From Akkermansiaceae bacterium (GTDB lineage: Bacteria; Verrucomicrobiota; Verrucomicrobiia; Verrucomicrobiales; Akkermansiaceae): a stretch of DNA of 64,000 bases. Position numbers and translations under genes: made by a program. Within the stretch, counting starts at the first letter, position 1, and every line of letters begins with the position of its first letter. The DNA lies in contig SUVL01000006.1 of NCBI GenBank assembly GCA_015062005.1, positions 11,029-75,028 of the forward strand. The letters are read 5' to 3'. Below are positions 1-64,000 of the stretch, piece by piece. The notes beneath the pieces are model-generated. The model did no database searches and was not told the DNA's origin. It saw nothing but the letters and a program-made list of their open reading frames with translations.

Positions 1-227
1 AGTCTGCAGGGAAACTGACGCGCCACATAGGCGGCCAGCAGCCGCGCTGCAAGCCGCCGCGGCTGCACCACGATGATGGTGCCTTTTTCTCCCCAGCCTG
101 CTTCCAGCAGCATGCCGGGAACCCGCGTTGATTTGCCGCTGCCCGTGGGTGCGCTGAGTAATACGCAGAACCCCGGTTCCTTTACCGCTTCCAGAATCTC
201 ACCTCGTATCTGCTCAATGGGCAACAT
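1..227 (-). CDS. hrpB: DEAH-box ATP-dependent helicase, HrpB-like, N-terminal 75 codons only (continues past window edge)
   Basis: Reverse-strand ATG (CAT at 225-227) gives MLPIEQIRGEILEAVKEPGFCVLLSAPTGSGKSTRVPGMLLE..IIVVQPRRLAARLLA. It has Walker A GSGKST and the QPRRLAAR motif typical of HrpA/HrpB. It is absent from the ORF track because it is truncated. Confidence 0.6.
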   Translation of the reverse strand, partial: MLPIEQIRGEILEAVKEPGFCVLLSAPTGSGKSTRVPGMLLEAGWGEKGTIIVVQPRRLAARLLAAYVARQFPCR

Positions 228-270
228 AGCGCGACCGATTGTACACCAGGAGCTCGCGTAAAGTCAATTT

Positions 271-312
271 GAATTACGAATGACGAGTTACGAATTACGA
301 AGTGAAAAGTTC
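271..312 (-). repeat. Heptamer tandem-repeat module ((A/C)TTCGTA-like x5 plus AACTTTTCA), inverted copy
   Basis: The reverse complement reads aacttttcacttcgtaattcgtaactcgtcattcgtaattc. It aligns without gaps to 535-575 (aactttcaattcgtaaatcgtaaattgtcaatcgtaaatcc) and to the module at 43091-43131. Confidence 0.7.
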
Positions 313-470
313 CGCAGGCTCTCGCCTGCCAGTATGGAATTATTTGATGCTCAATGGCGAGCTGCAGGTGTCCGCCTCGGTGTAGGCGATAGCCGAAGAC
401 AGACGCGGAGCTTATAATTCGTAACTCGTAATTTTGGAGTTGAGTACGATAAAGAGAAAAAATGCGGAAG

Positions 471-603
471 GGGTATCACAAACTCCACCATCGGCAGTAA
501 GCTTTCATTTGTGTCCCTATCGGCGTAAGCCGCTAACTTTCAATTCGTAAATCGTAAATTGTCAATCGTAAATCCTCGTGTCCCAAATCTTTGGGACACG
601 CGT
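471..603 (+). repeat. Conserved structured intergenic element, copy A (GNRA hairpin + heptamer array + 10-bp palindrome)
   Basis: Hand alignment to the reverse complement of 43062-43195 gives roughly 85-90% identity with no gaps. It contains cggc-GTAA-gccg (521-532), the heptamer array (535-575) and the perfect palindrome gtgtcccaaa-tc-tttgggacac (578-599). Confidence 0.8.
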
Positions 604-633
604 GGATGAATGGAGGGAGAGAAATCTTTAAGC

Positions 634-662
634 TTGACTTGCGGGCACTTTCGCGGTAGTCT
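634..662 (+). promoter_or_regulatory. Possible sigma70-type promoter for tpiA (TTGACT-17-TAGTCT)
   Basis: -35 TTGACT at 634-639, 17-nt spacer, weak -10 TAGTCT at 657-662, 32 nt upstream of the tpiA ATG. Confidence 0.3.
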
Positions 663-694
663 TGTGCCCGTCATAACAAGACATTCATAATACT

Positions 695-1459
695 ATGTCC
701 CGTACCCCCATCATTGCCGCTAACTGGAAGATGAACAAGGGCCCGAAGGAAGCCAAGGAATTCCTCGCAGCCCTTAAGGATGAGCTTACTTGCGAGTGCA
801 AGGCTGTTGACAAGGTGATCGTTCCCCCGTTTGTGACGATTCCCGCCGTCATGGAGACGCTGAACGGCTGCACCTGCGTGGGTGTTGGCGCTCAGGACGT
901 GAGCGACCGCGACAACGGTGCCTTCACCGGTGAGATTTCTACTGCCATGCTGAATGAGCTGGGCTGCAAGTATGTGGTGCTTGGCCACAGCGAGCGCCGC
1001 CAGTACCATGGCGAGACCAACGCATACATCAACAAGAAGATTAAGAAGGCTCTTGCCGCCGGAATCTGCCCGATTTACTGCATCGGTGAGACGCTGGAGC
1101 AGCGCCAGGGTGGTGAGCTTGAGACTGTGCTCAAGAGCCAGGTGGTGGAAGGCCTTGAGGGCCTGACCGCTGACGAGGTGGCCGGTCTGGTCATCGCTTA
1201 CGAGCCCGTGTGGGCCATTGGTACTGGTGTGACCGCCTCTTCTGCTGATGCTCAGGCTGCTCATGCCTTCATCCGCGGCGTGGTGGCCGAAGCTTTCGGC
1301 GCTGCCGCAGCTGAGGCTGTGCGTCTGCAGTACGGTGGTTCCGTGAAGCCCGACAACGCTGCCGAGCTCATGAGCCAGCCCGACATTGATGGCGCCCTCG
1401 TGGGTGGCGCCGCTCTGAAGGCTGATTCCTTCGCCGCCATCATCAAGGCTGCTCTGTAA
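695..1459 (+). CDS. tpiA: Triosephosphate isomerase
   Basis: 254 aa with IAANWKMNKG, GHSERR and AYEPVWAIGTG motifs. Confidence 0.95.
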   Translation: MSRTPIIAANWKMNKGPKEAKEFLAALKDELTCECKAVDKVIVPPFVTIPAVMETLNGCTCVGVGAQDVSDRDNGAFTGEISTAMLNELGCKYVVLGHSERRQYHGETNAYINKKIKKALAAGICPIYCIGETLEQRQGGELETVLKSQVVEGLEGLTADEVAGLVIAYEPVWAIGTGVTASSADAQAAHAFIRGVVAEAFGAAAAEAVRLQYGGSVKPDNAAELMSQPDIDGALVGGAALKADSFAAIIKAAL

Positions 1460-1494
1460 GGTTTCCGCTCAGAGATAAGATTCTCAATGAAAAA

Positions 1495-1526
1495 GTCCGC
1501 AGGCTGAGGCTTGCGGATTTTTTTTG
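1495..1526 (+). terminator. Rho-independent terminator after tpiA
   Basis: Stem tccgcaggc / gcttgcgga with loop tgag, followed by a T8 run. Confidence 0.75.
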
Positions 1527-1539
1527 TGAGGGGCGTGAG

Positions 1540-1580
1540 CAAGAAAATGCCGCATCCGCCCCGGGGGGAGATGCGGCATG
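1540..1580 (-). terminator. Rho-independent terminator after rsfS
   Basis: Perfect 10-bp stem atgccgcatc (1547-1556) / gatgcggcat (1570-1579). On the minus strand it is followed by TTTCTT. Confidence 0.6.
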
Positions 1581-1606
1581 AAAAAGCAGGCAGGGAGAAG
1601 GAGGAA

Positions 1607-1966
1607 TCAGGCCTCGTCGCCGTCGTTCCACTCGATGCGGTTCTCCGGCTTCCAGAGTTCCTCCAGCTCGTAGAAATCACGGGTTTCGCCAGCCATGACG
1701 TGCAGCATCACGTCGATGTAGTCGAGCACGCACCACAGGGCGTTTGGAGTGCGCTCGGCATATACGGGGGAGATTTCGTACTTCTGCCACACTTCCTTGT
1801 CCACATCGCCCATGATGGCGCGGAGATGCGGCACGGAGGTGGCGGTGCAGACGATGGCGTAGTCTGTGATGGAGGAGGTGCCGCGCAGGTCGTAGATGGC
1901 AATATCGGATGCCTTGGCATCGCAAGCCACCTGGGCGCAGGCAAAGGCGAGTTTCTTGCTGTTCAT
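1607..1966 (-). CDS. rsfS: Ribosome silencing factor RsfS
   Basis: Internal Met of the 164-aa track ORF gives MNSKKLAFACAQVACDAKASDIAIYDL..DYAIVCTATS..HLRAI, the RsfS/iojap pattern. The longer ORF would overlap the ftsH 3' end. Confidence 0.85.
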   Translation of the reverse strand: MNSKKLAFACAQVACDAKASDIAIYDLRGTSSITDYAIVCTATSVPHLRAIMGDVDKEVWQKYEISPVYAERTPNALWCVLDYIDVMLHVMAGETRDFYELEELWKPENRIEWNDGDEA

Positions 1967-1991
1967 ATTGTGTGTGTGTCGGTAAAGGGGG

Positions 1992-4307
1992 TTAGATGTT
2001 ATCTTTCTTTTCTTCTGGGGCTGAGGAATCCTCACTGGCTGATTCCTGCGGAGCCGGGGGCTCATCATCGGGCGTTTCCAGATCGGTGGGGGCATCCTCA
2101 TCCTCGGGGATGGGCGGGGGCAGCTGGCGCACGGGCGGGTCGGTCATCTCGCCGGTTTCCAGCAGCTCGGTCACCTGCTTGCCGCTCAGCGTTTCGAACT
2201 CGATGAGCTTGTCCGCTATAAGGAGCAGGCGTTCCTTGTTCTCGGTGAGAATCTGCACGGCGCGGTTGTAGTTCTCCGTCACGATGCGCTGGATTTCCTC
2301 ATCGATAATCTGGGCGGTGTGCTCCGAGAAGTTGCGGGTGGTCTGGGAGATATCGCGGGCCAGGAATACTTCACTGTGGTTCGTGCCGTATTCGATGGGG
2401 CCGAGCTTCTCGCTCATGCCGTAGACGCAGACCATCTTGCGGGCAATATTGGTTGCCTGGTGGATATCGCCGCGGGCGCCGCCGGAAACATCGCCGAACA
2501 CCACGAGCTCAGCGCAGCGGCCGCCCATGGCCATCACGATGTAGTCCAGCAGCTCGCTCTTGTATTCGCTGTGCTTATCCTCATCCGGCAGCATCATGGT
2601 CACACCCAGGGCCGGGCCGCGGGGGATGATGGTGACCTTGTGCAGCGGCAGGCTCTTGGCCAGCGCGGTTTTCAGCAGGCACACGGCGTGGCCGGCTTCG
2701 TGTACGGCGGTCATGTACTTCTCCTTGTCGGAGATTTCCAGGGAACGGCGCTCGCGCCCCCAGCGTACCTTCTCGCGGGCTTCCTCCAGGTCGCTCTGGT
2801 CAACCGTGGGCTTGTTCTGTCGGGCGGCGATGAGGGCTGCCTCGTTCACCAGGTTGGCCAGCTCTGCGCCGGAGAAACCGGTGGTGGCGCGGGCAATCGG
2901 GCCCAGATCCACCTCCGGGGAAAGTTTTATCTTGCGGGCATGCACGCGCAGGATCTGCTCACGCCCGGCGGCATCCGGCAGGTTCACTGTCACCTGGCGG
3001 TCAAAGCGGCCGGGGCGCAGCAGGGCGGGGTCGAGCACGTCCACGCGGTTGGTGGCGGCAATGACGATGACATTTTCGTTGGCCGTGAAACCGTCCATCT
3101 CCACAAGCAGGGCGTTGAGCGTCTGCTCGCGTTCATCGTGACCACCGCCCACGCCGTGGCCACGGTGGCGACCCACCGCATCAATCTCATCGATGAAGAT
3201 AAGGCAGGGGTTGTGCTTCTTGGCCTCGGCAAACATATCGCGCACGCGGCTGGCACCCACACCCACGAACATTTCCACAAAGTCGGAACCGGAGATGGTG
3301 TAGAAGGGAACCCCGGCCTCACCTGCAATGGCGCGGGCCAGCAGGGTCTTACCTGTGCCGGGAGGCCCCACCATGAGCACGCCCTTGGGAATGGTGCCGC
3401 CCAGGTTGCGGAATTTCTTCGGGTTGCGCAGGAACTCCACGATTTCCCACACTTCCTCCTTGGCTTCAGAGATGCCGGCCACATCCTTGAAGGTGACCTT
3501 GTTCTGGCTGGGGTCGAGCAGCCGGGCGCGGCTGCGGGCAAACTTCATGGCGCCGCCGGGGCCGCCGCCCTGGGCTCGGAAGAAGAAGAACAGGAGCAGC
3601 AGCACGATGGCGAAGGGCAGCACGTTGATGAGGAACATGCTCCAGGTGTTGCTCTCCACTACGTATTTCACCTGGTTGCCCAGCAGGTCGCGCACCTGCT
3701 CGCCCTGGAAGGCGGAGTTGAACTCCACGCGCACCGGCTCCAGATCCTTCAGCTGGGCCTTGGTGGACGGCGCAAGGCGGTACTCGCCCACGATGATTCC
3801 CTGACCGTTCCCCTCGTAGATGACCGGGCTGTTGCCGGTGGTGATGATGCGGCCCTCGGCCCCCATGCGTGCAAAATCATCTGTGGACCAGATGCGGTCG
3901 CCCTGGGGTTCCTTCGGGGCTGTTTCCACGCGGGTGGTGGTGATGCCGAAACGGTTGCAGAGGGCACGGATTTCATCCGAATCGGTAAAGGGCATGTAGA
4001 AGGCGGCCTTCGGGTACTGCGGCACATTGCGGTACTCGAATGCGGAGATGATACCCTCGGTGGATGAGGCATCCAGCGTTACTTCAACCGGGAATTCCTT
4101 GGGCTGGTTGAGCACCACTTTGCCGGCGCGGTAATCCTGCTTGAATTGCTCCAGACTGATGGTCCTGCCGGGGGAGGCCAGGGCTCCATCGAACATGAAG
4201 GCAACCATGAGGATACCAACGATGACGGCCATGAGAATCATGACGCCCCAGTTTGTGTTTCCTCCAGGTGTGGGTAATTTGTTGGGTTGTTTGTTCGGGT
4301 CAGACAT
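1992..4307 (-). CDS. ftsH: ATP-dependent zinc metalloprotease FtsH
   Basis: 771 aa with Walker [12 protein letters not shown] region, HEAGH zinc site and two TM helices. The segment between the TMs is about 185 aa, which is unusually long, and there is an acidic C-terminal tail. Confidence 0.95.
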
Positions 4308-4466
4308 ATGGTCCAGTTTTACTTTTTCGCATTTTACCGTAGTTATTCCAGTTGCGGAATAGCCTTTTGTGCCATAAACGCCAAAAATGGCGTCAGTATA
4401 GCGTTCATCCGCCCCAGAAAAATGCCACAGATGTGTGTGGGGGGGGACGATTCCTGTGTGGTAATC

Positions 4467-6152
4467 TTATAAACTCTGGTAGTTCAGAACTATTTCCCAG
4501 TTCTTATCCTGTGAATAAAAGTTTGCCAGTTCGTTTATCCTTATACTATCCTGATGATCATCATGTAATTGAATGCATTTATAGATGAGGTAGCCTGTTC
4601 CCACAGCGATAATGGCAACGCCTCCCCCCACAACCAGAGCCCCCATGGCTGCCCCACCACCACCTGCTGCAAGGGTCCCACCCCCATATATTGCAAGGGT
4701 TGCATTTGAGGCTGCTGCTCCGCTCAGCGAGGATATTGCCGTTCCTGTTGAAGCGGCCATGCTTAATGCTGCCGGGGCCGCCATCATCGCACTGTAAGCA
4801 CCTATCGACGCGACCGTTGCCCCGGCTGAGACAACGGCTCCCTGGTGTGCCTCGTTCCAGGAGGCCTTGCCGCTCATGGCCAGACCATAACCAGCAAGTG
4901 CATCAACTGCCGCAAAAATGCCGCTTCCGCGTATGAAGGCTCTGGGCATCATGAGAGTGGCTGCGGATCTCCCATAACGAGTCATTGACAAGCCCTTTCC
5001 AATCGCATATTGTTCTACGCCTTGCACTAAGGCTCCGCCGACAGTCGCGACTGCTCCACTGTACGCCAATTGAAAACCGGAAACTTTCTGATTGACGAGA
5101 AGTTGAATACCTGCGTCCAGTCCAACGGAACCTGCACCCATCAGTCCACTGCTCAGCGTGATGGCTTTGACTTGTGAATTGGGGGTAATACCCTGGCGCA
5201 AGGTCATGTTTTTCTGACAGTCTTTGGCAATCTGCATGGCCTTTCCTTCCGGAAGGTCACATGTAGTCATTATTTTCTGTGCTATCAGATTGCGTACGTC
5301 ATCCGATATTAATCCCTTTTTATCCAGAGCCCCGGGAAGCACGACCTCACCGGTGACAGGCAGTTGCTTCAGAGTTGTATGATGAGAGATGTTATCTGCG
5401 TCGTATATGGTGATACGCATGTCTTGCTCTACCGGGTTGAGGTGGAAAATACGGGAGCGGTAACTCACCGTGCCGTTCCCGGCGGCCTGCAGAAATTTGC
5501 CGTAATGCTCAGCAAGCCTCTGAGCTTCCGCCAGGTCGGATATATCGCCGTCAAATTTCCATGGAGATTTAGCATCTTTCCGCCAGAAATGTACATCCTT
5601 TCCACTTTTCAGTGTGACATTATGGACGTGGCTGCCGGAGAATTGAGGTCGCTTTGCCGGTTGGATGTTTTCTGTTTTTGCAATATGGGCGTATCTGTTC
5701 CCTAAAGCAATGATACGTTTACTTTTCCACGGTCCCCCCATCTGGATGCCATCTTTTGTGAGCCCCAGCTGACTGCTCCCATATTTGGACTCGGCAATCA
5801 TCAGGTCATGGGGAAAGCCATTTTCATCCAGTTTGATGAAGATATGATCCAGACCTTGCGGGCCGGAGCGGGGCCGAATGGATTTCCATGAGTGCCCTTT
5901 GCTATCTTTCTGCAGGAAGACGGATTCGGTGAGAGATTCGCCTATGGCACCTTTCATGCCTGGCAGGTTATTCCCCATGACAGAACGAGCAAAAGCAACA
6001 TCCGGACGAGTGCTCATGGAGCCGATGCTCACACTCAGCCCGGCAGCATGCGTGTTGTGCATCTCCTCCGTTTCTCCTAGCGCTATCTGGCAACACAGAA
6101 GAAGGCAGAGAGGAAACTTCTGTAGAAAGCTCTTCATGTTAAAATTCTTCAA
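4467..6152 (-). CDS. Hypothetical secreted/membrane protein: signal peptide, Mrr-like PD-(D/E)xK motif, Gly/Ala-rich hydrophobic C-terminal region
   Basis: 561 aa. The N-terminus MKNFNMKSFLQKFPLCLLLCCQIALG looks like a signal peptide. GLDHIFIKLDENGFPHDLMIAESKYG matches GxD...ExK of restriction-endonuclease-fold domains. Residues about 330-525 are rich in small residues (GxxxG/AxxxA) and hydrophobic. The gene is AT-rich relative to its flanks. Confidence 0.6.
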   Translation of the reverse strand: MKNFNMKSFLQKFPLCLLLCCQIALGETEEMHNTHAAGLSVSIGSMSTRPDVAFARSVMGNNLPGMKGAIGESLTESVFLQKDSKGHSWKSIRPRSGPQGLDHIFIKLDENGFPHDLMIAESKYGSSQLGLTKDGIQMGGPWKSKRIIALGNRYAHIAKTENIQPAKRPQFSGSHVHNVTLKSGKDVHFWRKDAKSPWKFDGDISDLAEAQRLAEHYGKFLQAAGNGTVSYRSRIFHLNPVEQDMRITIYDADNISHHTTLKQLPVTGEVVLPGALDKKGLISDDVRNLIAQKIMTTCDLPEGKAMQIAKDCQKNMTLRQGITPNSQVKAITLSSGLMGAGSVGLDAGIQLLVNQKVSGFQLAYSGAVATVGGALVQGVEQYAIGKGLSMTRYGRSAATLMMPRAFIRGSGIFAAVDALAGYGLAMSGKASWNEAHQGAVVSAGATVASIGAYSAMMAAPAALSMAASTGTAISSLSGAAASNATLAIYGGGTLAAGGGGAAMGALVVGGGVAIIAVGTGYLIYKCIQLHDDHQDSIRINELANFYSQDKNWEIVLNYQSL

Positions 6153-7717
6153 TTGATTTCTTCTGACTCAGAGCAAGAATTTTCATGGCGGAAGCTGCTT
6201 TTGTGCCGTTATATTCATCTATCACTTTGGCACGAATATACTGGTATATCTCCATGCTTTCAGGAGTAAGTAGCGTTACGTCAATCTCATATATCTTATA
6301 ATGATTCATTATTGAATCTGCATCTTCATCATTAAAAGGATTGCAACGCTCGTGGAAGTCAATGGCCGTCTTGCATTTATCCACTGCCCACATCTGATAT
6401 GCGGCCTTGCGAGCCTTCTGCAGGTTATCGATTTCGCCAGAAAGCGTATTCATCTTTTTCTTGCATTCAAGCAACATATTATTATTGGTGATACCAGGCA
6501 GCAAGGCATTGAGCTTTGCTGCCTTGCGGCTCAGCAGCTGCAGTCTGGTGGTGAGTTCTCCGCCGTTGAGGGGGATTGCTTCATCAAACATATTGAACTG
6601 GCTTTTGAACCTTTCTGGCAGACTGTCGATGCTGTCCGTGTATACACAATCGAACACTTGTTGCATGAATTTGGCCTTCAGGTCATCAGTTTTTGTTTCA
6701 CAAGTCCGGATCCGGTTGGCAAATTGTTTGAGTTGGGCAGGGTAGGCCTCGGGAATGGCTGAGAGGTCGTGGCTCATGAGATTAATGGTGGCGGCATAGG
6801 CTGATTGAAGTTTTGCAGCGATAATATCAAGTTGATCCATATCGATGAACTGGTTCTGATTCAGAGCCTGTTCTATGGGGTGAATGGCGTTTTCTATGTT
6901 ATTGGCACCAAGAAGGTACGTGAGCAGGGATGATGTCTTCTTCAGCTCTGTTTCATCGTTATCCTGCTGGAGCAGGGCGAGCCGTTGCTGGCAAACGGTG
7001 ATTTGCTCCTGATAATTCCCTGGAGTTTCAAGTTTCTTCCACTGTTCCGCGAGGGTGTTTTGTAATTCTTGTTCGGCCTTTTGCTGTTTTTGCTCTGCTT
7101 CTGCCAGCTTCGTTTCTCTGATGGAAGAAATGCGTTTACGAAGCGATTCGGCCAGAGTTGAGAGCTCTGGCATTTGGTCAGCCTGTACTTTGTACATGCC
7201 GGCATCCAGAATGTTGAGGACTTCTTCCAGCCTTGCTGCATCTGCATCGGAGATATTCTCTGCCAGATTTGCAATGTTTGCGTAATACTTGATTTGTGAG
7301 GGATTGGAAGATAACGCGTTGATGCCGTATATCAAGGCACTGTTGAAATCCTTTGCCACCTTGAGTTCCTGGGATTTTTTTCCATGCTTCTTCGGCAAGA
7401 CTCGAGTTGCGATTGATGCTTTCTACTTCTTTTCGTATCTGAGCTATCAGCTCGGAGTGTGTATGAATAGCCTCTTCCTGCATATCTTTCACCGCTTTAA
7501 GCTCATTGATAAGGTCCTTGGTTTGTTCAATACACACGGCCATCTCCTCAGTATGCATCTGATTGGTCAGATTAGCATTCTGTAGTTCGGTTACAGTTTG
7601 CGAAAGGCTTGTGATATCCTTCTGTATGTCTGCCTGCTTGTACAGTATGGCGGCTGCGAGCCCCGATAACAGCAGCGTTGCTCCTCCGGCTAAAATTGCG
7701 GTTCCTTTTGCCTTCAT
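6139..7717 (-). CDS. TM-anchored all-helical coiled-coil protein; reading frame interrupted at an A7 tract (7375-7381)
   Basis: Track ORF 7178..7717 starts MKAKGTAILAGGATLLLSGLAAAILY (a TM helix) followed by coiled coil. After the A7 run its frame becomes R/C/Q-rich and looks non-coding. Track ORF 6139..7398 continues with plausible helical sequence. Removing one A fuses them: ..EEAWKK-SQELKVAKDF... The 3' end overlaps the start of the 561-aa gene by 14 nt. Confidence 0.5.
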
Positions 7718-7804
7718 GTGTGAAAATGGAATGTCGTTTGATTAATGCAGGTTTGAATAATGAGAAATCCAGATGTTTGTTTTATGGCAAAGTGCCTGAA
7801 AATG

Positions 7805-7832
7805 AAACAAGCGCAACTGAGTGCGCTTGTTT
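7805..7832 (-). terminator. Rho-independent terminator after ribBA
   Basis: Perfect 11-bp stem aaacaagcgca / tgcgcttgttt with a 6-nt loop. On the minus strand it is followed by CATTTTC. Confidence 0.7.
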
Positions 7833-7848
7833 GCCATATAAAAGGCGG

Positions 7849-9210
7849 TTAAATCATGTGCCCCATGCGGTCTCGCTTGGTATCCAGATAATGCTGGTTA
7901 TCGCAGTGGCCGGGGATAGAGATGGGGACATGCTCCACCACATCCAGCCCGTGGCCGGAAAGTCCCTGAATTTTCAGGGGATTATTGGTGAGGAGCCGCA
8001 GGTGGCGCACACCGAGGTCGCGCAGAATCTGGGCGCCCACGCCGTAGTCGCGCAGGTCGGGGGCGAAGCCGAGTTTGATGTTGGCATCCACGGTGTCGTA
8101 GCCTTGTTCCTGGAGCTTGTAGGCATGCAGCTTGGCAGAGAGCCCGATACCACGGCCCTCCTGCCGGAGGTAGAGGATGACACCACCCTCCTGCGCCACG
8201 CGGCGCATGGCGGCATGCAGCTGGCTGCCGCAGTCGCAGCGGCGGCTGGCAAAGACATCGCCGGTGAGGCATTCGCTATGCACGCGGCAGAGAATGGGCT
8301 TCTCCGGGTCGATTTCACCGCGCACCAGGGCCAGGTGGGTCTTGCCGTCTACCTTGGAGTGGTACGAGTAGCAGTCGAAATCGCCGAAATCAGTGGGCAG
8401 TTTCACCACTTCCTCGCGGATGACGAGTTTCTCCGTGTGCTGGCGGTGCTCGATAATCTGTGCCAGGGAGCAGGCTTTCAGCCCGTATTTTTTCTGGAAG
8501 GAGCCCATTTCGCCCAGGCGGGCCATGGTGCCGTCGTCCTTCATGATTTCGCAGCACACGCCCACTGGTTCCATGCCGGCAATGCGCAGGAGGTCCACCG
8601 TGCCTTCGGTGTGGCCGGCGCGGCGGATGACGCCGCCCTCCACCGCGCGCAGCGGGAAGCAGTGTCCGGGCTGCACAAAGTCATCCAGCGTGCAGCGGGA
8701 GTCGGCCAGTTTGATGGTGGTGATGGAGCGCTCGAAAGCACTGATGCCGGTGGTGATACCCTCCTTGGCATCCACGCTCACGGTGAAGGCGGTGTGGTGC
8801 TTTTCGGTGTTGTGCTGGGCCTGCATGGGCAGCCCCAGGGCATCTACACGCTCGTGAGCCATGGGTACGCAGATGAGCCCGCGGGCATGCGTGGCGATGA
8901 AGTTGATATTCTGCGGCGTGGCAAACTGCCCGGCGCAGACGAGGTCCACTTCATTCTCACGGTGGGGGTCATCTGTCATGAGGATGAGCTTGCCCATGCG
9001 CAGGTCCTCAATCACCTCCTCCAGGGGGGAGTAGACGATGGGGTCTGTGCCATCCGCCACGGGCACGGAGCAGGGGGGCAGTTCCTCCTTTTCCGGCTCG
9101 GGTGCGGGCGCGGGGGGGAGCTCCTCGCCCATGGTGGCGGCATCACAGCGATTGATGAAATCGTTGATATCGAAAGTGCCGTTGGTGGCGGTGAATTCGA
9201 TGTGCTTCAT
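7849..9210 (-). CDS. ribBA: Bifunctional 3,4-dihydroxy-2-butanone-4-phosphate synthase / GTP cyclohydrolase II
   Basis: 453 aa. The RibB part has DDPHRENEVDLV and HTAFTVSVD. The RibA part has CRVHSECLTGDVF..RCDCG. There is an N-terminal Pro-rich extension of about 55 aa. Confidence 0.92.
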   Translation of the reverse strand: MKHIEFTATNGTFDINDFINRCDAATMGEELPPAPAPEPEKEELPPCSVPVADGTDPIVYSPLEEVIEDLRMGKLILMTDDPHRENEVDLVCAGQFATPQNINFIATHARGLICVPMAHERVDALGLPMQAQHNTEKHHTAFTVSVDAKEGITTGISAFERSITTIKLADSRCTLDDFVQPGHCFPLRAVEGGVIRRAGHTEGTVDLLRIAGMEPVGVCCEIMKDDGTMARLGEMGSFQKKYGLKACSLAQIIEHRQHTEKLVIREEVVKLPTDFGDFDCYSYHSKVDGKTHLALVRGEIDPEKPILCRVHSECLTGDVFASRRCDCGSQLHAAMRRVAQEGGVILYLRQEGRGIGLSAKLHAYKLQEQGYDTVDANIKLGFAPDLRDYGVGAQILRDLGVRHLRLLTNNPLKIQGLSGHGLDVVEHVPISIPGHCDNQHYLDTKRDRMGHMI

Positions 9211-9220
9211 GAGGGGGTGC

Positions 9221-10897
<1,677 letters not shown>

Positions 10898-10954
10898 GCG
10901 CGCGATTCTAACGCCAAAATACCCCTAAATCAAGACAAATCGGGCACATGACAC

Positions 10955-11638
10955 GTGTGGGCAGGAATTTGCTTGATATGCAACATGGTCGCAATTATAA
11001 TTTCTGCGGGTATGGCCGAAACTGCGGAAAATGTGGCGGTGGGTAAGAAACGAAGCAACTCGAAACTCCTGCTGGTGGTCATCTGGATGCTTGTTGTTGC
11101 CGGTCTGCCCATTTACTATTTGCGTCCTGATTGCGATTGGGATTACTCCCGCTGGGCTGCTCCCGAGGAGATTCTGGAAACAAAACAGAGCCCGGAAAAT
11201 CACCTGCATGGAGATGAAGGCGTGTATACACGCGTTTTCGTGGTCCGCCCTTCGAAGGCTAATTACATATCCTTTGATATAAAAAGAGAGCAAAGCAGAA
11301 AGAGCATAGCACCCTTTCTGTCATCTCTGCTGAGGGAGTACGAGTTGCCGCCCCCATACAACTATGGCAGTTGGCTGGAGTACGGATGGGTGGATTGGGT
11401 AGAGTGCGGCAATGGGTTGCTGCTGGTGTGCGATTACAGCCGCAACAAAGGCGGGCTGATGTCTGCACGCTGGAGATGGGAAGATGGCAACTATCCCGGT
11501 CATGTTGCCCTTTTTTACTTCTGGGCATGGCTTTCCATCTGGGGGCTTTTGCTGACCGTGGTTTTGCTTGTACCGGGGGTAGTGCTGTATGGTCTGTTTC
11601 GTGCGCTCAAACGCTTCATCCGCCTTGTAAAATCATAG
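10955..11638 (+). CDS. Hypothetical membrane protein (start uncertain)
   Basis: 227-aa ORF with N- and C-terminal hydrophobic helices and a Trp-rich middle. No family recognised. It is somewhat AT-richer than its neighbours. Confidence 0.45.
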   Translation: MWAGICLICNMVAIIISAGMAETAENVAVGKKRSNSKLLLVVIWMLVVAGLPIYYLRPDCDWDYSRWAAPEEILETKQSPENHLHGDEGVYTRVFVVRPSKANYISFDIKREQSRKSIAPFLSSLLREYELPPPYNYGSWLEYGWVDWVECGNGLLLVCDYSRNKGGLMSARWRWEDGNYPGHVALFYFWAWLSIWGLLLTVVLLVPGVVLYGLFRALKRFIRLVKS

Positions 11639-11706
11639 GGATACGTGTGGGGATAAGCAAGGCGGCCCACAATTTGCACTAGCCAAGGCGGACGATATGT
11701 GGTAGA

Positions 11707-12399
11707 ATGCTGCGCATGGATAGAGAAGCGGTTGAAAAGAGTCTGGATTATGTGTTCACGGATGAGACGTGGCTGAGACAGGCTCTTACTCACCCGAGTG
11801 TGGACCAGAAGCGCAGCACGAATCTGAACTATGAACGACTGGAGTATCTGGGTGATGCTGTGCTGGAGCTGGTGGTGAGCCGCGAGCTCTTTACCCGCTA
11901 TCCGAAGGCTGATGAAGGCGTGCTCACCAAGATGCGCTCCGCCATTGTGAGCCGTGCCAACCTGGCCAGTCTTTGCGAGGCTCTGGGCTGGGGAGAGTGT
12001 ATGGATATGAGCCCGCAGCTGGAGAAGAGCGGTGGCCGCAAGGCTCTCTCCATTCTGGCCAATACTTTTGAAAGTGTCATCGGTGCTGTGATGATGGATT
12101 CGAACTACAACGCCGCCCGCAAGGTGTCGCTCAAGTTGCTGGCGTCAAGTCTTGATAATGCACAAAACCTTATCTCCATCAATCATAAGGGCGAGCTGCT
12201 GGAGAAATTGCAGGCCATCAATGGTATGGGCCCGAAATACGCCGTAGAACTGGTGGATGATAGCAAACCCGCTGGCCCGTTCCGTGCCCGCGTGATGTGG
12301 AATGATAAGGAACTGGGCTGTGCCGAGGGGCAGAGCAAGCACAAGGCCGAAATGGCCGCGGCTGCCAAGGCTCTGGAACTGAAGCTTTTTGAAGCTTAA
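11707..12399 (+). CDS. rnc: Ribonuclease III
   Basis: 230 aa with the signature ERLEYLGDAVLEL and a C-terminal dsRBD. Confidence 0.93.
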   Translation: MLRMDREAVEKSLDYVFTDETWLRQALTHPSVDQKRSTNLNYERLEYLGDAVLELVVSRELFTRYPKADEGVLTKMRSAIVSRANLASLCEALGWGECMDMSPQLEKSGGRKALSILANTFESVIGAVMMDSNYNAARKVSLKLLASSLDNAQNLISINHKGELLEKLQAINGMGPKYAVELVDDSKPAGPFRARVMWNDKELGCAEGQSKHKAEMAAAAKALELKLFEA

Positions 12400-13370
12400 A
12401 ACTCAAGCCGGATAATCTGCACCGGCTCCGGAGTTGCATGCAGCAGGGTGCGCGCCTGGGTTCCTTTCAGTCGCAGGTAGTGTTTTCCCTCGCGTGGCAG
12501 TGTGAGGCGGGTGAAGTAGCGCATGTCATTCCTTGTGGTGGGGAGTTGTGCGCTGGAGATGACCTCGTTGTTTTCATTGACGAGCTCGACCACCGGGGCA
12601 ATTTCCGGGCGGGGCCGGAGGTCAATGAGGATGCGCTGGGTGTTTTCGGGAATACCAGTGGTGGCATACCAGCGGCGGGCGAGCTGCATATAGCGCTGCG
12701 TTGCGTCCTCGGCTGCAAAATTGGTCAGGTTGCCAGCATTAGCCAATTTTTTCGGCCACCAGGTGGTTTTTCCCGGTGGGTAGGCGGCGAGGATTCGTTG
12801 GAAAGGATGCCGGGGATTGAGCATGCCGATGTATTCCATGACCCAGGGGGTGTTGAAATCACTTTCTCCCATCTCAATCATGTGCCAGGATCCATCGAAC
12901 CAGGCTTCAGCCCAGGTGTGGTTGCCTTCGATGTGGTTCCAGGTATGCACGCCCACGGCGCGCGCGGGAATCCCCACGGAGCGCAAGGCGCAGACTAGCA
13001 GGATGCTCTGTCCGGTGCAGGAAATCTTTTTCTCGCGCAGGGTCTCCAGCACGTTCATGTTGTGCTTGCTGCGTTCTCTGGAATAGTAGGCACCTGTGGC
13101 TTTTCCTATGCCGGCGGATATGGCCAGCACCGCTTCGCGGGCGGTGGTGCAATCAGCGACCAGCGGCGCTACCAATGGCGTGAGCACTGGACGCCAGTCA
13201 CAGGGAATTTCATCCACCACAGTATCCGGAGTGACGGATGCTGCGGCTATTTCTGCCGGGGCTGCGTTGCTCCACGGGTACTCGACTGCCTGTAGCGGGG
13301 TGAGTACAAGTAACAGCGTTGCCGGGAGCCACTTCATACCACCTCGCCGTAGAGGGTGAAGCCGGTGCAC
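12396..13370 (-). CDS. Transglutaminase-like domain protein (secreted)
   Basis: 324 aa with a signal peptide. The Cys-His core is CTGQSILLVCALRSVGIPARAV ... HTWAEAWFDGSWHMIE. Confidence 0.7.
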   Translation of the reverse strand: MHRLHPLRRGGMKWLPATLLLVLTPLQAVEYPWSNAAPAEIAAASVTPDTVVDEIPCDWRPVLTPLVAPLVADCTTAREAVLAISAGIGKATGAYYSRERSKHNMNVLETLREKKISCTGQSILLVCALRSVGIPARAVGVHTWNHIEGNHTWAEAWFDGSWHMIEMGESDFNTPWVMEYIGMLNPRHPFQRILAAYPPGKTTWWPKKLANAGNLTNFAAEDATQRYMQLARRWYATTGIPENTQRILIDLRPRPEIAPVVELVNENNEVISSAQLPTTRNDMRYFTRLTLPREGKHYLRLKGTQARTLLHATPEPVQIIRLEF

Positions 13371-14692
13371 TCCGAAATGCGCACAGGAACGAGCGTGCCG
13401 ACTTCCGCTGTGCCGCCGGGGATGATGACGGGCTTGTTCTGCGAGGTGCGGCCCTGGAGACGGTCGGGGTTGTTCTTGCTCGGGCCTTCCACCAGGATGG
13501 TCTGCTCCGTGCCCACCAGTGCCTGGTTGCGGGCCACGGCGATGCGGTTCACGGTTTCGAGCAGGTCATGGTTGCGCTCTTCCTTCACGCGCAGGCAAAT
13601 CTGGTTATCCATGGCGGCGGCCACGGTATCGCGGCGCGGGGAGTACTGGAACACAAAGGCATTATCGAACTGAATGCGCTCCACCGCGGCCTTGGTTTCC
13701 AGATAGTCTTCATGCGTTTCGCCAGGGAAACCCACGATGATATCTGTGGTGATAGCGAGATCGGGGCGGGCCTCGCGCATGGCTTCGCAGAGCCGCAGGT
13801 ATTTCTCGTTCTTGTACGGGCGGCGCATGAGCTGCAGAATGCGGTCACTGCCGCTCTGCATGGGAAAGTGGATGTGGCTGCACAACTTGGGCAGGTAGGT
13901 GTAGGCATTCACCAGGTCCTGGCGGAAGCCGATGGGGTGCGGGCTGGTGAAGCGGATGCGCTCCAGTCCGTCCATGTCATTGAGCTTTTCGAGCAGACGG
14001 ACAAAGGCACCGCGGCCATCGATGACCGGTTCATCCTTGCCGTAGCGGTTCACAATCTGTCCCAGCAGAGTCACTTCCTTCACCCCGCGGTCGACCAGCT
14101 CGCGCACTTCCTGCAGAATGTCCGCCTCCGGGCGGCTGCATTCGGAGCCTCGGGTGCTGGGCACGATGCAGTAGGAACAGCGCATCTCGCAGCCCTGCAT
14201 GATGGAGACGAAGGCCGTGCAGTTACCGGCGGGGGGCAGGTGGTCGCGGATGGCGTTCTGGAAGCCTTCTTCCTGCTGCGTGGCGCAGATGTGCGCACCG
14301 CGGCGGATGGGGGCGAACTCTGCCTGACCCAGGCGGCTGCGCAGCAGCCGGTTGCAGAGTTTGTACACATTGTGGTACTGCTGGGTGCCGGTTACGATAT
14401 CCAGGCGGGGTACATCGCGGAAGAGGGAGGCGGCGCGGCTCTGGCACATGCAGCCCATGAATCCGTACACCACCCAGGGTTTGGCTGTGGGACGGGCGCA
14501 GAGCAGCCCCATCTTGCCCAGTGCTTTCAGCTCGGCTTTCTCTCGCACCGAGCAGGTGTTGATGAGGATGACATCCGCCTGGGCTTCATCCCTGGTCAGC
14601 TCATAGCCGCCGGCCAGGAACATGCTCGCCACCTGTTCGGAGTCGCGCTCGTTCATCTGGCAACCGTAAGTCTTAATCAGTACACTGGGCAT
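13334..14692 (-). CDS. miaB: tRNA-2-methylthio-N6-dimethylallyladenosine synthase
   Basis: 452 aa with TYGCQMN, a radical-SAM CSYCIVP motif and a TRAM C-terminus. Confidence 0.9.
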   Translation of the reverse strand: MPSVLIKTYGCQMNERDSEQVASMFLAGGYELTRDEAQADVILINTCSVREKAELKALGKMGLLCARPTAKPWVVYGFMGCMCQSRAASLFRDVPRLDIVTGTQQYHNVYKLCNRLLRSRLGQAEFAPIRRGAHICATQQEEGFQNAIRDHLPPAGNCTAFVSIMQGCEMRCSYCIVPSTRGSECSRPEADILQEVRELVDRGVKEVTLLGQIVNRYGKDEPVIDGRGAFVRLLEKLNDMDGLERIRFTSPHPIGFRQDLVNAYTYLPKLCSHIHFPMQSGSDRILQLMRRPYKNEKYLRLCEAMREARPDLAITTDIIVGFPGETHEDYLETKAAVERIQFDNAFVFQYSPRRDTVAAAMDNQICLRVKEERNHDLLETVNRIAVARNQALVGTEQTILVEGPSKNNPDRLQGRTSQNKPVIIPGGTAEVGTLVPVRISECTGFTLYGEVV

Positions 14693-14772
14693 GCGCGTAT
14701 GCTAGCACACGCGCATGCTCTTGAAAAGCTCAATTCAAGTCTGCTTTGGCTTTTGGTATCTCTGTCAGAGTC

Positions 14773-15498
14773 CTAAATCAGCTCCTTGAGACGGTTGACC
14801 GTGATGCCGGGAACCACGTAACGAGTTCCATCCGCCCTGGCCAGAATGGGGGAACCATCGAAATCCACGCCGATGAAACGGCCTACATGGCGTTCTTTAT
14901 CAGTGATGGCAACCACAGGGAGGGACTCTCCCCAGGCGGTACCCAGTATGGGAAGAATGCTATCTACGCCGCTTTCTACAAAATAGCTGAACATTTCAGC
15001 CAGGGTATCACCCAGGAGGGTGCGGAGTTTCTTGATGGATGGGCAGGCCGGGAGAACCTCGCAGAGCCGCGTGACCGGGTCAGCGGCTTTTTCCCGGATA
15101 TCGTTGATATCGTTGAACATGTTGATGCCGATGCCGATAGAGGCCATATCGGTGGACGGACGCTCCACCAGGATGCCGGCCAGCTTGGCTTTGCCTACCA
15201 GTACATCATTCGGCCAGCGGAGCCGCAGTCCCTTGATGTTATATTCCTTGAGCGTTTCGATGACGGCGGCGCCAGCCACGAGAGGAAGTACACCCCAGTG
15301 GCGGTTCAGCTTGGAATCAATCGGCAGGTTATAGGTAGCCCAGAGACCGCCTGTGTTGCCGAACCAGGTGCGGTTGAAACGGCCGCGTCCGCGAGTCTGC
15401 CGCTGCGTGGTGACGATGGTCCATGCCGGCAACTTGCGGGCCACATTGAATGTGGATTCGCATTCCTCAATTTCCTTTACTGTCCATTTGGCGCTCAC
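14773..15498 (-). CDS. birA: Biotin--[acetyl-CoA-carboxylase] ligase (no HTH domain)
   Basis: 241 aa with the GRGRFNRTW motif (GRGRxGRxW). Confidence 0.85.
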   Translation of the reverse strand: MSAKWTVKEIEECESTFNVARKLPAWTIVTTQRQTRGRGRFNRTWFGNTGGLWATYNLPIDSKLNRHWGVLPLVAGAAVIETLKEYNIKGLRLRWPNDVLVGKAKLAGILVERPSTDMASIGIGINMFNDINDIREKAADPVTRLCEVLPACPSIKKLRTLLGDTLAEMFSYFVESGVDSILPILGTAWGESLPVVAITDKERHVGRFIGVDFDGSPILARADGTRYVVPGITVNRLKELI

Positions 15499-15636
15499 AG
15501 CAGCATTCTACACCACAAGTGGAGTTAAGTCTACCCCCTAACATGCAAATTTTTGAGAAATTACGCATTTGGGGCAGACGGGGAAGCCGGTTCACGCACG
15601 CGTGCCCAAAAAGTTTGGCCATGCCCTACTTTGCAA

Positions 15637-15665
15637 TTGCGGAATCGGGCAAGCTCTGGTATAGT
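15637..15665 (+). promoter_or_regulatory. Sigma70-type promoter TTGCGG-17-TATAGT
   Basis: The -10 ends 12 nt before the ATG at 15678, which implies a very short leader or none. Confidence 0.45.
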
Positions 15666-15677
15666 GTGCGCGTTAAT

Positions 15678-16787
15678 ATGAGGGGCCGCGGAACCAGACG
15701 TTTCCTGATGTGCATCGCACTAGTTGCTGCGGTGTGGGGTGGTGTGTCTACCTGGTTCTATGTGAATGATTTAGCGCAACCTGTTCTGAAGCCGCTCAAC
15801 CAGTCGTACGAGGGGTACACAAATGTGCCCCGCAAGGCGCCCGGGCTGCGTATGGAGCCTTTTACCTTCACCGGCTGGGATGGCGGCGAGGTGCAGGCCG
15901 TGATTGCTGTGAAGGATGGCGAGGAATCCTCCCGCCAGCTGAGTGTCATTGGTGATTTGATGCACAACCCGGTGGAACGCTTGCATCAGATTGATTATGT
16001 GCTGGTCTGCGTGGACTGGGATCACGGCATCCGTTCGGCTCTGCCGGTAGCGGAGTCGCTTACAGCGGCCGGGCTCACCTGTGTGTTGTGGGAGCCCCGC
16101 GGTAAGGATGACCGCCGCCCCTATTGCACCCATGGACTCAAGGAATGCCGCGATGTCCCCATGCTGATAGACGCTGTGACGGCGCGTTCCGGAAAGAAAA
16201 ATCCTGTTTTTGCGGCTGTGGGGCAGGGCTATGGAGCCGGCCTTCTGCTGCAGGCTGCCGCCACCGAACCACGCATCCGCGGCTTGGTCTCCATTGATGC
16301 ATATGCCTCCCTGCGTCAGTCGGTGGAGCGCACGATGCCGGAAGGTATCCTGCGCCCGGTGGTGATGTGGTTGATGGACCAGCGCATCCGCCGCACGGCG
16401 GGAATGGAAAGTTTTGATGTGGCGCCGGTGGAGCAGGCGGCAGACATGGACCGCAACGTGCCTGTGCTGGTGGTGAACCTGGCGCAAGACAACCCGGTGA
16501 GCAATTTCAAGGATGCTCTGACTATCTACCGCCGCTTAAGCAGTGATCAGCGGGCTGTGTGGACCCTGCGCAATGATTCTGATCCGGCGGGTGCTACGCA
16601 CCGGGAAATGACCCTGGGGCGCGGGCGCCGCGGGCTTTCGGTGAGTGTGGGCTTGCTGGCCGACGAGGACAGCGCCATGAGTTCGATTGTGCATTGGATT
16701 AACGAACGGGTTGTGGATGCCGTAGAGGCGCCCCGGGTGAGCGACCCAGCCCGTCCTGACCTTACATCTTCCAATATCAGACTCTGA
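15678..16787 (+). CDS. Membrane-anchored alpha/beta-hydrolase-like protein (nucleophile motif degenerate)
   Basis: Internal Met of the 445-aa track ORF gives MRGRGTRRFLMCIALVAAVWGG, a TM anchor. The nucleophile elbow reads GQGYG rather than GxSxG. Confidence 0.45.
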   Translation: MRGRGTRRFLMCIALVAAVWGGVSTWFYVNDLAQPVLKPLNQSYEGYTNVPRKAPGLRMEPFTFTGWDGGEVQAVIAVKDGEESSRQLSVIGDLMHNPVERLHQIDYVLVCVDWDHGIRSALPVAESLTAAGLTCVLWEPRGKDDRRPYCTHGLKECRDVPMLIDAVTARSGKKNPVFAAVGQGYGAGLLLQAAATEPRIRGLVSIDAYASLRQSVERTMPEGILRPVVMWLMDQRIRRTAGMESFDVAPVEQAADMDRNVPVLVVNLAQDNPVSNFKDALTIYRRLSSDQRAVWTLRNDSDPAGATHREMTLGRGRRGLSVSVGLLADEDSAMSSIVHWINERVVDAVEAPRVSDPARPDLTSSNIRL

Positions 16788-16791
16788 GTAA

Positions 16792-18078
16792 ATGGATACG
16801 GATTCTTACGCAGAAATGGATCGCGCCTTGAATATACCCAAGCGGGTGGGCAACCGCCGACGTAATGGGTATGAGCTGACACGTCAGCGCGACATGGTGC
16901 CTATTGCCATGGGGGCAGCAACAGCCGCCGTGGTGGTACATGCCATGCTGTGGGTGTACTTCCCATCATTGTCGGTGCTGGGACTGGGCAAGCTGGTGGA
17001 TGTGCCAGCAGAGGTCAAGGACCTTGAGACCGTTCGCGTGGTAGTGAAGGAACCGCCCAAGGAGGAGAAGCTTGAGGAAGCTCAGGAGCAGGAAATTGTG
17101 GAGCAGCAGCCCCAGGAAATCGAGGAAATCAAGCATGAGCCTGAGGAAATCGATATTCTGGACGTTGATATTCCGGAGCTGGTGATGGCTCCAGGCCCTA
17201 CAGAACTGGCTGTGGCAGAGCCGGTGTACGCCGCAGAAGAACAGAATCCGGTGAACGATTTACCGCCCGCCCAGCTTGACATGAGCGCCTTGCAGACAAA
17301 GGAGCTGACTGCGGAAGCCCTGGCAATTCCCGAGCCTACCCCGGTGAACAGTAATGAGGTAGTGGCTGCCGCTACTGCGCAGGCTGAGGTGCTGGAAGAT
17401 GCTTCATCCCTGATGGAGCAGGATTTGCGCAAGGCTGCAAGTGAGGCTGGCAATTCCAACCTGCCCAGTGATACCCGTAGCCTGGCCCAGCTCATGGGTG
17501 AGGAGCACCTGGGCTCCGGCTCTGGCGTGGCTCGCCTGGGGGCAGACGTGCTTTTCGGTTTCAATGAATGCCAGTTGAAAAATTCTGCCCGTATCACGAT
17601 GCTGCAACTGGCGGCTCTCATACAGAAGAACCCGCATACCTACTTCGTGATTGAAGGACACACGGACAGCGTGGGTGGCAATGCGTATAATGCGCTCCTT
17701 GGTTTGCAGCGCGCGGCTGCCGTGCGTGCGTGGCTGGTGGGTAACGGAGTGCCGGTGGAGAACGTGTATGTGCGCTCCTGCGGCAGTTCCATGCCGCTGG
17801 CTCCGACCACTGGTGACCGTGACCAGCAGAAGCTCAACCGCCGAGTGGAAATCCATATGCGAGCCGGTGGTGAGGAGCTCCCGGCCGGTGCTTGTGATTA
17901 CAAGTATCATGTGGACCTGACTACCAAAATCAGCCAGCAGCTGGCCAAAGGCGTGAAAGTTCCGGAGACTCCGGCGTTCCGTCTCCCTGTGGGTGCCAGC
18001 CAGGAGGAACGCCGGGCCGCCGAGGCTGCTCGTAAAAAGGCCGAACAGAACAAGAAGAAGGGCAGAAATGGCCGTTGA
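16792..18078 (+). CDS. OmpA-family protein (TM anchor, acidic linker, C-terminal OmpA/MotB domain)
   Basis: 428 aa with FGFNECQL..YFVIEGHTDSVGGNAYNALLGLQRAAAV..NRRVEIH. Confidence 0.85.
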   Translation: MDTDSYAEMDRALNIPKRVGNRRRNGYELTRQRDMVPIAMGAATAAVVVHAMLWVYFPSLSVLGLGKLVDVPAEVKDLETVRVVVKEPPKEEKLEEAQEQEIVEQQPQEIEEIKHEPEEIDILDVDIPELVMAPGPTELAVAEPVYAAEEQNPVNDLPPAQLDMSALQTKELTAEALAIPEPTPVNSNEVVAAATAQAEVLEDASSLMEQDLRKAASEAGNSNLPSDTRSLAQLMGEEHLGSGSGVARLGADVLFGFNECQLKNSARITMLQLAALIQKNPHTYFVIEGHTDSVGGNAYNALLGLQRAAAVRAWLVGNGVPVENVYVRSCGSSMPLAPTTGDRDQQKLNRRVEIHMRAGGEELPAGACDYKYHVDLTTKISQQLAKGVKVPETPAFRLPVGASQEERRAAEAARKKAEQNKKKGRNGR

Positions 18079-18913
18079 AGAAGGGCAGGTGCTGCCAGGA
18101 CGCGCCTTGCCTTTCGGCGGAAGATGCCGTTGGCTCGTCTCCCTGGATTACGATGAAACCCTGCGCTGCCCCGACCCCTCGCAGCCGGTTCCTGCTGCGT
18201 TTTATGAGCTGATGCGGGAGTGGCGCCCGCTGGGGGTGCGCTGGGGTATCAACACGGGGCGCACGCTGCCCTACTTGTGTGAGGAATTGCTACCCTCGTC
18301 TCCCTTCCTGCCAGATTTTATCTGCACTTGTGAGCGCTATGCCTACGTGGCGCAGGACGATGGCTCCGTGCAACCGCTGCGCGAGCACAATGCCCGCTGC
18401 CACGAGCACAACATGCGCGTGCGTGAACTGGTGCGCCCTCTGCTGCATGCGCAACTCAGCGCACTTCGCCTTGCCAGACCCCGGTTGCAATGGATTGTTG
18501 CCCCTACCGACCCTCTTTCGGTGGAAGCTGCCGATTCCGCCACGATGGATTCCATCATGGATTTCCTGAATCCCTTTGTGGCCGGACTCAAGGGCGTGTC
18601 TGCCCAACGGGCAGGCCGCTACATGCGGCTGGCTGATGCCCGCTACTGCAAGGGAACAGCCCTTCAGACTGTGGCGAATCAATGGCAGGTGCCGCCGGAA
18701 AATTGGGCGATGCTGGGCGACGGGCATAACGATCTGCACGCCTTTCGCTTGTTCCCGGAAGCTTTCTGCGGTGCCCCTTCTACTGCACACCCCGATGTGC
18801 TGGCCTGGATGCACCGGCAGGGGAAGTATGTTTCCTCTACTCCTGGCGTGATGGAAATCCTGCGTGCCTGGCATGCTCGCATCATGACAGAAGGGGAACA
18901 AAATCTGTCCTAA
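18068..18913 (+). CDS. HAD-family hydrolase (Cof/IIB-like)
   Basis: Internal ATG at 18068 overlaps the upstream stop by 11 nt. Motifs are LVSLDYDETL and GDGHNDL. Confidence 0.7.
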   Translation: MAVEEGQVLPGRALPFGGRCRWLVSLDYDETLRCPDPSQPVPAAFYELMREWRPLGVRWGINTGRTLPYLCEELLPSSPFLPDFICTCERYAYVAQDDGSVQPLREHNARCHEHNMRVRELVRPLLHAQLSALRLARPRLQWIVAPTDPLSVEAADSATMDSIMDFLNPFVAGLKGVSAQRAGRYMRLADARYCKGTALQTVANQWQVPPENWAMLGDGHNDLHAFRLFPEAFCGAPSTAHPDVLAWMHRQGKYVSSTPGVMEILRAWHARIMTEGEQNLS

Positions 18914-18927
18914 AATATGCTTTCGGC

Positions 18928-18956
18928 TTGACTTTTTGGGCAAAAGATAGTTATAT
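18928..18956 (+). promoter_or_regulatory. Sigma70-type promoter TTGACT-17-TTATAT
   Basis: Lies upstream of the small basic ORF at 19030. Confidence 0.5.
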
Positions 18957-19029
18957 ATTCCCCCGTTAGCCCATGGGGCAACCGACAATTCTCCCAAACG
19001 AGAAAACCACAAACGACACATAAATCATT

Positions 19030-19134
19030 ATGGGATCGCTTAAGAAGAGACGTAAGGCTAAGATTAACAAGCACAAGCGCAGCAAGCGCATGCGCCAGAA
19101 CCGCCACAAGAAGCGTTTGCGTTACAAGTCCTAA
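19030..19134 (+). CDS. Small basic protein resembling 30S ribosomal protein bS22 (AURKAIP1/COX24-type)
   Basis: The 34-aa product MGSLKKRRKAKINKHKRSKRMRQNRHKKRLRYKS resembles the bS22 pattern MGSV.KKRRKRM.KKKHRKLL. It has its own promoter and terminator and is too short for the ORF track. Confidence 0.65.
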   Translation: MGSLKKRRKAKINKHKRSKRMRQNRHKKRLRYKS

Positions 19135-19178
19135 GCTGCGCGCTTAGGCCACGTCCGCAAGCGACGCTGTTCTTTTCA

Positions 19179-19216
19179 CGGCACTGTTTCCAGCTTGGAT
19201 TCAGTGCCGTTTTTCT
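19179..19216 (+). terminator. Rho-independent terminator
   Basis: Stem cggcactg (19179-19186) / cagtgccg (19202-19209) followed by TTTTTC. Confidence 0.7.
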
Positions 19217-19294
19217 TGTTGGAGTTAATTTTTCAATATTATCCACATGCCGGCTTGACCACGGCCGGGGTGCTGTATTATAATGCAATAAGCA

Positions 19295-19735
19295 ATGATG
19301 CTGGCCACGCCTATGTTCAACCTGTTTTTCTCGACAATGCTGCCATTGGCCGCGTTGCTCTGCGTGTGGTTCGCGGTGCTGTATCTGATTCGCGGTGCGC
19401 GCTCCCTGGTGCTGCGCATCCGTATGCTGAGGGAAGGGTTGCACGCCTGCAGTGTTATGGTCTCTTACAATGGAGATGGTGAGGCGCGCTTTGTACCGGT
19501 GTTTTCTTACACGACTTCGCGCGGTGATGAGGTGGATATTCTGGGGGATTCGGAGTTTGCGTCCAGGGAGGAGGCGATGCTGGCACGCCGCCCGCTTGTC
19601 TACGCAGATGAACGTCCGGATTCAGCCATGGCAAAGAGCGCGTTTTTTTTCGTAGGTGAGCCAGCCCTGTTCATTCTGCTGGCGGTGGTGCTCACTGTTC
19701 TGGCGCATTATTTGCTGCTATACATGCCGGATTAA
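19295..19735 (+). CDS. Hypothetical membrane protein (DUF3592-like topology)
   Basis: 146 aa with a TM helix, a soluble beta-rich segment, and a second TM helix. Confidence 0.5.
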   Translation: MMLATPMFNLFFSTMLPLAALLCVWFAVLYLIRGARSLVLRIRMLREGLHACSVMVSYNGDGEARFVPVFSYTTSRGDEVDILGDSEFASREEAMLARRPLVYADERPDSAMAKSAFFFVGEPALFILLAVVLTVLAHYLLLYMPD

Positions 19736-19768
19736 CGAGTTTACAAGTAAATGTGCGCGTGGTAGAGT

Positions 19769-20317
19769 ATGGTCATGAACACAATGCCTGCCGGATATTC
19801 CATGCGCCTGGCTTCCATGGCTGACTTTGCCGCCATCCGAGCCTTTTATAATGAGCTCATTGATGATATGGCTGACCGTCCGTTCCATCCTATGTGGGAT
19901 AAGAAGGGGCACCCTTCTGATGAATATCTGCGCATGGCAACCGAAGCAGGTGAACTCTGGGTTACCGAAGGAGATGGTGCCATTGTGGCGGCTGTGATTG
20001 TGAATGGTGAGGTGAATGATGGGTATAACCAGGTTCCCTGGCAGATTCAGGCCGACGCTGGCGAGTTTATCAGTGTGCATGCTTTCGGGGTCTCCATGCG
20101 GCTGCAGGGGCAGGGCATCGGTAAGGCGATGATGCATGCCATCATGGATGCCGCCCGTGCTGCTGGTAAAAAGGCTATCCGGCTTGATTTGATTGATTTC
20201 AACCTCCCCACAGGCAGGGTGTATGAGAAGCTGGGCTTCCGCAAATGCGCGGAGGTGAAGTTGTATTATGCCGAGGTGGGCTGGCAGCTTTTCCACATGT
20301 TTGAATATGTGCTCTGA
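19769..20317 (+). CDS. GNAT family N-acetyltransferase
   Basis: 182 aa with the acetyl-CoA motif RLQGQGIGKAMMHAIMDAARAAG. Confidence 0.85.
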   Translation: MVMNTMPAGYSMRLASMADFAAIRAFYNELIDDMADRPFHPMWDKKGHPSDEYLRMATEAGELWVTEGDGAIVAAVIVNGEVNDGYNQVPWQIQADAGEFISVHAFGVSMRLQGQGIGKAMMHAIMDAARAAGKKAIRLDLIDFNLPTGRVYEKLGFRKCAEVKLYYAEVGWQLFHMFEYVL

Positions 20318-20324
20318 TAAAAGA

Positions 20325-20360
20325 AGATGCACCCGGATTGGCCCGGATGCATCTCTTTTG
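20325..20360 (+). terminator. Rho-independent terminator after the GNAT gene
   Basis: Stem agatgca / tgcatct with inner ccgg/ccgg pairing, followed by CTTTTG. Confidence 0.55.
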
Positions 20361-20379
20361 TCTCTCTCATAGTTGCTCT

Positions 20380-20829
20380 TTACAGAGCAGGCTTTTTCGG
20401 GGTCGGTGCGGTGTCCGTACCCTTGAAGGTCTTGTTGGGCAGCCAGGTCTGGTTGCGACCCAGAAAGGCTATTTTGCCGCGCACGATGAGCTTATCGCCC
20501 TCGCGCCACATCTCGCAGCCATATACCTTGCCCTTCTGCGGGTCAAGGATTTCGCCGCCGCTGTAGGTATCGCCATCCTTCTCCAGATCCCAGATGATGG
20601 TCAAGCCCTTGATGGAGGGACTGCCCTTGATTTTTGCCTTAGCTCCGGGATTCTGCAGCAGCTGCACTACCTGGCCGTAGTATTTTCCCTGGTATTCGTA
20701 TACCTGCACGACACTTTTGGCTTCTTTCGTCTCATCGTCAATGGTGGTCCAGTAGCCCGTGATGTTCGCTGTGGCTTGTGCCGCCAGTGCGCAGAATGCC
20801 ATGCATGCGCTCAGTAGAAGTGTTTTCAT
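20380..20829 (-). CDS. DUF2147 domain-containing secreted protein
   Basis: 149 aa with a signal peptide. GYWTTIDDET..VQVYEYQGKYYGQV and ILDPQKGKVYGCEMW fit the DUF2147 pattern. Confidence 0.75.
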   Translation of the reverse strand: MKTLLLSACMAFCALAAQATANITGYWTTIDDETKEAKSVVQVYEYQGKYYGQVVQLLQNPGAKAKIKGSPSIKGLTIIWDLEKDGDTYSGGEILDPQKGKVYGCEMWREGDKLIVRGKIAFLGRNQTWLPNKTFKGTDTAPTPKKPAL

Positions 20830-21007
20830 TGGTGTGTGTTTCTATTGGTTGGTTGTTCCCTACATGTGGAAAAGCTAGAGTAGGGTCTAGGTGGAGTGTA
20901 CTCTATATTTGGGGTGTGGTCAAGAAAAAACATAAAAAAGATTGAAAATTTCAAATAAAATGGTATTGGAAAATCGCTCAACTGACAGATAACCCCTTAT
21001 TTGAGAA

Positions 21008-21199
21008 ATGAACAAGAATTACTTCAAAGTGCTGTTAGTTTCGTTGCTGGTCGGACTTGGGCTGAGCAGCTGCCATCATTTGCATCACCACCATCATCGC
21101 GGTGGGCATGGTTACCATCGCGGGCATGCACACCACATCGTGGGCCCACACCACCGCCACCACCGGTCTCATCACCATAAAGGCTGGCATCGCCGCTGA
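21008..21199 (+). CDS. Histidine-rich small lipoprotein
   Basis: 63 aa. The signal peptide has a lipobox (LGLSSC). The mature part of about 40 aa is more than half His (HHLHHHHHRGGHGYHRGHAHH...). Confidence 0.55.
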   Translation: MNKNYFKVLLVSLLVGLGLSSCHHLHHHHHRGGHGYHRGHAHHIVGPHHRHHRSHHHKGWHRR

Positions 21200-21232
21200 A
21201 AAAAAGCGAGAGCCCCGGAAAATCCGGGGCTC
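21196..21232 (-). terminator. Terminator after lpxD (hairpin shared by convergent genes)
   Basis: Stem gagccccgg / ccggggctc with loop aaaat. On the minus strand it is followed by TCGCTTTTTTT. Confidence 0.7.
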
Positions 21233-21261
21233 GGAGATGATGAAATAGCGTGGGAGGAACT

Positions 21262-22335
21262 TTAGCTCTGCTCTTCAAGAGCCTGGTTGATGAGCTGCTG
21301 AATTTCCTCAGCCTTGGCCTTGAGGGCGCGGAGCTCCTTGAAGGCTTCAGGGAGTTTACGCATGGCAGCAAACTGGCGGGCTGCTTCTCCGTATGGAACA
21401 GCGGGAGCTCCCCAGTAAGTCTTGCCGGATTCCAGCGTATTCATCACACCGGAGCGGGCGGCCACTACAACTTTGTCTTCAATCCTGATGTGGCCGGTAA
21501 TGCCGCACTGTGCAGCAATGGTAACGTAGTTGCCGACATGGGTGCTGCCGGCAATGCCGCTCTGAGCGCACATGATGCAGTGCTTACCGAGGGTCACATT
21601 GTGACCAATCTGAATCTGATTGTCCAGCTTGGTGCCTTCCCCGATGACGGTGCGACCGAATCTGGCACGGTCTATGGTCGTATTGGCACCGATGTCTACA
21701 TGGTCACCAATCTCCACAATGCCCACCTGGTCAATAGTATCATAGCGCCCGGTTTCCTTATTGAGCAGGAAGCCGAAGCCATCGCCGCCAATGACGGCGC
21801 CGGGCTGGATGACGACGTGGCTCCCCAGAATGCAGCGTTCGCGGATGACAACCTTGGGGTACAGCTTGCAGTTTTCGCCCATCTTGACGGCCTTGCAGAT
21901 GACGCAGCCGGGGCCGATATCGGAGCCATCGCCAATTTCGGCATCCGCCTCAATGACGGCGCAGGGACCCACACGCACTTTGGCCGGGTCCAGCTTGGCA
22001 GCTGGGTCCACGTAGGCCGTGGGGTGAATGCCCGGGGTGAAATCAGTGCTGGCCTTCATGAAGTGGGCCACCAGCGCGTTGAATGCGAGCGAGGGATTTT
22101 CCACTTCGATGAAGGCGACGCCTTCGGGATACTGCGGCAGTGAAGGAGGGACGAGCACGGCCCCTGCCTTGGTTGCCAGGAAGTCGTTGAAGTATTTTTC
22201 GTTGCCGAGGAAGGCAATCTCACCGGGGGTGGCGCTATCCAAAGTAGCGACTCCGGAGATGCAAATCTCCGGAGCCGGTTCATTGATAAGCTTGCCGCCG
22301 GTGAGCTTGAGAACTTCGGAGAGAGTGAGGTTCAT
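21262..22335 (-). CDS. lpxD: UDP-3-O-acylglucosamine N-acyltransferase
   Basis: Internal Met gives MNLTLSEVLKLTGGKLI. It has hexapeptide repeats and lies downstream of skp. Confidence 0.9.
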   Translation of the reverse strand: MNLTLSEVLKLTGGKLINEPAPEICISGVATLDSATPGEIAFLGNEKYFNDFLATKAGAVLVPPSLPQYPEGVAFIEVENPSLAFNALVAHFMKASTDFTPGIHPTAYVDPAAKLDPAKVRVGPCAVIEADAEIGDGSDIGPGCVICKAVKMGENCKLYPKVVIRERCILGSHVVIQPGAVIGGDGFGFLLNKETGRYDTIDQVGIVEIGDHVDIGANTTIDRARFGRTVIGEGTKLDNQIQIGHNVTLGKHCIMCAQSGIAGSTHVGNYVTIAAQCGITGHIRIEDKVVVAARSGVMNTLESGKTYWGAPAVPYGEAARQFAAMRKLPEAFKELRALKAKAEEIQQLINQALEEQS

Positions 22336-22363
22336 GATAAGCTCGTGGGGTTGGTGAAAATTA

Positions 22364-23014
22364 TTACTTGGCAGCCGGGGCGGGAGCCGGGGTGCCATAG
22401 AGGCGCTTGAGCTCTGCATCGGGGTCGAAGCCCTGGGGAGCACCGGCGTTGAGCTGCTTGAGCACCTCCGGGGTGAGGTCAATGTCCTTCTTCATGTAGG
22501 GGAACACGCGGGTGCCGATGCCAATCTGGGGCTGGGGAGAAATAGCGCCGGAGTCGAGCACGAGGTCAGAGCCGCTCTGGTCTGCTACCGTGTTGATGGC
22601 ATTCTGCACTTCCTCCACCAGAAGGCGCATTTCGCTGTTGCGCAGTTCACGGAAGGCAACCTCACGGCGCTGCACAAAATCCTTCATTTCCTGGTCGGCA
22701 GCCTTGAGTTCATTGGCCTTGGCCTGGTACTGCTCGCGGAGCTTGGCTACGGCGGAATCAGACAGGCTGGAGTCATACTGCTCCTGAATCTTCTTCAGGT
22801 CTTCCTGAAGGGCGCGGAGCTTGTCCTCACGGGTTTTGATGTCTGCCTTGATCTCAGCCAGCTGCTTCTGCAGGGTTGTTTCCGTATCGAAGCGCTTGTA
22901 GAACTTGGTGTAAAGCTCCTGCACGTTGACGGAAGCAATCTTGATTTCGGCCTGAGCCGTGGCGGTCAGAGCGCACAGCGTCACGAGGGCGGTGGAGATG
23001 ATGGGGAATTTCAT
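22364..23014 (-). CDS. skp: OmpH/Skp family periplasmic chaperone
   Basis: Signal peptide MKFPIISTALVTLCALTATAQA, a coiled-coil body, and the skp-lpxD gene order. Confidence 0.8.
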   Translation of the reverse strand: MKFPIISTALVTLCALTATAQAEIKIASVNVQELYTKFYKRFDTETTLQKQLAEIKADIKTREDKLRALQEDLKKIQEQYDSSLSDSAVAKLREQYQAKANELKAADQEMKDFVQRREVAFRELRNSEMRLLVEEVQNAINTVADQSGSDLVLDSGAISPQPQIGIGTRVFPYMKKDIDLTPEVLKQLNAGAPQGFDPDAELKRLYGTPAPAPAAK

Positions 23015-23155
23015 AATATGTGAGGTTTTGGATGCTGTCATTCTACACCGTGTTCAAATTAAGTCAAGAAAAGCTTGCGTCACTCTTTGGCATAAAGTGC
23101 AAATTGTTATTCTAACTCCTTGAATGAGGGGATGATATGAGATAATTTCGAGATT

Positions 23156-24235
23156 ATGACTACGGAAGCACTTTGCCTGAGAGAGATAGATGCCTTGTTT
23201 GAACCATATGCCCACAGGAAACTGAGTCTGCCCACGCGGCTGGTGATGGCCTCTGTGCCTCGGCTGTATGCGCAGAATGGCGTGCCTGTGCCGGAGATGC
23301 TGCGGTATTACAGGCGCAGGGCTGAGAACCAGGTCGGCCTGATTATCTCGGAACCGGTTGCTGTCAATGACCCTGCTGCAGCAGGTGATTCCGGGATGTC
23401 CCATTTTTACGGAGGCGCAGCCTTGCGGGGGTGGAAGCACATTTGCCAGGCAGTGCATGCATCCCGGTGCCGGATTATGCCTCTGCTGCACCATGTGGGC
23501 ATGCTGCGTCCCCAGCGTGGGGATATTCCAAATCCATCAGAAATGGCCATCGGCCCAAGCGGTATCGACCCTCAGACTGGGGGGCGGCGGGGGGAAAGCA
23601 TGAGCCGGGAACGCATCCGTTCTGTGGTTTCCGCTTTTGCCTCAGCTGCATATTCGGCTAAGGTGCTCGGCTTTGACGGGGTTGAAATCAATGGGGCTCA
23701 TGCCGGCCTGGTGGAACAATTCCTCAGGCCAGAAACGAACCGCAGGACGGATGAATATGGCGGTGATTTGCCCGGTCGTGTCCGTTTTGCGTGTCAGATT
23801 ATTCATGCGGTGCGCAAGGCGGTGGGGCGTGCGTTCCCGGTAGCCTTTCGTTATTCTCCCGCAGGAGAATTATGGGGTAAACCCCTGCTGGAATCACCCC
23901 ATGAGATGGAATTGTTCCTGAATGCCCTGTGTGAGGCTGGCGTGGATATCTTCGAGTGCGATGGTGTGAGTACCCCGGCTTTTCGCGGCAGCCCTCTTTC
24001 TGCGCCTGCGTGGACTCGTCTGCTGAGCCATCGCCCTGTCATTGCCAGTGGTGGGATTGGTTTGCCTGGTGGTTCGCTTCTGCCGCATGTGCGTGGTCTG
24101 CTAGGCCTCAGGTTTGACTTGCTGGCGGTGGGCAGGGCCTTGCTGGCAGATGCGGAGTGGGGAACCAAGGTGCGTGAATCCCGAGAGGCAGACATCGTGC
24201 CCTTTTCCAGCCGTTCATGGCTGCATCTGGACTGA
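23156..24235 (+). CDS. NADH:flavin oxidoreductase (Old Yellow Enzyme family)
   Basis: 359 aa with GFDGVEINGAHAGLVEQFLRPETNRRTDEYGG. Confidence 0.8.
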   Translation: MTTEALCLREIDALFEPYAHRKLSLPTRLVMASVPRLYAQNGVPVPEMLRYYRRRAENQVGLIISEPVAVNDPAAAGDSGMSHFYGGAALRGWKHICQAVHASRCRIMPLLHHVGMLRPQRGDIPNPSEMAIGPSGIDPQTGGRRGESMSRERIRSVVSAFASAAYSAKVLGFDGVEINGAHAGLVEQFLRPETNRRTDEYGGDLPGRVRFACQIIHAVRKAVGRAFPVAFRYSPAGELWGKPLLESPHEMELFLNALCEAGVDIFECDGVSTPAFRGSPLSAPAWTRLLSHRPVIASGGIGLPGGSLLPHVRGLLGLRFDLLAVGRALLADAEWGTKVRESREADIVPFSSRSWLHLD

Positions 24236-24247
24236 AGAGCAAAGAAA

Positions 24248-24279
24248 CGCGCCGGACTCGTGAGCCTGAGTCCGGCGCG
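24248..24279. terminator. Bidirectional hairpin between convergent genes
   Basis: Perfect 12-bp stem cgcgccggactc / gagtccggcgcg with an 8-nt loop. Confidence 0.55.
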
Positions 24280-24301
24280 GAAAAGAGACGCTTCGGTTGC
24301 C

Positions 24302-24442
24302 TTATTTCCCGAGCTTGTCGTAATGGTCAATCATGGAGTATATTTCCTTGACATCACGGCGGGAATTGCGGCCAATGATGAAGGCTGCAACAAGGAGGCA
24401 GATTGCACCCCCGACGGGTGCCCATTTAGCGAGTTCCTTCAT
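24302..24442 (-). CDS. Small single-TM peptide translationally coupled to the MerR gene
   Basis: The 46-aa product is MKELAKWAPVGGAICLLVAAFIIGRNSRRDVKEIYSMIDHYDKLGK. Its ATG overlaps the MerR stop codon as ATGA. It is not in the ORF track. Confidence 0.45.
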   Translation of the reverse strand: MKELAKWAPVGGAICLLVAAFIIGRNSRRDVKEIYSMIDHYDKLGK

Positions 24443-24984
24443 ATTTTCTTTTTACTGGTTGTTGGAGTTTTTCTTTTCTTGGGCTTTTCTTCCGTTATAA
24501 CGAAATCTTCGGGAGGTGTTGCCGGTTCGAGTCTCCCGTCTTCTGTGAACAGGAACGGAAAGTCCACGATGCCATCGCGCGTGATGTACGGAAAAGCCTT
24601 TTCCGGGTCGGCCCCGTTCTTGAGGGCCTCCAGGGCATTCTGGCAGCCACCGATGAAGAATTCCGCGAGCTGCAGGCCGCGGTTCACGGCTTCCTTGAGC
24701 TTGCAGAGTTGCTCGTGAGCACTTTTCATCATCTCCAGGCGTTGCGGCAGGGTGTTCACGCCTTCTATGGTAACATCCATGAATGCCTTGATTTGCGGCA
24801 GGGTCATGCCGGCCTGTTTCATGCACAGCACCCCCAGCAGGCAGCCCATACTGGCATCCCCATACACGCGCCGCCCCGACCCTGTGCGCTCAACATATCG
24901 CAGCAGTCCTTCCTTTTCGTAATACCGTAAGGTATGAATGGAAAGTCCTGTCTTTCGGGACAATGCAGAAATGGAGTATTTCAT
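24439..24984 (-). CDS. MerR family transcriptional regulator
   Basis: 181 aa with an N-terminal wHTH, MKYSISALSRKTGLSIHTLRYYEKEGLL. Confidence 0.85.
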   Translation of the reverse strand: MKYSISALSRKTGLSIHTLRYYEKEGLLRYVERTGSGRRVYGDASMGCLLGVLCMKQAGMTLPQIKAFMDVTIEGVNTLPQRLEMMKSAHEQLCKLKEAVNRGLQLAEFFIGGCQNALEALKNGADPEKAFPYITRDGIVDFPFLFTEDGRLEPATPPEDFVITEEKPKKRKTPTTSKKKI

Positions 24985-25172
24985 AGCGTGATGAGAAACG
25001 AGACGGGCTGACGGGATTTTGCCATATTACTAGAGCAGGGTCAAGCTTAATATGGGATGCAGAAGTCCCGATTTTGTTCAAATGTTATGATTTTTTTATA
25101 AAAAGGTTTTGAGACGTCCGGAATCGGGGATTGACATTCGGCTGCAATCTGTCAGAATATCCGCAGATTGAT

Positions 25173-27092
25173 ATGAGTACGTACGGATATTACCGTCTGG
25201 CTGCCGTTACACCCAAAGTGAAAGTGGCAGATGTGACCAGTAACACTGATGAGCTGGTGAAAGCGATGAGGAAAGCTGCCGAAGGTGGCGCTCACGTGGT
25301 ATTGTTTCCGGAGTTGTGCCTGACTGGAGCCAGCTGTGGTGATTTGTTTTTCCAACCGCATTTGCAGAATGCCGTGCTTCGTGCGCTGACTCGCTTTGCC
25401 AGTGAGACGGCTCGTTTGAAAATCCCTGCAATTCTGGGGTTCCCGCTCGTCGTGGGGGAGGGGATTTTTAATGTGGCTGCCGTGGTGCAGAGCGGGCATG
25501 TGCTGGGACTTGTGCCCAAGAGTATACTGCCGGGAAACAGGAGTGCGTATGAGAACCGGCAGTTCCGTCCGGCTGCGGAATTACAGGTGAAGGAAGTTGA
25601 GCTCCCAGGCTTCGGCTGTGTGCCGATTGGTTCAGATTTATTGTTCACCGATGGTCTGGAGCTGACCTTTGGTATAGAGGTGGCTGATGATTTGTGGGGG
25701 GTGATTCCGCCCAGCAGCCAGTTGGCTTTGCAAGGTGCCAGGGTTATTTTTAATCCGGGGGCATCCATGGCGCTGGCCGGTGCAGCTTCATATTGCCGCA
25801 GCCTGGTTGCGCAGCAGAGCGCCCGCTGCCAGGCGGCTTATGTGTACTCCTCCGCAGGCGTGGGAGAGAGCACCCAGGATGCCGTTTACGGCGGTCAGGC
25901 CATCATCGCAGACAATGGCCGCGTGGCCGCTGAGAATGAATTATTTATCCGGGAGACGAGTGTCATTTATGCAGATGTGGATTTGCAGCGCTTGGGTGCG
26001 GCCCGCTGCAGTGAGGGCTGTTACAATGACAGCCGCGCGCTGGCCTCGGTGCCTCCCGCCCGCAAGTTGCTGCTGGGTAAATTTGATTCGCGTTGTGACC
26101 TGGCATATGCATGGCTGCCGTCCCGCCCCTTCATTCCGGCTCCGGAGGAGCGCAACACGCGCTGCGAGGAAATCCTGAGCACCCAGGCTGCGGCCCTGGC
26201 CAAGCGTATTGAGCACACACACGCCCGAAGTCTGGTAATTGGTATTTCCGGCGGCTTGGACAGCACCCTGGCTCTGATGGTGTGTGCTCGTGCGTGTCGT
26301 CTCCTCGGGCTGCCGAACAGCACAATTCTTGCTGTGACCATGCCGGGGTTCGGTACCACCGGGCGCACGCATAACAACGCCGTGGCCATGATGAAGTTAC
26401 TCGGCGTTTCCTTCAAGGAGGTGGATATCAAAGAGTCTTGTCTCCTGCAGTTCCAGGATCTGGGGTTCGACCCCGCCTTGCGTACGAGTACCTACGAGAA
26501 TGTGCAGGCTCGCCAGCGTACCAGCATTCTGATGAATCTGGCCAATATGACCGGTGGCATGGTGGTCGGCACCGGCGACCTTTCTGAAATTGCTCTGGGC
26601 TGGTCCACCTACAATGGGGACCACATGAGCATGTATGGTGTCAACTGCTCCGTGCCCAAAACGCTTATCCGCTGCCTGCTGGGGTATGAGGCTGAACATT
26701 GCGGCAATGCCATGCTGGCCGAGACGATACAGGATGTGATTGATACCCCGGTGAGCCCGGAACTGCTGCCCCCTGCAGATGACGGCAGCATGGAGCAGAA
26801 GACGGAGGACATCCTCGGGCCATACGACTTGCATGATTTCTTCCTCTACCACTTTGTGAAGTATGGTGCGGAACCGACCAAACTCAGGGTGCTGGCCCAG
26901 CTTGCCTTTGCTGGTGAATTCCCGGAAGAACTCATAGGGCGCACACTGGAAACGTTCCTCCGCCGCTTCTTCCAGCAGCAGTTTAAGCGAAGCTGCGTGC
27001 CCGATGGCCCGAAAGTCGGCTCGATTGCGCTTTCTCCCCGTGGCGATTGGCGCATGCCGACAGATGCCTGCGGCGAGCTCTGGAAACCTTGA
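25173..27092 (+). CDS. nadE: NAD+ synthase, long two-domain type (nitrilase-like domain + synthetase domain)
   Basis: Starts MSTYGYYRLAAV. The synthetase P-loop SGGLDS is present. The nitrilase-domain Glu (FPEL) and Lys (VPKS) are present, but the expected Cys in the EICED motif reads EVADD. Confidence 0.88.
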   Translation: MSTYGYYRLAAVTPKVKVADVTSNTDELVKAMRKAAEGGAHVVLFPELCLTGASCGDLFFQPHLQNAVLRALTRFASETARLKIPAILGFPLVVGEGIFNVAAVVQSGHVLGLVPKSILPGNRSAYENRQFRPAAELQVKEVELPGFGCVPIGSDLLFTDGLELTFGIEVADDLWGVIPPSSQLALQGARVIFNPGASMALAGAASYCRSLVAQQSARCQAAYVYSSAGVGESTQDAVYGGQAIIADNGRVAAENELFIRETSVIYADVDLQRLGAARCSEGCYNDSRALASVPPARKLLLGKFDSRCDLAYAWLPSRPFIPAPEERNTRCEEILSTQAAALAKRIEHTHARSLVIGISGGLDSTLALMVCARACRLLGLPNSTILAVTMPGFGTTGRTHNNAVAMMKLLGVSFKEVDIKESCLLQFQDLGFDPALRTSTYENVQARQRTSILMNLANMTGGMVVGTGDLSEIALGWSTYNGDHMSMYGVNCSVPKTLIRCLLGYEAEHCGNAMLAETIQDVIDTPVSPELLPPADDGSMEQKTEDILGPYDLHDFFLYHFVKYGAEPTKLRVLAQLAFAGEFPEELIGRTLETFLRRFFQQQFKRSCVPDGPKVGSIALSPRGDWRMPTDACGELWKP

Positions 27093-27123
27093 CATCAGCC
27101 CCTTGATTTGCTAAGTTATCCAC

Positions 27124-27447
27124 ATGGAACGAATTGAACAAGCTTTAGCCACTTTCCGCCAGAAACCCCTTATGTACAACTGTGCGCAGACGGTGTGTGC
27201 AGCATTCGGGCGGGAGGATCTGGTTGAATCCATGGCATCCTGCGGCGGCGGCCGCGCACCGGAGGGAACCTGCGGTGCCCTGTATGGAGCCATGCAGGTG
27301 ATGCCGGAAAAATCTGCGGCTCTGCTGGCAGCCTTTGTTGCGGCGAATGGTGCTTCCACCTGCCGTGAACTCAAGGGTTGCAACAGGGTGCCCTGCCAGG
27401 AATGCGTGCGCCGCGCCGCTTCCATCCTGGTTGAGCTCGGGGCGTGA
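27124..27447 (+). CDS. C_GCAxxG_C_C family protein
   Basis: 107 aa with NCAQTV...CGALYGA...CREL...CQECV. Confidence 0.75.
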   Translation: MERIEQALATFRQKPLMYNCAQTVCAAFGREDLVESMASCGGGRAPEGTCGALYGAMQVMPEKSAALLAAFVAANGASTCRELKGCNRVPCQECVRRAASILVELGA

Positions 27448-27467
27448 GCCACTGTTTTTTTTACGAA

Positions 27468-27507
27468 GGAGGAGGTGGAACGCTGTTACCACCTCCTGTT
27501 TCAGTTT
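27468..27507 (+). terminator. Rho-independent terminator
   Basis: Stem aggaggtgg / ccacctcct followed by GTTTCAGTTT. Confidence 0.6.
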
Positions 27508-27543
27508 GCCTGTGCAGCCCGGTTGTGATAAACCGTGCTGCAT

Positions 27544-30033
27544 ATGCAGGAGATTCCCATTGTTCTAGGCTTTACTTCCGGTGAGCTCAGCCCCTGGCTG
27601 GCCACCCGGTATGATTTGCAGGCTTACCAGCGCGGAGCCGCGGAGATAACGAATTTTCAGATTCAGCCCTACGGAGGAATTCAGTTGAGACCGGGCACAT
27701 ATTATGTCCGCACCTTGAGTTCGGCAAACGTCCGGCTGTTTCCGTTTCACTATGCAGAAAATGATGCATTGCTGTTGGAGTTCTATCCTGGCGGCATGCA
27801 TGTGTACAAGGCGGGCGCAATGGTATTGACGGCAGAGGAGATTCCATATGTTCTGATTACGCCGTGGAAGACTGCGGAGCAGCTTGCCTCGCTTCATTTT
27901 AACCAGGTGAATGATGCTGTGTATGTGTGCTGTCCTTCCCATCCGCCTGTGGTATTGTATCGCTACACTGATGCAAACTGGACCTGTGTGCAACCCGATT
28001 TCAAGGAGCCGCCGCGTGAAACACACGCTGCGCAAGCCGGTCTGCTATCCGTTGTATTCGAAAGAGGCGGGCTTTACGCCAACCTCACCATAGAAGGGGG
28101 AGAGCAGGGGTTCAGCCCGGATATGGAAAACAAGGAAATCCTGCTGGCAGATGCCGTTATCCCCAGTCGCATTTTGTTCGCCAACCAGATTCAGGAAACC
28201 ACAGCCAGGCCAGTTCCCGATATCTCGGTTACCGGGGTATCAAAAGATACCACCTGGTACCAGACCGATGAGGTGGCAGCCCTCCACTATTTTTACCGTT
28301 GCATTCGCGATTATCCCGTCAGCGCATTCAGCGGCAGCAAGAACCTGAGCGATTATCCCCATTATTTCCAGCCCGGCATCATGCGCCTGGATGAAAACCT
28401 GACTCCGTATGAGGTGGAAGGGGATTGGGAATTGACGACGAGCTCCACCTGGAATGGCTACTGGGAATTGTGGCGAAGTTATGACACCCCGGAAGACGAA
28501 CCGGATTTTCATCTTTGGAATTGGAGCTGCATTAAGAGCTTTTCCCAATCGGACTACGAAACGCGGCAGAATTGGGCTATCAGTGGTTCTGAACCACGGC
28601 CTTGCCGCATGGTGCTGGTCTGCCGCTGCAGTTCCGATGCCCAGACTCTCGGCGCCATACTCCAATTCCGAATTTTAGGTGGCAAACGCGAGTATCGCCT
28701 GCGCATCACCTCGGTTACGGACGAAAAGCACGCCCGGGCTCGAACCTTGCAGACCTTCCTGGGGCCGAGCATAAGTTACTCAACCCGTATGTGGAGCTTT
28801 GGCGCTATGGGGCCGCGAAATGGTTATCCGTCCTTTTCGGCTATGTTTCAGGGGCGTTTGTGGTTAGGTGGTATGCCGGGGCTGCCGACTACCCTGCTGG
28901 CCAGCGCAATAGATGATTTCCAGAATTTCCGGGTAGGGTCCAATGATGATGCTTCCATGAATCTGCGAATTATGGGGAGCGACCAAAGCCGGATTTGCTG
29001 GTTGTGCGCCACCCGTCAATTGCTTGTAGGCACATCGGATAGCGAGTGGGTGGTTGCATCGGGTGCAGGGAATGCGCTTACCCCTTCCAATGTTTCGTTC
29101 CGTCGCCAATCCTCAGTAGGGAGCGAGGCTATGCCTGCCCGCGCCGTGGAAAACACCGTCGTGTTTGTGCAGCGCGGGGGACGCAGGATGCGAGAGATTG
29201 CCTATCGCCTCGAATCGGATGGTTTTTCGACCACGGATATCAGCATGCTGGCGGAGCATTTGTTTGCATCCGGAATAAAGGACTGGTGTGTGCAGCGCGG
29301 TTCGAACTTCAATATCTGGGTTCTGATGAACGATGACACCCTGGCTGTGCTGACGATTAACCTTGAGCAGCAGGTGACCGCCTGGCAGCGGATTGAGCTG
29401 GGTGGCCGAAAGGTGCTTGGCATGGCAGCATTACAAAGCTCGGCAGGTAAGGATGACGAAATGTGGTTCGCTCTGCAGGTGGTGAGTTCCGGCGCGGTTG
29501 TGTTGGAGCGCATGTGCAACGATGCCCCGCACCTTGACAGTATGGAAGAGGTGGTTTCTGAGAAGAATATGGAGCTTAAATGCTCCAGCCACCTGGCTGG
29601 AACCGAGCTCTTCGTGGTGGATGTTGAGACGGATGCGACCATCCTCTGTTACGGCACGGCGGCGGGCCTGAGGGCATTGCCCAGTGTCAGGAAGGGGCGC
29701 AGATACCGCGCTGGCATTCCTATTGAAGCCCGGTTGCAGACCATGCCCCTGGAAGGCCATGTCAGTTTCAATTCCGTCCGCCAGTTCTGCCGTTTCAAGT
29801 TGAGACTGCTCAGGAGCGATACGGATTTTGAATTCCGAAGCACAGCCAATCCGGCATGGGAACGACTCACTCCCGGGTATTATCCGGAGCTATCTAATTC
29901 TTATACAGGTGCGCTGCGCTTGTCGCTGATGCCGGATGCCGCAGTAGGACAGGCTCTTTGCATCCGCTATTTCGGACACCATGACTTCCGCCTTCTTGCC
30001 ATTACCCAGGAGGTGGACCATCATGGTAAGTGA
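27544..30033 (+). CDS. Podovirus tail tubular protein B (T7 gp12 / nozzle)-like protein, solitary
   Basis: 829 aa from the ATG; the track ORF begins at GTG 27535. The match to my recollection of T7 gp12 is block-wise. The N-terminal block is GELSPWLATRYDLQAY..N..GGIQLRPG. The central blocks are FQGRLWLGG, DDASMNLRI.., LLVGTSDSEWVV..LTPSNVSFRRQSS and VTAWQRIELG. Confidence 0.5.
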   Translation: MQEIPIVLGFTSGELSPWLATRYDLQAYQRGAAEITNFQIQPYGGIQLRPGTYYVRTLSSANVRLFPFHYAENDALLLEFYPGGMHVYKAGAMVLTAEEIPYVLITPWKTAEQLASLHFNQVNDAVYVCCPSHPPVVLYRYTDANWTCVQPDFKEPPRETHAAQAGLLSVVFERGGLYANLTIEGGEQGFSPDMENKEILLADAVIPSRILFANQIQETTARPVPDISVTGVSKDTTWYQTDEVAALHYFYRCIRDYPVSAFSGSKNLSDYPHYFQPGIMRLDENLTPYEVEGDWELTTSSTWNGYWELWRSYDTPEDEPDFHLWNWSCIKSFSQSDYETRQNWAISGSEPRPCRMVLVCRCSSDAQTLGAILQFRILGGKREYRLRITSVTDEKHARARTLQTFLGPSISYSTRMWSFGAMGPRNGYPSFSAMFQGRLWLGGMPGLPTTLLASAIDDFQNFRVGSNDDASMNLRIMGSDQSRICWLCATRQLLVGTSDSEWVVASGAGNALTPSNVSFRRQSSVGSEAMPARAVENTVVFVQRGGRRMREIAYRLESDGFSTTDISMLAEHLFASGIKDWCVQRGSNFNIWVLMNDDTLAVLTINLEQQVTAWQRIELGGRKVLGMAALQSSAGKDDEMWFALQVVSSGAVVLERMCNDAPHLDSMEEVVSEKNMELKCSSHLAGTELFVVDVETDATILCYGTAAGLRALPSVRKGRRYRAGIPIEARLQTMPLEGHVSFNSVRQFCRFKLRLLRSDTDFEFRSTANPAWERLTPGYYPELSNSYTGALRLSLMPDAAVGQALCIRYFGHHDFRLLAITQEVDHHGK

Positions 30034-30039
30034 GGCGCC

Positions 30040-31407
30040 TCAGTCCAGACGCACCGGTTTGCCGGGTTCGGGAGTGATTACTTCCGTTCCCGGCATGCGG
30101 TTCTTGAGCTCTGCGCTGAGCGATTCGACTGCCGGCGGGTCGCCATGGACAAGCAGCACCTTTTTCGGATTCAGTTTGCAGGCATATTCAATAAGCGCGC
30201 GGCGTGTGGCGTGGCCTGAGAAATCAAAGCATTCCACCCGGCAATTGAGCGGGTAAGCCTGACCTCCCTTTTCGCGCAGATGCACCAGTTCACCATGATG
30301 GGCAGCCTTGATTTTTCCGGCGGGGGTTTCCGGGTCACTGTAACCCACGAAGAGTATGGCATCGTTCGGGTGGGTTATTATCTGCTCAGCCAGGATGTGG
30401 GAGACGGTGTGCTCACTCATCATACCGCTGGATACCAGGTAGATGTTGCCTGGTGAGGCAACCAGCGGAGCCTTGCCCTGGCGGGGGAGCCCGTGCGTTT
30501 CCACATGCTCCTTGATGCGGAAGCCGGGGGTGAGACGCGGAGTGCTGTCGGCCAGCTTGTCGTATACGGCGGTAATTTTGGAACTCAGACCGCCGAAATA
30601 GACAGGCACATCCGGGATGAGCCCCTGTTCCTTGAAACGGCCAATCTCAGTGAGCAGGCACTGGCTCTTGCCCAGGGCAAACACCGGGATGAGCACGGCG
30701 CCATCATTCTCCAATACGTCGCGGATTGTATCGGCAAAGCGGCGGAGTTCTTTCTCCCGGGTGTATCCGGCATTGCGCTCGGTGCAGCCGTGTGTGCTTT
30801 CCATGATGAGGATATCAATGCCGCTCTGCGGGAAATCCGCACCGGCGATAAGGGTCTGGTTGTCGAACTGTACGTCACCGGTATAGAGGATGGTGGCGCC
30901 GCTTTCGCTCTCAAGTTCTACTCCGCAGCTGCCCAGAATATGCCCGGCATCGTGCAGCGTGGCCAGCACACAGCCGTTGCGGCCAATGCGGAAGGGCGTG
31001 CCGTAGGGGCGGGGCATCCAGCAGCGGGCCACATGGTCCAGCTCAGCGTGCGTGTAGAACGGGTATTCGATGATGCCATCCTGGGTTCGTTTGGCTGTCA
31101 TTACGTTCACAGAGTTGTGCAGCATGGCCAGTCCCACTTCGCAGGTGGCGGCGGTCATGTTCACCTCGGCGGCAGGATATTTGTCTTGCAGTACGGGCAG
31201 GGTGCCGATGTGATCCAAGTGGGAGTGGGTAACGAAGATGGTATCGGGGTCAGCAGCTCCGATCAGGTTGAACTCCGGGGTGGCTTCTGCGCCTTCCTTC
31301 TTAGGGTGCATGCCGGAATCCAGCACAATGCGCACACCGTCCATATCGAGCAGGTAGCAGTTCGAGCCAATGTCGGTGTAGCGGGAAAGGTTTGTGAAAC
31401 TTATCAT
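30040..31407 (-). CDS. MBL-fold beta-CASP family hydrolase (RNA-metabolising type)
   Basis: Has the HSHLDHIG motif and MBL plus beta-CASP length. Start taken at MISFTNLSRY. Confidence 0.75.
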   Translation of the reverse strand: MISFTNLSRYTDIGSNCYLLDMDGVRIVLDSGMHPKKEGAEATPEFNLIGAADPDTIFVTHSHLDHIGTLPVLQDKYPAAEVNMTAATCEVGLAMLHNSVNVMTAKRTQDGIIEYPFYTHAELDHVARCWMPRPYGTPFRIGRNGCVLATLHDAGHILGSCGVELESESGATILYTGDVQFDNQTLIAGADFPQSGIDILIMESTHGCTERNAGYTREKELRRFADTIRDVLENDGAVLIPVFALGKSQCLLTEIGRFKEQGLIPDVPVYFGGLSSKITAVYDKLADSTPRLTPGFRIKEHVETHGLPRQGKAPLVASPGNIYLVSSGMMSEHTVSHILAEQIITHPNDAILFVGYSDPETPAGKIKAAHHGELVHLREKGGQAYPLNCRVECFDFSGHATRRALIEYACKLNPKKVLLVHGDPPAVESLSAELKNRMPGTEVITPEPGKPVRLD

Positions 31408-31474
31408 CGTGAAAATCAAGTGCGGGGCGAGGGTACACCATTTTGCCCGTTTTGTCAACGCCGGGCTTGGGTAA

Positions 31475-32584
31475 TCAGCCCTCCCGGCTGAGTGAGGAGC
31501 AGAGCTCTGCTACACTCCGTATCGTATCTCCAAGCCGGTAGGGATATGGCAGGGAATCGTATATGTGCGGGCGGTAGGCGTGCCATTGCTCCAGCCGGTC
31601 TGCGATTCCGGCATTATCGTTGGGCGACACGCGACCTTCCGGCAGGAAGGTGTCCAGTACTTCACCCACCACTCCGTGGTCATATCCGGCTACCGGGCGA
31701 CCCAGGGCAAGCGCTTCCAGCACGGTGCGGTCGTGGCAGGCTGGTGCTTTTGCCAACGACAGCACCACATCGCAGATGCAGATGACATCCCGCAAATCCG
31801 GGCGGTGCCCCAGCCAGGTGATTTGCTTTTCTATGCCGCTTGCTCTGAATAATTTCCTGAGCTTATTAAGGTAGGCCGCATCGGCACGCGCTGTGTCGCC
31901 GGCTATGTAGACATGCGCTGGCACGTTAATCTGGTTGAGCCTGGAGAGAACCGGCACCAGGTCTTCCAGTCCGTGCAGCGGGGTGATGGCTCCGGGTACG
32001 CATACGGATAAAGCCCCCTCCGGCTCCTTGCAGGAACGCATCCATTGTTGAATCCAGGCATCCGAGGGTTTGTATTCCGGGTTGCAGAGTTCTTCGTTGA
32101 CTCCGTATGGAATTACCCAGATGTTGCGTTCGGGATCAAGCTTTGCCCTTCGGGTCAGCTCATTACGCAAGTGGCGCGAGATGGCGACCAAGGCATCGCA
32201 GCGGTTCAGACTCGTGGCCCAGCCGGGATGCTTGGGGTAGGTGGTGTGAATGCCGATGATGCGGGGCCTCTGTTCTTCCGGCATGGCGTTGCACGCTCTC
32301 CAGGCCAGATTGGCCGCCGGGGTGGTGTAGGCCAGGATGATATCAGCCTTGGTTGATGCCACGAGCCTGCGTAATCTGCGCAGCTCATTGAGGTAAGTGA
32401 AGACAGCGATGTTGCGCGAGCTGTGGTGCTGCACGGATGATGCCGTGAGTCTCCCCACCAGCTCATTGGGAGGGGAAACCACCGTGTTGCGGAATCCTGC
32501 CTGCTGCAGGCCACAGGCCAGATCTGCTGCCAGCTGATTGACTCCACCTGGGCGAAGCCGCGGGCTGATGTGGAGCACGTTCAT
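31475..32584 (-). CDS. Glycosyltransferase family 4 (GT-B)
   Basis: 369 aa, paralogous to the adjacent gene (MNVLHISPRLRPGGVNQ vs MKVMHLLPSLSSGGVEQ; C-terminal E..ALGRPVAGY). Confidence 0.8.
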   Translation of the reverse strand: MNVLHISPRLRPGGVNQLAADLACGLQQAGFRNTVVSPPNELVGRLTASSVQHHSSRNIAVFTYLNELRRLRRLVASTKADIILAYTTPAANLAWRACNAMPEEQRPRIIGIHTTYPKHPGWATSLNRCDALVAISRHLRNELTRRAKLDPERNIWVIPYGVNEELCNPEYKPSDAWIQQWMRSCKEPEGALSVCVPGAITPLHGLEDLVPVLSRLNQINVPAHVYIAGDTARADAAYLNKLRKLFRASGIEKQITWLGHRPDLRDVICICDVVLSLAKAPACHDRTVLEALALGRPVAGYDHGVVGEVLDTFLPEGRVSPNDNAGIADRLEQWHAYRPHIYDSLPYPYRLGDTIRSVAELCSSLSREG

Positions 32585-32587
32585 GCC

Positions 32588-33697
32588 TTATTTCTTGCAG
32601 AGAGTATTGTAAAGCTCCAGGTGTGATTGAATCATATCTTCCCGGCGGTAGGGGGCGGGTACCGGGGTGACAGGGACTGGGCGGTCGGAGTACCATTTCT
32701 CCAGTAATTCCGCCATGGCTTGTGTATTGCCGGTGGGCACCATGCCGGCGGGCAGGAACTGGCGGAGCTGCTCGCCTACGCCGCCGTGCTCATAACCGGC
32801 TACAGGCCGCCCCAGGGAGAGGGCTTCCAGCGTGGTCTTGCCAAATGATTCCGGCTGCAGGGTCAGGGAGAGGGTCACATCACAGGCGCAGAGTACATCG
32901 GCCAGGTCTTTGCGGTGTCCAGTCCATGTGACGCAATCTGCCACGCCGGCTTTGTCGAAACCGGCCTGTACTTCTTCCCGGTATGCCTCCTTGCCTTTCT
33001 TTGTTTCGCCCACGATGACGGCGTGTGCCGGAATTCCCTTGCTGCGCAGGTGCTGGAGAATGGGTGCGAGATGTGGAGCTCCCTTCAGCCGAGTGATGCG
33101 GCCTGGCAGGCACAGCGTGTATTTGCCTTTCAGTTCCGGGTAATCGGAGTACCACTTGTCGAACCACTCCTGTGACGGCGTGTATTCCGGATTAAATTTC
33201 GCGGCATCAATCGAATTGGGGATGACGATGATGTTCTCTGCCGGGGTCTGGGGGTAATTTTGCAGGATGTGCTCCCGCATACATTCCGACACGGCAATGA
33301 CCTTATCCCCCCTGGCCATGACCGCAGAGTATGCGTTCACGGAGTGGAAACCGTGGAAAGAGGAAACGATGGAAGGCCTCTCGGCCGCGGGTATGCGCTT
33401 GCAGGCCAGCTGCCCCACCCAGGCAGGCACGCGGGAATGTACATGCAGTATATCCGGCTTCTCTGCGCGGATAAGCCGCGCGGTCTTGCCCACCTGGAAG
33501 AGGGTGAAGATACTTTTTTTGCCGATGGGGCGGGTGATATGCCGGGCCCCGGCGGCTTCGATACCCGGCACCATGCTGCCGCCTGCGGAAACAACAACAT
33601 TATCCACCCCGTGGGCGCAGAGCCCTTCGCAGAGCTCGAGTACGACTTGTTCCACCCCTCCGGAGCTGAGGGAAGGCAGGAGGTGCATCACTTTCAT
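32588..33697 (-). CDS. Glycosyltransferase family 4 (GT-B)
   Basis: 369 aa, tandem paralog of 31475..32584. Confidence 0.8.
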   Translation of the reverse strand: MKVMHLLPSLSSGGVEQVVLELCEGLCAHGVDNVVVSAGGSMVPGIEAAGARHITRPIGKKSIFTLFQVGKTARLIRAEKPDILHVHSRVPAWVGQLACKRIPAAERPSIVSSFHGFHSVNAYSAVMARGDKVIAVSECMREHILQNYPQTPAENIIVIPNSIDAAKFNPEYTPSQEWFDKWYSDYPELKGKYTLCLPGRITRLKGAPHLAPILQHLRSKGIPAHAVIVGETKKGKEAYREEVQAGFDKAGVADCVTWTGHRKDLADVLCACDVTLSLTLQPESFGKTTLEALSLGRPVAGYEHGGVGEQLRQFLPAGMVPTGNTQAMAELLEKWYSDRPVPVTPVPAPYRREDMIQSHLELYNTLCKK

Positions 33698-34662
33698 GGC
33701 ACTAGTTTGGGGAAATTATCCAGTATGTAGGTTGCGGCACGGCCTGCCTCGTTCATCACGGTGCCGGTTTTGGGGATTGTGTTGGTCTTGGCCCATTCGG
33801 TGAATCGGCACACGCTGCCATCGGCAATGAGCATATTCAGACCTCGCGCTATGCGGGAGGAATCCGGCTTGTGCGGGCCTTCCTTGGCCGGCATCTCGAT
33901 GATGCCCACGGGTGCCCCGCTGGAGAGAGCTTCGTATACCATGCTCACGCTGTCCTGCGACACCCACACTTCCTTGGCTTTAGCGAGATTTGCCGGCACC
34001 CAGTCCGGTCCGGTTTCCTCGACGGGAACCACGCGGATATTCGGGCAGGCGGTGGTCACATCGTGTACGAAATCTGCCGGGGTGCGGCGCGAAGTGGTGA
34101 GCACAATGGGGGTGGTGGTAAGGCGGGCAATGGAGGAAAGCTGGTTGAGCACCAGTTCTGCATCCCAGTTATAACTCTTGCTCGGACCTCCTATGAGAAT
34201 AAGCGTCTGTGTTTTGGCGATGTCCGGTGTGGGGCGTATCCCGTTGATGGCTCCGTTTGTCGGGAACACCTGGCCGTTGGCTTCAAAGCCGTCCGGCAGG
34301 TCATGGCGCGGGGTGATGCACAGGTCGAACATGCTGGCTGGCAGGCTCGGGCGCATGCACACCATGCACAGGCATCGCAGGTGGCGGGCCAGGCTCAGAG
34401 CTGCCAGGTGGGTGCCGTGGCCTGCACAGAGAATGAGGTCCGGGCGCGGGTAGGTCAGTTCCTTGCCTTTGTAGAAGAGCTTCTTGAACCAGCTCAGACC
34501 GGTGATGTCCACTTCGTAGCACTCGTGCTTGCGCTCAGGATTACGCTCGGTGGCTTGTTCGATAAGGGCGTTAGCCAGCCCACGGGTCTGGGAAAGGTGG
34601 CCTTTCTTGCCATCGCTGATGATGTAGATAATCATGGCTTTATTGGAGAGGGAGGGTGACAC
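33694..34662 (-). CDS. ELM1/GtrOC1-like (DUF1022) putative glycosyltransferase
   Basis: 322 aa with IISDGKKGHLSQTRGLANAL near the N-terminus. It has a 4-nt overlap with the downstream GT4 gene. Confidence 0.6.
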   Translation of the reverse strand: MSPSLSNKAMIIYIISDGKKGHLSQTRGLANALIEQATERNPERKHECYEVDITGLSWFKKLFYKGKELTYPRPDLILCAGHGTHLAALSLARHLRCLCMVCMRPSLPASMFDLCITPRHDLPDGFEANGQVFPTNGAINGIRPTPDIAKTQTLILIGGPSKSYNWDAELVLNQLSSIARLTTTPIVLTTSRRTPADFVHDVTTACPNIRVVPVEETGPDWVPANLAKAKEVWVSQDSVSMVYEALSSGAPVGIIEMPAKEGPHKPDSSRIARGLNMLIADGSVCRFTEWAKTNTIPKTGTVMNEAGRAATYILDNFPKLVP

Positions 34663-35929
34663 TGCCGCAGAGGGTGTGGCCCAGCAGCGGGGTGTTCAGG
34701 GTGCCGCAGGGCAGCGTTTCTTCGGTAACAAGCGTGACGGCTTCCGGGTCAAAGAGAAGCAGGGGCATTCCTTCCGGTTCCTCGGTGTCCATCACATCCG
34801 GGTAGGCAATGGAGCAGGGATTCACGCAGCATGACTTCACCAGTTCGCTCCAGCTCAGTCTGCCTGGCTTCACCAGGTAGGTGTAGAGCGTGGGCAGGAA
34901 GTGATCCAGCAGGCACATGCCTTGCGGTGCGGAGGGGAAATCCTGCTTCTTGGCGAAGGGTGTGCAGGGGGTGTGGTCGGAGACAATGCAGTCGATGGTG
35001 CCGTCCTTCACACCTGCCAGCAGGGCCTCGGTATCAGCCTTGTCGCGCAGCGGCGGCAGGGTCTTGTAGTTTGTGTCGTAATCACCCACATTCTCATGGG
35101 TGAAGAGGAGGTGGTGCAGGGCTACCTCGGCTGTCACCTGGCAACCGGCAGCCTTGGCGCGGCGGATGATTTCCACCCCTTCAGCCGTGCTTACGGTCTG
35201 CACGTGCAGCTTGCAGCCGGCATCCTGTGCCAGGCGCACAATGATTTCCAGGCCGATTTCCTCAGCGCAGGCAGGGGTGCCGTGCAGCCCCAGCTTGTAG
35301 GAAGTGGTGCCGGGGTGCATGCAGGTGTTGGCGGTGATGCTGGGCACATCGCCACGGATGGCCATAGTCATGCCGAGCTCGGCCACGTATTTCATGGCGC
35401 GGTGCATCATGAGCAGGTTGCCAGGGCGTTCGCCCGCATCGCTCAGGATGCTGATGCCGCGTGCGGCCAGTGTGTTGTAGGGAGCCTGCTGGTCGCCCTT
35501 CATACCGTGCGAGATGCAACCGGCGGGAATCATCTCTGCTGCGGAACGCTGCCCCACTGCATCGCGGAAACTGTCCAGCGCAGCGCTGTTGTCGAACATG
35601 AACCCGGCGGTGGGCTGCACCAGGATGCCCCATACGCCGCCTTGCACGGCTGCCTGGCCGGTGCGGGTCACCGATTCGCGCTTGCTGCGGCCTTCGATTT
35701 CCACTTTGGCGTGCATATCGAAGAGGGCTGGCAGAATCAGTTTTCCCGTAGCGTCGATGACACGGGCCCGTTCCGGGATATTCATCTGCCCGGCGGGGCG
35801 TACCTCCGCATCGCTGATGGTGATACCGCCGAACTCAGGCACAACCTGGCTGTGGCCCGGTGCCAGGCGGATGTCGAACTTCTCACCCGTGGGGGCCCAG
35901 GTGGCATTCCGAATGTAAGTACTAGTCAT
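34640..35929 (-). CDS. Dihydroorotase-like amidohydrolase, probably non-catalytic PyrC'-type
   Basis: 429 aa. It overlaps pyrB by 8 nt. The DxHxH motif reads DMHAK, the HxxH region reads HVQT, and SDHTP is retained. Confidence 0.7.
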   Translation of the reverse strand: MTSTYIRNATWAPTGEKFDIRLAPGHSQVVPEFGGITISDAEVRPAGQMNIPERARVIDATGKLILPALFDMHAKVEIEGRSKRESVTRTGQAAVQGGVWGILVQPTAGFMFDNSAALDSFRDAVGQRSAAEMIPAGCISHGMKGDQQAPYNTLAARGISILSDAGERPGNLLMMHRAMKYVAELGMTMAIRGDVPSITANTCMHPGTTSYKLGLHGTPACAEEIGLEIIVRLAQDAGCKLHVQTVSTAEGVEIIRRAKAAGCQVTAEVALHHLLFTHENVGDYDTNYKTLPPLRDKADTEALLAGVKDGTIDCIVSDHTPCTPFAKKQDFPSAPQGMCLLDHFLPTLYTYLVKPGRLSWSELVKSCCVNPCSIAYPDVMDTEEPEGMPLLLFDPEAVTLVTEETLPCGTLNTPLLGHTLCGSVTLPLQ

Positions 35930-36848
35930 TGTTCTGAGTCCGGGGGGTAAGGTAGGAAAGGATGCTCATGCGGGCGGCTACACCGTTTTCGACCTGGTTG
36001 CAGATGAGGCTGTTGCGGTATTCCATGGCGCTGTCGCACAGCTCTACTCCGCGGTTCACCGGGCCTGGGTGCATGATGCTTAAATCAAGGTCATCGATGC
36101 GCTTCAGGCGTTCCTCGGTCACACCGAAGGCATTGTGATAATCCGAGGAGGGGAAGAAGGGGGTGTCCATGCGCTCGTTCTGCACACGCAGCAGGTAGAT
36201 GACATCCGGCTTCCACTCGAACACGGCGTCCCAGTTCGTGAAGCGCGGAATGCCGGTGAACTTCTCCTGTGGCACCAGCGGGCCGGGCCCCATGTAGGCC
36301 ACGGCGGCTCCGAGCCGCTTCAGGATGGTGCTGGTGGAGCGGGCCACGCGGCTGTGCAGAATATCACCGATGATGACGACGCGCTTGCCACTCAGTTCGC
36401 CATATTTCTCCTGCAGGGTGAAGGCATCCAGGAAGGCCTGGCTGGGGTGCGCGTGGGCACCGTCGCCTGCGTTGATGACGGAGGCTTTGGCGTGTCGGCC
36501 GATGACGGCGGGGATGCCGCTGTTCTTGTGGCGCACGATGATGTAGTCCATGTGCATGCTCATGAGCGTGTCGATGGTGTCATGCACGCTTTCTCCCTTG
36601 ACCACGGATGAGGTGGCCACGGTGAAGGTGGTTACATCGGCCTGCAGGCGGCGAGCTGCCAGTTCGAACGAGGAGCGAGTGCGCGTGCTGGGCTCATAGA
36701 ACAGGGTGAGCACAGATTTTCCGGCCAGGGCCGGGTGGGTCTTGCCGCTGCAGAATACCTGCTTCATCTCCGCAGCGCCTTTCAGGATGCTGCGGATATC
36801 AGTATCGCTCAGCGAGTCGATGGTGAGAAGGTCTTTAGGCGTACTCAT
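35922..36848 (-). CDS. pyrB: Aspartate carbamoyltransferase catalytic subunit
   Basis: 308 aa with STRTRSSFE, HPSQ and HPGP motifs. Confidence 0.93.
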   Translation of the reverse strand: MSTPKDLLTIDSLSDTDIRSILKGAAEMKQVFCSGKTHPALAGKSVLTLFYEPSTRTRSSFELAARRLQADVTTFTVATSSVVKGESVHDTIDTLMSMHMDYIIVRHKNSGIPAVIGRHAKASVINAGDGAHAHPSQAFLDAFTLQEKYGELSGKRVVIIGDILHSRVARSTSTILKRLGAAVAYMGPGPLVPQEKFTGIPRFTNWDAVFEWKPDVIYLLRVQNERMDTPFFPSSDYHNAFGVTEERLKRIDDLDLSIMHPGPVNRGVELCDSAMEYRNSLICNQVENGVAARMSILSYLTPRTQNND

Positions 36849-36876
36849 TGCAGAGTCGGGGCGTTTACCCGTTGGG

Positions 36877-37284
36877 TTATTCAGCCAGCTTGATGATGCG
36901 GTGGGCGGCCATGGCGGCGTTTACGGGGGTCTTCTTGTGCAGCCCCACAGTGGTGGCGGGGACTCCGCCAGGCAGCTGGGAGATTGCCAGCAGGGCGTCC
37001 ACACCGTTCAGCGGCCCGCAGGGTACCGGTACGCCGATGACGGGCAGCTCCGTATTCATCACCACCACGCCGGGCAGGGCGGCGGAAAGTCCTGCCACGC
37101 AGAGCAGCACAGCCTTCGTGCCGCTGGCCTCAAGGCCTTTCAGATACTCGATAAGGGCGGGTAAATCGCGGTGGGCAGAGTAGATAACCTCCTCGTGTTC
37201 AACATTGTTCTCTTGGAAGTATACGCGAGCCGGTTCCATGAAGGGAAGGTCGCTCTTGCTGCCGTAAATCGTGATAACTTTCAT
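36877..37284 (-). CDS. purE: PurE-family protein (N5-CAIR mutase / AIR carboxylase-like), short form
   Basis: Internal Met gives MKVITIYGSKSDLPFM..SAHRDLP..AGLSAALPG..PVIGVPV. It is 135 aa, and the usual AAHLPG loop reads SAALPG. Confidence 0.65.
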   Translation of the reverse strand: MKVITIYGSKSDLPFMEPARVYFQENNVEHEEVIYSAHRDLPALIEYLKGLEASGTKAVLLCVAGLSAALPGVVVMNTELPVIGVPVPCGPLNGVDALLAISQLPGGVPATTVGLHKKTPVNAAMAAHRIIKLAE

Positions 37285-37351
37285 GCTACCGCATAGCTTA
37301 TCACGCACACACGCGCGAAGCAAGAAAAAAGCACGCCACGACCCTTTGAAT

Positions 37352-38422
37352 TCACAGCTTGATGAACACTCGCTTCCGGTACAGGAACCAGCACAGCCAC
37401 CAGGCCAGCAGCAGCGCGGTGGCGGCGTTGGCCACGCGTTGCCAGTCGGTGGAGAGGAACAGCGCCCAGGTGCCACCCAGCATGCGGTTGGTGAGCATGG
37501 GGAAGCTGATGAGGTGTGTGACGATGTAGATGGCCAGGGCATTCAGCCCCACCACGCGCAGTGGCAGACACCAGCGCACCAGCCCCAGCACATCGATAAC
37601 CAGATGGAACACGGCCATGAGGATGGCGCTGATGCCGGCGCAGCAGAGCACGAAGCCTGGCGTCCATATTCCCTTGATGCAGGGCAGCCACCATCCGCCT
37701 GCCAGCAGAATGAGACCACAGGCCAGCATGGTGACCACCCTCAGGGGCGGCTGGGCTATGTTCAGAAAAAGGCGTCCTGCGCAATAGCCCAGCAGGGAAA
37801 GTGCAGTGGCGGAGATAATGCAGAGTGGCCCCTCCGGGTCATAACTACCACTGTGCAGTATGCCGGGGCAGAGGATGGCATCCACCCTGGCGTTGAAACA
37901 GCCGCCAGGGGTGTAGTCGCCGCCCAGGTGCTGTGCGGCGCCTACGCTGCCCAGGATAAGCCCGGCCAGCACGAGATTCGGCAGAATGCGTCCGCCGCAG
38001 AGCAGGGTGAAGGTGCCCGCCAGTGCCCCGGAAAGCCCGATGAGCCCCAGCACGGAGGCAAAGCGCATGGTGGATAAATCCCAGCTGATATTGCCGTTGA
38101 CGAGGAAGCCCAGTATCACCAGTACCAGGGCCCGGCTCCAGAGGTGCAGCAGTGTTCTCCAGACCGGTGCATCCATTCTCCGCAGCTGCGAAAAACACAT
38201 GGCCATGCCTGCCATGAACACAAATAGAGGAAAAACGCAGTCGTATAATCGCAGCCCCACCCAGGGTGCGTGCCCCATCTGCTCGCGGATGTATTTCCAG
38301 GCTTCCCCACCGCCACTGACCGGGTACAGCGCGTATACCAATGCATCTATGCCTATGATAATGAGCATATCCAGCCCTCGCAGGGCATCCAGTGAGGTAA
38401 GTCTCGCTCCCGGTGTTTCCAT
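37352..38422 (-). CDS. Acyltransferase-like polytopic membrane protein (HGSNAT/DUF1624/DUF5009-like)
   Basis: 356 aa with about 10 TM helices and an N-terminal LTSLDALRGLDMLIIIG. Confidence 0.6.
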   Translation of the reverse strand: METPGARLTSLDALRGLDMLIIIGIDALVYALYPVSGGGEAWKYIREQMGHAPWVGLRLYDCVFPLFVFMAGMAMCFSQLRRMDAPVWRTLLHLWSRALVLVILGFLVNGNISWDLSTMRFASVLGLIGLSGALAGTFTLLCGGRILPNLVLAGLILGSVGAAQHLGGDYTPGGCFNARVDAILCPGILHSGSYDPEGPLCIISATALSLLGYCAGRLFLNIAQPPLRVVTMLACGLILLAGGWWLPCIKGIWTPGFVLCCAGISAILMAVFHLVIDVLGLVRWCLPLRVVGLNALAIYIVTHLISFPMLTNRMLGGTWALFLSTDWQRVANAATALLLAWWLCWFLYRKRVFIKL

Positions 38423-38498
38423 ATGCCCCGTATCCTACCAGATTTTGCTCCCTCTGACAAGAAATGAAAAAAAAGATTTAGAAAAGTTCTAAAAAAGC

Positions 38499-38527
38499 TT
38501 GAACAGAATCGAGAGTTAGTGTATCTT
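38499..38527 (+). promoter_or_regulatory. Sigma70-type promoter TTGAAC-17-TATCTT
   Basis: Lies 18 nt upstream of the ahpC ATG. Confidence 0.5.
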
Positions 38528-38545
38528 AACCCCAACAACCAATAA

Positions 38546-39181
38546 TTGCATATTATGTTAGTAGGAAAACAAGCTCCCGTATTCAAGGCAACCGCAGTGG
38601 TGAATGGTGAAATCGTGAATGATTTCAGTCTTCAGGACTATGTGGATAAGAAGTACGTATTGTTCTTCTTCTACCCGAAGGATTTTACCTTTGTGTGCCC
38701 CACAGAGTTGCTGGGGTTCCAGGCGGCGCTGCCAGAGTTCGCCAAGCGCGACACAGTGGTGGTGGGCTGCTCCACCGATACTGAGTACAGCCATTGGGCC
38801 TGGTGCCAGAAGCCGCAGTGCGAAGGTGGTATCAGCGGCGTGACCTATCCGCTGGTGGCCGATACGAACAAAACCATAGCCGATGCCTTCGATGTGCTGG
38901 CCGGCGAACGCTATGTGGACGAAAATGGCAAGCTGCAGGTGAAGGGTGAGCTGGTTGCCTACCGCGGACTCTTCCTTATCGATAAGCAGGGTATCGTGCG
39001 CCACCAGCTTGTGAACGATATGCCGCTGGGTCGCTCTATCGACGAAGCCATCCGCATGGTGGATGCCCTGCAGCACTTTGAGCAGTACGGTGAGGTATGC
39101 CCCCTCGGCTGGCACCCTGGGCAGGAAGCCATGCAGGCCACCCACGAAGGAGTCGCGAAGTACCTCTCGCAGAATGCATAA
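38546..39181 (+). CDS. ahpC: Peroxiredoxin (typical 2-Cys, AhpC/Prx1)
   Basis: 211 aa with FFYPKDFTFVCPTE and the resolving-Cys motif EVCP. Confidence 0.92.
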   Translation: MHIMLVGKQAPVFKATAVVNGEIVNDFSLQDYVDKKYVLFFFYPKDFTFVCPTELLGFQAALPEFAKRDTVVVGCSTDTEYSHWAWCQKPQCEGGISGVTYPLVADTNKTIADAFDVLAGERYVDENGKLQVKGELVAYRGLFLIDKQGIVRHQLVNDMPLGRSIDEAIRMVDALQHFEQYGEVCPLGWHPGQEAMQATHEGVAKYLSQNA

Positions 39182-39202
39182 TCCAGAATAATACCCCCAA
39201 TC

Positions 39203-39235
39203 AAAAAAGCCTGAGCGTTTGCTCAGGCTTTTTTG
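39203..39235. terminator. Bidirectional rho-independent terminator
   Basis: Stem agcctgagc / gctcaggct with loop gttt, flanked by an A-run and a T-run, between convergent genes. Confidence 0.8.
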
Positions 39236-39290
39236 CTGTTGTAGCGCTGCCGGAAGTCAGCTCACTTATTGATTATTCTGCAACCGGCAT

Positions 39291-40418
39291 TTAATAGACG
39301 TCCTTCTGGTAACGCTTGGCTGCCTTCATATCGGCCAGGTAGGCGGTGGCTTCTTCTTCGGAGCGGTTGCCATACTTCGAGATGATGGCCAGCAGGGCCT
39401 TCTCCACATCCTTGGCCATGCGGTTGGCATCGCCGCACATGTAGAAAGCGGCACCCTTCTCAAGCCACTGCCAGATTTCCTCTCCGGCCTGCTCCATGAG
39501 GTTCTGCACGTAAATCTTGTAGGCCTGGTCGCGGCTCCAGGCGACGGAGAGCTTCAGCTTGCCGCTTTCCACCAGGGGGGCGGTCTCGTCCTCGTAGCAG
39601 TTATCGGTGGCCTGGTAGGGGTTACCGAAGAAGAGCCACATGGGGCCGGCAGCGTTATCGGCCACGCGCTGCTGCCAGAAGGCGCGGAACGGGGCAATGC
39701 CGGTGCCGGGGCCTACCATGATGATGGGGGTGTTGCCATCCTCGGGCAGGCGGAAGTTCTTGTTGCAGTGGACAAAGACCTTCACCTTGTCACCGGGCTG
39801 CAGACGGTCGGCCATGAAGGTGGAGCACACGCCGCCACGCTTGCGGTCGTTGGTGGTGTAGCGCACAGCGCCTACGCAGAGGGAAACCTGGCCGGGCACG
39901 GCATCCGGGCTGGAGGCAATGGAGTACAGACGCGGGGAAATCTTGCCCAGAATGCTCACGAAGGAGGCAGCATCCGGGAAAGTGGCCTTGCAGGTGGGGC
40001 AGGTGGCGAGATCGAGCAGGTCGCGGCCCCAGCAGAAGTCCTTGAGTGCGTCCTTATCGGCCAGAATACCGGCCAGCTTTTCGCTGTTGGCCACGGCGTT
40101 CCACTTGGTCAGGTTGCCCTTCTTCAGGTTGGTGATATCGTAGGAGCTGATGAGCGCCTCACGCAGCGGAGCTGTTTCGCCACAGGGGGTGGGCACTTCA
40201 GCTGCGGGGTCGAGGCCCAGTGCGGCAATCAGGGCATCCACCAGCTCGGGGTCATTGCAGGGAATGACACCCAGGGCATCACCCGTGGTATAGGTCAGCC
40301 CGGAACCCTCCAGGGAGTAATCCACGTGGATGGTTTCCTTGGCGCTGCCGGGCTTGGTAACAGAGCGGACTCCCAGCACTGTGGCAGGGAACGGGTTCTT
40401 CATGCTGTACGGTTCCAT
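39291..40418 (-). CDS. FAD/NAD(P)-binding oxidoreductase, CysJ C-terminal-like (no flavodoxin domain)
   Basis: Has the RLYSIASSP FAD motif and GPGTGIAPFRAF NADP motif, and ends in DVY. Confidence 0.8.
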   Translation of the reverse strand: MEPYSMKNPFPATVLGVRSVTKPGSAKETIHVDYSLEGSGLTYTTGDALGVIPCNDPELVDALIAALGLDPAAEVPTPCGETAPLREALISSYDITNLKKGNLTKWNAVANSEKLAGILADKDALKDFCWGRDLLDLATCPTCKATFPDAASFVSILGKISPRLYSIASSPDAVPGQVSLCVGAVRYTTNDRKRGGVCSTFMADRLQPGDKVKVFVHCNKNFRLPEDGNTPIIMVGPGTGIAPFRAFWQQRVADNAAGPMWLFFGNPYQATDNCYEDETAPLVESGKLKLSVAWSRDQAYKIYVQNLMEQAGEEIWQWLEKGAAFYMCGDANRMAKDVEKALLAIISKYGNRSEEEATAYLADMKAAKRYQKDVY

Positions 40419-40499
40419 TGTGTGAAAAAAGGATGCTTTTACTGCCCATAATCTGCCTGACAGGTGGAGAATTGTCAAGCAAAAACGATGGCTGCACCT

Positions 40500-42983
40500 T
40501 TACCGGAAGATGATTTCATTCAGGCGCGTGCCTTCTTCTTTTTCAACGGTGATTTCGATGGTGCGAGTGCCTTTGGGAATTTTGTGGTAGAGGATGGGGC
40601 CCTTTCGTTTGGTGTCCTTACCGGGGGAGATTCCAACCTTGGCAGTGCCGACAATAATTACACGTCTGGTAGTAGCTTTGGGCACGGCAACGCGGAGCTT
40701 GATATTGCTGTGGCCGCAGTCCACCGAGGTGGAGAGGTCTGCATCGCTGAGCCAGCGGGCATCGACCCATTGACCTTTTTCGGGCAGGACGAGCTTGAAA
40801 TCCTTGATTTTAACTTGTTGCGGAGAGCGCGAGGTGTTGGTGACAATGAGTTTCTTCACCCCGGACTTAGGCAGGGCCTTGCCTGTGAGATGGATGGCCG
40901 TGCCGCGGAATTCGGGTTTAGGGCGACCACGGCGGCCATTGAGCGCATGTATTTCCACGCGAGCCCATTCGCTTACGCTGCTGTTTTCGAAATCTACAAT
41001 CACTTCGCGCGCGGGCACACCGGCTGGCACCGTCAGCTCGATGCTGCCGCCGGCGGGCAGGGGGTATAGTTCCATGACCCGGTTCAGGCCTATCTCCCGT
41101 TCGTTATCGTTGATGTTCAACTTGATGCCCTGGATAGAGCTTGTCACGGAGGGGATGACGGTGGGAACTTTATCTGCGGGGCTCTGGGCTATTTCCTGGT
41201 AGAATTCTTCGTTTTTGTGCTTAAGCACAGCCTGGATGAGGGGCATGATGTGCTCTGTACCTACGGTGACACCCTGGACTTCGCTCACGCCGCTACCGTT
41301 CCACTGCGGGCGTGTGGTGTTCTTCATCTCTGCCAGGGCATTGGTGGCTTTCAGGAAGGTGAGCAAGGGCTTTTTCTCTTTTCGGGAGCAGGAATCCAGC
41401 AGGCGGTCACCGGCGGCTCCCAGAAGTTCAAATTGCTTAAACCAGGGCTGGATTTCTTCAGACAAGGCTTCGGCGCTGCCCTTGGCCTTGCAGAGCTTGC
41501 GCCCAGCCTGGCGGATATCACGGAAAATACGGCGCATGGCTTTGAGGGCGTCTTCCGTAGGGGTGGATTGTGCGAACTGCTCTTTCATGGCCTTGAGCTG
41601 AGGGGCCAGCTCGGCGGATTCTTCCCGGTAGTAGCCGTGACCGTTGGGCAGCAGGTTGCTGTTGTGGTCACAGAATAGCTGCATTTCTTCCTGATATTCG
41701 GGGTACAGGCGGGCAATGCCGGCTTTCCAGGTGCTCACGGAGTCGAAACGGGTGATGTTCCAGGTGTAGTCTGCTACGCCGAAGAGCCCCACTTTGTTAG
41801 CCTCAGCGTGTTCCATGGGGTTGGCCACGAACCCGCTCATCTGTTGTTTCATCTCCTGCTCGGTGCCCAGGCCATAGGTGCGGCCCATGGAGAGGCGGTC
41901 GCGGCGGAAGTCGTTGCAGGGCCAGTTCCACCAGATGAACGTGGGTGATTTCAGAAAGCGGTTCACCCATTTCTGGCCGTCCAGCTTGATATCGTGAACC
42001 ACGGAGTTGCCGGTCCACATCATGTAGATATCCTTTGGCAGTCCTTCGCCCATTTCGGTGAGGAAGCTTTCATTGGTCCACCCTCGATTGTAGCCGGTGG
42101 GGCACATGATGAGTTCCTGATTGGCCTGCGGGTGCTTGCGGATAAAGTGCTCCTGAATGTATTTGCAGAGTTGCACCTGGCGGGACGCCTTGCCGATTTC
42201 GCCGCCGGAGTCGTCCACGAATACGCCGAAATCACGCACTCCCAGGTCATAAAGCTGCTGGAGTTTGGCACAGAGCTTGTCCAGGTCAGGCTTACCGTCC
42301 TGGTTATTCCAGTTTACCGTGTTGGCGGGGTGGATGGCCCAGAAGAAGCGTACGTGGTTCTTGCGTGCATGGGCTACCACTTTCTTCAGTTCCGCCGCTT
42401 TATCGTCCGGGTAAGGTCGGTAGCAACCGCCACCGTGGTGGTAGGGGTCATCCTTGGGTGCGTAGATGTAGGTGTTGAGTTTGTTGCGGCCGTAGAACTC
42501 GAATTGTGCCATGCGGGCCTCGGCGCTCCATGGTATGCCGTAGTAGCCTTCAACCACGCCACGGTAGGGCAGGTCCGGCCAGTCAATGATGGTGCCGGTG
42601 GGCAGCTTGCCTTTGCGGGCCACCTCCTCCAGCGATTCATCAATGAAGGGGTCGCGGTGGGCATCCTGTGCTTCTTCCACGTTCTCCAGCAACTGACAGA
42701 TAGTCTGTTTTGCGTAGAACTCTCCTGTGTCATCATTGGCGTATACGACCAGTTTGCCCGGTGAGATGGAGATGGCGTAGCCTCCATTCACCGCTGGCAA
42801 CCTGTCCCAGAGGGAACCGCGTGATTTCTTGCTGCGCTTGCGGATGGAAACTTCTTTAATCTTGGTTGTCTTGCTGTTCAGATCCATCTTTTGCGGCCGG
42901 GGATACACTGGCGTTTCTTCCGCCGCATGCAGCCAGGGCAGGCACACAGCAGCAAGTATGGCTAGGAGAAGAGATTTGAACAT
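40500..42983 (-). CDS. Glycoside hydrolase family 84 beta-N-acetylglucosaminidase (O-GlcNAcase-like), secreted
   Basis: 827 aa with a signal peptide, VVEGYYGIPWS..NTYIYAPKDDPYH and the catalytic DD in FGVFVDDSG. There are extra C-terminal domains. Confidence 0.85.
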   Translation of the reverse strand: MFKSLLLAILAAVCLPWLHAAEETPVYPRPQKMDLNSKTTKIKEVSIRKRSKKSRGSLWDRLPAVNGGYAISISPGKLVVYANDDTGEFYAKQTICQLLENVEEAQDAHRDPFIDESLEEVARKGKLPTGTIIDWPDLPYRGVVEGYYGIPWSAEARMAQFEFYGRNKLNTYIYAPKDDPYHHGGGCYRPYPDDKAAELKKVVAHARKNHVRFFWAIHPANTVNWNNQDGKPDLDKLCAKLQQLYDLGVRDFGVFVDDSGGEIGKASRQVQLCKYIQEHFIRKHPQANQELIMCPTGYNRGWTNESFLTEMGEGLPKDIYMMWTGNSVVHDIKLDGQKWVNRFLKSPTFIWWNWPCNDFRRDRLSMGRTYGLGTEQEMKQQMSGFVANPMEHAEANKVGLFGVADYTWNITRFDSVSTWKAGIARLYPEYQEEMQLFCDHNSNLLPNGHGYYREESAELAPQLKAMKEQFAQSTPTEDALKAMRRIFRDIRQAGRKLCKAKGSAEALSEEIQPWFKQFELLGAAGDRLLDSCSRKEKKPLLTFLKATNALAEMKNTTRPQWNGSGVSEVQGVTVGTEHIMPLIQAVLKHKNEEFYQEIAQSPADKVPTVIPSVTSSIQGIKLNINDNEREIGLNRVMELYPLPAGGSIELTVPAGVPAREVIVDFENSSVSEWARVEIHALNGRRGRPKPEFRGTAIHLTGKALPKSGVKKLIVTNTSRSPQQVKIKDFKLVLPEKGQWVDARWLSDADLSTSVDCGHSNIKLRVAVPKATTRRVIIVGTAKVGISPGKDTKRKGPILYHKIPKGTRTIEITVEKEEGTRLNEIIFR

Positions 42984-43061
42984 AAGAATGACAGAACCTT
43001 TGCCATTCTAACACAATCGCGCTGTGAAACAAGCTGAAAATCGAGCAGGAAAGCAGGACCG

Positions 43062-43195
43062 CACGCGTGTCCCAAAGATTTGGGATACGTGGATTTACAA
43101 TTGATAATTTACGATTGACAAATTGAAAGTTAGCGGCTTACGCCGATAGAGCCACAAATGCATGCATACTGCCGGTGGTGAGGCGGGAGATACCC
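43062..43195 (-). repeat. Conserved structured intergenic element, copy B
   Basis: The reverse complement aligns without gaps to 471-603. It includes cggcgtaagccg, the heptamer array (43091-43131) and the palindrome (43067-43088, one mismatch). Confidence 0.8.
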
Positions 43196-43332
43196 TACTA
43201 CGAATTTTCTCACAGAACACTATGCTCTTATATCGTTTAGGGCTATTTTCTCATAATCTCTGGGACACATGTGGCAGGACCGTGTCAAGATTCAGAATGG
43301 ATTGTTGAGGCAGATTGTGCTAATGTCATGGC

Positions 43333-43968
43333 ATGGAAGATGACAGCATCCGACCGAAGTGGTTGACCTGGGCCAAGGAGATTCAATTCATAGCCCAGGC
43401 GGGAATTGAGTACTGCCCGGATCCCTTTGACCGGGAACGCTTTGAACGATTGCGGGAGCTGGCTGCGGAGATGCTTTCCACCATGACTGACCTGCCGCTG
43501 GAGAAAGTGCGGGATTTATTCTGCAATGAAACAGGGTTCCAGACGCCGAAACTGGATTCGCGGGCTGCTATCATCCGCGATGGAAAAATCCTCCTGGTGC
43601 GGGAGAGGGATGGCCTTTGGGCTATGCCTGGCGGCTGGGTCGATGTGGACCAGACCATCGCTTCCAACTTGGTGAAAGAGGTGCATGAGGAGGCCGGGCT
43701 GGAGGTTAAAACCGGCCGCCTGGTGGCGCTGCATGAATACAGCCGCCGCAACTGTCGCCGCCCGTTCCCCTATAACATCATCAAGGCATTTGTGCTCTGC
43801 GAGCCTGTGGGAGAACCTCATCTGGCAGCAAATCCGGAAACAAATGATGTGCAGTGGTTTGCGCCGGCCACGCTGCCTCCCCTGCATACAGGAAAGCAGA
43901 CTTTCGGGCAGATAGCTATGTGTTTCGCCGCCTATGCCGATGCCCATTGGGTGCCGGAATTGGACTAG
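43333..43968 (+). CDS. NUDIX hydrolase with Nudix N-terminal domain
   Basis: 211 aa with the Nudix box GGWVDVDQTIASNLVKEVHEEAGLEV. Confidence 0.85.
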   Translation: MEDDSIRPKWLTWAKEIQFIAQAGIEYCPDPFDRERFERLRELAAEMLSTMTDLPLEKVRDLFCNETGFQTPKLDSRAAIIRDGKILLVRERDGLWAMPGGWVDVDQTIASNLVKEVHEEAGLEVKTGRLVALHEYSRRNCRRPFPYNIIKAFVLCEPVGEPHLAANPETNDVQWFAPATLPPLHTGKQTFGQIAMCFAAYADAHWVPELD

Positions 43969-44024
43969 TTGATGCTTGCCCGCACTTTACAAGGCGGACG
44001 AAAAGTGATACTCTTTCTGGCGCT

Positions 44025-45026
44025 ATGATGAACCTGCCCATTCGCCCCCGTCGCAACCGCAAATCTGCCGCCGTGCGTGGTCTCATGCGCGAGACAACGC
44101 TTTCTGCCGCAAATCTGATTTACCCCATGTTTGTGCAGGAGGGGGAGGAGGATACCCCGATTGAATCGCTGCCGGGGTGTACGCGCTGGAGCGTGGCGGG
44201 CATCGTGCGCGAATGCAGTCGCTTGTACGAGTTGGGCATCCCGTGCGTGGATCTGTTTGCTGTGGTGCCGGAGGAGAAGAAGGATGCCACAGGTTCAGAA
44301 GCCTGGAACCCGGAGGGCGTGGTTCCCCGTGCCATCCGTGCCATCAAGGCCGCCGTGCCGGAGCTTTGCGTGATGACGGATGTGGCACTGGACCCCTTCA
44401 ACACCTACGGTCAGGATGGACTGGTGCGTGAGTACGAGGATGGTACCTACGAGATTCTCAACGATGAGACGGTGGAGGCGCTCTGCCGCCAGGCATTGTG
44501 CCATGCCCGCGCCGGGGCGGACATCATTTCTCCCAGCGATATGATGGATGGCCGCATAGCTGCTTTGCGCGCTGCGCTTGATGCCGAGGGCTTCACCAAG
44601 GTTTCCCTTATGAGCTACACGGCCAAGTACGCCTCTGCTTTCTACGGCCCCTTCCGTGGCGCACTGGGCAGTGCCCCGAAGTTTGGTGATAAGAAAACAT
44701 ACCAGATGGACCCGGGAAATGCGCGCGAGGCTTTGCGCGAGGCTGCGCTGGATGCTGCTGAAGGAGCCGATTTTCTCATGGTGAAGCCTGCTACTTTGTA
44801 TCTGGATGTGATTTCCGGGATGCGCCGTGCCACAACGTTGCCCATTGCAGCCTACCATGTGAGTGGTGAGTATCTCATGGTGAAGGCTGCGGCGGCTTCC
44901 GGCTGGCTGGATGAGAAGCAGTGCATGCTGGAGGCTCTGCTCTCTATCCGCCGCGCTGGGGCGGATATGATTCTGACCTATGCCGCCCCGCAGGTTGCCG
45001 AGTGGCTGGATGGCGGCTGCCTGTAA
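44025..45026 (+). CDS. hemB: Porphobilinogen synthase (Asp-rich, Mg-type metal site)
   Basis: Starts MMNLPIRPRRNRKSAAVRGLMRE. Has DVALDPFNTYGQDG and the active-site Lys regions. Confidence 0.92.
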   Translation: MMNLPIRPRRNRKSAAVRGLMRETTLSAANLIYPMFVQEGEEDTPIESLPGCTRWSVAGIVRECSRLYELGIPCVDLFAVVPEEKKDATGSEAWNPEGVVPRAIRAIKAAVPELCVMTDVALDPFNTYGQDGLVREYEDGTYEILNDETVEALCRQALCHARAGADIISPSDMMDGRIAALRAALDAEGFTKVSLMSYTAKYASAFYGPFRGALGSAPKFGDKKTYQMDPGNAREALREAALDAAEGADFLMVKPATLYLDVISGMRRATTLPIAAYHVSGEYLMVKAAAASGWLDEKQCMLEALLSIRRAGADMILTYAAPQVAEWLDGGCL

Positions 45027-46096
45027 TGCATGACTCCAATTTCTGGATGAGATGCTTACGTAAAGATTCCCTGCTGCTTTTCCTGGTGCTTCTGGTGGCG
45101 GGACTACTGGTGGAGCGCTTCAGTGGGGATGATACTCTGCTGCGCTGGCTGGGAGCCGCTCCTCCAGCGCAGCAGCAGGAATATGTGCCTGGAGTGGCTA
45201 ACCTGGAACTGCCAGCAGAGGTCGCGCATACCGCACCCTTGCAGAAACAGGTGGACATCGCAGCCATCCCCAGGCCGGGTAAACCTGTTCGCTTCCTGAT
45301 GCACAATGTGCAGAACTACTTTGTGGAAGGTGAAGTGCAGCGTTCTCCCTATGTGCTGAAACCCAAGACCAGGAATTCCCGCGATGCCGTGGCGGATATC
45401 ATTGCGGAGGCGAAGCCCCAGATAGTGGGCCTCATCGAAATTGGCGGCCCTCTGGCCTTGCAGGATTTGCGCCAGCGCCTGGCTGCCCGCGGCTTGGAAT
45501 TTCCTTATTACCGTGTGCTCATCCGGCCGGGTGAAGACCGTGCGCTGGCTGTGCTTTCGGTGCATCCCATCGTTCAGGACCACTCCCAGAGCAAGGTGAA
45601 GCTCCACCAGCAGAAGCGCCGCAAGATGCTGCGTGGTATTCTGGATGTCACAATCCGGCTGGATGATGGCCGCTTGTTCCGCATTGTTGGTGCGCATCTG
45701 AAATCCCGCGTGGCGGAGGATGCCGCCGCTGCTTCCGCTCTCCGCAAGCAGGAAGCCTATACCCTGGCTCAGCATATTCAGCACATTGCCCGAATGCAGA
45801 AGGGATTGCCCTTACTCGTGTTTGGTGATTGGAATGACGGCCCGGCGGATGCCGCGCCCCGGATAGTGCAGCAGGGCCTTTCGCAGGATGCTGCGCTGCG
45901 CCGCCTCTCTCCGGAGGATTCCCGCGGCGAGGAATGGACTCTTTACTACAAGCGCGGTAAGGAGTACTGCGTCTACGACCAGATTTTTGTGAACCCGGTT
46001 CTCCGGGAACGCATGCGCGGGCAGGGCGGTATCGTTGATATACCAGCGGCCGCCAAGGCTTCCGACCACCGCGCCCTCTGGTGCGATTTACGATGA
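45026..46096 (+). CDS. Endonuclease/exonuclease/phosphatase (EEP) family protein, membrane-anchored
   Basis: The start overlaps the hemB stop (TAATG). It has an N-terminal TM helix and a C-terminal SDHRALW motif. Confidence 0.7.
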   Translation: MHDSNFWMRCLRKDSLLLFLVLLVAGLLVERFSGDDTLLRWLGAAPPAQQQEYVPGVANLELPAEVAHTAPLQKQVDIAAIPRPGKPVRFLMHNVQNYFVEGEVQRSPYVLKPKTRNSRDAVADIIAEAKPQIVGLIEIGGPLALQDLRQRLAARGLEFPYYRVLIRPGEDRALAVLSVHPIVQDHSQSKVKLHQQKRRKMLRGILDVTIRLDDGRLFRIVGAHLKSRVAEDAAAASALRKQEAYTLAQHIQHIARMQKGLPLLVFGDWNDGPADAAPRIVQQGLSQDAALRRLSPEDSRGEEWTLYYKRGKEYCVYDQIFVNPVLRERMRGQGGIVDIPAAAKASDHRALWCDLR

Positions 46097-47749
46097 CTCC
46101 TGAACCGGTATTGTCGTTTCAGCTATTTGTCCGGTCTGCCAATTCAGCAGTATCAGATGAAGGGCTTTGCCTGATTTTGTCTCGTCCTTTATAATCAGGT
46201 AGACATGTTCATTCTGGTAATCCATGCCAAAGTTGGCATGCGAGCTGCCTCGCACAAGGTGCAGCAGTATGTGCCGATGCTTGTAGTCCCACGGATATCG
46301 CAGCTGCCTGGATTCCCCCTGATTCAATATGAGGGAGCTGGAGTAATCCCGGCCGTAGTGAAGAATCATGTGCCGGGGGAGCCGGACAATAATGAATTGG
46401 TTTTGGCGTATGGCTTGTATCGCATCATCCTTGTTATCGGCGAATGCTGTGGCGGCGTTGATTTCCCGGGAATAGATGTTGTAGCCGACAGAAAAGAGGG
46501 GAAGTTCGAATAACCTGGCTATGCTGTCAGTATTAAAATCCCTGTCCGGCACGCCGGGGAGAGAATTTCTCAGATGCCAGCTTGGAGTGTTTTCTTCTGT
46601 ATATTCATCTCTGATGATGACTCTTTCCTGCGCTGCCTTACGTATGGTATCAGAATATTGTTGGTAATCGGTGTATGCCCGTGTGCAGGAAATGCCTGCT
46701 GCGGCGAAAACTGCACACCAGGAAATGAAGGATAAAGCTTTTCCTTTGGTGCAGATGCCGGGTTGCAAGGTCGACAACGCAAAGAACATCATGGCGAGAG
46801 AGGGATAGAAATATGCTCCGCCCCAGTATCCCTTGGAGGCAAAAACGAGCCCAGGAAGGGAAAAGATGACGGCCATGAGCAGGTGGCTTGCTTTCCGGTA
46901 ATCCCAACTCCTTTGGCGGATAATGGCTGCGAGCGAAACAAGCAGGGGAATGGCGCAATTCAGGATGAAAATGCATATGCTGTATACAAGGTCAGAACAA
47001 AAAGTGGACAGGGAGGGGCTGGCTGCTCTCGTGTATAGTCCGGGCGAGGAGATTGGTATCAGGAGCCCTGCTGCCGTGCAGATGAAACAGAGTAGCGTAT
47101 CTCGCGACAGGTATTTCTCTTTTATTATCTGGATGGTGGCCAGACATCCGAAATACGCCAGGAGTGGCAGCCCCAGTGCTTCATGCATACCGCCGCATAG
47201 AAACGAGAGTATGCAGACCACGATGAGTTTGGCAACACCATGTGGATGTGCTTGCCTCTGTGTGAGGAAGAGTAGTAAGCTGAGGAACATGGCACCCCAG
47301 AAATAGTTGAAAGCCCCGGCTGACCAGAATAAAACCCGGTCAAGATGGGGAATAAGGAAAAGGATACCGAGCAGGGTGATGCCGAGATTCCGGACAGTAA
47401 TGGAGGAAAGAAAGAGCTTACATGTCGTGATGATAAAGACGCCGAAAACGAGGGTATGCAGAATGTCCAGCAGATGTTTGCTTCCGATATTGGTGAATAG
47501 CAGCATCAGAATGTTGCCGATTCTCCAGATGTGAACGTGGCCGAACCGCTTTAGCGATTCTATCCAGTCACCGACCGTGGTGATTCTGTTCACGGAAAAC
47601 AGATTTCCTGATTCCCGAAAATCGGGAGAGACGGAAAAGTGATACCATATGTCATCCCAGATGAAGGGTGTATGGGAGAATCTCACCCATATCAGCACAA
47701 GTATGATAAACAGGAGGAGACCGGTATATATTTTCTTTTTTGTCAGCAT
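46088..47749 (-). CDS. Polytopic membrane protein, GT-C-like (DUF6056-like) putative glycosyltransferase
   Basis: Start taken at MLTKKKIYTGLLLFIILVL. It has more than 10 TM helices, a WDDIWY acidic motif in the first loop and a soluble C-terminal domain. The gene is AT-rich. Confidence 0.5.
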   Translation of the reverse strand: MLTKKKIYTGLLLFIILVLIWVRFSHTPFIWDDIWYHFSVSPDFRESGNLFSVNRITTVGDWIESLKRFGHVHIWRIGNILMLLFTNIGSKHLLDILHTLVFGVFIITTCKLFLSSITVRNLGITLLGILFLIPHLDRVLFWSAGAFNYFWGAMFLSLLLFLTQRQAHPHGVAKLIVVCILSFLCGGMHEALGLPLLAYFGCLATIQIIKEKYLSRDTLLCFICTAAGLLIPISSPGLYTRAASPSLSTFCSDLVYSICIFILNCAIPLLVSLAAIIRQRSWDYRKASHLLMAVIFSLPGLVFASKGYWGGAYFYPSLAMMFFALSTLQPGICTKGKALSFISWCAVFAAAGISCTRAYTDYQQYSDTIRKAAQERVIIRDEYTEENTPSWHLRNSLPGVPDRDFNTDSIARLFELPLFSVGYNIYSREINAATAFADNKDDAIQAIRQNQFIIVRLPRHMILHYGRDYSSSLILNQGESRQLRYPWDYKHRHILLHLVRGSSHANFGMDYQNEHVYLIIKDETKSGKALHLILLNWQTGQIAETTIPVQESS

Positions 47750-47923
47750 GTGATGTAATTGTAGGCCGGTGCCAGCCGAGTTTATCATAACTGTTTCAGT
47801 GCATGCAACTCCAAAAGTACGTCTATTCCATAAACTTACATGAATCTGGTCTGAACAGGGGAGATGAAACGGCACGCTGACATATTACTTGATGAGTTGT
47901 GCTCCAGCGGGTATAATGCCTGC

Positions 47924-48874
47924 ATGAGTGAACAACTGGCCATAGCGGTGGATTTCGGGGGAACGAGTATCAAGATTGGCGTGACCCGCGGTGCTGAATT
48001 GGTGGATAAGGCAGAGCCTCTGCCCACACCGGAGTTTGACAGCCCGGCGGCCATCATGACCGCGATGAGCTCCTCCATGAAGGAACTGCAGCGCAAGTAT
48101 CCGCAGGTGGTGGCAGTGGGGCTGGGTATGCCCGGCTGGGTTGATTTTTACAGAGGCGTGCTCTACCAGCTCACCAATGTGCCGGTGTGGAATCACCAGG
48201 TTCCTGTGCGCGAGGTGATGGAACGCGAGCTTTCGCTCCCCGTGGTGCTGGATAATGATGCCAACTGCATGGGCTATGCTGAGTGGAAGCTGGGCGCCGG
48301 CCGGGGGCTCGGGAGCCTGCTCTGCCTGACCCTGGGCACGGGTATTGGCGGCTGCATTGTGGTGCATGACCGCATGCTTCGCGGCCGCAATGTTTCCTGC
48401 GCGGAGCTGGGCCAGACCAGCATTGATTTCAAGGGGCGCGTGGGCCCCTTCGGCAACCGCGGTGCGGTGGAGGAATATATTGGCCACAACGAGTTTACCG
48501 CTGATGCCGTGGCTCGTTATGCCGAGGCGGGCATCCGGAAGACGCTGGCCGATTGCTCACCCTACCAACTGGAACTTGCCGCCCGGGCAGGGGACCCCAT
48601 AGCCCGGCAGATGTACCACGATTTTTCAGAGAAACTGGGTTGCCTCATCATGAATATGATGTATGCCTTTGTGCCGGAGGCCTGTATCATAGGCGGTGGT
48701 GTGGCTAGGGCTGGCGATTTGCTCTTTGCCCCGCTGCGTGACTGTCTGAAAGAACAGCTTTTTCCGGTGCATTTTGATAACCTGCGTCTTCTGCCTGCCC
48801 GGTTCGGGGCAGATGCCGGCATCATCGGCGCTGGCCTCATGGCTGCGGATTACGCTGCCGGAATCCTGAAATAA
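47924..48874 (+). CDS. ROK family sugar kinase (Zn-binding Cys motif not evident)
   Basis: Has AVDFGGTSIKIG, DNDANC and LGTGIGGCIV. The usual CxCGxxGCxE motif is replaced by GPFGNRGAVEE. Confidence 0.7.
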   Translation: MSEQLAIAVDFGGTSIKIGVTRGAELVDKAEPLPTPEFDSPAAIMTAMSSSMKELQRKYPQVVAVGLGMPGWVDFYRGVLYQLTNVPVWNHQVPVREVMERELSLPVVLDNDANCMGYAEWKLGAGRGLGSLLCLTLGTGIGGCIVVHDRMLRGRNVSCAELGQTSIDFKGRVGPFGNRGAVEEYIGHNEFTADAVARYAEAGIRKTLADCSPYQLELAARAGDPIARQMYHDFSEKLGCLIMNMMYAFVPEACIIGGGVARAGDLLFAPLRDCLKEQLFPVHFDNLRLLPARFGADAGIIGAGLMAADYAAGILK

Positions 48875-48882
48875 GCGCTGGC

Positions 48883-49485
48883 TCACACCTCGTCCGCCAG
48901 ATAACTCTGAAGCAGGCGGTGGGCGTAGTGCAGGCGGGAACGCAGGGTGCCTTCGGAAATATTGGTGAGTCTGGCAATTTCCGGGTAGGAAAGCCCCTGG
49001 ATATCGCACAGGTTCACCACTTCCTGATGAGCCGGGGAGAGCTGGGCTATAGCCCGCGCCAGCTTGCCACGAAGGTCCTTCATCTGGGCTTTGCGGATGG
49101 GGTCTGCCTCCAGGTTGGTATCAGCCAGCTCAGCATCCTTTTCAAGAGGGTTGCCTTTTTCATCATCATCCACGCTGTAGCTGCGCTCGCGCTTGCGTTT
49201 GCGCATCAGGTTGCGGGCGTTGTTCAGGGCGATGGTGTAGAGCCAGGTATAGAAGGAGCTGTTCCCCTTGAAGTATCGCAGGGAATGAAAGGCTTTCAGA
49301 AAGGATTCCTGGGCCACATCGTAGGCATCGGCCTCGCTGTTGAGCATCTGCACCAGCATGGCATTGAGCTTGCGGCTGTGGCGGCGGATGAGTTCATCAT
49401 ACGCGCGCGTCTTGCCGGCCAGGGTGCTCTTGACGAGCTCCTCGTCCGGTTTATCGGCGTATGATTCTCTGGGGGCTTCTTTCAT
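48883..49485 (-). CDS. ECF-type RNA polymerase sigma factor
   Basis: Has region 2 (FYTWLYTIALN) and region 4 (LSYPEIARLTNISEGTLRSRL). No anti-sigma gene is adjacent. Confidence 0.85.
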   Translation of the reverse strand: MKEAPRESYADKPDEELVKSTLAGKTRAYDELIRRHSRKLNAMLVQMLNSEADAYDVAQESFLKAFHSLRYFKGNSSFYTWLYTIALNNARNLMRKRKRERSYSVDDDEKGNPLEKDAELADTNLEADPIRKAQMKDLRGKLARAIAQLSPAHQEVVNLCDIQGLSYPEIARLTNISEGTLRSRLHYAHRLLQSYLADEV

Positions 49486-49562
49486 GGCGGTAGGGCATAG
49501 GGTGGGTTGGGGTAGTTTGCACCGCGGGGATGAGTAATTCATCCCCGCGGGTGCAGAGAATC

Positions 49563-51461
49563 TTACAGCACGAACTCACCCACGATTCCGCGAGTCTTTT
49601 CGTACCATTCGATATAGGTCTTGTTGATGAGGGTGTAGCCACCGGGGGTCGGGTAATGACCGCTGAAGTACCAGTCTCCGCAGGGGGCTTCGATGGCATC
49701 GTGCAGACCTTCCAGTGTCTGGAAAATGCACTGAATCTCACAGGGGGAGTCTTCCGGTGTGACCATGCGGGAAATTTCCGCCGTAATCTCATCGGCCGTA
49801 AGGGCATTATAGATGCGGCGCACGGGGTTGGTGCGTTTCTCTGCCGGCTGGGTAAGCTGGTAGCGGCACTCGTTGTACACATCGGTGATGATGTTGGAGA
49901 GCCCCTTGCGGTGCAGCAGGTTGATGGCTGCAAGGAAGGCTACGAATTGCCCCATCTCGCACATGTCGATACCGTAGAAATCCGGATAGCGCACCTGGGG
50001 CGCGGATGAGACGATGACAATCTTGCGTGCCTTGGTGCGGGAAAGAAGGCTCAGCAGACTCATCTTGAGCGTGGTGCCACGCACGATGGAGTCATCGATG
50101 GCAACGAGCACTTCGTCTTTGCCCACAGCGCCGTAGGTCAGGTCATAAACCATAGAGGCCATCTGCTTGCGGCTGCTGGCTTCGGAGATGAAGGTGCGGA
50201 GCTTGATATCCTTGTGCGCAATCTTTTCTGCACGGGGCCAGCGGCGGAGGATGAGCTCGTTGATGAGTTCCTCGCTCATGGTGCCGTTGCGGAAGGCCTC
50301 CACCATGGCCTGGCTCACCTTGTTGCGGCGGTAGGAACGCAGCCCCTCCAGAAGACCGTAGTAGGAAACCTCAGCCGTGTTGGGAATGAATGTGATAGCC
50401 GCCTTGGAGAAGTCACTCTTGTCGAGGCTGGCCACTACTTTTTCCGTAAGGTTGGCACCCAGGGCCTTGCGCTCGCGGTAGATGACGGGGTCATTTCCGC
50501 GGGAGGTGTAGATATCCTCGAAACAGCACGGTGTAAACTTACCCGGAGTGGTGTATTCCTTGATGGTCACCTGGCCATCGGCCTTGACCAGCACCATATT
50601 GGCAGCGCCCAGTTCGTGTACTTCGTCTTCATCGACCTCCATCACGCTCATGAGCGGAGCCCGCTCACTGGCAATGGCCAGGTATTCATCCGTCAGGATG
50701 TAGTAGCAGTGGCGGATGCCGTGCGGGTCACGCAGACAGAAGAAGTCACCATTTCCTACGGCGCCCATGATGACGTAGCCGCCGTCCCAGTCCTTGCAGG
50801 CTTTTTCGATTACATCGAAAAGGTTGAGCTCCGCAGAAATAATCTGGGGAATCTCGCGGCCGTCCACATTCTTGTTGCGCAGTTCACGGTATTTATCGGT
50901 ATGCGCTTCATCGAGGTAGTACCCCACCTCTTCGAGAATGGCCTGCGTGTTGGTGTCGAAAACAGGGTGCTGGCCGCGTGCCATGAGCTTCTCGTGCAGT
51001 TCCTCCACGTTGGTCATGGAGAAATCGCCCTGGAGCATCAGGGTGCGCGTAGGCCAGTTGGAACGGCGCAGGAAGGGGTGGCAGTTGCCTTCTTCATATT
51101 GCACGCCACTGCTGCCGTAGAGCATGTGCCCCATGAGCACTTCGCCCCCGAAGTTGAAATTCTTCTTGAAGGAAATGGCATCAGCCCCATTGATGATGCC
51201 ATCTTCACGCATGTGGCGCAGATTGCGCTGCTGGGCCGTGAAGATGTCCGTGAGGGCAGAGCCCCCCACCGCACGGGAGCGGAAGATATAGGGCTCACCC
51301 AGAGGCATGTTCAGCTTGATGCTGCCGAACCCGGCGCCGTCCTGGCCGCGGTTGCGCTGCTTCTCCATGAGGAGGAACAGCTTGTTGAAAGCCCACTCCG
51401 GATTCCCGTACTTTTCCTCGAAGTAGGAAAGCGGCTTGAGCAGGCGGATTGCTGCGGACAT
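49563..51461 (-). CDS. purF: Amidophosphoribosyltransferase, long form
   Basis: 632 aa with RGQDGAG, the DDSIVRGTT PRPP loop and a C-terminal extension. No Cys occurs in the first ~130 residues. Confidence 0.85.
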   Translation of the reverse strand: MSAAIRLLKPLSYFEEKYGNPEWAFNKLFLLMEKQRNRGQDGAGFGSIKLNMPLGEPYIFRSRAVGGSALTDIFTAQQRNLRHMREDGIINGADAISFKKNFNFGGEVLMGHMLYGSSGVQYEEGNCHPFLRRSNWPTRTLMLQGDFSMTNVEELHEKLMARGQHPVFDTNTQAILEEVGYYLDEAHTDKYRELRNKNVDGREIPQIISAELNLFDVIEKACKDWDGGYVIMGAVGNGDFFCLRDPHGIRHCYYILTDEYLAIASERAPLMSVMEVDEDEVHELGAANMVLVKADGQVTIKEYTTPGKFTPCCFEDIYTSRGNDPVIYRERKALGANLTEKVVASLDKSDFSKAAITFIPNTAEVSYYGLLEGLRSYRRNKVSQAMVEAFRNGTMSEELINELILRRWPRAEKIAHKDIKLRTFISEASSRKQMASMVYDLTYGAVGKDEVLVAIDDSIVRGTTLKMSLLSLLSRTKARKIVIVSSAPQVRYPDFYGIDMCEMGQFVAFLAAINLLHRKGLSNIITDVYNECRYQLTQPAEKRTNPVRRIYNALTADEITAEISRMVTPEDSPCEIQCIFQTLEGLHDAIEAPCGDWYFSGHYPTPGGYTLINKTYIEWYEKTRGIVGEFVL

Positions 51462-51486
51462 ATAGAGGAGGGGGTGAGAGATTGAT

Positions 51487-52500
51487 TTACTTGCGGACGC
51501 TTACCTTGATGCCCTTGCCCTCGCGCATGGTGCCGATGACCGTGCCGCCGGGACCGGCTGTGAGAGCCTGCTCAACCTGGTCGGGGGAGACAATGGCTAC
51601 CCAGCCGATACCCATGTTGAAGGTGTGGAAGCGGTCTTCCGCATCCACGAACTGCAGCACCTTCTGGGCGGGTTCGTTGTCCCAGTAGGGGATTTCGAGG
51701 TCGGCACCCTTCTCACCGAGGAAGCGTTCCAGGTTCTCGGGCAGGCCGCCACCGGTGATGTGGGCGTAGGCCTTGGGGGTGATGCCAAGCTTGCGCATGT
51801 CGTACACCACATCGTGGTACAGGCGGGTGGGAGCCAGCAGTTCGCGCAGTTCATCCTTGGTGAGCAGGTCAGGGTTCTGGGCCAGCACGCGGCGCACCAG
51901 GCTCCAGCCGTTGGCGTGGAAACCATCGCTCGGGTAGCCGATGAGCACGTCGCCCACGGCTACCTGGGAGGGGTCAATCATTTCGCTCTTCTCCACGCAG
52001 CCGATGCTGAAACCGGCCAGCTCCACCAGTCCCTCAGGCACCACGCCGGGCATTTCGGCGGTCTCGCCACCGGCCAGGATGCAGTTGCAGCTTTCCAGGT
52101 AATCGCACATGCCGGCCACCAGGCGGGTGATGCGGGGGCGCTCCACTTCCAGGTTGGAGATGCCGAGGTAGTCCAGGAACATGACGGGGTCGCCACCGGT
52201 GGTGAGCAGGTCGTTCACATTCATGGCCACCAGGTCTTTGCCGGCGGTCTCGAGCATATCCATATCGAAGAGAATCTCCGTCTTGGTGCCCACGCCGTCC
52301 GTGCCGGTCACGATAACCGGCTCCTTGTAGGAGGAAAGGTCATAGGCTGCTGCGAAAAGACCGAATGCATTGCAGAGCTTGCGGTTTTTCTGCGTGCGCT
52401 TCACGTGCGCGCTGATATCGGAAACAAAAGACTGCGCCTCAATAGTGTCGACGCCGGACTGCTTGTATGTGAGATTGCCGGACATAATAGCTTGATGCAT
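51487..52500 (-). CDS. purM: Phosphoribosylformylglycinamidine cyclo-ligase (AIR synthetase)
   Basis: 337 aa with YKQSGVDT and DGVGTK. The start may be the second Met at 52485. Confidence 0.92.
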   Translation of the reverse strand: MHQAIMSGNLTYKQSGVDTIEAQSFVSDISAHVKRTQKNRKLCNAFGLFAAAYDLSSYKEPVIVTGTDGVGTKTEILFDMDMLETAGKDLVAMNVNDLLTTGGDPVMFLDYLGISNLEVERPRITRLVAGMCDYLESCNCILAGGETAEMPGVVPEGLVELAGFSIGCVEKSEMIDPSQVAVGDVLIGYPSDGFHANGWSLVRRVLAQNPDLLTKDELRELLAPTRLYHDVVYDMRKLGITPKAYAHITGGGLPENLERFLGEKGADLEIPYWDNEPAQKVLQFVDAEDRFHTFNMGIGWVAIVSPDQVEQALTAGPGGTVIGTMREGKGIKVSVRK

Positions 52501-52517
52501 CGCTCGGATGCGCGCGC

Positions 52518-52546
52518 ATTATACATGACAACGCCCGTTTTGGCAA
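52518..52546 (-). promoter_or_regulatory. Near-consensus sigma70 promoter TTGCCA-17-TATAAT for purM-purF
   Basis: The -35 is at 52546-52541 and the -10 at 52523-52518 on the minus strand. The -10 ends 17 nt before the first ATG. Confidence 0.65.
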
Positions 52547-52591
52547 GCCGATTCTGCCACCTTTTTCCAACTGATTTACACGGCGGAAGAA

Positions 52592-52630
52592 TAAAAAGCG
52601 CCCCGGGCCGGGAGAGCAGACCAGGGGCGG
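52592..52630 (-). terminator. Rho-independent terminator after the ABC transporter operon
   Basis: Stem ggggcg / cgcccc enclosing a GC-rich loop. On the minus strand it is followed by CTTTTTATTC. Confidence 0.6.
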
Positions 52631-52656
52631 AGTCAAATGCGAGAAGTGAGACGTAA

Positions 52657-53727
52657 TCAGCGGTTCTTGTGCTTCATGCGCAGGCGGTATTTCACGCGGT
52701 CTGCCTCGTGGTTGAACTCCACGCTGGAGCAGAGCTCGTTCAGCACACGGTTTGATTCCAGATCAACGGGCTCAGCGCCGATGGGCAGGAGCACTTCCAT
52801 GCTCATCTCCCGGGTCTGCTCAGAGTAGCGGAAGTAGAAGTCCAGCGTTCCTTTGTCCAGCGGCATGTGGCGGAACAGCGCGTTGCCGATGAGCTGGGCC
52901 TTGCGCATGCTTTCGCGGGTCAGGAAGTACTTGTTGCAGTAGGCCTGCCATTCGGATTTGAGCAGGAAGCGGTCGTAGTCCGGGCTGTGGAACTCGAAGT
53001 GGAAATCGCGGATGCGGTTCACGAAGACGCGGGTGCGTTCGCGCTTGGGATGCTCAAAAATCTCCTCCGGAGTGCCGATTTCATAGATGATACCTTCATC
53101 CATATAGACCACGCGGGTGCTCACATCGCGGGCGAAGTTCATTTCATGTGTCACAATGGCCATGGTCATTCCCTGGCGGGCCAGGGCGCGGATGACGGAG
53201 AGCACCTCGCTCACCATGGTGGGATCCAGCGCGGAGGTAGGTTCATCGAAGAGGATGATTTCGGGGTCCATGGAGAGGCAGCGGGCAATGGCTGCGCGCT
53301 GCTTCTGGCCGCCGGAAAGTTCATCGGGCATGGCATCTGCCTTTTCTGCCATGCCAACGAGTTTCAGCAGCTCCATGGCCTTGGCCTCGGCTTCCTTGCG
53401 GTTCTTGCCCAGCAGCTTCACGGGGCCGATGCACACGTTATCCAGCACGGAAAGGTGGTTGAACAGGTTGAAGGACTGGAAGACCATGCCCATCTTCTGT
53501 CGCAGTCTGGAGGCGTTGACCTTGCCGTTGAGCACTTCCTCACCATCGATGACGATGCTGCCGCCCGTGGGTTGCTCCAGGAGATTGAGGCAGCGCAGGA
53601 AAGTGCTCTTGCCGGTACCGGAGGGGCCGATGATGGAGATGACTTCGCCCTGCTTGATGTTCAGGTTCACATCACGCAGAACATCCAGATTATCGAAGCT
53701 CTTCTGAAGGTGTTTGATTTGAATCAT
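52657..53727 (-). CDS. Amino-acid ABC transporter ATP-binding protein with ~110-aa C-terminal extension
   Basis: Has Walker [10 protein letters not shown], signature [13 protein letters not shown] and Walker [12 protein letters not shown]. Confidence 0.9.
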
Positions 53728-53750
53728 CGTTTCAAAAGGTGGTGTGAACG

Positions 53751-55259
53751 TTAGCAGACTTTGCGGCCGATGCGGTCAAGGATATAGGTGAACAGCCAGG
53801 CGATGAGGAAGTACATGAGCGCCACCATGAGCAGAGGGAAGAAGGGGTCGAAGGTGCGTCCTCGGATAATGTAGGAGGCGCGCGTCAGGTCTGCCACGGC
53901 CACGTAACCCACGATGGAGGTGTTCTTGATAAGGGAAATCAGCTCGCCTTTGTACACCGGCAGCACTCGGCGCACGGCCTGCGGCAGCACGATGTAGCCG
54001 AAGGTGCGCACCGGGGAGAAGCCCAGCGCAATGCCGGCCTCGGTCTGGCCCTTGTCGATGCTGCTGATGGAGGTGCGGAACATTTCGCTCACGTAGGCCG
54101 CGAAGTTCATGGCAAAGGTGATGATGGCCACGGGCGTGTTGTCAAACTGGGTAAAGGCAACATAGCACATCATCATGAGCAGCACCAGCACGGGTGTGCC
54201 GCGCATCACATCGATGTATACCTTGGCAATATTGCGGAGCACTGCCACCTTGCTCATGCGCAGGTAGCAGATGAAGGCACCCAGAATGGTGCCCAGCAGC
54301 GCGGAGAAGAAGGAAATATGCACTGTCACCTTCAAACCATCCCACAGGAGCATGTAACGGCGCTCCTCGATGATATTGCGGTAGAAACTGCGCTTGATGC
54401 TGCCCCAGATACCCAGAATCTGTGGGCCTTCATTACCCGAGACGATGGAGGGATGGGCGTTCTTGGTGAGCACGGCCACGCGGGAGTGGCTGTCGTAATA
54501 CGGGTCGGAGAAGAGCACGCTTTCGGCCCGTTCATCGGTGATAAGGATGCCGGAGGCCGCCATATCTGCCTTGCCGGTGGTGGTGGAGGCGATGAGGGAG
54601 TCGTACTCCATCTCCACGATTTCCACCGGGCGGTTGATGTAAACGGAGAATCGCTGAATGAGCTCTGCATCGAAACCGGCTATCTTTTCATTCTTGATGA
54701 AGACGATGGGCTCGGTGCAGGGCTCCATGGCCACGCGGATGGGCTTGCCTTTGGTGGGCAGGGGAAGGTTCGGCATTTCTGCTGTATCGAAATGCTTGAT
54801 CCAGCGCTCCATGATGGGCTCCAGTTCACCCTTTTCCTTCAGCTGGCGGATGAAGGCATTGAACTGCTCGCAGAGCTCAGCATTGTGTTTGCCGAATACC
54901 ACGCCCATCTGGCAGGGTGGAACCGGGCTGTCCGGCAGGATGGTGACACCTTCCGTCTTACGCACCAGGGCGTAGCAGATAACGTCGTCCATGATGGCGC
55001 CATCGCATTTCTCCTGCTGCAGGGAGAGCATCATATCCGCCTCGGTGTCAAAGCGGTCGAGCTTGATGTCCGGGTAGTGCTCCTCTACATAAATGTCCTG
55101 CACAGTGGAGGAGGGAACGGCCAGCACCCGTCCGCGTAAATCCTCGAAACAGGCAATCTTGTCGCTGGCTTGCTGTGCGCTTTCAGCCGCGCTGGCCGGT
55201 ATCACACAGACGAAGAGAAAAGCAACCAGAGTTGCTGCAATATGAAAGCATTTGTTCAT
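53751..55259 (-). CDS. Fused substrate-binding / permease component of a polar amino-acid ABC transporter
   Basis: Start taken at [16 protein letters not shown]. The N-terminal part is a family-3 SBP-like domain. The C-terminal permease has the EAA-loop region. Confidence 0.85.
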
Positions 55260-55504
55260 GATGTAGCACCCGGGGTTGTGTTGCCCCGCGCGCGGATTGT
55301 AGCACACGCCAACGATATTGCAAGCTAAATGTTGGATAACGTGAAACTTATTGCAATTCCTACTCGTTAGGTATTATTCTGCATCCTATCGCAATATCCG
55401 GAAAAGGAAGTCACCCAGGGGCCGAAACCCCTGGGTGCCCAACTACCCTATGAATCGGACCCTTTCGAGCCCGGGAACCTTGTTTTACGTCCGGTCCCGA
55501 AGAC
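55260..55504 (-). promoter_or_regulatory. Long structured 5' leader of the ABC transporter operon (candidate cis-regulatory RNA, class unknown)
   Basis: The leader runs from the TSS predicted by the upstream promoter to the ATG at 55259. It contains a GAAA-capped hairpin (GGGCUC-GAAA-GGGUCC). It also has a 10-bp GC stem, CACCCAGGGG-UUUCGG-CCCCUGGGUG, followed by ACUUCCUUUUCC. A long-range 8-bp pairing GAUAUUGC/GCAAUAUC is also possible. Confidence 0.4.
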
Positions 55505-55510
55505 GTGGTC

Positions 55511-55539
55511 AGTATATCTGCTTTTGCGTATCGCGTCAA
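55511..55539 (-). promoter_or_regulatory. Sigma70-type promoter TTGACG-17-TATACT
   Basis: The -35 is at 55539-55534 and the -10 at 55516-55511 on the minus strand. Confidence 0.55.
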
Positions 55540-55568
55540 GAGCAAATCTAAAAATTATCTGATTTTTT

Positions 55569-56042
55569 TTATTTGCTTTTTGGGAACTGTTTTATAAGCT
55601 CTTCAGCTTTCGCGGCGCAGAATGATACGCATCTCTCACAGGGACGGGCATCATAGTAAGCCTGAGTGCGTTCATTCGGGCGGGCAGAACGCTCCATTTC
55701 CTCATCCAGGTGGAGTAGTTCGCGGCAGGTGAGTGTGCCGAATTTTTGTTTGAAAGCCTCGGCCAGCTCACGGGTAAGCGAGAAGATGATTTCCTTCTCC
55801 TCAGGATTACCGCTGAGGTTGCCCTTGCAGAATCCAGCCACCATGCAGAGGCCGGAGAAAGCTCCACAGGTGCCGCGCATGCGTCCGAGCCCGGCACCGA
55901 ATGCGGAGGAAAAGAGCAGGGCATCTCGTTCGCTCATGCCTACCTGGTCAGCAAAGGCTGCAAAAACGGATTGGGCGCAGTTGAATCCCTGGTGGAAGTA
56001 TTCCAGTGCTTTGGTTGAAGCCTCGTTCATGAGCCCGAGCAT
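55569..56042 (-). CDS. C_GCAxxG_C_C family protein
   Basis: An internal Met gives (MLGL)MNEASTKALEYFHQGFNCAQSV..CGAFSG..CREL..CERCV. The longer track ORF would run into the divergent asnS start. Confidence 0.7.
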   Translation of the reverse strand: MLGLMNEASTKALEYFHQGFNCAQSVFAAFADQVGMSERDALLFSSAFGAGLGRMRGTCGAFSGLCMVAGFCKGNLSGNPEEKEIIFSLTRELAEAFKQKFGTLTCRELLHLDEEMERSARPNERTQAYYDARPCERCVSFCAAKAEELIKQFPKSK

Positions 56043-56121
56043 ACGCCCGCGCAAACGCTTTGTCAATGCCGGTTTTTTTGCTCGCCTTGCGTCAGGGGTG
56101 GTGCTACAATGACGGGCAGAC

Positions 56122-57492
56122 ATGACTATGCAGCGTACTTTGGTAAAACATGCGTTGGCCAGTGAGGCTCCGATGGAGCAGATTCTGGTGGAAGGCTGGG
56201 TGCGAACCCGGCGTGATTCCAAGACCTTTTCCTTCCTGGAGGTGAATGATGGCACCAGCCTGGCGTCCATTCAGGTGGTGGCAGATGCCGGCATTCCTGG
56301 TTATGAGGATATCAGCCGCATGACCACCGGCTCTTCGGTGAGCATCATCGGGCGCCTGGTGGAAAGCCCCGGCAAGCAGAAGTGGGAGATTCAGGCCGCA
56401 GAGGTGAAGCTGGTGGGGCCCTCCCCGGAGAACTACCCGTTGCAGAAGAAGGGGCATTCCCCGGAGTTCCTGCGCACCATTGCGCATCTGCGCCCCCGCA
56501 CCAACCTGTTCGGTGCTATTTTCCGTACTCGTTCGCGTATGGCGGCTGCGGTGCATAATTTCTTCCTGGAGCGCGATTTTGTGTGGGTACACACGCCCAT
56601 CATCACCGCCAGCGACTGCGAGGGCGCAGGCGAGATGTTCCATGTGACCACGCTGGATCCGCTGGCTGAGAACAAAAGCTACGATGATGACTTCTTCGGC
56701 AAGCCTGCCAACCTGACCGTTTCCGGTCAGCTTGAGGGCGAAACCTTTGCCTGTGCGCTGAGCAATATCTACACCTTCGGCCCCACATTCCGCGCTGAAA
56801 ACAGCAATACCTCCCGCCACGCGGCTGAGTTCTGGATGATTGAACCGGAAATCGCCTTCTGTGATATCCATGGCGATATGGACATCGCGGAAGCCTTCAT
56901 CAAGCACATTGCCCGCACCATGCTGGCCGACACCAGCGGGGATTTCGAGTTCTTCTGCAAGTTTGTGGATAAGGGACTGCGTGAGCGTCTGGAAGAGGTG
57001 GCGGAGAAGCCCTTTGTGCGTTGCTCCTACACCGAGGCTATCGAAATCATGCAGGCCAGCGGTGAGAAGTTCGAATACAAGCCCTACTGGGGTATGGACA
57101 TGCAGAGTGAGCACGAACGCTTCCTCACAGAGAAACACTTCAAGTGTCCGGTGATTGTCTATAACTACCCGAAGGAAATCAAGCCTTTCTACATGCGCCT
57201 CAATGATGATGGCAAAACCGTTACGGCCATGGATGTGCTGGTGCCGGGCATTGGCGAAATCATCGGAGGCAGCCAGCGTGAGGAGCGGCTTGAGGTGCTT
57301 GAAGGGAATATTCAGCGCATGGGAATGGATATGGACGCTTACTACTGGTACAATGACCTGCGCCGCTTTGGTACGGTGCCGCATGCGGGGTTCGGTGTGG
57401 GTTTTGAGCGTCTCATCATGTTCGTAACCGGCGTGCAGAACATCCGCGACGTACTGCCGTACCCGCGCACCCCTCGCAATTGTGAGTTCTGA
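56122..57492 (+). CDS. asnS: Asparagine--tRNA ligase
   Basis: 456 aa with [21 protein letters not shown] and GFGVGFERL. Confidence 0.93.
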
Positions 57493-57532
57493 TATTGACT
57501 TGGGCGGCAGGAGCTGTTAGGATAGCAGGAGC

Positions 57533-58729
57533 ATGAAATCACGCGCGGAAGAATTTGCAGAGTGGGGGACTGAGGTCGTATTCGGCCGCGCCCGCGGTTT
57601 CCGCGCGTGGATGATGCGCTGCCTGCTGCGCTTTGCATCCTTCTTTTTCTGGATTCTGGTGCAGGTGCGCCTGTTCCTGTTCCGCCGCCGTCTGAAGACG
57701 GTACACTATCTGGGTACTTTTGTGGTGAGTGTGGGTAATATCACTGCTGGCGGTACCGGTAAGACCCCGGTGGTGGAACTGCTTTCCCGCAGCCTTGCCT
57801 CGCGAGGCCGTAAGTGCGCTATTCTGACGCGTGGCTACAAGAGTCATGACCTTGAAAAACCGCAGGTGTGGCTGGATAAGGAAGGCAAGCGGGTGAAGAG
57901 CATCCCGAAGATTGCCAGTGATGGCGTGACCCGCTACCTCAGCCCGCTCTATGCGGGCGATGAGCCTTTCATGCTGGCCCGCAACCTGGACGGAGTGGCC
58001 GTGCTGGTGGATAAGGACCGCGTGAAATCAGGCATTTTCGCCATTGAACAGCTGGGGAGCAACACCCTCATCCTTGACGATGGTATGCAGTTCCTGAAGC
58101 TGAAGCATGAAATTGACATTGTGCTGGTGGACTGCGGCTTCCCCTTCGGCACCGGGGCGCTGCTGCCGCGCGGCACCATGCGCGAGCCCCGCGCCAGTCT
58201 GAAGCGCGCCAGCTATATCATCCTGACCAAGAGCGAGGGTAAGCCACAGGATGCCCTCATTTCCACCATCCGCAAGTACAACAAGGTGGCGGATATCATT
58301 GTGACTAACCATGCCCCCGTGCTGTTAGAGAACATCTTTACGGGCGAGCAGTTGCCGCTCTCTGCGCTGAAGGGCAAATACGTGGCGTGCCTTAGTGGCA
58401 TTGCCCGCCCGGAGAGTTTTGAGAACCTGGTGGAATCGCTGGGAGCCAACGTGGAAATCCGCCGCAGTTACCCTGACCATTACTGGTTTGACCAGGAAGA
58501 CCTGGACGCCTTCGTGGAGCGCTGCGCTGAGCGAGCCATGGATATGATTGTGACCACGGAGAAGGATGCCGTGCGTTTCCTTCGCCCCGGCGAGATGGAG
58601 GTGCCCATCTATTTCCTCCGCATCCACATTGATATTCTGCAAGGCCAGGATAAGTGGGATGCCATGATTGACCGCATCTGCGGCCTTGGTGCTCCCCAGC
58701 CTGCGCCCGAGTGGGGTGATGTGCTTTGA
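57533..58729 (+). CDS. lpxK: Tetraacyldisaccharide 4'-kinase
   Basis: 398 aa with the [14 protein letters not shown]-loop after an N-terminal TM helix. Confidence 0.88.
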
Positions 58730-58830
58730 ATCGTGTCTCCGCAGCTTGTCCGATTGTTGGGGTATAGTGTGTTCGCGGAGCAGTTTTTGCTTTACAAATG
58801 AGGCTCAATCGGGCATTCTCTGCGCCGTCT

Positions 58831-60648
58831 ATGTCATTTTCCGAACTTGGTATCTGCCCGGAGATTCTGGAGGCCATTGAGGTCCTGGGATTTGAAACAC
58901 CTTCACCTATTCAGGAACGCGCCATTCCCCCGGCATTGGACGGAGCAGATATTCTGGGCCTTTCTCATACCGGTTCAGGCAAGACTCTGGCATTCTCCAT
59001 TCCGGCCCTGGAGAGCATAGACCCCACGCTGCGCGAGGTGCAGGTGCTTTGCCTGGCGCCCACCCGTGAACTGGCTGTGCAGATTTGCCGTGAGGTGGAC
59101 AAACTGGCCTTGTTTCTGGATGGTGTTTCCGCTGTGCCTATTTACGGTGGGGCTTCCTTTGGCCCGCAGCTGGCCGCTCTGAAGCGGGGTGTGCAGTTTG
59201 TGGTGGGTACGCCCGGCCGCGTGATTGACCTCATGGAGCAGGGAGAACTGAAACCGGATCACATTTCCATGCTCATTCTGGATGAGGCGGACGAGATGCT
59301 GGATATGGGATTCCAGGAGGATATTGACCGCGTGGTGTCCCTGCTGCCGGCGGAGCGCCAGACCCTGCTGTTCTCTGCCACGATGTCGGCCGCTATCCGC
59401 AAGCTGGTGGACTCCGTAGCCCGGGACCCACAGGAAATAGCCATTGAGCGACCACAGCTCACGGTGCCCACCTGTGAGCAGATCGTGTATGAGGTGGTGT
59501 TCTCCTCCCGCATTGAGGTGCTCAGCCGCCTGATTGAGATGGGCCGCATGAAGCGCGGGTTGGTCTTTGCCAACACGAAGCGTGTGGTGGATGATATTGT
59601 GGATGGTCTCCTGGCCCGTGGTTATGCGGTGGACCGTCTGCATGGCGATATGCCCCAGACCCTGCGAGAGCGTGTGATGGATTCGTTCCGCAAGGGAAAT
59701 CTGACCGTGCTGGTGGCTACGGATATTGCGGCCCGTGGGCTGGATATCGACGATGTGGATACTGTGGTGAACTTTGAGTTGCCCCGCGACCCTGAGGATT
59801 ATGTGCACCGCATTGGTCGCACTGCCCGAGCCGGCCGCAAGGGCAGAGCCGTTTCCTTCATCGGACGCCGGGATTTCTCCCTTCTGGCGCGGCTGGAGCG
59901 TTTTGTGGGGGTGCGCATGCAGCGCGAGAAGGTGATGACCGGCACCCAGGTGGAAGAGGTCCGCCGCGAATCCCTGGTGGATGAAATCCTGGAAAATGCC
60001 ACTACTGCTGCGGAACTACCGGAGGAGTTGCTGGATATTGATATGCCTGCTGATCAGCTGCTGGCGGCTATGTTCAACATCCTGGTGGCTAAGACCAGTC
60101 GCGAGCTCCAGCCCATTCCGGAGGACCGGCCCAGCAAGTTTGCCCGTGCTTCCCGGCCCGCAGAGGATGGCGATACCCCTGTGGAAAAGGGGAATGACTG
60201 GAGCTCCCTGCAGCAGAGTGTGACTCTCTTCATGAACGGCGGCAAGCTGCTTGGCCTGCGCCCCAAGGATATTGCCGGCCTCTTCTACAATGAGGGTGGC
60301 GCCCCCAAGGGAACTGTGGGTGATATCCGCCTCTTCCTGAAGCATTCCCTCATCGAGGTTTCGCCGGAGATTGCACCGCAGCTGATTGAGCGTCTGGGCA
60401 CATGCCAGATTTGCGGCTATGAGGTGAACATTCGTGAGGATAAGGGGCGTCCGGAAGGCACCAATGCTCCCATGGAACGCGAATTCCGCCCCCGCGAGCG
60501 TCGCGGTGCTTCCTACGCCGGCCGTGGTAACACCAATTTCCGCCGGGAACGCGGCGACCGCCGTGATTCACGCGAGCGGGGAAACGAACGGAGTGAACGC
60601 GTGTTTTACGATAAGTTCAGCCGCCGCCCCCGCCGCCGCGAGTGGTAA
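58831..60648 (+). CDS. DEAD-box ATP-dependent RNA helicase (DeaD/CsdA-like with DbpA-type C-terminal domain and basic tail)
   Basis: Has the Q-motif, GSGKT, DEAD, SAT and HRIGRTAR motifs and an R/E-rich tail. Confidence 0.9.
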   Translation: MSFSELGICPEILEAIEVLGFETPSPIQERAIPPALDGADILGLSHTGSGKTLAFSIPALESIDPTLREVQVLCLAPTRELAVQICREVDKLALFLDGVSAVPIYGGASFGPQLAALKRGVQFVVGTPGRVIDLMEQGELKPDHISMLILDEADEMLDMGFQEDIDRVVSLLPAERQTLLFSATMSAAIRKLVDSVARDPQEIAIERPQLTVPTCEQIVYEVVFSSRIEVLSRLIEMGRMKRGLVFANTKRVVDDIVDGLLARGYAVDRLHGDMPQTLRERVMDSFRKGNLTVLVATDIAARGLDIDDVDTVVNFELPRDPEDYVHRIGRTARAGRKGRAVSFIGRRDFSLLARLERFVGVRMQREKVMTGTQVEEVRRESLVDEILENATTAAELPEELLDIDMPADQLLAAMFNILVAKTSRELQPIPEDRPSKFARASRPAEDGDTPVEKGNDWSSLQQSVTLFMNGGKLLGLRPKDIAGLFYNEGGAPKGTVGDIRLFLKHSLIEVSPEIAPQLIERLGTCQICGYEVNIREDKGRPEGTNAPMEREFRPRERRGASYAGRGNTNFRRERGDRRDSRERGNERSERVFYDKFSRRPRRREW

Positions 60649-60671
60649 GTCCCCATTCTGAATTTCAAGAG

Positions 60672-60712
60672 GAGAAGCCGGTAGTGCATGTGTCGCTGCC
60701 GGCTTCTCTGTT
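60672..60712 (+). terminator. Terminator hairpin after the helicase gene
   Basis: 10-bp stem gagaagccgg / ccggcttctc followed by TGTT. A second hairpin, tcctgct-gcgg-agcagga, follows directly. Confidence 0.55.
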
Positions 60713-60845
60713 CCTGCTGCGGAGCAGGATGATAAGGCAACGAGACTGCTCTCAGATGGGGCTGAAGCGGGGCTTGGTATGCGTGGGTGTGCCTATCTGA
60801 TGCTTTCTGTACTTTGTTTGTGCTTAGGCGCTTGTCTGCATGTTC

Positions 60846-60874
60846 TTGCCAAAGTATGCATGCTTTGATATAAT
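60846..60874 (+). promoter_or_regulatory. Near-consensus sigma70 promoter TTGCCA-17-TATAAT for trkH-trkA
   Basis: The exact -10 TATAAT is at 60869-60874. The track ORF start at 60877 lies inside the predicted untranscribed or TSS region, so a later start is more likely. Confidence 0.65.
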
Positions 60875-60948
60875 GTTTGCACGTGAGACCCCAGACGCAG
60901 AAGGAACACCGACTCAAGGTGCTGGAATTGCCGGAGCTGCTTTCCGGC

Positions 60949-62673
60949 ATGCTGGTGCTTTTTGTGGTGCTCTGGGAGGCCTGCTTTGAAGGTGTGGCCA
61001 ATTCCCCGGCTCAGCGGGATGCCTTTATCGGGGCATCGCATTTGATGCTCTGTGGTCTGGTGTGGTTCAACACGCTGGTGGTACTGCTCCATTTTGTCTT
61101 GGAATGGGTACGCTACGGGCTGCCCCGGCGTTTCCTGTGGTTCCAGTTGCTGGTGGGGTTGGCGGCCTCCGTCATTTTCTATGGTGGAGTGTGGGCCGAG
61201 TTCGGGCGCTGGGCCTTTCTGGCAAGTCTGGTCTGTAGTTTCCTGCTTGGCGGGTTCTCCATCGGAACCATAGGAGCCGTGATGCGCGCCCGCCGCCGCA
61301 GCCCGATGAAAGGGGCAAGCCAGTGGTCCCCTGCGGTGCGATTCTTTGCCTACATGGTGGTGCTGGTGCTGGTGAGTACCCTGCTGTTGCTCACACCGGG
61401 GGCCACCAACACGCAATTGTCGCTGGTGGATGCGCTCTTTACCTGCGCGTCTGCGACGTCCATCACCGGTTTGACGACGGTGGATGTGGCCTCCACCTTC
61501 ACGCCGCTGGGTAAGCTGGTGCTGCTGTTGGATATCCAGGTGGGCGCCATCGGCGTGATGACCTTCTCCTACTTTGTGCTCATGATGGTGGGCAAACGCC
61601 TGGCGGTGCGTGATAGTATGTCGGTATCAAACATGCTGGACCAGCAGGGGGTGAATGTGGTGCCTTCTCTTCTTCGTGCTGTGTTTTTTGTGACCCTGCT
61701 TGCTGAGACCGTGGGGGCGGTTTGCCTGTATTACCTGTGGAAGGATATGCCAGGCTTCCCCCAGGCTGATTTGCTGGGCTATGCCATTTTTCATTCTGTC
61801 TCTGCCTTCTGCAATGCCGGTATCAACATATTCCCGGCTGGTATGGAGCAGGCTGGGGTGGCTGATTGCAAGCTGGTGCAGCTGGTGATGATTCTGCTGG
61901 TGCTGGCCGGTACCGTGGGCTTTGGTGTATATCTGGAAGGGTTGACGCGCCTGAAGAATAAGCTGGAAGGTCAGCGCAGTGCGAAGCGCTGGAGTACCAA
62001 CTCCTGGCTGGTGTTGCGGGTGATGCTGATTGTGATGCTCGTGGGAACCACGGGATTGACCCTCCTGGCCGCTTGTGAACCGTCTGCTCACCAGGCATGC
62101 GGGACCTTTAACGTGTGGGAATCCCTGTGGAATGCAGTGGGGCGCTCTGCGGGTTTTGCTCTCAGCGACATTGGTGATTATGGCCCTGTTTACCAGTTAT
62201 TCCTGGCTTTCCTTATGTTCGTAGGCGGCAACCCTGCTGGTACCGGTGGTGGTGTCTACGCTCCTGTTTTTGCCCTCTGCCTGCTGGAGGTATACCGGGT
62301 TCTGCAAGGTAAGCAGGACCTGGAGCTGCACAACCGCCGCATTGCCCGCAACACCGTGGAGCGGGCCATGGCCACTGTGGTGCTCTCCATTTTCTGGATT
62401 GTATTTACCACTTTGCTCCTCATGCTGCTGGAGCCCGCTGTTGCGCAGCAGCCGCAGGGTGTGGTCAAGCTCCTCTTTATGGAAGTGAGTGCTTATACAA
62501 CCACCGGATTTGACTTGGGCGCTCTGCTTCAGATTTCAGATGTTTCCAAACTCCTGATTTCCCTCAACATGTTGTTCGGTCGCGTGGGCATGTTCACCTT
62601 CATGCTTATCTTTATCCGCCAGCAGGAACCGAATCCCATCCGCCTGCCGGAAACTCGTTTACCCCTCAATTGA
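60949..62673 (+). CDS. trkH: TrkH/KtrB family potassium transporter (start uncertain; GTG 60919 is an alternative)
   Basis: Polytopic membrane protein with repeated pore-loop motifs (SATSITG, NAGI, GFAL, TTTGF). Confidence 0.85.
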   Translation: MLVLFVVLWEACFEGVANSPAQRDAFIGASHLMLCGLVWFNTLVVLLHFVLEWVRYGLPRRFLWFQLLVGLAASVIFYGGVWAEFGRWAFLASLVCSFLLGGFSIGTIGAVMRARRRSPMKGASQWSPAVRFFAYMVVLVLVSTLLLLTPGATNTQLSLVDALFTCASATSITGLTTVDVASTFTPLGKLVLLLDIQVGAIGVMTFSYFVLMMVGKRLAVRDSMSVSNMLDQQGVNVVPSLLRAVFFVTLLAETVGAVCLYYLWKDMPGFPQADLLGYAIFHSVSAFCNAGINIFPAGMEQAGVADCKLVQLVMILLVLAGTVGFGVYLEGLTRLKNKLEGQRSAKRWSTNSWLVLRVMLIVMLVGTTGLTLLAACEPSAHQACGTFNVWESLWNAVGRSAGFALSDIGDYGPVYQLFLAFLMFVGGNPAGTGGGVYAPVFALCLLEVYRVLQGKQDLELHNRRIARNTVERAMATVVLSIFWIVFTTLLLMLLEPAVAQQPQGVVKLLFMEVSAYTTTGFDLGALLQISDVSKLLISLNMLFGRVGMFTFMLIFIRQQEPNPIRLPETRLPLN

Positions 62674-62682
62674 TAATTTGTT

Positions 62683-63396
62683 ATGAAATTCGTTATTATC
62701 GGTATTGGTCAGTTCGGCCGCGCGCTTGCCCTGCATCTGGCAGACCTGGGTTTTGAAGTCACCATTCTTGATGAGCGTGAATCCATCATCACCGAACTGA
62801 AGGACCGCGTAACCTACGCACTCGTGGGGGATGCGACGGATATCCGCGTGCTGAGGCAGCTGGAGCTGGTGGGGGATGATACCTACGTGATAGTAGCGGT
62901 AGGCGAGCAGTTTGAACGCAATCTCTTGATTACGGCCCAGCTCAAGGAACTGGGAGCTACAAACCTGATGACCCGCAGTGTGAATGAGCTGCATGGTAAG
63001 TTGCTCAAACTCATTGGCGTGAGCGACCTTATCCGTGTGGAAGATGTGGCCGCGCGCCAGCTGGCCGCCCGCTTCACCAATGAGGGTATGATGCGCCTGC
63101 GCCGCATGGATGCCACCCACTCACTGGTGGATGTGCGCTTGCCGGATGAATGGGTGGGGCGCAAACTCATGGAAGTAGGTCTGCGTTCGGAGTTCCACCT
63201 GAACCTGCTTACGGTGCGCCGCGGCAAGATGAAGGAGAACCCGACTTCGGATGATGTGCTTTCTGAGCCTGAGCAGCCGGTGATTGACACCCCGGATGCT
63301 AATCTGGAGTTCCAACTGGGTGATGTGCTGGTGGTATTTGGCAAGGATAATGACTTGCAGCGCTTTGTGGAAAAATTTGACTTGCAGGGAGAATGA
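62683..63396 (+). CDS. trkA: TrkA/KtrA potassium uptake regulatory protein (RCK N + C domains)
   Basis: 237 aa with the Rossmann motif MKFVIIGIGQFGRALALHL. Confidence 0.88.
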   Translation: MKFVIIGIGQFGRALALHLADLGFEVTILDERESIITELKDRVTYALVGDATDIRVLRQLELVGDDTYVIVAVGEQFERNLLITAQLKELGATNLMTRSVNELHGKLLKLIGVSDLIRVEDVAARQLAARFTNEGMMRLRRMDATHSLVDVRLPDEWVGRKLMEVGLRSEFHLNLLTVRRGKMKENPTSDDVLSEPEQPVIDTPDANLEFQLGDVLVVFGKDNDLQRFVEKFDLQGE

Positions 63397-64000
63397 GCGT
63401 GCGCGTGACACTGCCGGAGAAAACCTATGCCGGCTACATATTTGACCTGGATGGTACGCTGGTGGATAGCATGCCGGTGCATTTCAAGGCCTGGCGCTGG
63501 GCTTTGCGTGAGCATGGCGCCCCGCCGGAGGTTTTCCGCTGGGAGGAGTTCGTGGCGCACGGCGGCATGGCGGCTCCGGATATCGTGGCAGACCTCAACG
63601 CTACTTACGGCCTGAGCATGGAGCCCGAGATTGTGGCCGATGATAAGCGCAACCGCTACGCCTGGCTCTTGGAAAATGAAACACTGCCTGTTATCCCTGA
63701 AACAATTAACCTGGTGCGCCGGCTCAAAGAGCAGGGGATTCCCTATGCCATCGGCACCGGCAGCATGCCCAGCGGCGCCCTGGAAACCCTGCTTTCTGCC
63801 GGCGTGGCCGATTTGTTCAGCATCATGGTGACTCCGGCGGATGTGCCGCCGGGGTTCGGCAAACCACGGCCGGATATTTTCCTGCTCTGCGCGGAGCGCA
63901 TGGGGGTGAATCCCGCGGAGTGCGTGGTGTTTGAAGACGCAGAGCCGGGAATTCAGGCCGCGCTGGCTGGTGGCATGGATTATGTGCGGGTGGGCGAATG
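63393..64000 (+). CDS. HAD-superfamily hydrolase (beta-phosphoglucomutase-like subfamily IA), 3'-truncated by window edge
   Basis: The ATG overlaps the trkA stop (ATGA). Reads MSVRVTLPEKTYAGYIFDLDGTLVDS..GKPRPD..FEDAEPGIQAA and stays open to the window end. It is not in the ORF track. Confidence 0.75.
   Translation, partial: MSVRVTLPEKTYAGYIFDLDGTLVDSMPVHFKAWRWALREHGAPPEVFRWEEFVAHGGMAAPDIVADLNATYGLSMEPEIVADDKRNRYAWLLENETLPVIPETINLVRRLKEQGIPYAIGTGSMPSGALETLLSAGVADLFSIMVTPADVPPGFGKPRPDIFLLCAERMGVNPAECVVFEDAEPGIQAALAGGMDYVRVGE

Follow-up and report, generated by a model that had tools for sequence, protein, structure and literature searches.

An accessory two-gene cassette between ribBA and ftsH of an Akkermansiaceae bacterium, apparently exchanged by recombination, as a possible membrane-acting conflict system

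Results

A low-GC island carrying two genes in the same orientation, hereafter A and B, was found between ribBA and ftsH at positions 4308-7848 of the window (the whole 64,000-nucleotide stretch of DNA that was analysed). All coordinates given are those of the window and the annotated features lie on its minus strand. The G+C content is 0.43-0.51 across ~4200-7800 and 0.60-0.65 in ftsH, ribBA and glnS, in agreement with the shift in base composition that an earlier note on this DNA had estimated from a few sample lines. The contrast between cassette and flanks peaks at the third codon positions, where A and B have a GC3 of 0.49-0.52 whereas ftsH, ribBA and glnS have 0.80-0.84; the dip is thus more than an effect of amino-acid composition. 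The GC3 of the cassette is foreign-like.

The upstream boundary of the island is formed by the intrinsic terminator hairpin of ribBA (7805-7832), already suspected from its sequence, which has an 11-bp stem followed by UUUCAUUUU and folds at -20.1 kcal/mol (z = -4.95). An AT-rich untranslated leader (7718-7804) runs from this terminator to the start codon of gene A and presumably holds the promoter of the cassette, with no strong sigma-70 consensus found in this interval. Downstream of gene B, the 159-nt spacer to ftsH (4308-4466) is structured (fold -48.2 kcal/mol, z = -3.87) and contains a terminator-like hairpin at 4374-4394, read from the sequence as GACGCCA-UUUU-UGGCGU followed by UUAU. 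No further gene besides A and B is present between ribBA and ftsH in the ORF list, and the two form a true unit that has terminators of its own. The features of an integrative element, namely an integrase or transposase, a tRNA target and flanking direct repeats, were not found. The earlier description of housekeeping neighbours, no tRNA and no obvious flanking repeat held in a tRNA scan of the 64-kb window, a repeat search around the cassette and an inspection of the flanking genes.

The occupation of the site varies among related genomes. A close relative with a RibBA of 92% identity has an empty site in the order glnS-ribBA-(105 nt)-ftsH-rsfS, and the ribBA-ftsH site was found to be empty in L096 and L097. 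This presence/absence polymorphism accompanies the atypical composition, as in a genomic island. The proposal of an AT-rich accessory insertion between ribBA and ftsH, for which a synteny comparison had been suggested, is supported both by the drop in GC and GC3 and by the close relative with only 105 nt between the two genes. The site is also occupied in a second related species (L095), where identity is 80-90% in the flanks and only 45-65% in the cassette DNA, so the insertion is not private to one strain. In another contig (L007) the cassette is nearly identical to that of the window while the flanks have diverged, with dS values of 0.02-0.05 for the cassette compared to 0.23 for ribBA and 1.38 for ftsH. 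Identity to this contig falls from 95-99% in 4445-4246 to 63-75% in 4245-4046, a drop which marks a right-hand recombination breakpoint at ~4245, in the segment at the start of ftsH (4200-4307). Homologous cassettes elsewhere were never flanked by ribBA or ftsH. These alignments indicate that the cassette is swapped between related lineages by homologous recombination in the conserved flanks, and its history is discordant with that of the flanks.

Gene A is split into two ORFs, 7178-7717 (179 aa) and 6139-7398 (419 aa). The 5' segment (codons 1-112, 7382-7717, within the first ORF) encodes an N-terminal signal/anchor at residues ~7-25 (7643-7699; hydropathy peak 2.1) and a coiled-coil stretch, and it is colinear with an intact allele of 525 aa (P0121). 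The 3' segment (codons 113-525 of the repaired protein, 6139-7374, within the second ORF) lies in the +1 frame and encodes a TPR-like hairpin, a long helical region, a YQxWA motif and a conserved C-terminal ...EEF; alignment A5 of the A family has an invariant Y440 (of YQxWA), a near-invariant N133 and a terminal F. The profile of the A family gave a weak TPR match, and gene A had no match in Pfam, NCBIfam or PADLOC. A is predicted to be an exported, membrane-tethered helical protein with TPR-like and coiled-coil parts. The anchor and helices that the earlier note expected are predicted here too, and the repaired length is 525 aa.

The frame is broken at an A7 homopolymer (7375-7381, T7 on the plus strand), where the intact alleles have A6 and code for W-K-K. 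Five independent metagenome contigs (L001-L005) share the A7 of the window, which rules out a sequencing error in this record as the source of the break. The L007 contig, which is 97-98% identical, has A6 and an intact 525-aa gene A, and the protein cluster of gene A includes forms of 525/526 aa (3 contigs) and of 419/406 aa (~31 contigs). The frame break is a real A6-to-A7 insertion that is polymorphic in the population. With regard to phase variation, A6 and A7 alleles both exist; the tract is short and the alleles differ at other sites too. Owing to this +1 frameshift, the locus as encoded is expected to yield only B and an anchorless fragment of A unless the frame is regained by slippage at the homopolymer, and the system in this genome is probably disabled or down-tuned.

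Gene B (4467-6137) starts at the ATG at 6137 in the public gene calls, giving a protein of 556 aa (P0001, 100% identical). The 561-aa ORF described earlier exists at 4467-6152 from a TTG at 6152, but it is not the one used in the public calls; similarly, the reported 14-nt overlap of A and B occurs with the TTG start only, whereas the ATG start leaves a 1-nt gap after the stop of A. A tight juxtaposition or overlap of the two genes is kept in homologous loci. Whole gene B matched no family in Pfam or NCBIfam, and the profile searches in these two collections uphold the earlier statement that neither protein could be assigned to a curated family. The AF2 model of the whole protein has a mean pLDDT of 75.5. 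Residues 1-21 (6075-6137; MKSFLQKFPLCLLLCCQIALG followed by ETEE) are predicted to be a signal peptide with a hydropathy of 1.5 at residues 3-21, as had been proposed, and cleavage would occur before ETEE.

The signal peptide is followed by an alpha/beta domain (residues ~55-270, 5328-5975), delineated from alignment A1 and the AF2 domain model. G63, E67, W84, D97, K118, Q132, W137 and R141 are invariant in this alignment and E116 is near-invariant (conserved in at least 90%). The resulting motif, GxxGE...D...ExK...Q, is PD-(D/E)xK-like, and we take its GxxGE...D...ExK part to resemble the NERD-type PD-(D/E)xK pattern. The residues E67, D97, E116-x-K118 and Q132 occur in the canonical order and spacing of PD-(D/E)xK nucleases. 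In the domain model (pLDDT 81.9) the D...(D/E)xK motif sits on a core with the order helix-strand-strand-strand-helix-strand, where E67 is on the preceding helix and Q132 comes before the following helix. Unlike established PD-(D/E)xK nucleases, however, the domain has no significant sequence or fold match: there was no match in Pfam at E <= 1 (30 members searched), none of significance in a profile search against PDB sequences, and none among PDB or viral folds. The best Foldseek match (E = 0.028) is not a nuclease, and the best nuclease match is SPARDA (E = 0.28, TM 0.22). The nuclease-like motif noted earlier is real, with E67, D97, K118 and Q132 invariant, but profile and fold searches did not confirm a nuclease fold, and the domain is at most a putative nuclease.

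The C-terminal part of B contains a Gly/Ala-rich membrane module (residues 439-518, 4584-4823), which includes ...ASTGTAISSLSGAAASNATLAIYGGGTLAAGGGG... and a TM helix at residues 500-518 (hydropathy 2.07). Residues 320-520 consist of 21% Ala and 18% Gly, and the Ala/Gly/Ser-rich amphipathic helices adjoin one strongly hydrophobic helix, although the AF2 confidence is low in the region of the module (pLDDT 40-58). B is predicted to be an inner-membrane protein with a Sec-exported N-domain facing the periplasm, and a periplasmic location of the N-domain is predicted for most of the family.

The closest known relative of this module is the core of DinC. Dionysus is an experimentally validated anti-phage system in which DinC is the effector; according to the preprint on it (10.1101/2025.09.30.679545), DinC is required for defence against jumbo phages, has the C-terminus of DinA as its predicted binding site and did not permeabilise the host membrane. 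B matched the PADLOC model PDC-M09A with E = 7.5e-14 over profile positions ~139-208 of 330, and family members matched it with E-values of 1e-14 to 1e-20. The hhalign comparison of the module with the DinC/PDC-M09A family gave 99.8% probability (E = 1.7e-29, 79 columns), and BLASTP of B against DinC gave 61% identity over 38 aa. In both proteins a TM helix comes after the near-identical motif ASTGTAISSLSGAAAxNATLAWLGGGxLAAGGxG, and in both cases the immediately preceding gene encodes a large helical partner associated with the membrane. On these alignments the Gly/Ala-rich C-terminal helices of B are homologous to the DinC core. The tail that the earlier note called membrane-insertion-like is hydrophobic, and its closer known relative is the DinC/PDC-M09A core. 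The similarity spans only ~80 residues of low-complexity, Gly/Ala-rich sequence.

The resemblance to Dionysus is limited to this central ~80-residue module. DinC is ~340 aa long and has helical regions at both termini that find no counterpart in B, which carries a 300-residue exported alpha/beta domain instead. Dionysus needs the TerB protein DinB, and TerB genes were found upstream of true DinC-like 330-aa genes, but the cassette has no TerB gene and neither A nor B matched a TerB domain. DinC occurs in Gamma- and Betaproteobacteria and Firmicutes while B occurs mainly in PVC bacteria. A was rejected as a relative of DinA, the hhalign probability between the A-family profile and the DinA-like alignment being 1%. 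Full membership in the PADLOC candidate PDC-M09 was also rejected, as B covers 70 of the 330 profile positions and A has no PADLOC match, whereas true PDC-M09A members match over their full length at 1e-35. B also shares its Ala/Gly/Ser-rich amphipathic helices beside a hydrophobic helix with alpha-helical pore-forming or glycine-zipper toxins, and no structural match was found to solved pore-forming toxin structures. ClyA/Hbl-like pore formation is a proposal made for DinC, and for B pore-forming would be conjecture.

The earlier view of the two genes as an orphan pair was not sustained. Each of the 20 non-redundant loci examined, among which the species of the window counts once, has an A-type gene directly upstream of B in the same orientation. 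Relatives of the N-domain of B number 1,286 representative proteins, and those listed are nearly all of the same size. At 50% identity the family amounts to at least 190 clusters, with an upper figure of about 1,300. A and B belong to a sizeable, conserved two-gene family that is concentrated in Verrucomicrobiota, Lentisphaerota, Kiritimatiellia and Planctomycetota of gut and rumen. Export signals co-vary in the 18 loci with a complete B, with fifteen having them on both proteins and three on neither, and one A homologue is a lipoprotein; A is predicted to be located in the same compartment as the N-domain of B. The family is under purifying selection (omega 0.18 for B against L094), and B is fully intact in all of the at least 21 contigs of the window lineage.

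Approximately 19 of 119 neighbouring ORFs in 15 loci match PADLOC models, a raw count without a background rate that was built from per-family member counts. In two unrelated loci the dynamin-like genes upstream of the cassette, on the same strand, match Eleos defence models specifically: Eleos LeoA/LeoBC genes are immediately adjacent in L089, while in L017 one unassigned 385-aa ORF lies between Eleos and A. Eleos, like the A-B pair, is concerned with membranes, but neither the window nor 13 of the 15 loci have dynamin-like genes beside the cassette, and neither A nor B resembles LeoA or LeoBC in sequence. Further matches near cassettes were to type IIG RM, dGTPase, WYL, BrxA, IetA, PsyrA and ShosA, and one cassette lies inside an element bearing an integrase and a terminase. 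Single-HMM matches such as dGTPase, Fic and WYL need not mean defence. No defence genes were found beside the cassette in the window, and they are absent too from several homologous loci such as L092.

Discussion

The earlier interpretation of the region stands in so far as it is an accessory, foreign-like two-gene unit, but not in its orphan and toxin/immunity parts. We tentatively propose, at somewhat less than an even chance, that the accessory, recombination-exchanged A-B cassette is a membrane-acting conflict system, most probably anti-phage, with gene A frameshifted here. A and/or the N-domain of B would sense an envelope-level event, whereupon the DinC-like helices of B would perturb the membrane of the cell itself or one derived from a phage. 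We infer this membrane-acting defence role from a pair that is accessory and exchanged, conserved as a pair, equipped with a DinC-like module and found beside defence genes. Observations against it are that the neighbours in the window are all housekeeping genes, that the other Dionysus components are absent and that the fold of the N-domain has no significant match, and the concentration in PVC bacteria of gut and rumen could reflect a lineage-specific envelope function.

NERD and other PD-(D/E)xK domains are frequent in defence systems. A sensor or nuclease domain that faces the periplasm would be unusual for such a system. It is rather unlikely, but conceivable, that A-B is an unrecognised, widespread defence system working from the periplasmic face of the inner membrane. 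The exported NERD/PD-(D/E)xK-like domain and its TPR/coiled-coil partner would detect or cut incoming foreign DNA, or the N-domain and A would alternatively sense an envelope breach at the injection stage, and sensing would trigger the DinC-type glycine-zipper effector, sometimes with Eleos dynamin-like GTPases. We know of no such extracytoplasmic sensing logic among the described anti-phage systems.

An interbacterial toxin/immunity pair, in which B would be exported as the toxin, acting as a nuclease, a pore former or both, and A would be the membrane-anchored immunity or helper protein, is very improbable. It would account for the signal peptide, the nuclease-like motif and the glycine-zipper-like helices typical of membrane-active toxins, as well as for a cassette that diverges fast and is swapped between lineages like polymorphic toxin loci. 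The C-terminal end of B, however, consists of a TM helix of high hydrophobicity and a cytoplasmic tail. B is therefore predicted to remain in the membrane of its producer, and its presumed toxin domain is N-terminal rather than C-terminal. A (525 aa) lies upstream and is as large as B, and a terminator and ftsH follow B in place of a small immunity gene. No secretion-system, lysis or export gene flanks the cassette in the window or in the inspected loci (annotated neighbours of six locus types), and three lineages lack export signals on either protein. Genomes with a frameshifted A and an intact B are the majority form, so A is hardly an essential immunity protein. The toxin/immunity or bacteriocin-like module suggested in the earlier note consequently fits poorly.

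A non-conflict envelope function that is lineage-specific and optional in PVC and a few other bacteria is quite unlikely in our assessment; the pair might, for instance, serve membrane maintenance or stress responses, or form a complex with a role in structure or remodelling, perhaps together with dynamin-like GTPases. The predicted envelope location of both proteins, the concentration of the family in Verrucomicrobiota, Lentisphaerota, Kiritimatiellia and Planctomycetota, the nearby dynamin-like membrane remodellers, the position next to the membrane-protein quality-control protease ftsH in the window and the several loci with housekeeping neighbours only are all consistent with it. Such a function is at odds with the patchy distribution and the empty site in a close relative, the foreign-like GC3, the discordant phylogeny, the extreme divergence of the cassette relative to its flanks and the tolerance of a frameshifted gene A in most sampled genomes. 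It also leaves aside the co-occurrence with RM, BREX and other defence genes and a prophage-like element, and the specific match of the adjacent dynamin-like genes to Eleos models. Also unlikely is a decaying remnant at this site, in which the A7 frameshift would have inactivated the system, the region would have no current function and B would persist from lack of time. The frameshift splits A after its signal/anchor, and A7 is fixed in the window lineage (five or more samples). The 3' part of A has the highest dN/dS of the three segments (0.55 compared to 0.28 and 0.37), but the substitution counts are too few to show relaxed selection. Decay is further opposed by the intact B of all the lineage contigs (at least 21) and by the lack of any further disabling mutation in either segment of A, where the 3' ORF is open for 419 codons; moreover, a one-base homopolymer change is reversible and can be bypassed by transcriptional or translational slippage.

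Whatever the function, neither protein family is represented by a model in Pfam or NCBIfam, and our alignments would allow both to be defined. The ribBA-ftsH site would be a hotspot for the swapping of divergent alleles between lineages, and A6/A7 would represent a natural on/off polymorphism that may be used experimentally. To our knowledge, almost no defence biology has been described in PVC and Akkermansia-like gut bacteria. If the proposed membrane-acting defence role is true, A-B pairs would make up a new family of membrane-acting immune systems with two genes, in which the core of the Dionysus effector is reused with entirely different, extracytoplasmic sensing parts, and the modular picture of phage defence would extend to the periplasm and to these poorly studied bacteria.

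Composition and borders of the island

The genes glnS, ribBA, gene A, gene B, ftsH and rsfS follow one another in this order in the window, all on the minus strand, with genes A and B occupying an island at 4308-7848. The low G+C content that the earlier note had ascribed to this stretch was confirmed, as GC is 0.43-0.51 in the island against 0.60-0.65 in the flanks, and the contrast is larger at third codon positions, where GC3 is 0.49-0.52 for genes A and B, 0.80 for both ftsH and ribBA, and 0.84 for glnS. Since the largest drop falls at synonymous sites, the GC dip is a compositional signature and does not stem from a coiled coil rich in Lys and Glu; amino-acid composition as its sole reason is ruled out by GC3. 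The terminator hairpin proposed for the ribBA end was also borne out (11 bp with a U-tract, -20.1 kcal/mol, z = -4.95), and a second hairpin with a U-tail (4374-4394) lies 3' of gene B, where the 159-nt spacer is structured (z = -3.87). With hairpins closing both ribBA and gene B, the cassette looks like a separate transcription unit. A promoter scan gave nothing convincing. Scans for a tRNA, an Rfam family, a flanking repeat, an integrase or a transposase found none, and hence no mobile-element signature, in agreement with the reading by eye.

Over the whole window (1-64000), neither a tRNA gene nor an Rfam family at the gathering threshold was found; there is no FMN riboswitch ahead of ribBA, and the glnS-ribBA gap is only 10 nt. 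Other patches of low GC occur in the window. Between glnS and rnc lies a 227-aa ORF (10955-11638, plus strand; GC 0.51, GC3 0.58) with several hydrophobic stretches and no Pfam match, and metagenome contigs have a 208-aa gene call in this position (L001 2500-3126). The 46-48 kb region (GC 0.49-0.51), which surrounds a 595-aa ORF of family DUF6056 (46088-47875, minus strand; E = 3.9e-30), may be a second acquired segment. A third dip (19001-21000; GC 0.51-0.52) holds a GNAT acetyltransferase (19769-20317) and short ORFs without family assignment.

Exchange of the island among relatives

By its named RibBA homologues, the window belongs with Akkermansia-like bacteria. Synteny in relatives agrees with the proposed insertion: the site is empty in one relative (contigs L096 and L097; RibBA 92% identical), where it reads glnS-ribBA-(105 nt)-ftsH-rsfS, and it is occupied in the loci L095 and L007. 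The RibBA C-terminus and FtsH of L095 are 95% and 86% identical to those of the window, and its cassette shares 45-65% DNA identity (57% for the B protein) compared with 80-90% in the flanks. The L007 cassette shows a dS of only 0.02-0.05, against 0.23 for ribBA and 1.38 for ftsH, and an abrupt breakpoint near window position 4245, inside ftsH, marks the right-hand recombination breakpoint of the island. Empty, divergent and near-identical sites together show that the history of the cassette is uncoupled from that of its flanks. Judged from these comparisons, the cassette is an exchangeable accessory island at a fixed chromosomal site, moved by homologous recombination and not by mobility genes of its own.

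The periplasmic N-terminal part of FtsH (window 3520-4307; L007 3936-4721) is unusually divergent between otherwise near-identical loci, with 71% protein and 63-75% DNA identity in L007 versus 95-99% just upstream. Alignment of the empty-site spacer with the island junctions yielded no target duplication, the sequences being too diverged. Distant homologous cassettes never adjoin ribBA or ftsH, and in most of these loci their GC is again below that of the surroundings.

Architecture of gene B

Gene B (4467-6137, minus strand) encodes 556 aa from the start used in public gene calls (protein P0001). The 561 aa and 14-nt overlap with gene A given in the earlier note hold with an upstream TTG but not with the public start. 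A signal peptide is predicted at residues 1-21 (...IALG/ETEE), followed by an alpha/beta domain at residues ~55-270 with a confident model (pLDDT 82-97 in the core). Eight positions of this N-domain are invariant (G63, E67, W84, D97, K118, Q132, W137 and R141), and E116 is at least 90% conserved. In the motif, the E sits on a helix, the D opens a strand, the ExK lies on the strand after it and the Q precedes the following helix, which is the order of PD-(D/E)xK nucleases; the GxxGE...DH...ExK pattern resembles that of NERD domains. No Pfam family matched the N-domain at E <= 1 in 30 members, a B profile search against PDB sequences found no relative, and Foldseek (full B model against PDB and BFVD, N-domain model against PDB) gave no match at E <= 0.001, the best nuclease match being SPARDA (E = 0.28). 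The nuclease-like motif noticed earlier is therefore present and invariant, but Pfam, PDB and Foldseek lend it no support and the term stays a motif-level lead. The region at residues ~320-520 is rich in Ala (21%) and Gly (18%) and contains four weakly hydrophobic helices; one strong TM helix lies at 500-518.

Gene A and its frame break

Gene A is split into two ORFs on the minus strand (7178-7717 and 6139-7398) by one extra A within the run at 7375-7381. When this run has six adenines (A6) in place of seven (A7), the reading ...EEAWKKSQELK... gives a continuous protein of 525 aa, close to the ~520 aa predicted for the repaired gene, and this intact A6 gene is found in L007, a 97-98% identical contig. 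The A7 run is identical in five independent metagenome contigs, by which a sequencing error is ruled out and, together with the intact A6 alleles, the frameshift is recognized as biological. Logan SRR24653791 contig 107569 carries an intact cassette with the A6 allele. Within the 90% identity cluster, three contigs have the 525/526-aa forms and ~31 the 419/406-aa forms. The frameshift has thus become fixed in a lineage that is widespread, and intact alleles are still in circulation.

The alignment of the A family (A5) shows a hydrophobic N-terminal segment, a coiled coil that varies between members, a TPR-like hairpin (YCLNAINHxP) that weakly matches designed TPR proteins in a profile search, a long stretch of helices, a YQxWA motif whose Tyr is invariant and a conserved C-terminal ...[DE]xF-COOH.

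Conservation of the gene pair

A word-indexed search found ~77 full-length relatives of B, and the profile of its N-domain, scored against 1.84 billion representatives, gave 1,286 matches at E <= 1e-3, of which 190 reach E <= 1e-30; the 150 matches listed are, with few exceptions, 540-600 aa long. Genome matches are mostly from Victivallales, Opitutales, Kiritimatiellae, Verrucomicrobiaceae, Akkermansia and Planctomycetota of the gut or rumen, with a few from Desulfobacterales, Rhodothermales, Synergistaceae and Parabeggiatoa. An A-family gene (430-660 aa) lies directly upstream of B on the same strand in all twenty non-redundant loci (the window's own species counted once), and in the examined loci the genes either adjoin or share a few bases. 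The pair is therefore not the orphan that had been supposed. Export signals also co-vary: A has a signal in 15 of the 15 loci where a complete B has an N-terminal one, both lack it in three loci (L018, L089 and L091), and one A homologue carries a lipoprotein signal (LLAS/C). This suggests that the bulk of A and the B N-domain share a compartment (the periplasm in the window) and argues that A and B act together.

When A, B and their relatives (30 or 19 family members) were scanned with Pfam, NCBIfam and PADLOC, the matches were the module described below, noise from coiled coils and a weak similarity to designed TPR proteins, and nothing else. No Pfam or NCBIfam model exists for either family, and no complete one in PADLOC.

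The DinC module and Dionysus

PDC-M09A, a PADLOC candidate family equivalent to DinC of the Dionysus system, matches B at residues 434-505 (E = 7.5e-14; 1e-17 to 1e-20 in other family members). Many proteins of 310-340 aa with the B motif are full-length PDC-M09A members (1e-35), and the Dionysus DinC sequence (Table S1 of preprint 10.1101/2025.09.30.679545) falls in this 330-aa family. Profile-profile comparison of the B and DinC families gave 99.8% probability (E = 1.7e-29) over 79 columns, a short and compositionally biased match centred on ASTGTAISSLSGAAAxNATLAWLGGGSLAAGGGG. By both results, B contains the core that is conserved in a validated defence effector. Protection of more than 10^6-fold against phiKZ-like phages is reported for Dionysus (DinA, DinB/TerB and DinC), and it was abolished by deletion of DinB or DinC and partly lost in the DinA point mutant H326A; DinC is described as alpha-pore-forming-toxin-like with four TM segments, and its proposed target is the phage early infection vesicle and not the host membrane (10.1101/2025.09.30.679545). 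Unlike Dionysus, the cassette has no TerB gene and its gene A is unrelated to DinA, homology being ruled out by hhalign (probability 1%).

The 330-aa homologues (L021-L088; for example L031 8967-10555, L046 8689-10567 and L058 732-3854) are spread across Firmicutes, Bacteroidota, Proteobacteria and Cyanobacteria, so that Dionysus-like modules seem to extend far beyond the reported Gamma- and Betaproteobacteria. A TerB-domain gene usually lies just upstream of them, and some (L021, L058 and L068) have a DinA-like 510-aa gene instead of a TerB gene. An A-type partner is absent beside these genes, except in Candidatus Parabeggiatoa sp. HSG14 (L083 7379-10267). There, a compact 461-aa B-like protein with the same DinC-like module has a different, shorter D...ExK-type N-domain (GFD...VVVEAKGG) and is preceded by an A-family gene (E = 7e-41), so that the A partner tracks the D...ExK-plus-DinC-core architecture and not one particular N-domain. 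The text 'PDC-M09' was not found in the literature searched; the supplement of Payne et al. gives family codes only.

Neighbourhoods of the cassettes

The neighbours are housekeeping genes in the window and in L092. The element that surrounds the L089 cassette has integrase, terminase and PDDEXK_1 genes, and two dynamin-like GTPases are encoded directly upstream of this cassette; that of L091 lies amid a transposase, a NucS-like gene, DUF4357 and HsdM fragments, and that of L006 beside WYL, DUF772 and HD/dGTPase genes. Among 119 ORFs within 6 kb of fifteen cassettes, ~19 match PADLOC models at E <= 1e-6, an approximate count tallied from per-family members and lacking a background rate. The models are LeoA (4), LeoBC (2), type IIG RM, dGTPase, BrxA, IetA, PsyrA, ShosA, SoFic, MADS components, PDC-S02, S14 and S57. 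These associations are suggestive, as guilt by association. In L017 (1524-8300), a fused LeoBC-LeoA gene (1.9e-114) and a LeoA gene (2.9e-63), dynamin-like genes of the Eleos system, lie upstream on the same strand, with one 385-aa ORF without assignment between them and A. LeoBC/LeoA-type genes also precede the pair on the same strand in the unrelated lineage of L089 (1-8662), which hints at a larger composite operon.

Interpretation

The A-B pair is most likely a membrane-acting conflict system directed against phages. B would be the effector, and A and/or the exported B N-domain would supply sensing or control. An interbacterial toxin/immunity system, or the bacteriocin-like module suggested earlier, fits the architecture poorly. 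The abundance of genomes with a frameshifted A and an intact B suggests that B does not kill constitutively when A is missing, which disfavours A as an essential antitoxin or immunity protein. A lineage-specific envelope function is a less likely alternative. Plain decay in the window's genome is compatible with the frameshift in gene A, although B and both A segments stay open. The system in the window's strain is probably off or attenuated, unless slippage in the adenine run restores A.

No published description of the pair was found in a literature search. Modular defence with a membrane effector is a known kind of system, whereas the combination seen here would be new, with a DinC core joined to an exported D...ExK domain and partnered by a TPR/coiled-coil protein.

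Follow-up and report, generated by a model that had tools for sequence, protein, structure and literature searches.

The 64-kb window, by which we mean the whole stretch of DNA that was analyzed, encodes among its housekeeping genes a protein of 829 amino acids that is a full-length homolog of the podovirus nozzle (tail tubular protein B), with a similarity far above chance. Short-tailed phages close off their DNA, and later let it out, by means of the nozzle. The gene is vertically inherited in Akkermansia and is probably a podovirus nozzle gene that was domesticated in this lineage, the product of which, judging from its pattern of conservation, would still be a docking, gated ring. Given that the gene is kept alone, intact and expressed, Akkermansia, a gut bacterium, appears to have taken the nozzle over for its own use. 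In the literature searched, no prior description was found under an Akkermansia tail tubular protein, Amuc_1819 (the Akkermansia muciniphila ortholog), 8CK1 or a domesticated nozzle.

Homology to podovirus nozzles

The gene is read on the plus strand from an ATG at position 27544 to a stop codon at 30031-30033, according to the ORF call and its translation; a GTG at 27535, in the same frame, is an improbable start. No family in Pfam, NCBIfam or PADLOC corresponds to the product. The PHROG_376 profile ('tail protein') matches it with E = 1.4e-121, query residues 6-828 being aligned with profile positions 7-711 of 712, and PHROG_15566 matches residues 412-652. A sequence search of the PDB retrieved the 'Tail Nozzle' of Carin-1 (8ck1, E = 1.4e-36) and orf18 of LME-1 (9efk, E = 1.9e-10), a tblastn search of phage genomes detected about 29% identity to the annotated tail tubular B proteins of Pelagibacter podophages, BPP-1 and epsilon15-like phages, and altogether 17,035 homologs were collected in a family-profile search.

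The AlphaFold2 model of the protein (pLDDT 91.7, pTM 0.85) was obtained with an alignment of 77 sequences and superseded an earlier model from 14 close sequences that was poor at residues 427-576 (pLDDT 69.8). When the PDB was searched with Foldseek, podovirus nozzles accounted for 17 of the 17 top matches, including the Carin-1 nozzle (8ck1; E = 1.8e-46, TM 0.67) and the T7 gp12 entries 6r21, 7boy, 8e4g and 9jyz (E about 1e-22 to 1e-24, TM 0.53-0.57); structure matches to tail tubular B proteins in BFVD reached a TM of 0.74. Judging from the model, the protein keeps the entire multi-domain nozzle architecture, beyond the beta-propeller alone; in nozzles, the tip, platform and fibre-dock domains accompany a central propeller. 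It is predicted to be soluble and cytoplasmic (93 kDa; maximum Kyte-Doolittle value of 1.19 in a 19-residue window), and no signal peptide or transmembrane segment is predicted in its 829 residues.

The sequence-only reading of this DNA had proposed homology to T7 gp12 from blocks of similarity. The profile and Foldseek searches against T7-like gp12 and nozzle structures gave strong matches, such that PHROG_376, the PDB and Foldseek all support the proposal, and the blocks themselves are real: when the family profile was aligned with T7 gp12 using hhalign (E = 4.7e-5, query 424-823 paired with T7 336-784), FQGRLWLGG was paired with FFRNRLGFLSG, DDASMNLRI with DDPIDVAVS, LLVGTSDSEW with LLIWSDEAQF and VTAWQRIELG with QQSWSHWDFG. 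The pairwise BLASTP comparison of the two proteins is not significant (E = 0.2), and the link to T7 gp12 is made through profile and structure comparison only. T7 gp12 is a distant relative, with about 15% identity, and the Carin-1, LME-1, BPP-1 and HTVC-type nozzles are nearer.

Genomic neighborhood and upstream region

All sizeable ORFs of the window were compared with Pfam, and the Pfam-negative ones, minus a few small ORFs, with the PHROGs. The neighbors named in the sequence-only reading, namely nadE and a C_GCAxxG protein upstream and a beta-CASP hydrolase downstream, were all identified by Pfam (Table 1), and no second clear phage gene was detected across the 64 kb, in agreement with the earlier description of the gene as solitary among housekeeping genes. 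The sole exception in these scans is the ORF at 49563-51461, which matches a PHROG family of unknown function. The usual morphogenesis module, with an adaptor gene directly upstream and portal and capsid genes near, is absent around the nozzle gene in the window; PADLOC produced no defence-system match for this gene or its neighbors, and Rfam no match within the window.

The gene had also been thought to possess its own promoter, separated by a terminator from the preceding unit, and the upstream region bears this out in the form of a conserved hairpin with a T-run and a conserved promoter-like element. The region 27425-27550 folds with -55.7 kcal/mol (z = -4.3), no shuffled sequence folds as well, and the hairpin stem is kept by pairing-preserving changes between species, e.g., GGAGGTGG/CCACCTCC vs GGATGTGG/CCACATCC. 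In the promoter-like element, the TTG(C) and TG.TA.A.C columns are invariant across ten species of the syntenic group; a TGnTA-type box is located roughly 10-20 nt before the ATG in most of the other genomic contexts checked, and a TTGC/TTGA box is also present in a few other contexts. A generic sigma-70 scan made no call at this element. Only about 10 nt separate the end of the element from the ATG, which implies that the mRNA has a very short leader or none at all.

Table 1. Coordinates of the nozzle homolog, its predicted domains and its neighbors in the window
Feature	Position	Strand	Basis
NadE	25131-27092		Pfam
C_GCAxxG protein	27124-27447		Pfam
Terminator-like hairpin (GAAGGAGGAGGTGG...CCACCTCCTGTTTC, then T-rich tail), closing the nadE / C_GCAxxG unit	27465-27502	+	RNA fold, covariation
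Promoter-like element (TTGCCT, 17-nt spacer, TG-a-TAAACC, extended -10-like)	27506-27534	+	Cross-species conservation; putative function
Nozzle (tail tubular protein B) homolog, CDS with stop codon	27544-30033	+	ORF, PHROG_376, 8ck1, Foldseek
Putative N-terminal platform strands (residues 1-55), most conserved part	27544-27708	+	Conservation score 0.74 in four Akkermansia groups; PMC6702177 and alignment
Variable insert (residues 161-290), mostly missing from phage nozzles	28024-28413	+	Conservation score 0.44 in Akkermansia
Propeller blades (residues 421-620), strongest similarity to phage nozzles	28804-29403	+	PHROG_15566, 8ck1; conservation score about 0.7
Putative gate-2-equivalent loop (residues 554-560, Y-R-L-E-S-D-G)	29203-29223	+	hhalign, T7 D478 = query L556
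Putative fibre-dock equivalent (residues 658-732), least conserved	29515-29739	+	Conservation score 0.40; T7 domain order and hhalign register
C-terminal platform jelly-roll (residues 733-829)	29740-30030	+	Aligned with T7 gp12 about 680-784; conservation score 0.60
Beta-CASP hydrolase	30040-31458	-	Pfam

Distribution, selection and expression in Akkermansia

The distribution and synteny of the orthologs, the selection acting on them and their expression were analyzed, as the sequence-only reading had suggested. At least 125 Akkermansia/Akkermansiaceae species genomes (GTDB) contain a full-length ortholog; the 80 listed among these all belong to Akkermansia/Akkermansiaceae, and nearly all of the copies are full length. 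Isolates of A. muciniphila also carry the ortholog (e.g., WP_153950730.1 and QHV49461.1), which in this species corresponds to Amuc_1819 and is annotated as "hypothetical". The Akkermansia orthologs form a single clade with 100% bootstrap support, and the pairwise distances of the nozzle are correlated (r = 0.84, 435 pairs) with the distances measured for the beta-CASP gene beside it.

At least seven distinct annotated neighborhoods, with zero phage genes, surround the nozzle gene in these genomes: nadE / C_GCAxxG / nozzle / beta-CASP; pyrH / frr / bactofilin / nozzle / beta-CASP; unknown ORF / nozzle / CCA-adding enzyme; rplN / nozzle; RlmI-like methyltransferase / nozzle / KhpA; SecA / nozzle / Ffh; and ABC transporter / nozzle / UvrD. 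As a positive control, the same annotation pipeline finds portal, capsid and adaptor genes beside the homologs from outside Akkermansia. The same housekeeping genes flank the nozzle on either side in more than 20 species, and in one subgroup the gene switches neighborhoods unusually often, which is incompletely explained by vertical descent combined with rearrangement. Clustering of neighboring ORFs at 133 loci, which is noisy because GC-rich DNA yields spurious antisense ORFs, spotted a recurrent small ORF near the nozzle.

The dN/dS of the nozzle gene, taken from pairs with dS below 1.2, is 0.06-0.08, equal to that of the NadE and GT4 genes; purifying selection on the gene matches in strength that on the flanking housekeeping genes. 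No 100-codon window of the gene exceeds a dN/dS of 0.11, i.e., there is no arms-race signal along its length. As for expression, RNA-seq in two media gave 3657 and 2551 reads for Amuc_1819, similar to dnaA and ligA, and 1-446 reads for the prophage genes Amuc_1334-1359; transcription is thereby documented, and no Amuc_1819 protein was found in the proteomic supplements searched.

Domain organization and conserved residues

In T7 gp12, the platform domain binds the adaptor, the domains follow the order of propeller, fibre dock and C-terminal platform, and gate 2, for which the gate role has been described, includes D478 (PMC6702177). The conservation patterns of the Akkermansia proteins were mapped onto T7 gp12 through remote alignment, and it is on this mapping that the ring-and-dock interpretation is based. 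Altogether 100 positions are conserved at the level of at least 90% in all four Akkermansia groups, and 59 of these are conserved in phage nozzles too. The consensus of residues 1-55 is nearly the same as the phage consensus (F10, G13, E14, P17, R22, D24, N37, G44, G45, R49 and G51), and the Y.LE.DG motif of the putative gate-2 loop is invariant across the Akkermansia groups and also present in the phage consensus. The lowest dN/dS of the gene (0.03-0.06) is found at roughly residues 300-500, in the propeller region. Residues 161-290 are gapped in 57% of the phage homologs and lie outside the 8ck1 sequence alignment, which spans residues 386-619. Constraint is tightest on the strands equivalent to the adaptor-docking platform and on the propeller loops predicted to form the ring and the gate, and loosest on the fibre-dock equivalent. 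Neither a cysteine nor any other candidate catalytic cluster is conserved through all Akkermansia groups; a metal site composed of CxxC 485-488, C354 and C360 was considered and rejected because these cysteines are missing in the A. muciniphila group.

A phage-type gene cluster in the sister clade

The sister clade of the Akkermansia nozzle (96% bootstrap) includes two loci, L176 and L177, from Akkermansia-related genomes; the relatedness of the host genomes is seen in the ATCase (71% identity). The nozzle of these loci matches that of Akkermansia in length and architecture. It belongs to a cluster of 12 genes, including those for the terminase large subunit, portal, lysin, adaptor, nozzle and internal virion protein, which is intact and conserved between the two diverged genomes in different contexts and in which no capsid gene was recognized. 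The adaptor, portal and terminase neighbors are thus kept in the sister clade, whereas the nozzle stands alone at almost every Akkermansia locus, including that of the window; at about 130 Akkermansia loci, no portal or adaptor homolog was detected within 10 kb on either side. The cluster is best explained as a conserved relic of a podovirus-type element that was once acquired by an ancestor of Akkermansia.

At one Akkermansia locus, L067, an intact terminase gene adjoins the nozzle. The Walker A motif of this terminase lacks the lysine, and inactivation was considered and rejected given that KxRQLG[ILMF][ST]T is also present in true phage terminases of this lineage, so that the motif is not a sign of decay. 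An ORF of 1899 amino acids at the same locus has no PDB or phage match, and no PDB match was obtained for another locus, L178. The portal alignment, when used to scan viral contigs, retrieved nothing related. Apart from one long-tailed prophage, the annotation of A. muciniphila MucT contains no gene named as terminase or portal; this carries little weight, given the large number of 'hypothetical' genes in it. When metagenomes were scanned for sequences close to the sister group, most of the loci recovered were of the A. muciniphila type.

Evolutionary scenario and alternative explanations

Under the most plausible scenario, an Akkermansia ancestor would have acquired a podovirus-type element, from which the nozzle gene would then have been retained singly in Akkermansia, with the clustered relic persisting in the sister lineage. 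The protein most likely would assemble as a gated nozzle-type hexamer that docks on a portal/adaptor-type ring, given that the tightest constraint falls on the platform strands, which in virions serve for docking on the adaptor, and on the propeller loops (gate-2 loop included) that there build and close the hexameric channel; any fold-dependent function would preserve the conserved core residues too. If this core interpretation is right, it is possible, if somewhat doubtful, that the partner of the ring consists of phage-derived proteins encoded elsewhere in the genome; a new cellular role without a ring partner is rather unlikely, and it appears still less likely that the host nozzle caps or poisons the adaptor-portal complexes of infecting podophages.

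The sequence-only reading had left a choice between an exapted phage protein and the last remnant of a decayed prophage, and exaptation is favored by the occurrence in at least 125 species genomes, the single clade, the low dN/dS, the correlation with the beta-CASP gene and the transcription of Amuc_1819. 'Remnant' is apt as history, because the sister clade keeps the terminase, portal, adaptor and nozzle together, and does not describe the present state. A functionless last piece of a prophage that awaits deletion could account for phage origin without phage neighbors, but such a leftover is extremely improbable given that almost every one of the 80 listed species genomes, as well as A. muciniphila, has an essentially full-length copy with dN/dS of 0.06-0.08, a recurring upstream promoter-like element and, in Amuc_1819, a transcript; the marks of a cryptic prophage, namely a flanking integrase or other phage genes, relaxed selection, a truncation trend and patchy distribution, were all absent. 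The probability that the gene marks the edge of an intact prophage reaching outside the inspected sequence, which the earlier reading had named as an outcome that would speak against it, is practically negligible: beyond the phage ancestry of the gene nothing points in this direction, housekeeping genes extend 27 kb upstream and 34 kb downstream in the window, more than 20 species have the same housekeeping flanks, and the only annotated A. muciniphila prophage is of the long-tailed type and about 460 genes away.

Among the functional alternatives, a dispersed phage-derived machine, in which homologs of the portal, adaptor, terminase and internal proteins reside at other Akkermansia sites and this gene provides the nozzle, is unlikely and yet deserves consideration; with the capsid absent or borrowed, it could serve as a DNA conduit or form a particle resembling a GTA or a satellite. 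Such a set is intact in the sister clade, in two diverged genomes at different loci, the L067 terminase with its lineage-typical Walker A motif is located beside the nozzle, and conservation within the protein peaks in the adaptor-docking strands, but the window and the other roughly 130 loci have no portal, adaptor or terminase near the nozzle, the viral-contig scan brought up nothing related to the portal, the MucT annotation names neither a portal nor a terminase, and the sister cluster itself has no recognized capsid gene. In its boldest form, a so far unrecognized domesticated podovirus machine, a terminase-portal-adaptor-nozzle apparatus free of a capsid gene, clustered in the sister lineage and scattered in Akkermansia, is quite unlikely; here the Amuc_1819 ortholog would supply the gated nozzle, and DNA transfer or the takeover of helper-phage capsids would be conceivable functions of the apparatus. 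It is improbable that the protein is a host-encoded decoy, a 'poison nozzle' that stays idle until infection and then docks on the podophage adaptor-portal or mixes into nozzle hexamers; particles made in this way would fail to bind fibres or to open correctly, a population-level defence resembling the domesticated capsid genes of the Fv1 type in mammals. The predicted cytoplasmic location and constitutive transcription would place it at the site of phage tail assembly, conservation is maintained in the platform and in the regions that form the ring but not in the drifting fibre-dock equivalent, and a minority of defective subunits per hexamer could suffice; in T7, the adaptor ring assembles only on the portal (PMC6702177), and by analogy a lone nozzle might remain unassembled until a phage supplies the ring. 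Against this speak a dN/dS of at most 0.11 throughout, without an arms-race signature, the behavior of a core syntenic gene, unlike the patchy genes of defence islands, the lack of a PADLOC match, and the fact that the analysis identified no podophage of Akkermansia that has a related adaptor. Beta-propellers are versatile folds, and the seven-bladed propeller with the jelly-roll might be re-used without ring assembly, the protein then serving as a scaffold in monomeric form, binding glycans, acting as an enzyme or associating with RNA. Foldseek gave weak matches to GH43 and sialidase-type propellers and to DDB1/CPSF160 scaffolds, RNA- and translation-related neighbors are frequent (beta-CASP RNase, CCA-adding enzyme, KhpA, RlmI-like methyltransferase, rplN and Ffh), and tail tubular proteins have been claimed to possess additional enzymatic or antibacterial activities (PMC7582827). 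Such re-use is nevertheless very improbable: the neighbor pattern was noticed post hoc, the strongest constraint falls on the nozzle signature shared by the whole family and reveals no new site, no catalytic cluster is conserved in all Akkermansia groups, and the secretion signal that a mucin-directed enzyme needs is absent.

Implications and comparison with known systems

A. muciniphila is of major medical interest and genetic tools for it now exist; its conserved 'hypothetical' protein Amuc_1819 gains a testable identity. The sister cluster offers a natural series from prophage through reduced cluster to single gene, in which the retention of virion parts can be studied. A nozzle that works together with dispersed partners would be a sign of a phage-derived apparatus that has so far escaped recognition.

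The Akkermansia protein shares with podovirus nozzles (T7 gp12, 8ck1, 9efk and PHROG_376) the full-length profile match, the multi-domain fold and the signature residues of the platform strands and the gate-2 loop. It differs in its extra variable insert (residues 161-290) and poorly conserved fibre-dock equivalent, and its gene differs in being located outside a virion module, with no adaptor, portal, capsid or fibre genes nearby, and in being chromosomal, vertically inherited across a bacterial genus and equipped with a promoter-like element of its own.

To our knowledge, GTAs, tailocins (R- and F-pyocins), T6SS and the extracellular contractile injection systems are all multi-gene clusters that derive from long-tailed phages and build a recognizable particle. 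The Akkermansia case has in common with them that phage morphogenesis genes are fixed in the chromosome, vertically inherited and under purifying selection, but it involves a single gene that originates from a short-tailed phage. A single podovirus nozzle as a genus-wide core gene under strong purifying selection would therefore represent a different route of domestication.

Viral capsid genes are reported to have been domesticated as restriction factors in the cases of mouse Fv1, sheep enJS56A1 and a yeast Ty1-derived factor (PMC10951436). These factors resemble the nozzle in that a lone virion-protein gene is kept by the host and could disturb the assembly of related viruses; a nozzle with an effect on infecting phages would give bacteria a counterpart of Fv1-type restriction. 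Those factors, however, are eukaryotic and usually evolve under positive selection, whereas selection on the Akkermansia nozzle is purely purifying and its antiviral role is hypothetical.

Identity and genomic setting of the nozzle homolog

The solitary gene under study encodes a bona fide homolog of the podovirus tail nozzle (tail tubular protein B). The 829-aa protein has no family in Pfam, NCBIfam or PADLOC and neither a signal peptide nor a membrane segment. In a profile search it matches PHROG_376 ('tail protein') end to end (E = 1.4e-121), and the PDB sequence matches include the Carin-1 tail nozzle (8ck1, E = 1.4e-36) and orf18 of LME-1 (9efk, E = 1.9e-10). Among 50,697 phage genomes searched with tblastn, 227 records match at ~29% identity, many of them annotated as tail tubular protein B, from Pelagibacter podophages, BPP-1 and epsilon15-like phages. 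An initial AlphaFold model, based on 14 close homologs, was mediocre; with 77 aligned sequences as input, a later model scored pLDDT 91.7 and pTM 0.85. The best 17 Foldseek matches of the model in PDB are all podovirus nozzles, with E = 1.8e-46 and TM 0.67 for 8ck1 and E ~1e-23 and TM 0.53-0.57 for the T7 gp12 entries, and the BFVD matches are tail tubular B or 'stabilization' proteins (TM <=0.74). BLASTP of the protein against T7 gp12 is not significant; the family profile aligns to gp12 with E = 4.7e-5 and pairs exactly those segments that the sequence-only reading had matched to gp12, so the matched blocks proved right.

The window is a stretch of ordinary Akkermansia-type chromosome. Genes identified using Pfam (dihydroorotase using NCBIfam) include tpiA, ftsH, rnc, lpxD, skp/OmpH, OYE reductase, MerR regulator, nadE, two GT4 glycosyltransferases, Elm1-like protein, dihydroorotase, ATCase, AhpC, GH84 hydrolase, Nudix hydrolase, ROK kinase, ECF sigma factor, ABC transporter, class II (D/K/N-type) aminoacyl-tRNA synthetase, lpxK, DEAD-box helicase and trkH/trkA. 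The nozzle gene, preceded by a C_GCAxxG protein gene and followed by a beta-CASP hydrolase gene, is alone at this locus: a PHROGs scan of ten Pfam-less window ORFs yielded one match, to a family of no known function, and no portal or adaptor homolog was found in the window or within 10 kb on either side of the nozzle gene in the other ~130 Akkermansia loci.

The 96-bp gap 5' of the nozzle gene contains a strong terminator-like hairpin predicted by RNA folding, the stem of which shows pairing-preserving changes in other species, and, with its end 10 nt 5' of the ATG, a conserved promoter-like element (TTGC, 17 nt, TGnTAnAnC). Most of the other genomic contexts examined have a similar TGnTA-type box ~10-20 nt 5' of the nozzle start codon. 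Given this combination of hairpin and promoter-like element, the gene appears to form a unit of its own, whose mRNA would have a very short leader or none. A second stable hairpin (CCUGUGCAGC...GCUGCAUAUGCAGG) covers the promoter-like -10 box and the nozzle start codon and could influence translation or transcription. At the other end, the nozzle and convergent beta-CASP genes end 6 bp apart without a terminator between them, which probably leads to overlapping transcripts; the same arrangement persists in lineages with nozzle identity as low as 47% (L058).

Several other features of the window were recorded (see table). Two overlapping ORFs in a low-GC island (window GC ~0.57) have no significant Pfam or PHROG match, and the island may have been horizontally acquired. 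The ECF sigma factor gene adjoins a 632-aa ORF with the only other PHROG match found in the window (phrog_26846, a family of unknown function, E = 1.8e-28) and weak glutamine-amidotransferase-like Pfam matches. Four sizeable ORFs without a Pfam or PHROG family sit between housekeeping genes (rnc and transglutaminase-like, biotin/lipoate ligase-family and OmpA-domain genes). When the syntenic loci L003-L007 from other genomes are compared with the window, synonymous divergence differs strongly along the region for the same genome pairs, with dS of 0.08-0.3 for the Elm1-like, dihydroorotase and ATCase genes and 0.5-1.2 for the nozzle, MerR, OYE and NadE genes, a pattern suggestive of mosaics formed by recombination or of unequal codon constraint.

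Coordinates of the features discussed in the text; the regions of the nozzle protein are predicted from a remote alignment, and L-numbers denote loci in other genomes
Feature	Location	Strand	Size, match or score
Nozzle coding sequence	window 27544-30033 (ATG 27544, stop 30031-30033)	+	829 aa
Predicted N-terminal platform strands	residues 1-55		conservation score 0.74
Variable insert	residues 161-290		conservation score 0.44
Predicted propeller blades, including Y.LE.DG loop aligned with T7 gate 2 (D478)	residues 421-620		conservation score about 0.7
Putative fibre-dock equivalent	residues 658-732		conservation score 0.40
Second hairpin	window 27506-27550
Ends of nozzle and beta-CASP genes	window 30031-30042		6 bp apart
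Low-GC island	window 4467-7398	-	GC 0.46-0.51; ORFs of 561 and 419 aa
ORFs without family	window 9038-11638, 13319-14776, 15450-16787	+	637, 227, 485, 445 aa
ECF sigma factor gene	window 48883-49542	-
ORF adjoining ECF sigma factor gene	window 49563-51461	-	632 aa
Region of uneven dS	window 31475-36848
Small ORF near nozzle gene	L084:12620-12895		~90 aa
L067 region	L067:2537-12496
Large ORF of L067	L067:2537-8236		1899 aa
Terminase large subunit of L067	L067:8233-9843		536 aa
12-gene cluster	L176:3012-13089; L177:2649-13086
Cluster: terminase large subunit		one strand	phrog_2, E = 1e-17
Cluster: two small ORFs (between terminase and portal)		one strand	no family
Cluster: portal		one strand	PF12236; phrog_332, E = 1e-87
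Cluster: two small ORFs (between portal and M15 peptidase)		one strand	no family
Cluster: M15 peptidase		one strand	Pfam M15_4, weak match
Cluster: two small ORFs (after M15 peptidase)		one strand	no family
Cluster: adaptor / tubular protein A		other strand	phrog_394, E = 3e-38
Cluster: nozzle		other strand	nozzle family member
Cluster: internal-virion-protein-like ORF		other strand	phrog_418, E = 1e-5

Distribution and descent

The nozzle gene is ancient and vertically inherited. When one genome per GTDB species was scanned, at least 125 of the genomes contained a relative, and all 80 of those listed belong to Akkermansia or Akkermansiaceae. The homologs range from 93% down to ~47% identity, nearly all of those listed are full length (~830 aa), and the few named ones are 'hypothetical proteins' of Akkermansia MAGs. 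The A. muciniphila group forms a more distant branch (~30% identical), in which isolates with complete chromosomes carry the homolog (e.g., WP_153950730.1, QHV49461.1). The A. muciniphila homolog was assigned by gene order to Amuc_1819, its neighbors being genes for an epimerase, a PUA methyltransferase, a KH protein and a methyltransferase, and nagB (Amuc_1822), in agreement with Supplementary Table 1 of PMC11480725. In a neighbor-joining tree, all Akkermansia-type nozzle sequences form one clade (100% bootstrap). Pairwise nozzle distances correlate with the corresponding distances for the neighboring beta-CASP gene (r = 0.84, 435 pairs), and the nozzle sequence changes at roughly twice the rate. 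The gene is solitary in at least seven different housekeeping neighborhoods; as a positive control, the same look-up placed non-Akkermansia homologs in portal-capsid-adaptor-nozzle modules.

The immediate neighbors of the nozzle gene are often RNA or translation genes (contexts L001, L002, L083, L084, L087/L090, L171, L172), namely those for beta-CASP RNase, CCA-adding/poly(A) polymerase, rplN, Ffh, KhpA, RlmI-like methyltransferases and frr, with Fmt one gene beyond the immediate neighbors; this pattern was spotted post hoc and may be due to chance. In the 47-50% identity group, L084 and about 28 further loci (e.g., L044, L051, L057, L063) have a ~90-aa ORF (MTQRNITRYTYETTSFQGWRLSICRKWNQFTKYFSD...), which in most cases lies within ~65-130 bp of the nozzle gene and can point either way. 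Its sequence is 82-100% identical between species with far more diverged nozzle genes, its sole family match is a weak one to the AP2 domain (E = 0.05), and it does not occur in the window.

A phage-derived gene cluster in the sister clade

The sister clade of the Akkermansia nozzle genes (96% bootstrap) could be traced to L176 and L177, two contigs from Akkermansia-related bacteria (identity to Akkermansia loci 71% for ATCase, 60% for Sod and 54% for MurJ). Here the nozzle gene belongs to the same ~10-kb, 12-gene cluster, located at different chromosomal sites and bordered on both ends by housekeeping genes; no capsid or scaffold gene was recognized in the cluster. None of the 12 ORFs is disrupted in either genome, and almost every one has detectable identity (36-69%); the cluster thus looks maintained rather than decaying.

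Within Akkermansia, one MAG (RGIG7761, water buffalo; L067) has an intact terminase-large-subunit gene immediately upstream of its nozzle gene. The encoded terminase shares 55-58% identity with that of the sister clade, and its Walker A motif is a variant that is usual among the phage terminases in this lineage. The terminase gene overlaps by 4 nt the end of a 1899-aa ORF that has no PDB or phage match. Related terminases (47-50% identity) are encoded in many gut viral contigs of 37-43 kb, in which the nozzle, terminase and adaptor genes are adjacent. The IMG/VR gut viral contigs L179-L211 (roughly 16-53 kb, mostly 30-43 kb) have these genes side by side, with terminases 47-50% identical to those of Akkermansia and the sister clade, and are candidates for living phage relatives of the ancestral element.

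Constraint, expression and possible roles

The nozzle gene is strongly constrained and, in A. muciniphila, transcribed. In genome pairs with unsaturated dS (0.5-1.2), dN/dS is 0.06-0.08, equal to that of NadE and the glycosyltransferases and slightly above that of the most constrained neighbors; it is <=0.11 in every 100-codon window, with a minimum of 0.03 at residues 350-500. In RNA-seq of A. muciniphila MucT, Amuc_1819 has 3657 (soy) and 2551 (mucus media) reads, a level comparable to that of dnaA, ligA and mutL; for the structural genes of this strain's long-tailed prophage (Amuc_1334-1359) the counts are 1-446.

T7 gp12 comprises, in order, N-terminal platform strands, a seven-bladed propeller with a tip domain, a fibre dock and a C-terminal platform (PMC6702177), and we mapped the nozzle regions onto this order by hhalign register; at this remote level of alignment the domain assignments are predictions. 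One hundred positions are >=90% conserved in all four Akkermansia subgroups, and 59 of these are also conserved in virion nozzles; no cysteine cluster or new site conserved in all four groups was found. The regional conservation fits a protein that would have kept docking and ring/gate formation and lost fibre binding.

A neutral remnant is excluded by the low dN/dS together with the transcription of Amuc_1819. The protein, we infer, would still assemble into a nozzle-type ring that has a gate and uses its platform for docking. One candidate partner is a set of endogenous phage-derived proteins encoded elsewhere in the genome, a dispersed machine of the kind that the sister-clade cluster and the L067 terminase suggest, although no such partner was observed in the stretches of Akkermansia proper that the searches covered. 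Alternatively, the ring could engage the adaptor-portal complexes of infecting podophages as a decoy or poison subunit, but neither an arms-race signal nor the patchy distribution usual for defence genes is seen. The protein might also have no ring partner, the nozzle fold serving a new role; enzymatic or lectin re-use, however, finds no specific support.

In the literature searched, we found no description of a solitary chromosomal nozzle gene, of Amuc_1819 or of the capsid-gene-less cluster. Because A. muciniphila is genetically tractable, the idea of a domesticated nozzle is directly testable. The nozzle protein family and the domestication of phage genes as a phenomenon are already known; what is new is a single domesticated podovirus nozzle retained as a genus-wide core gene.
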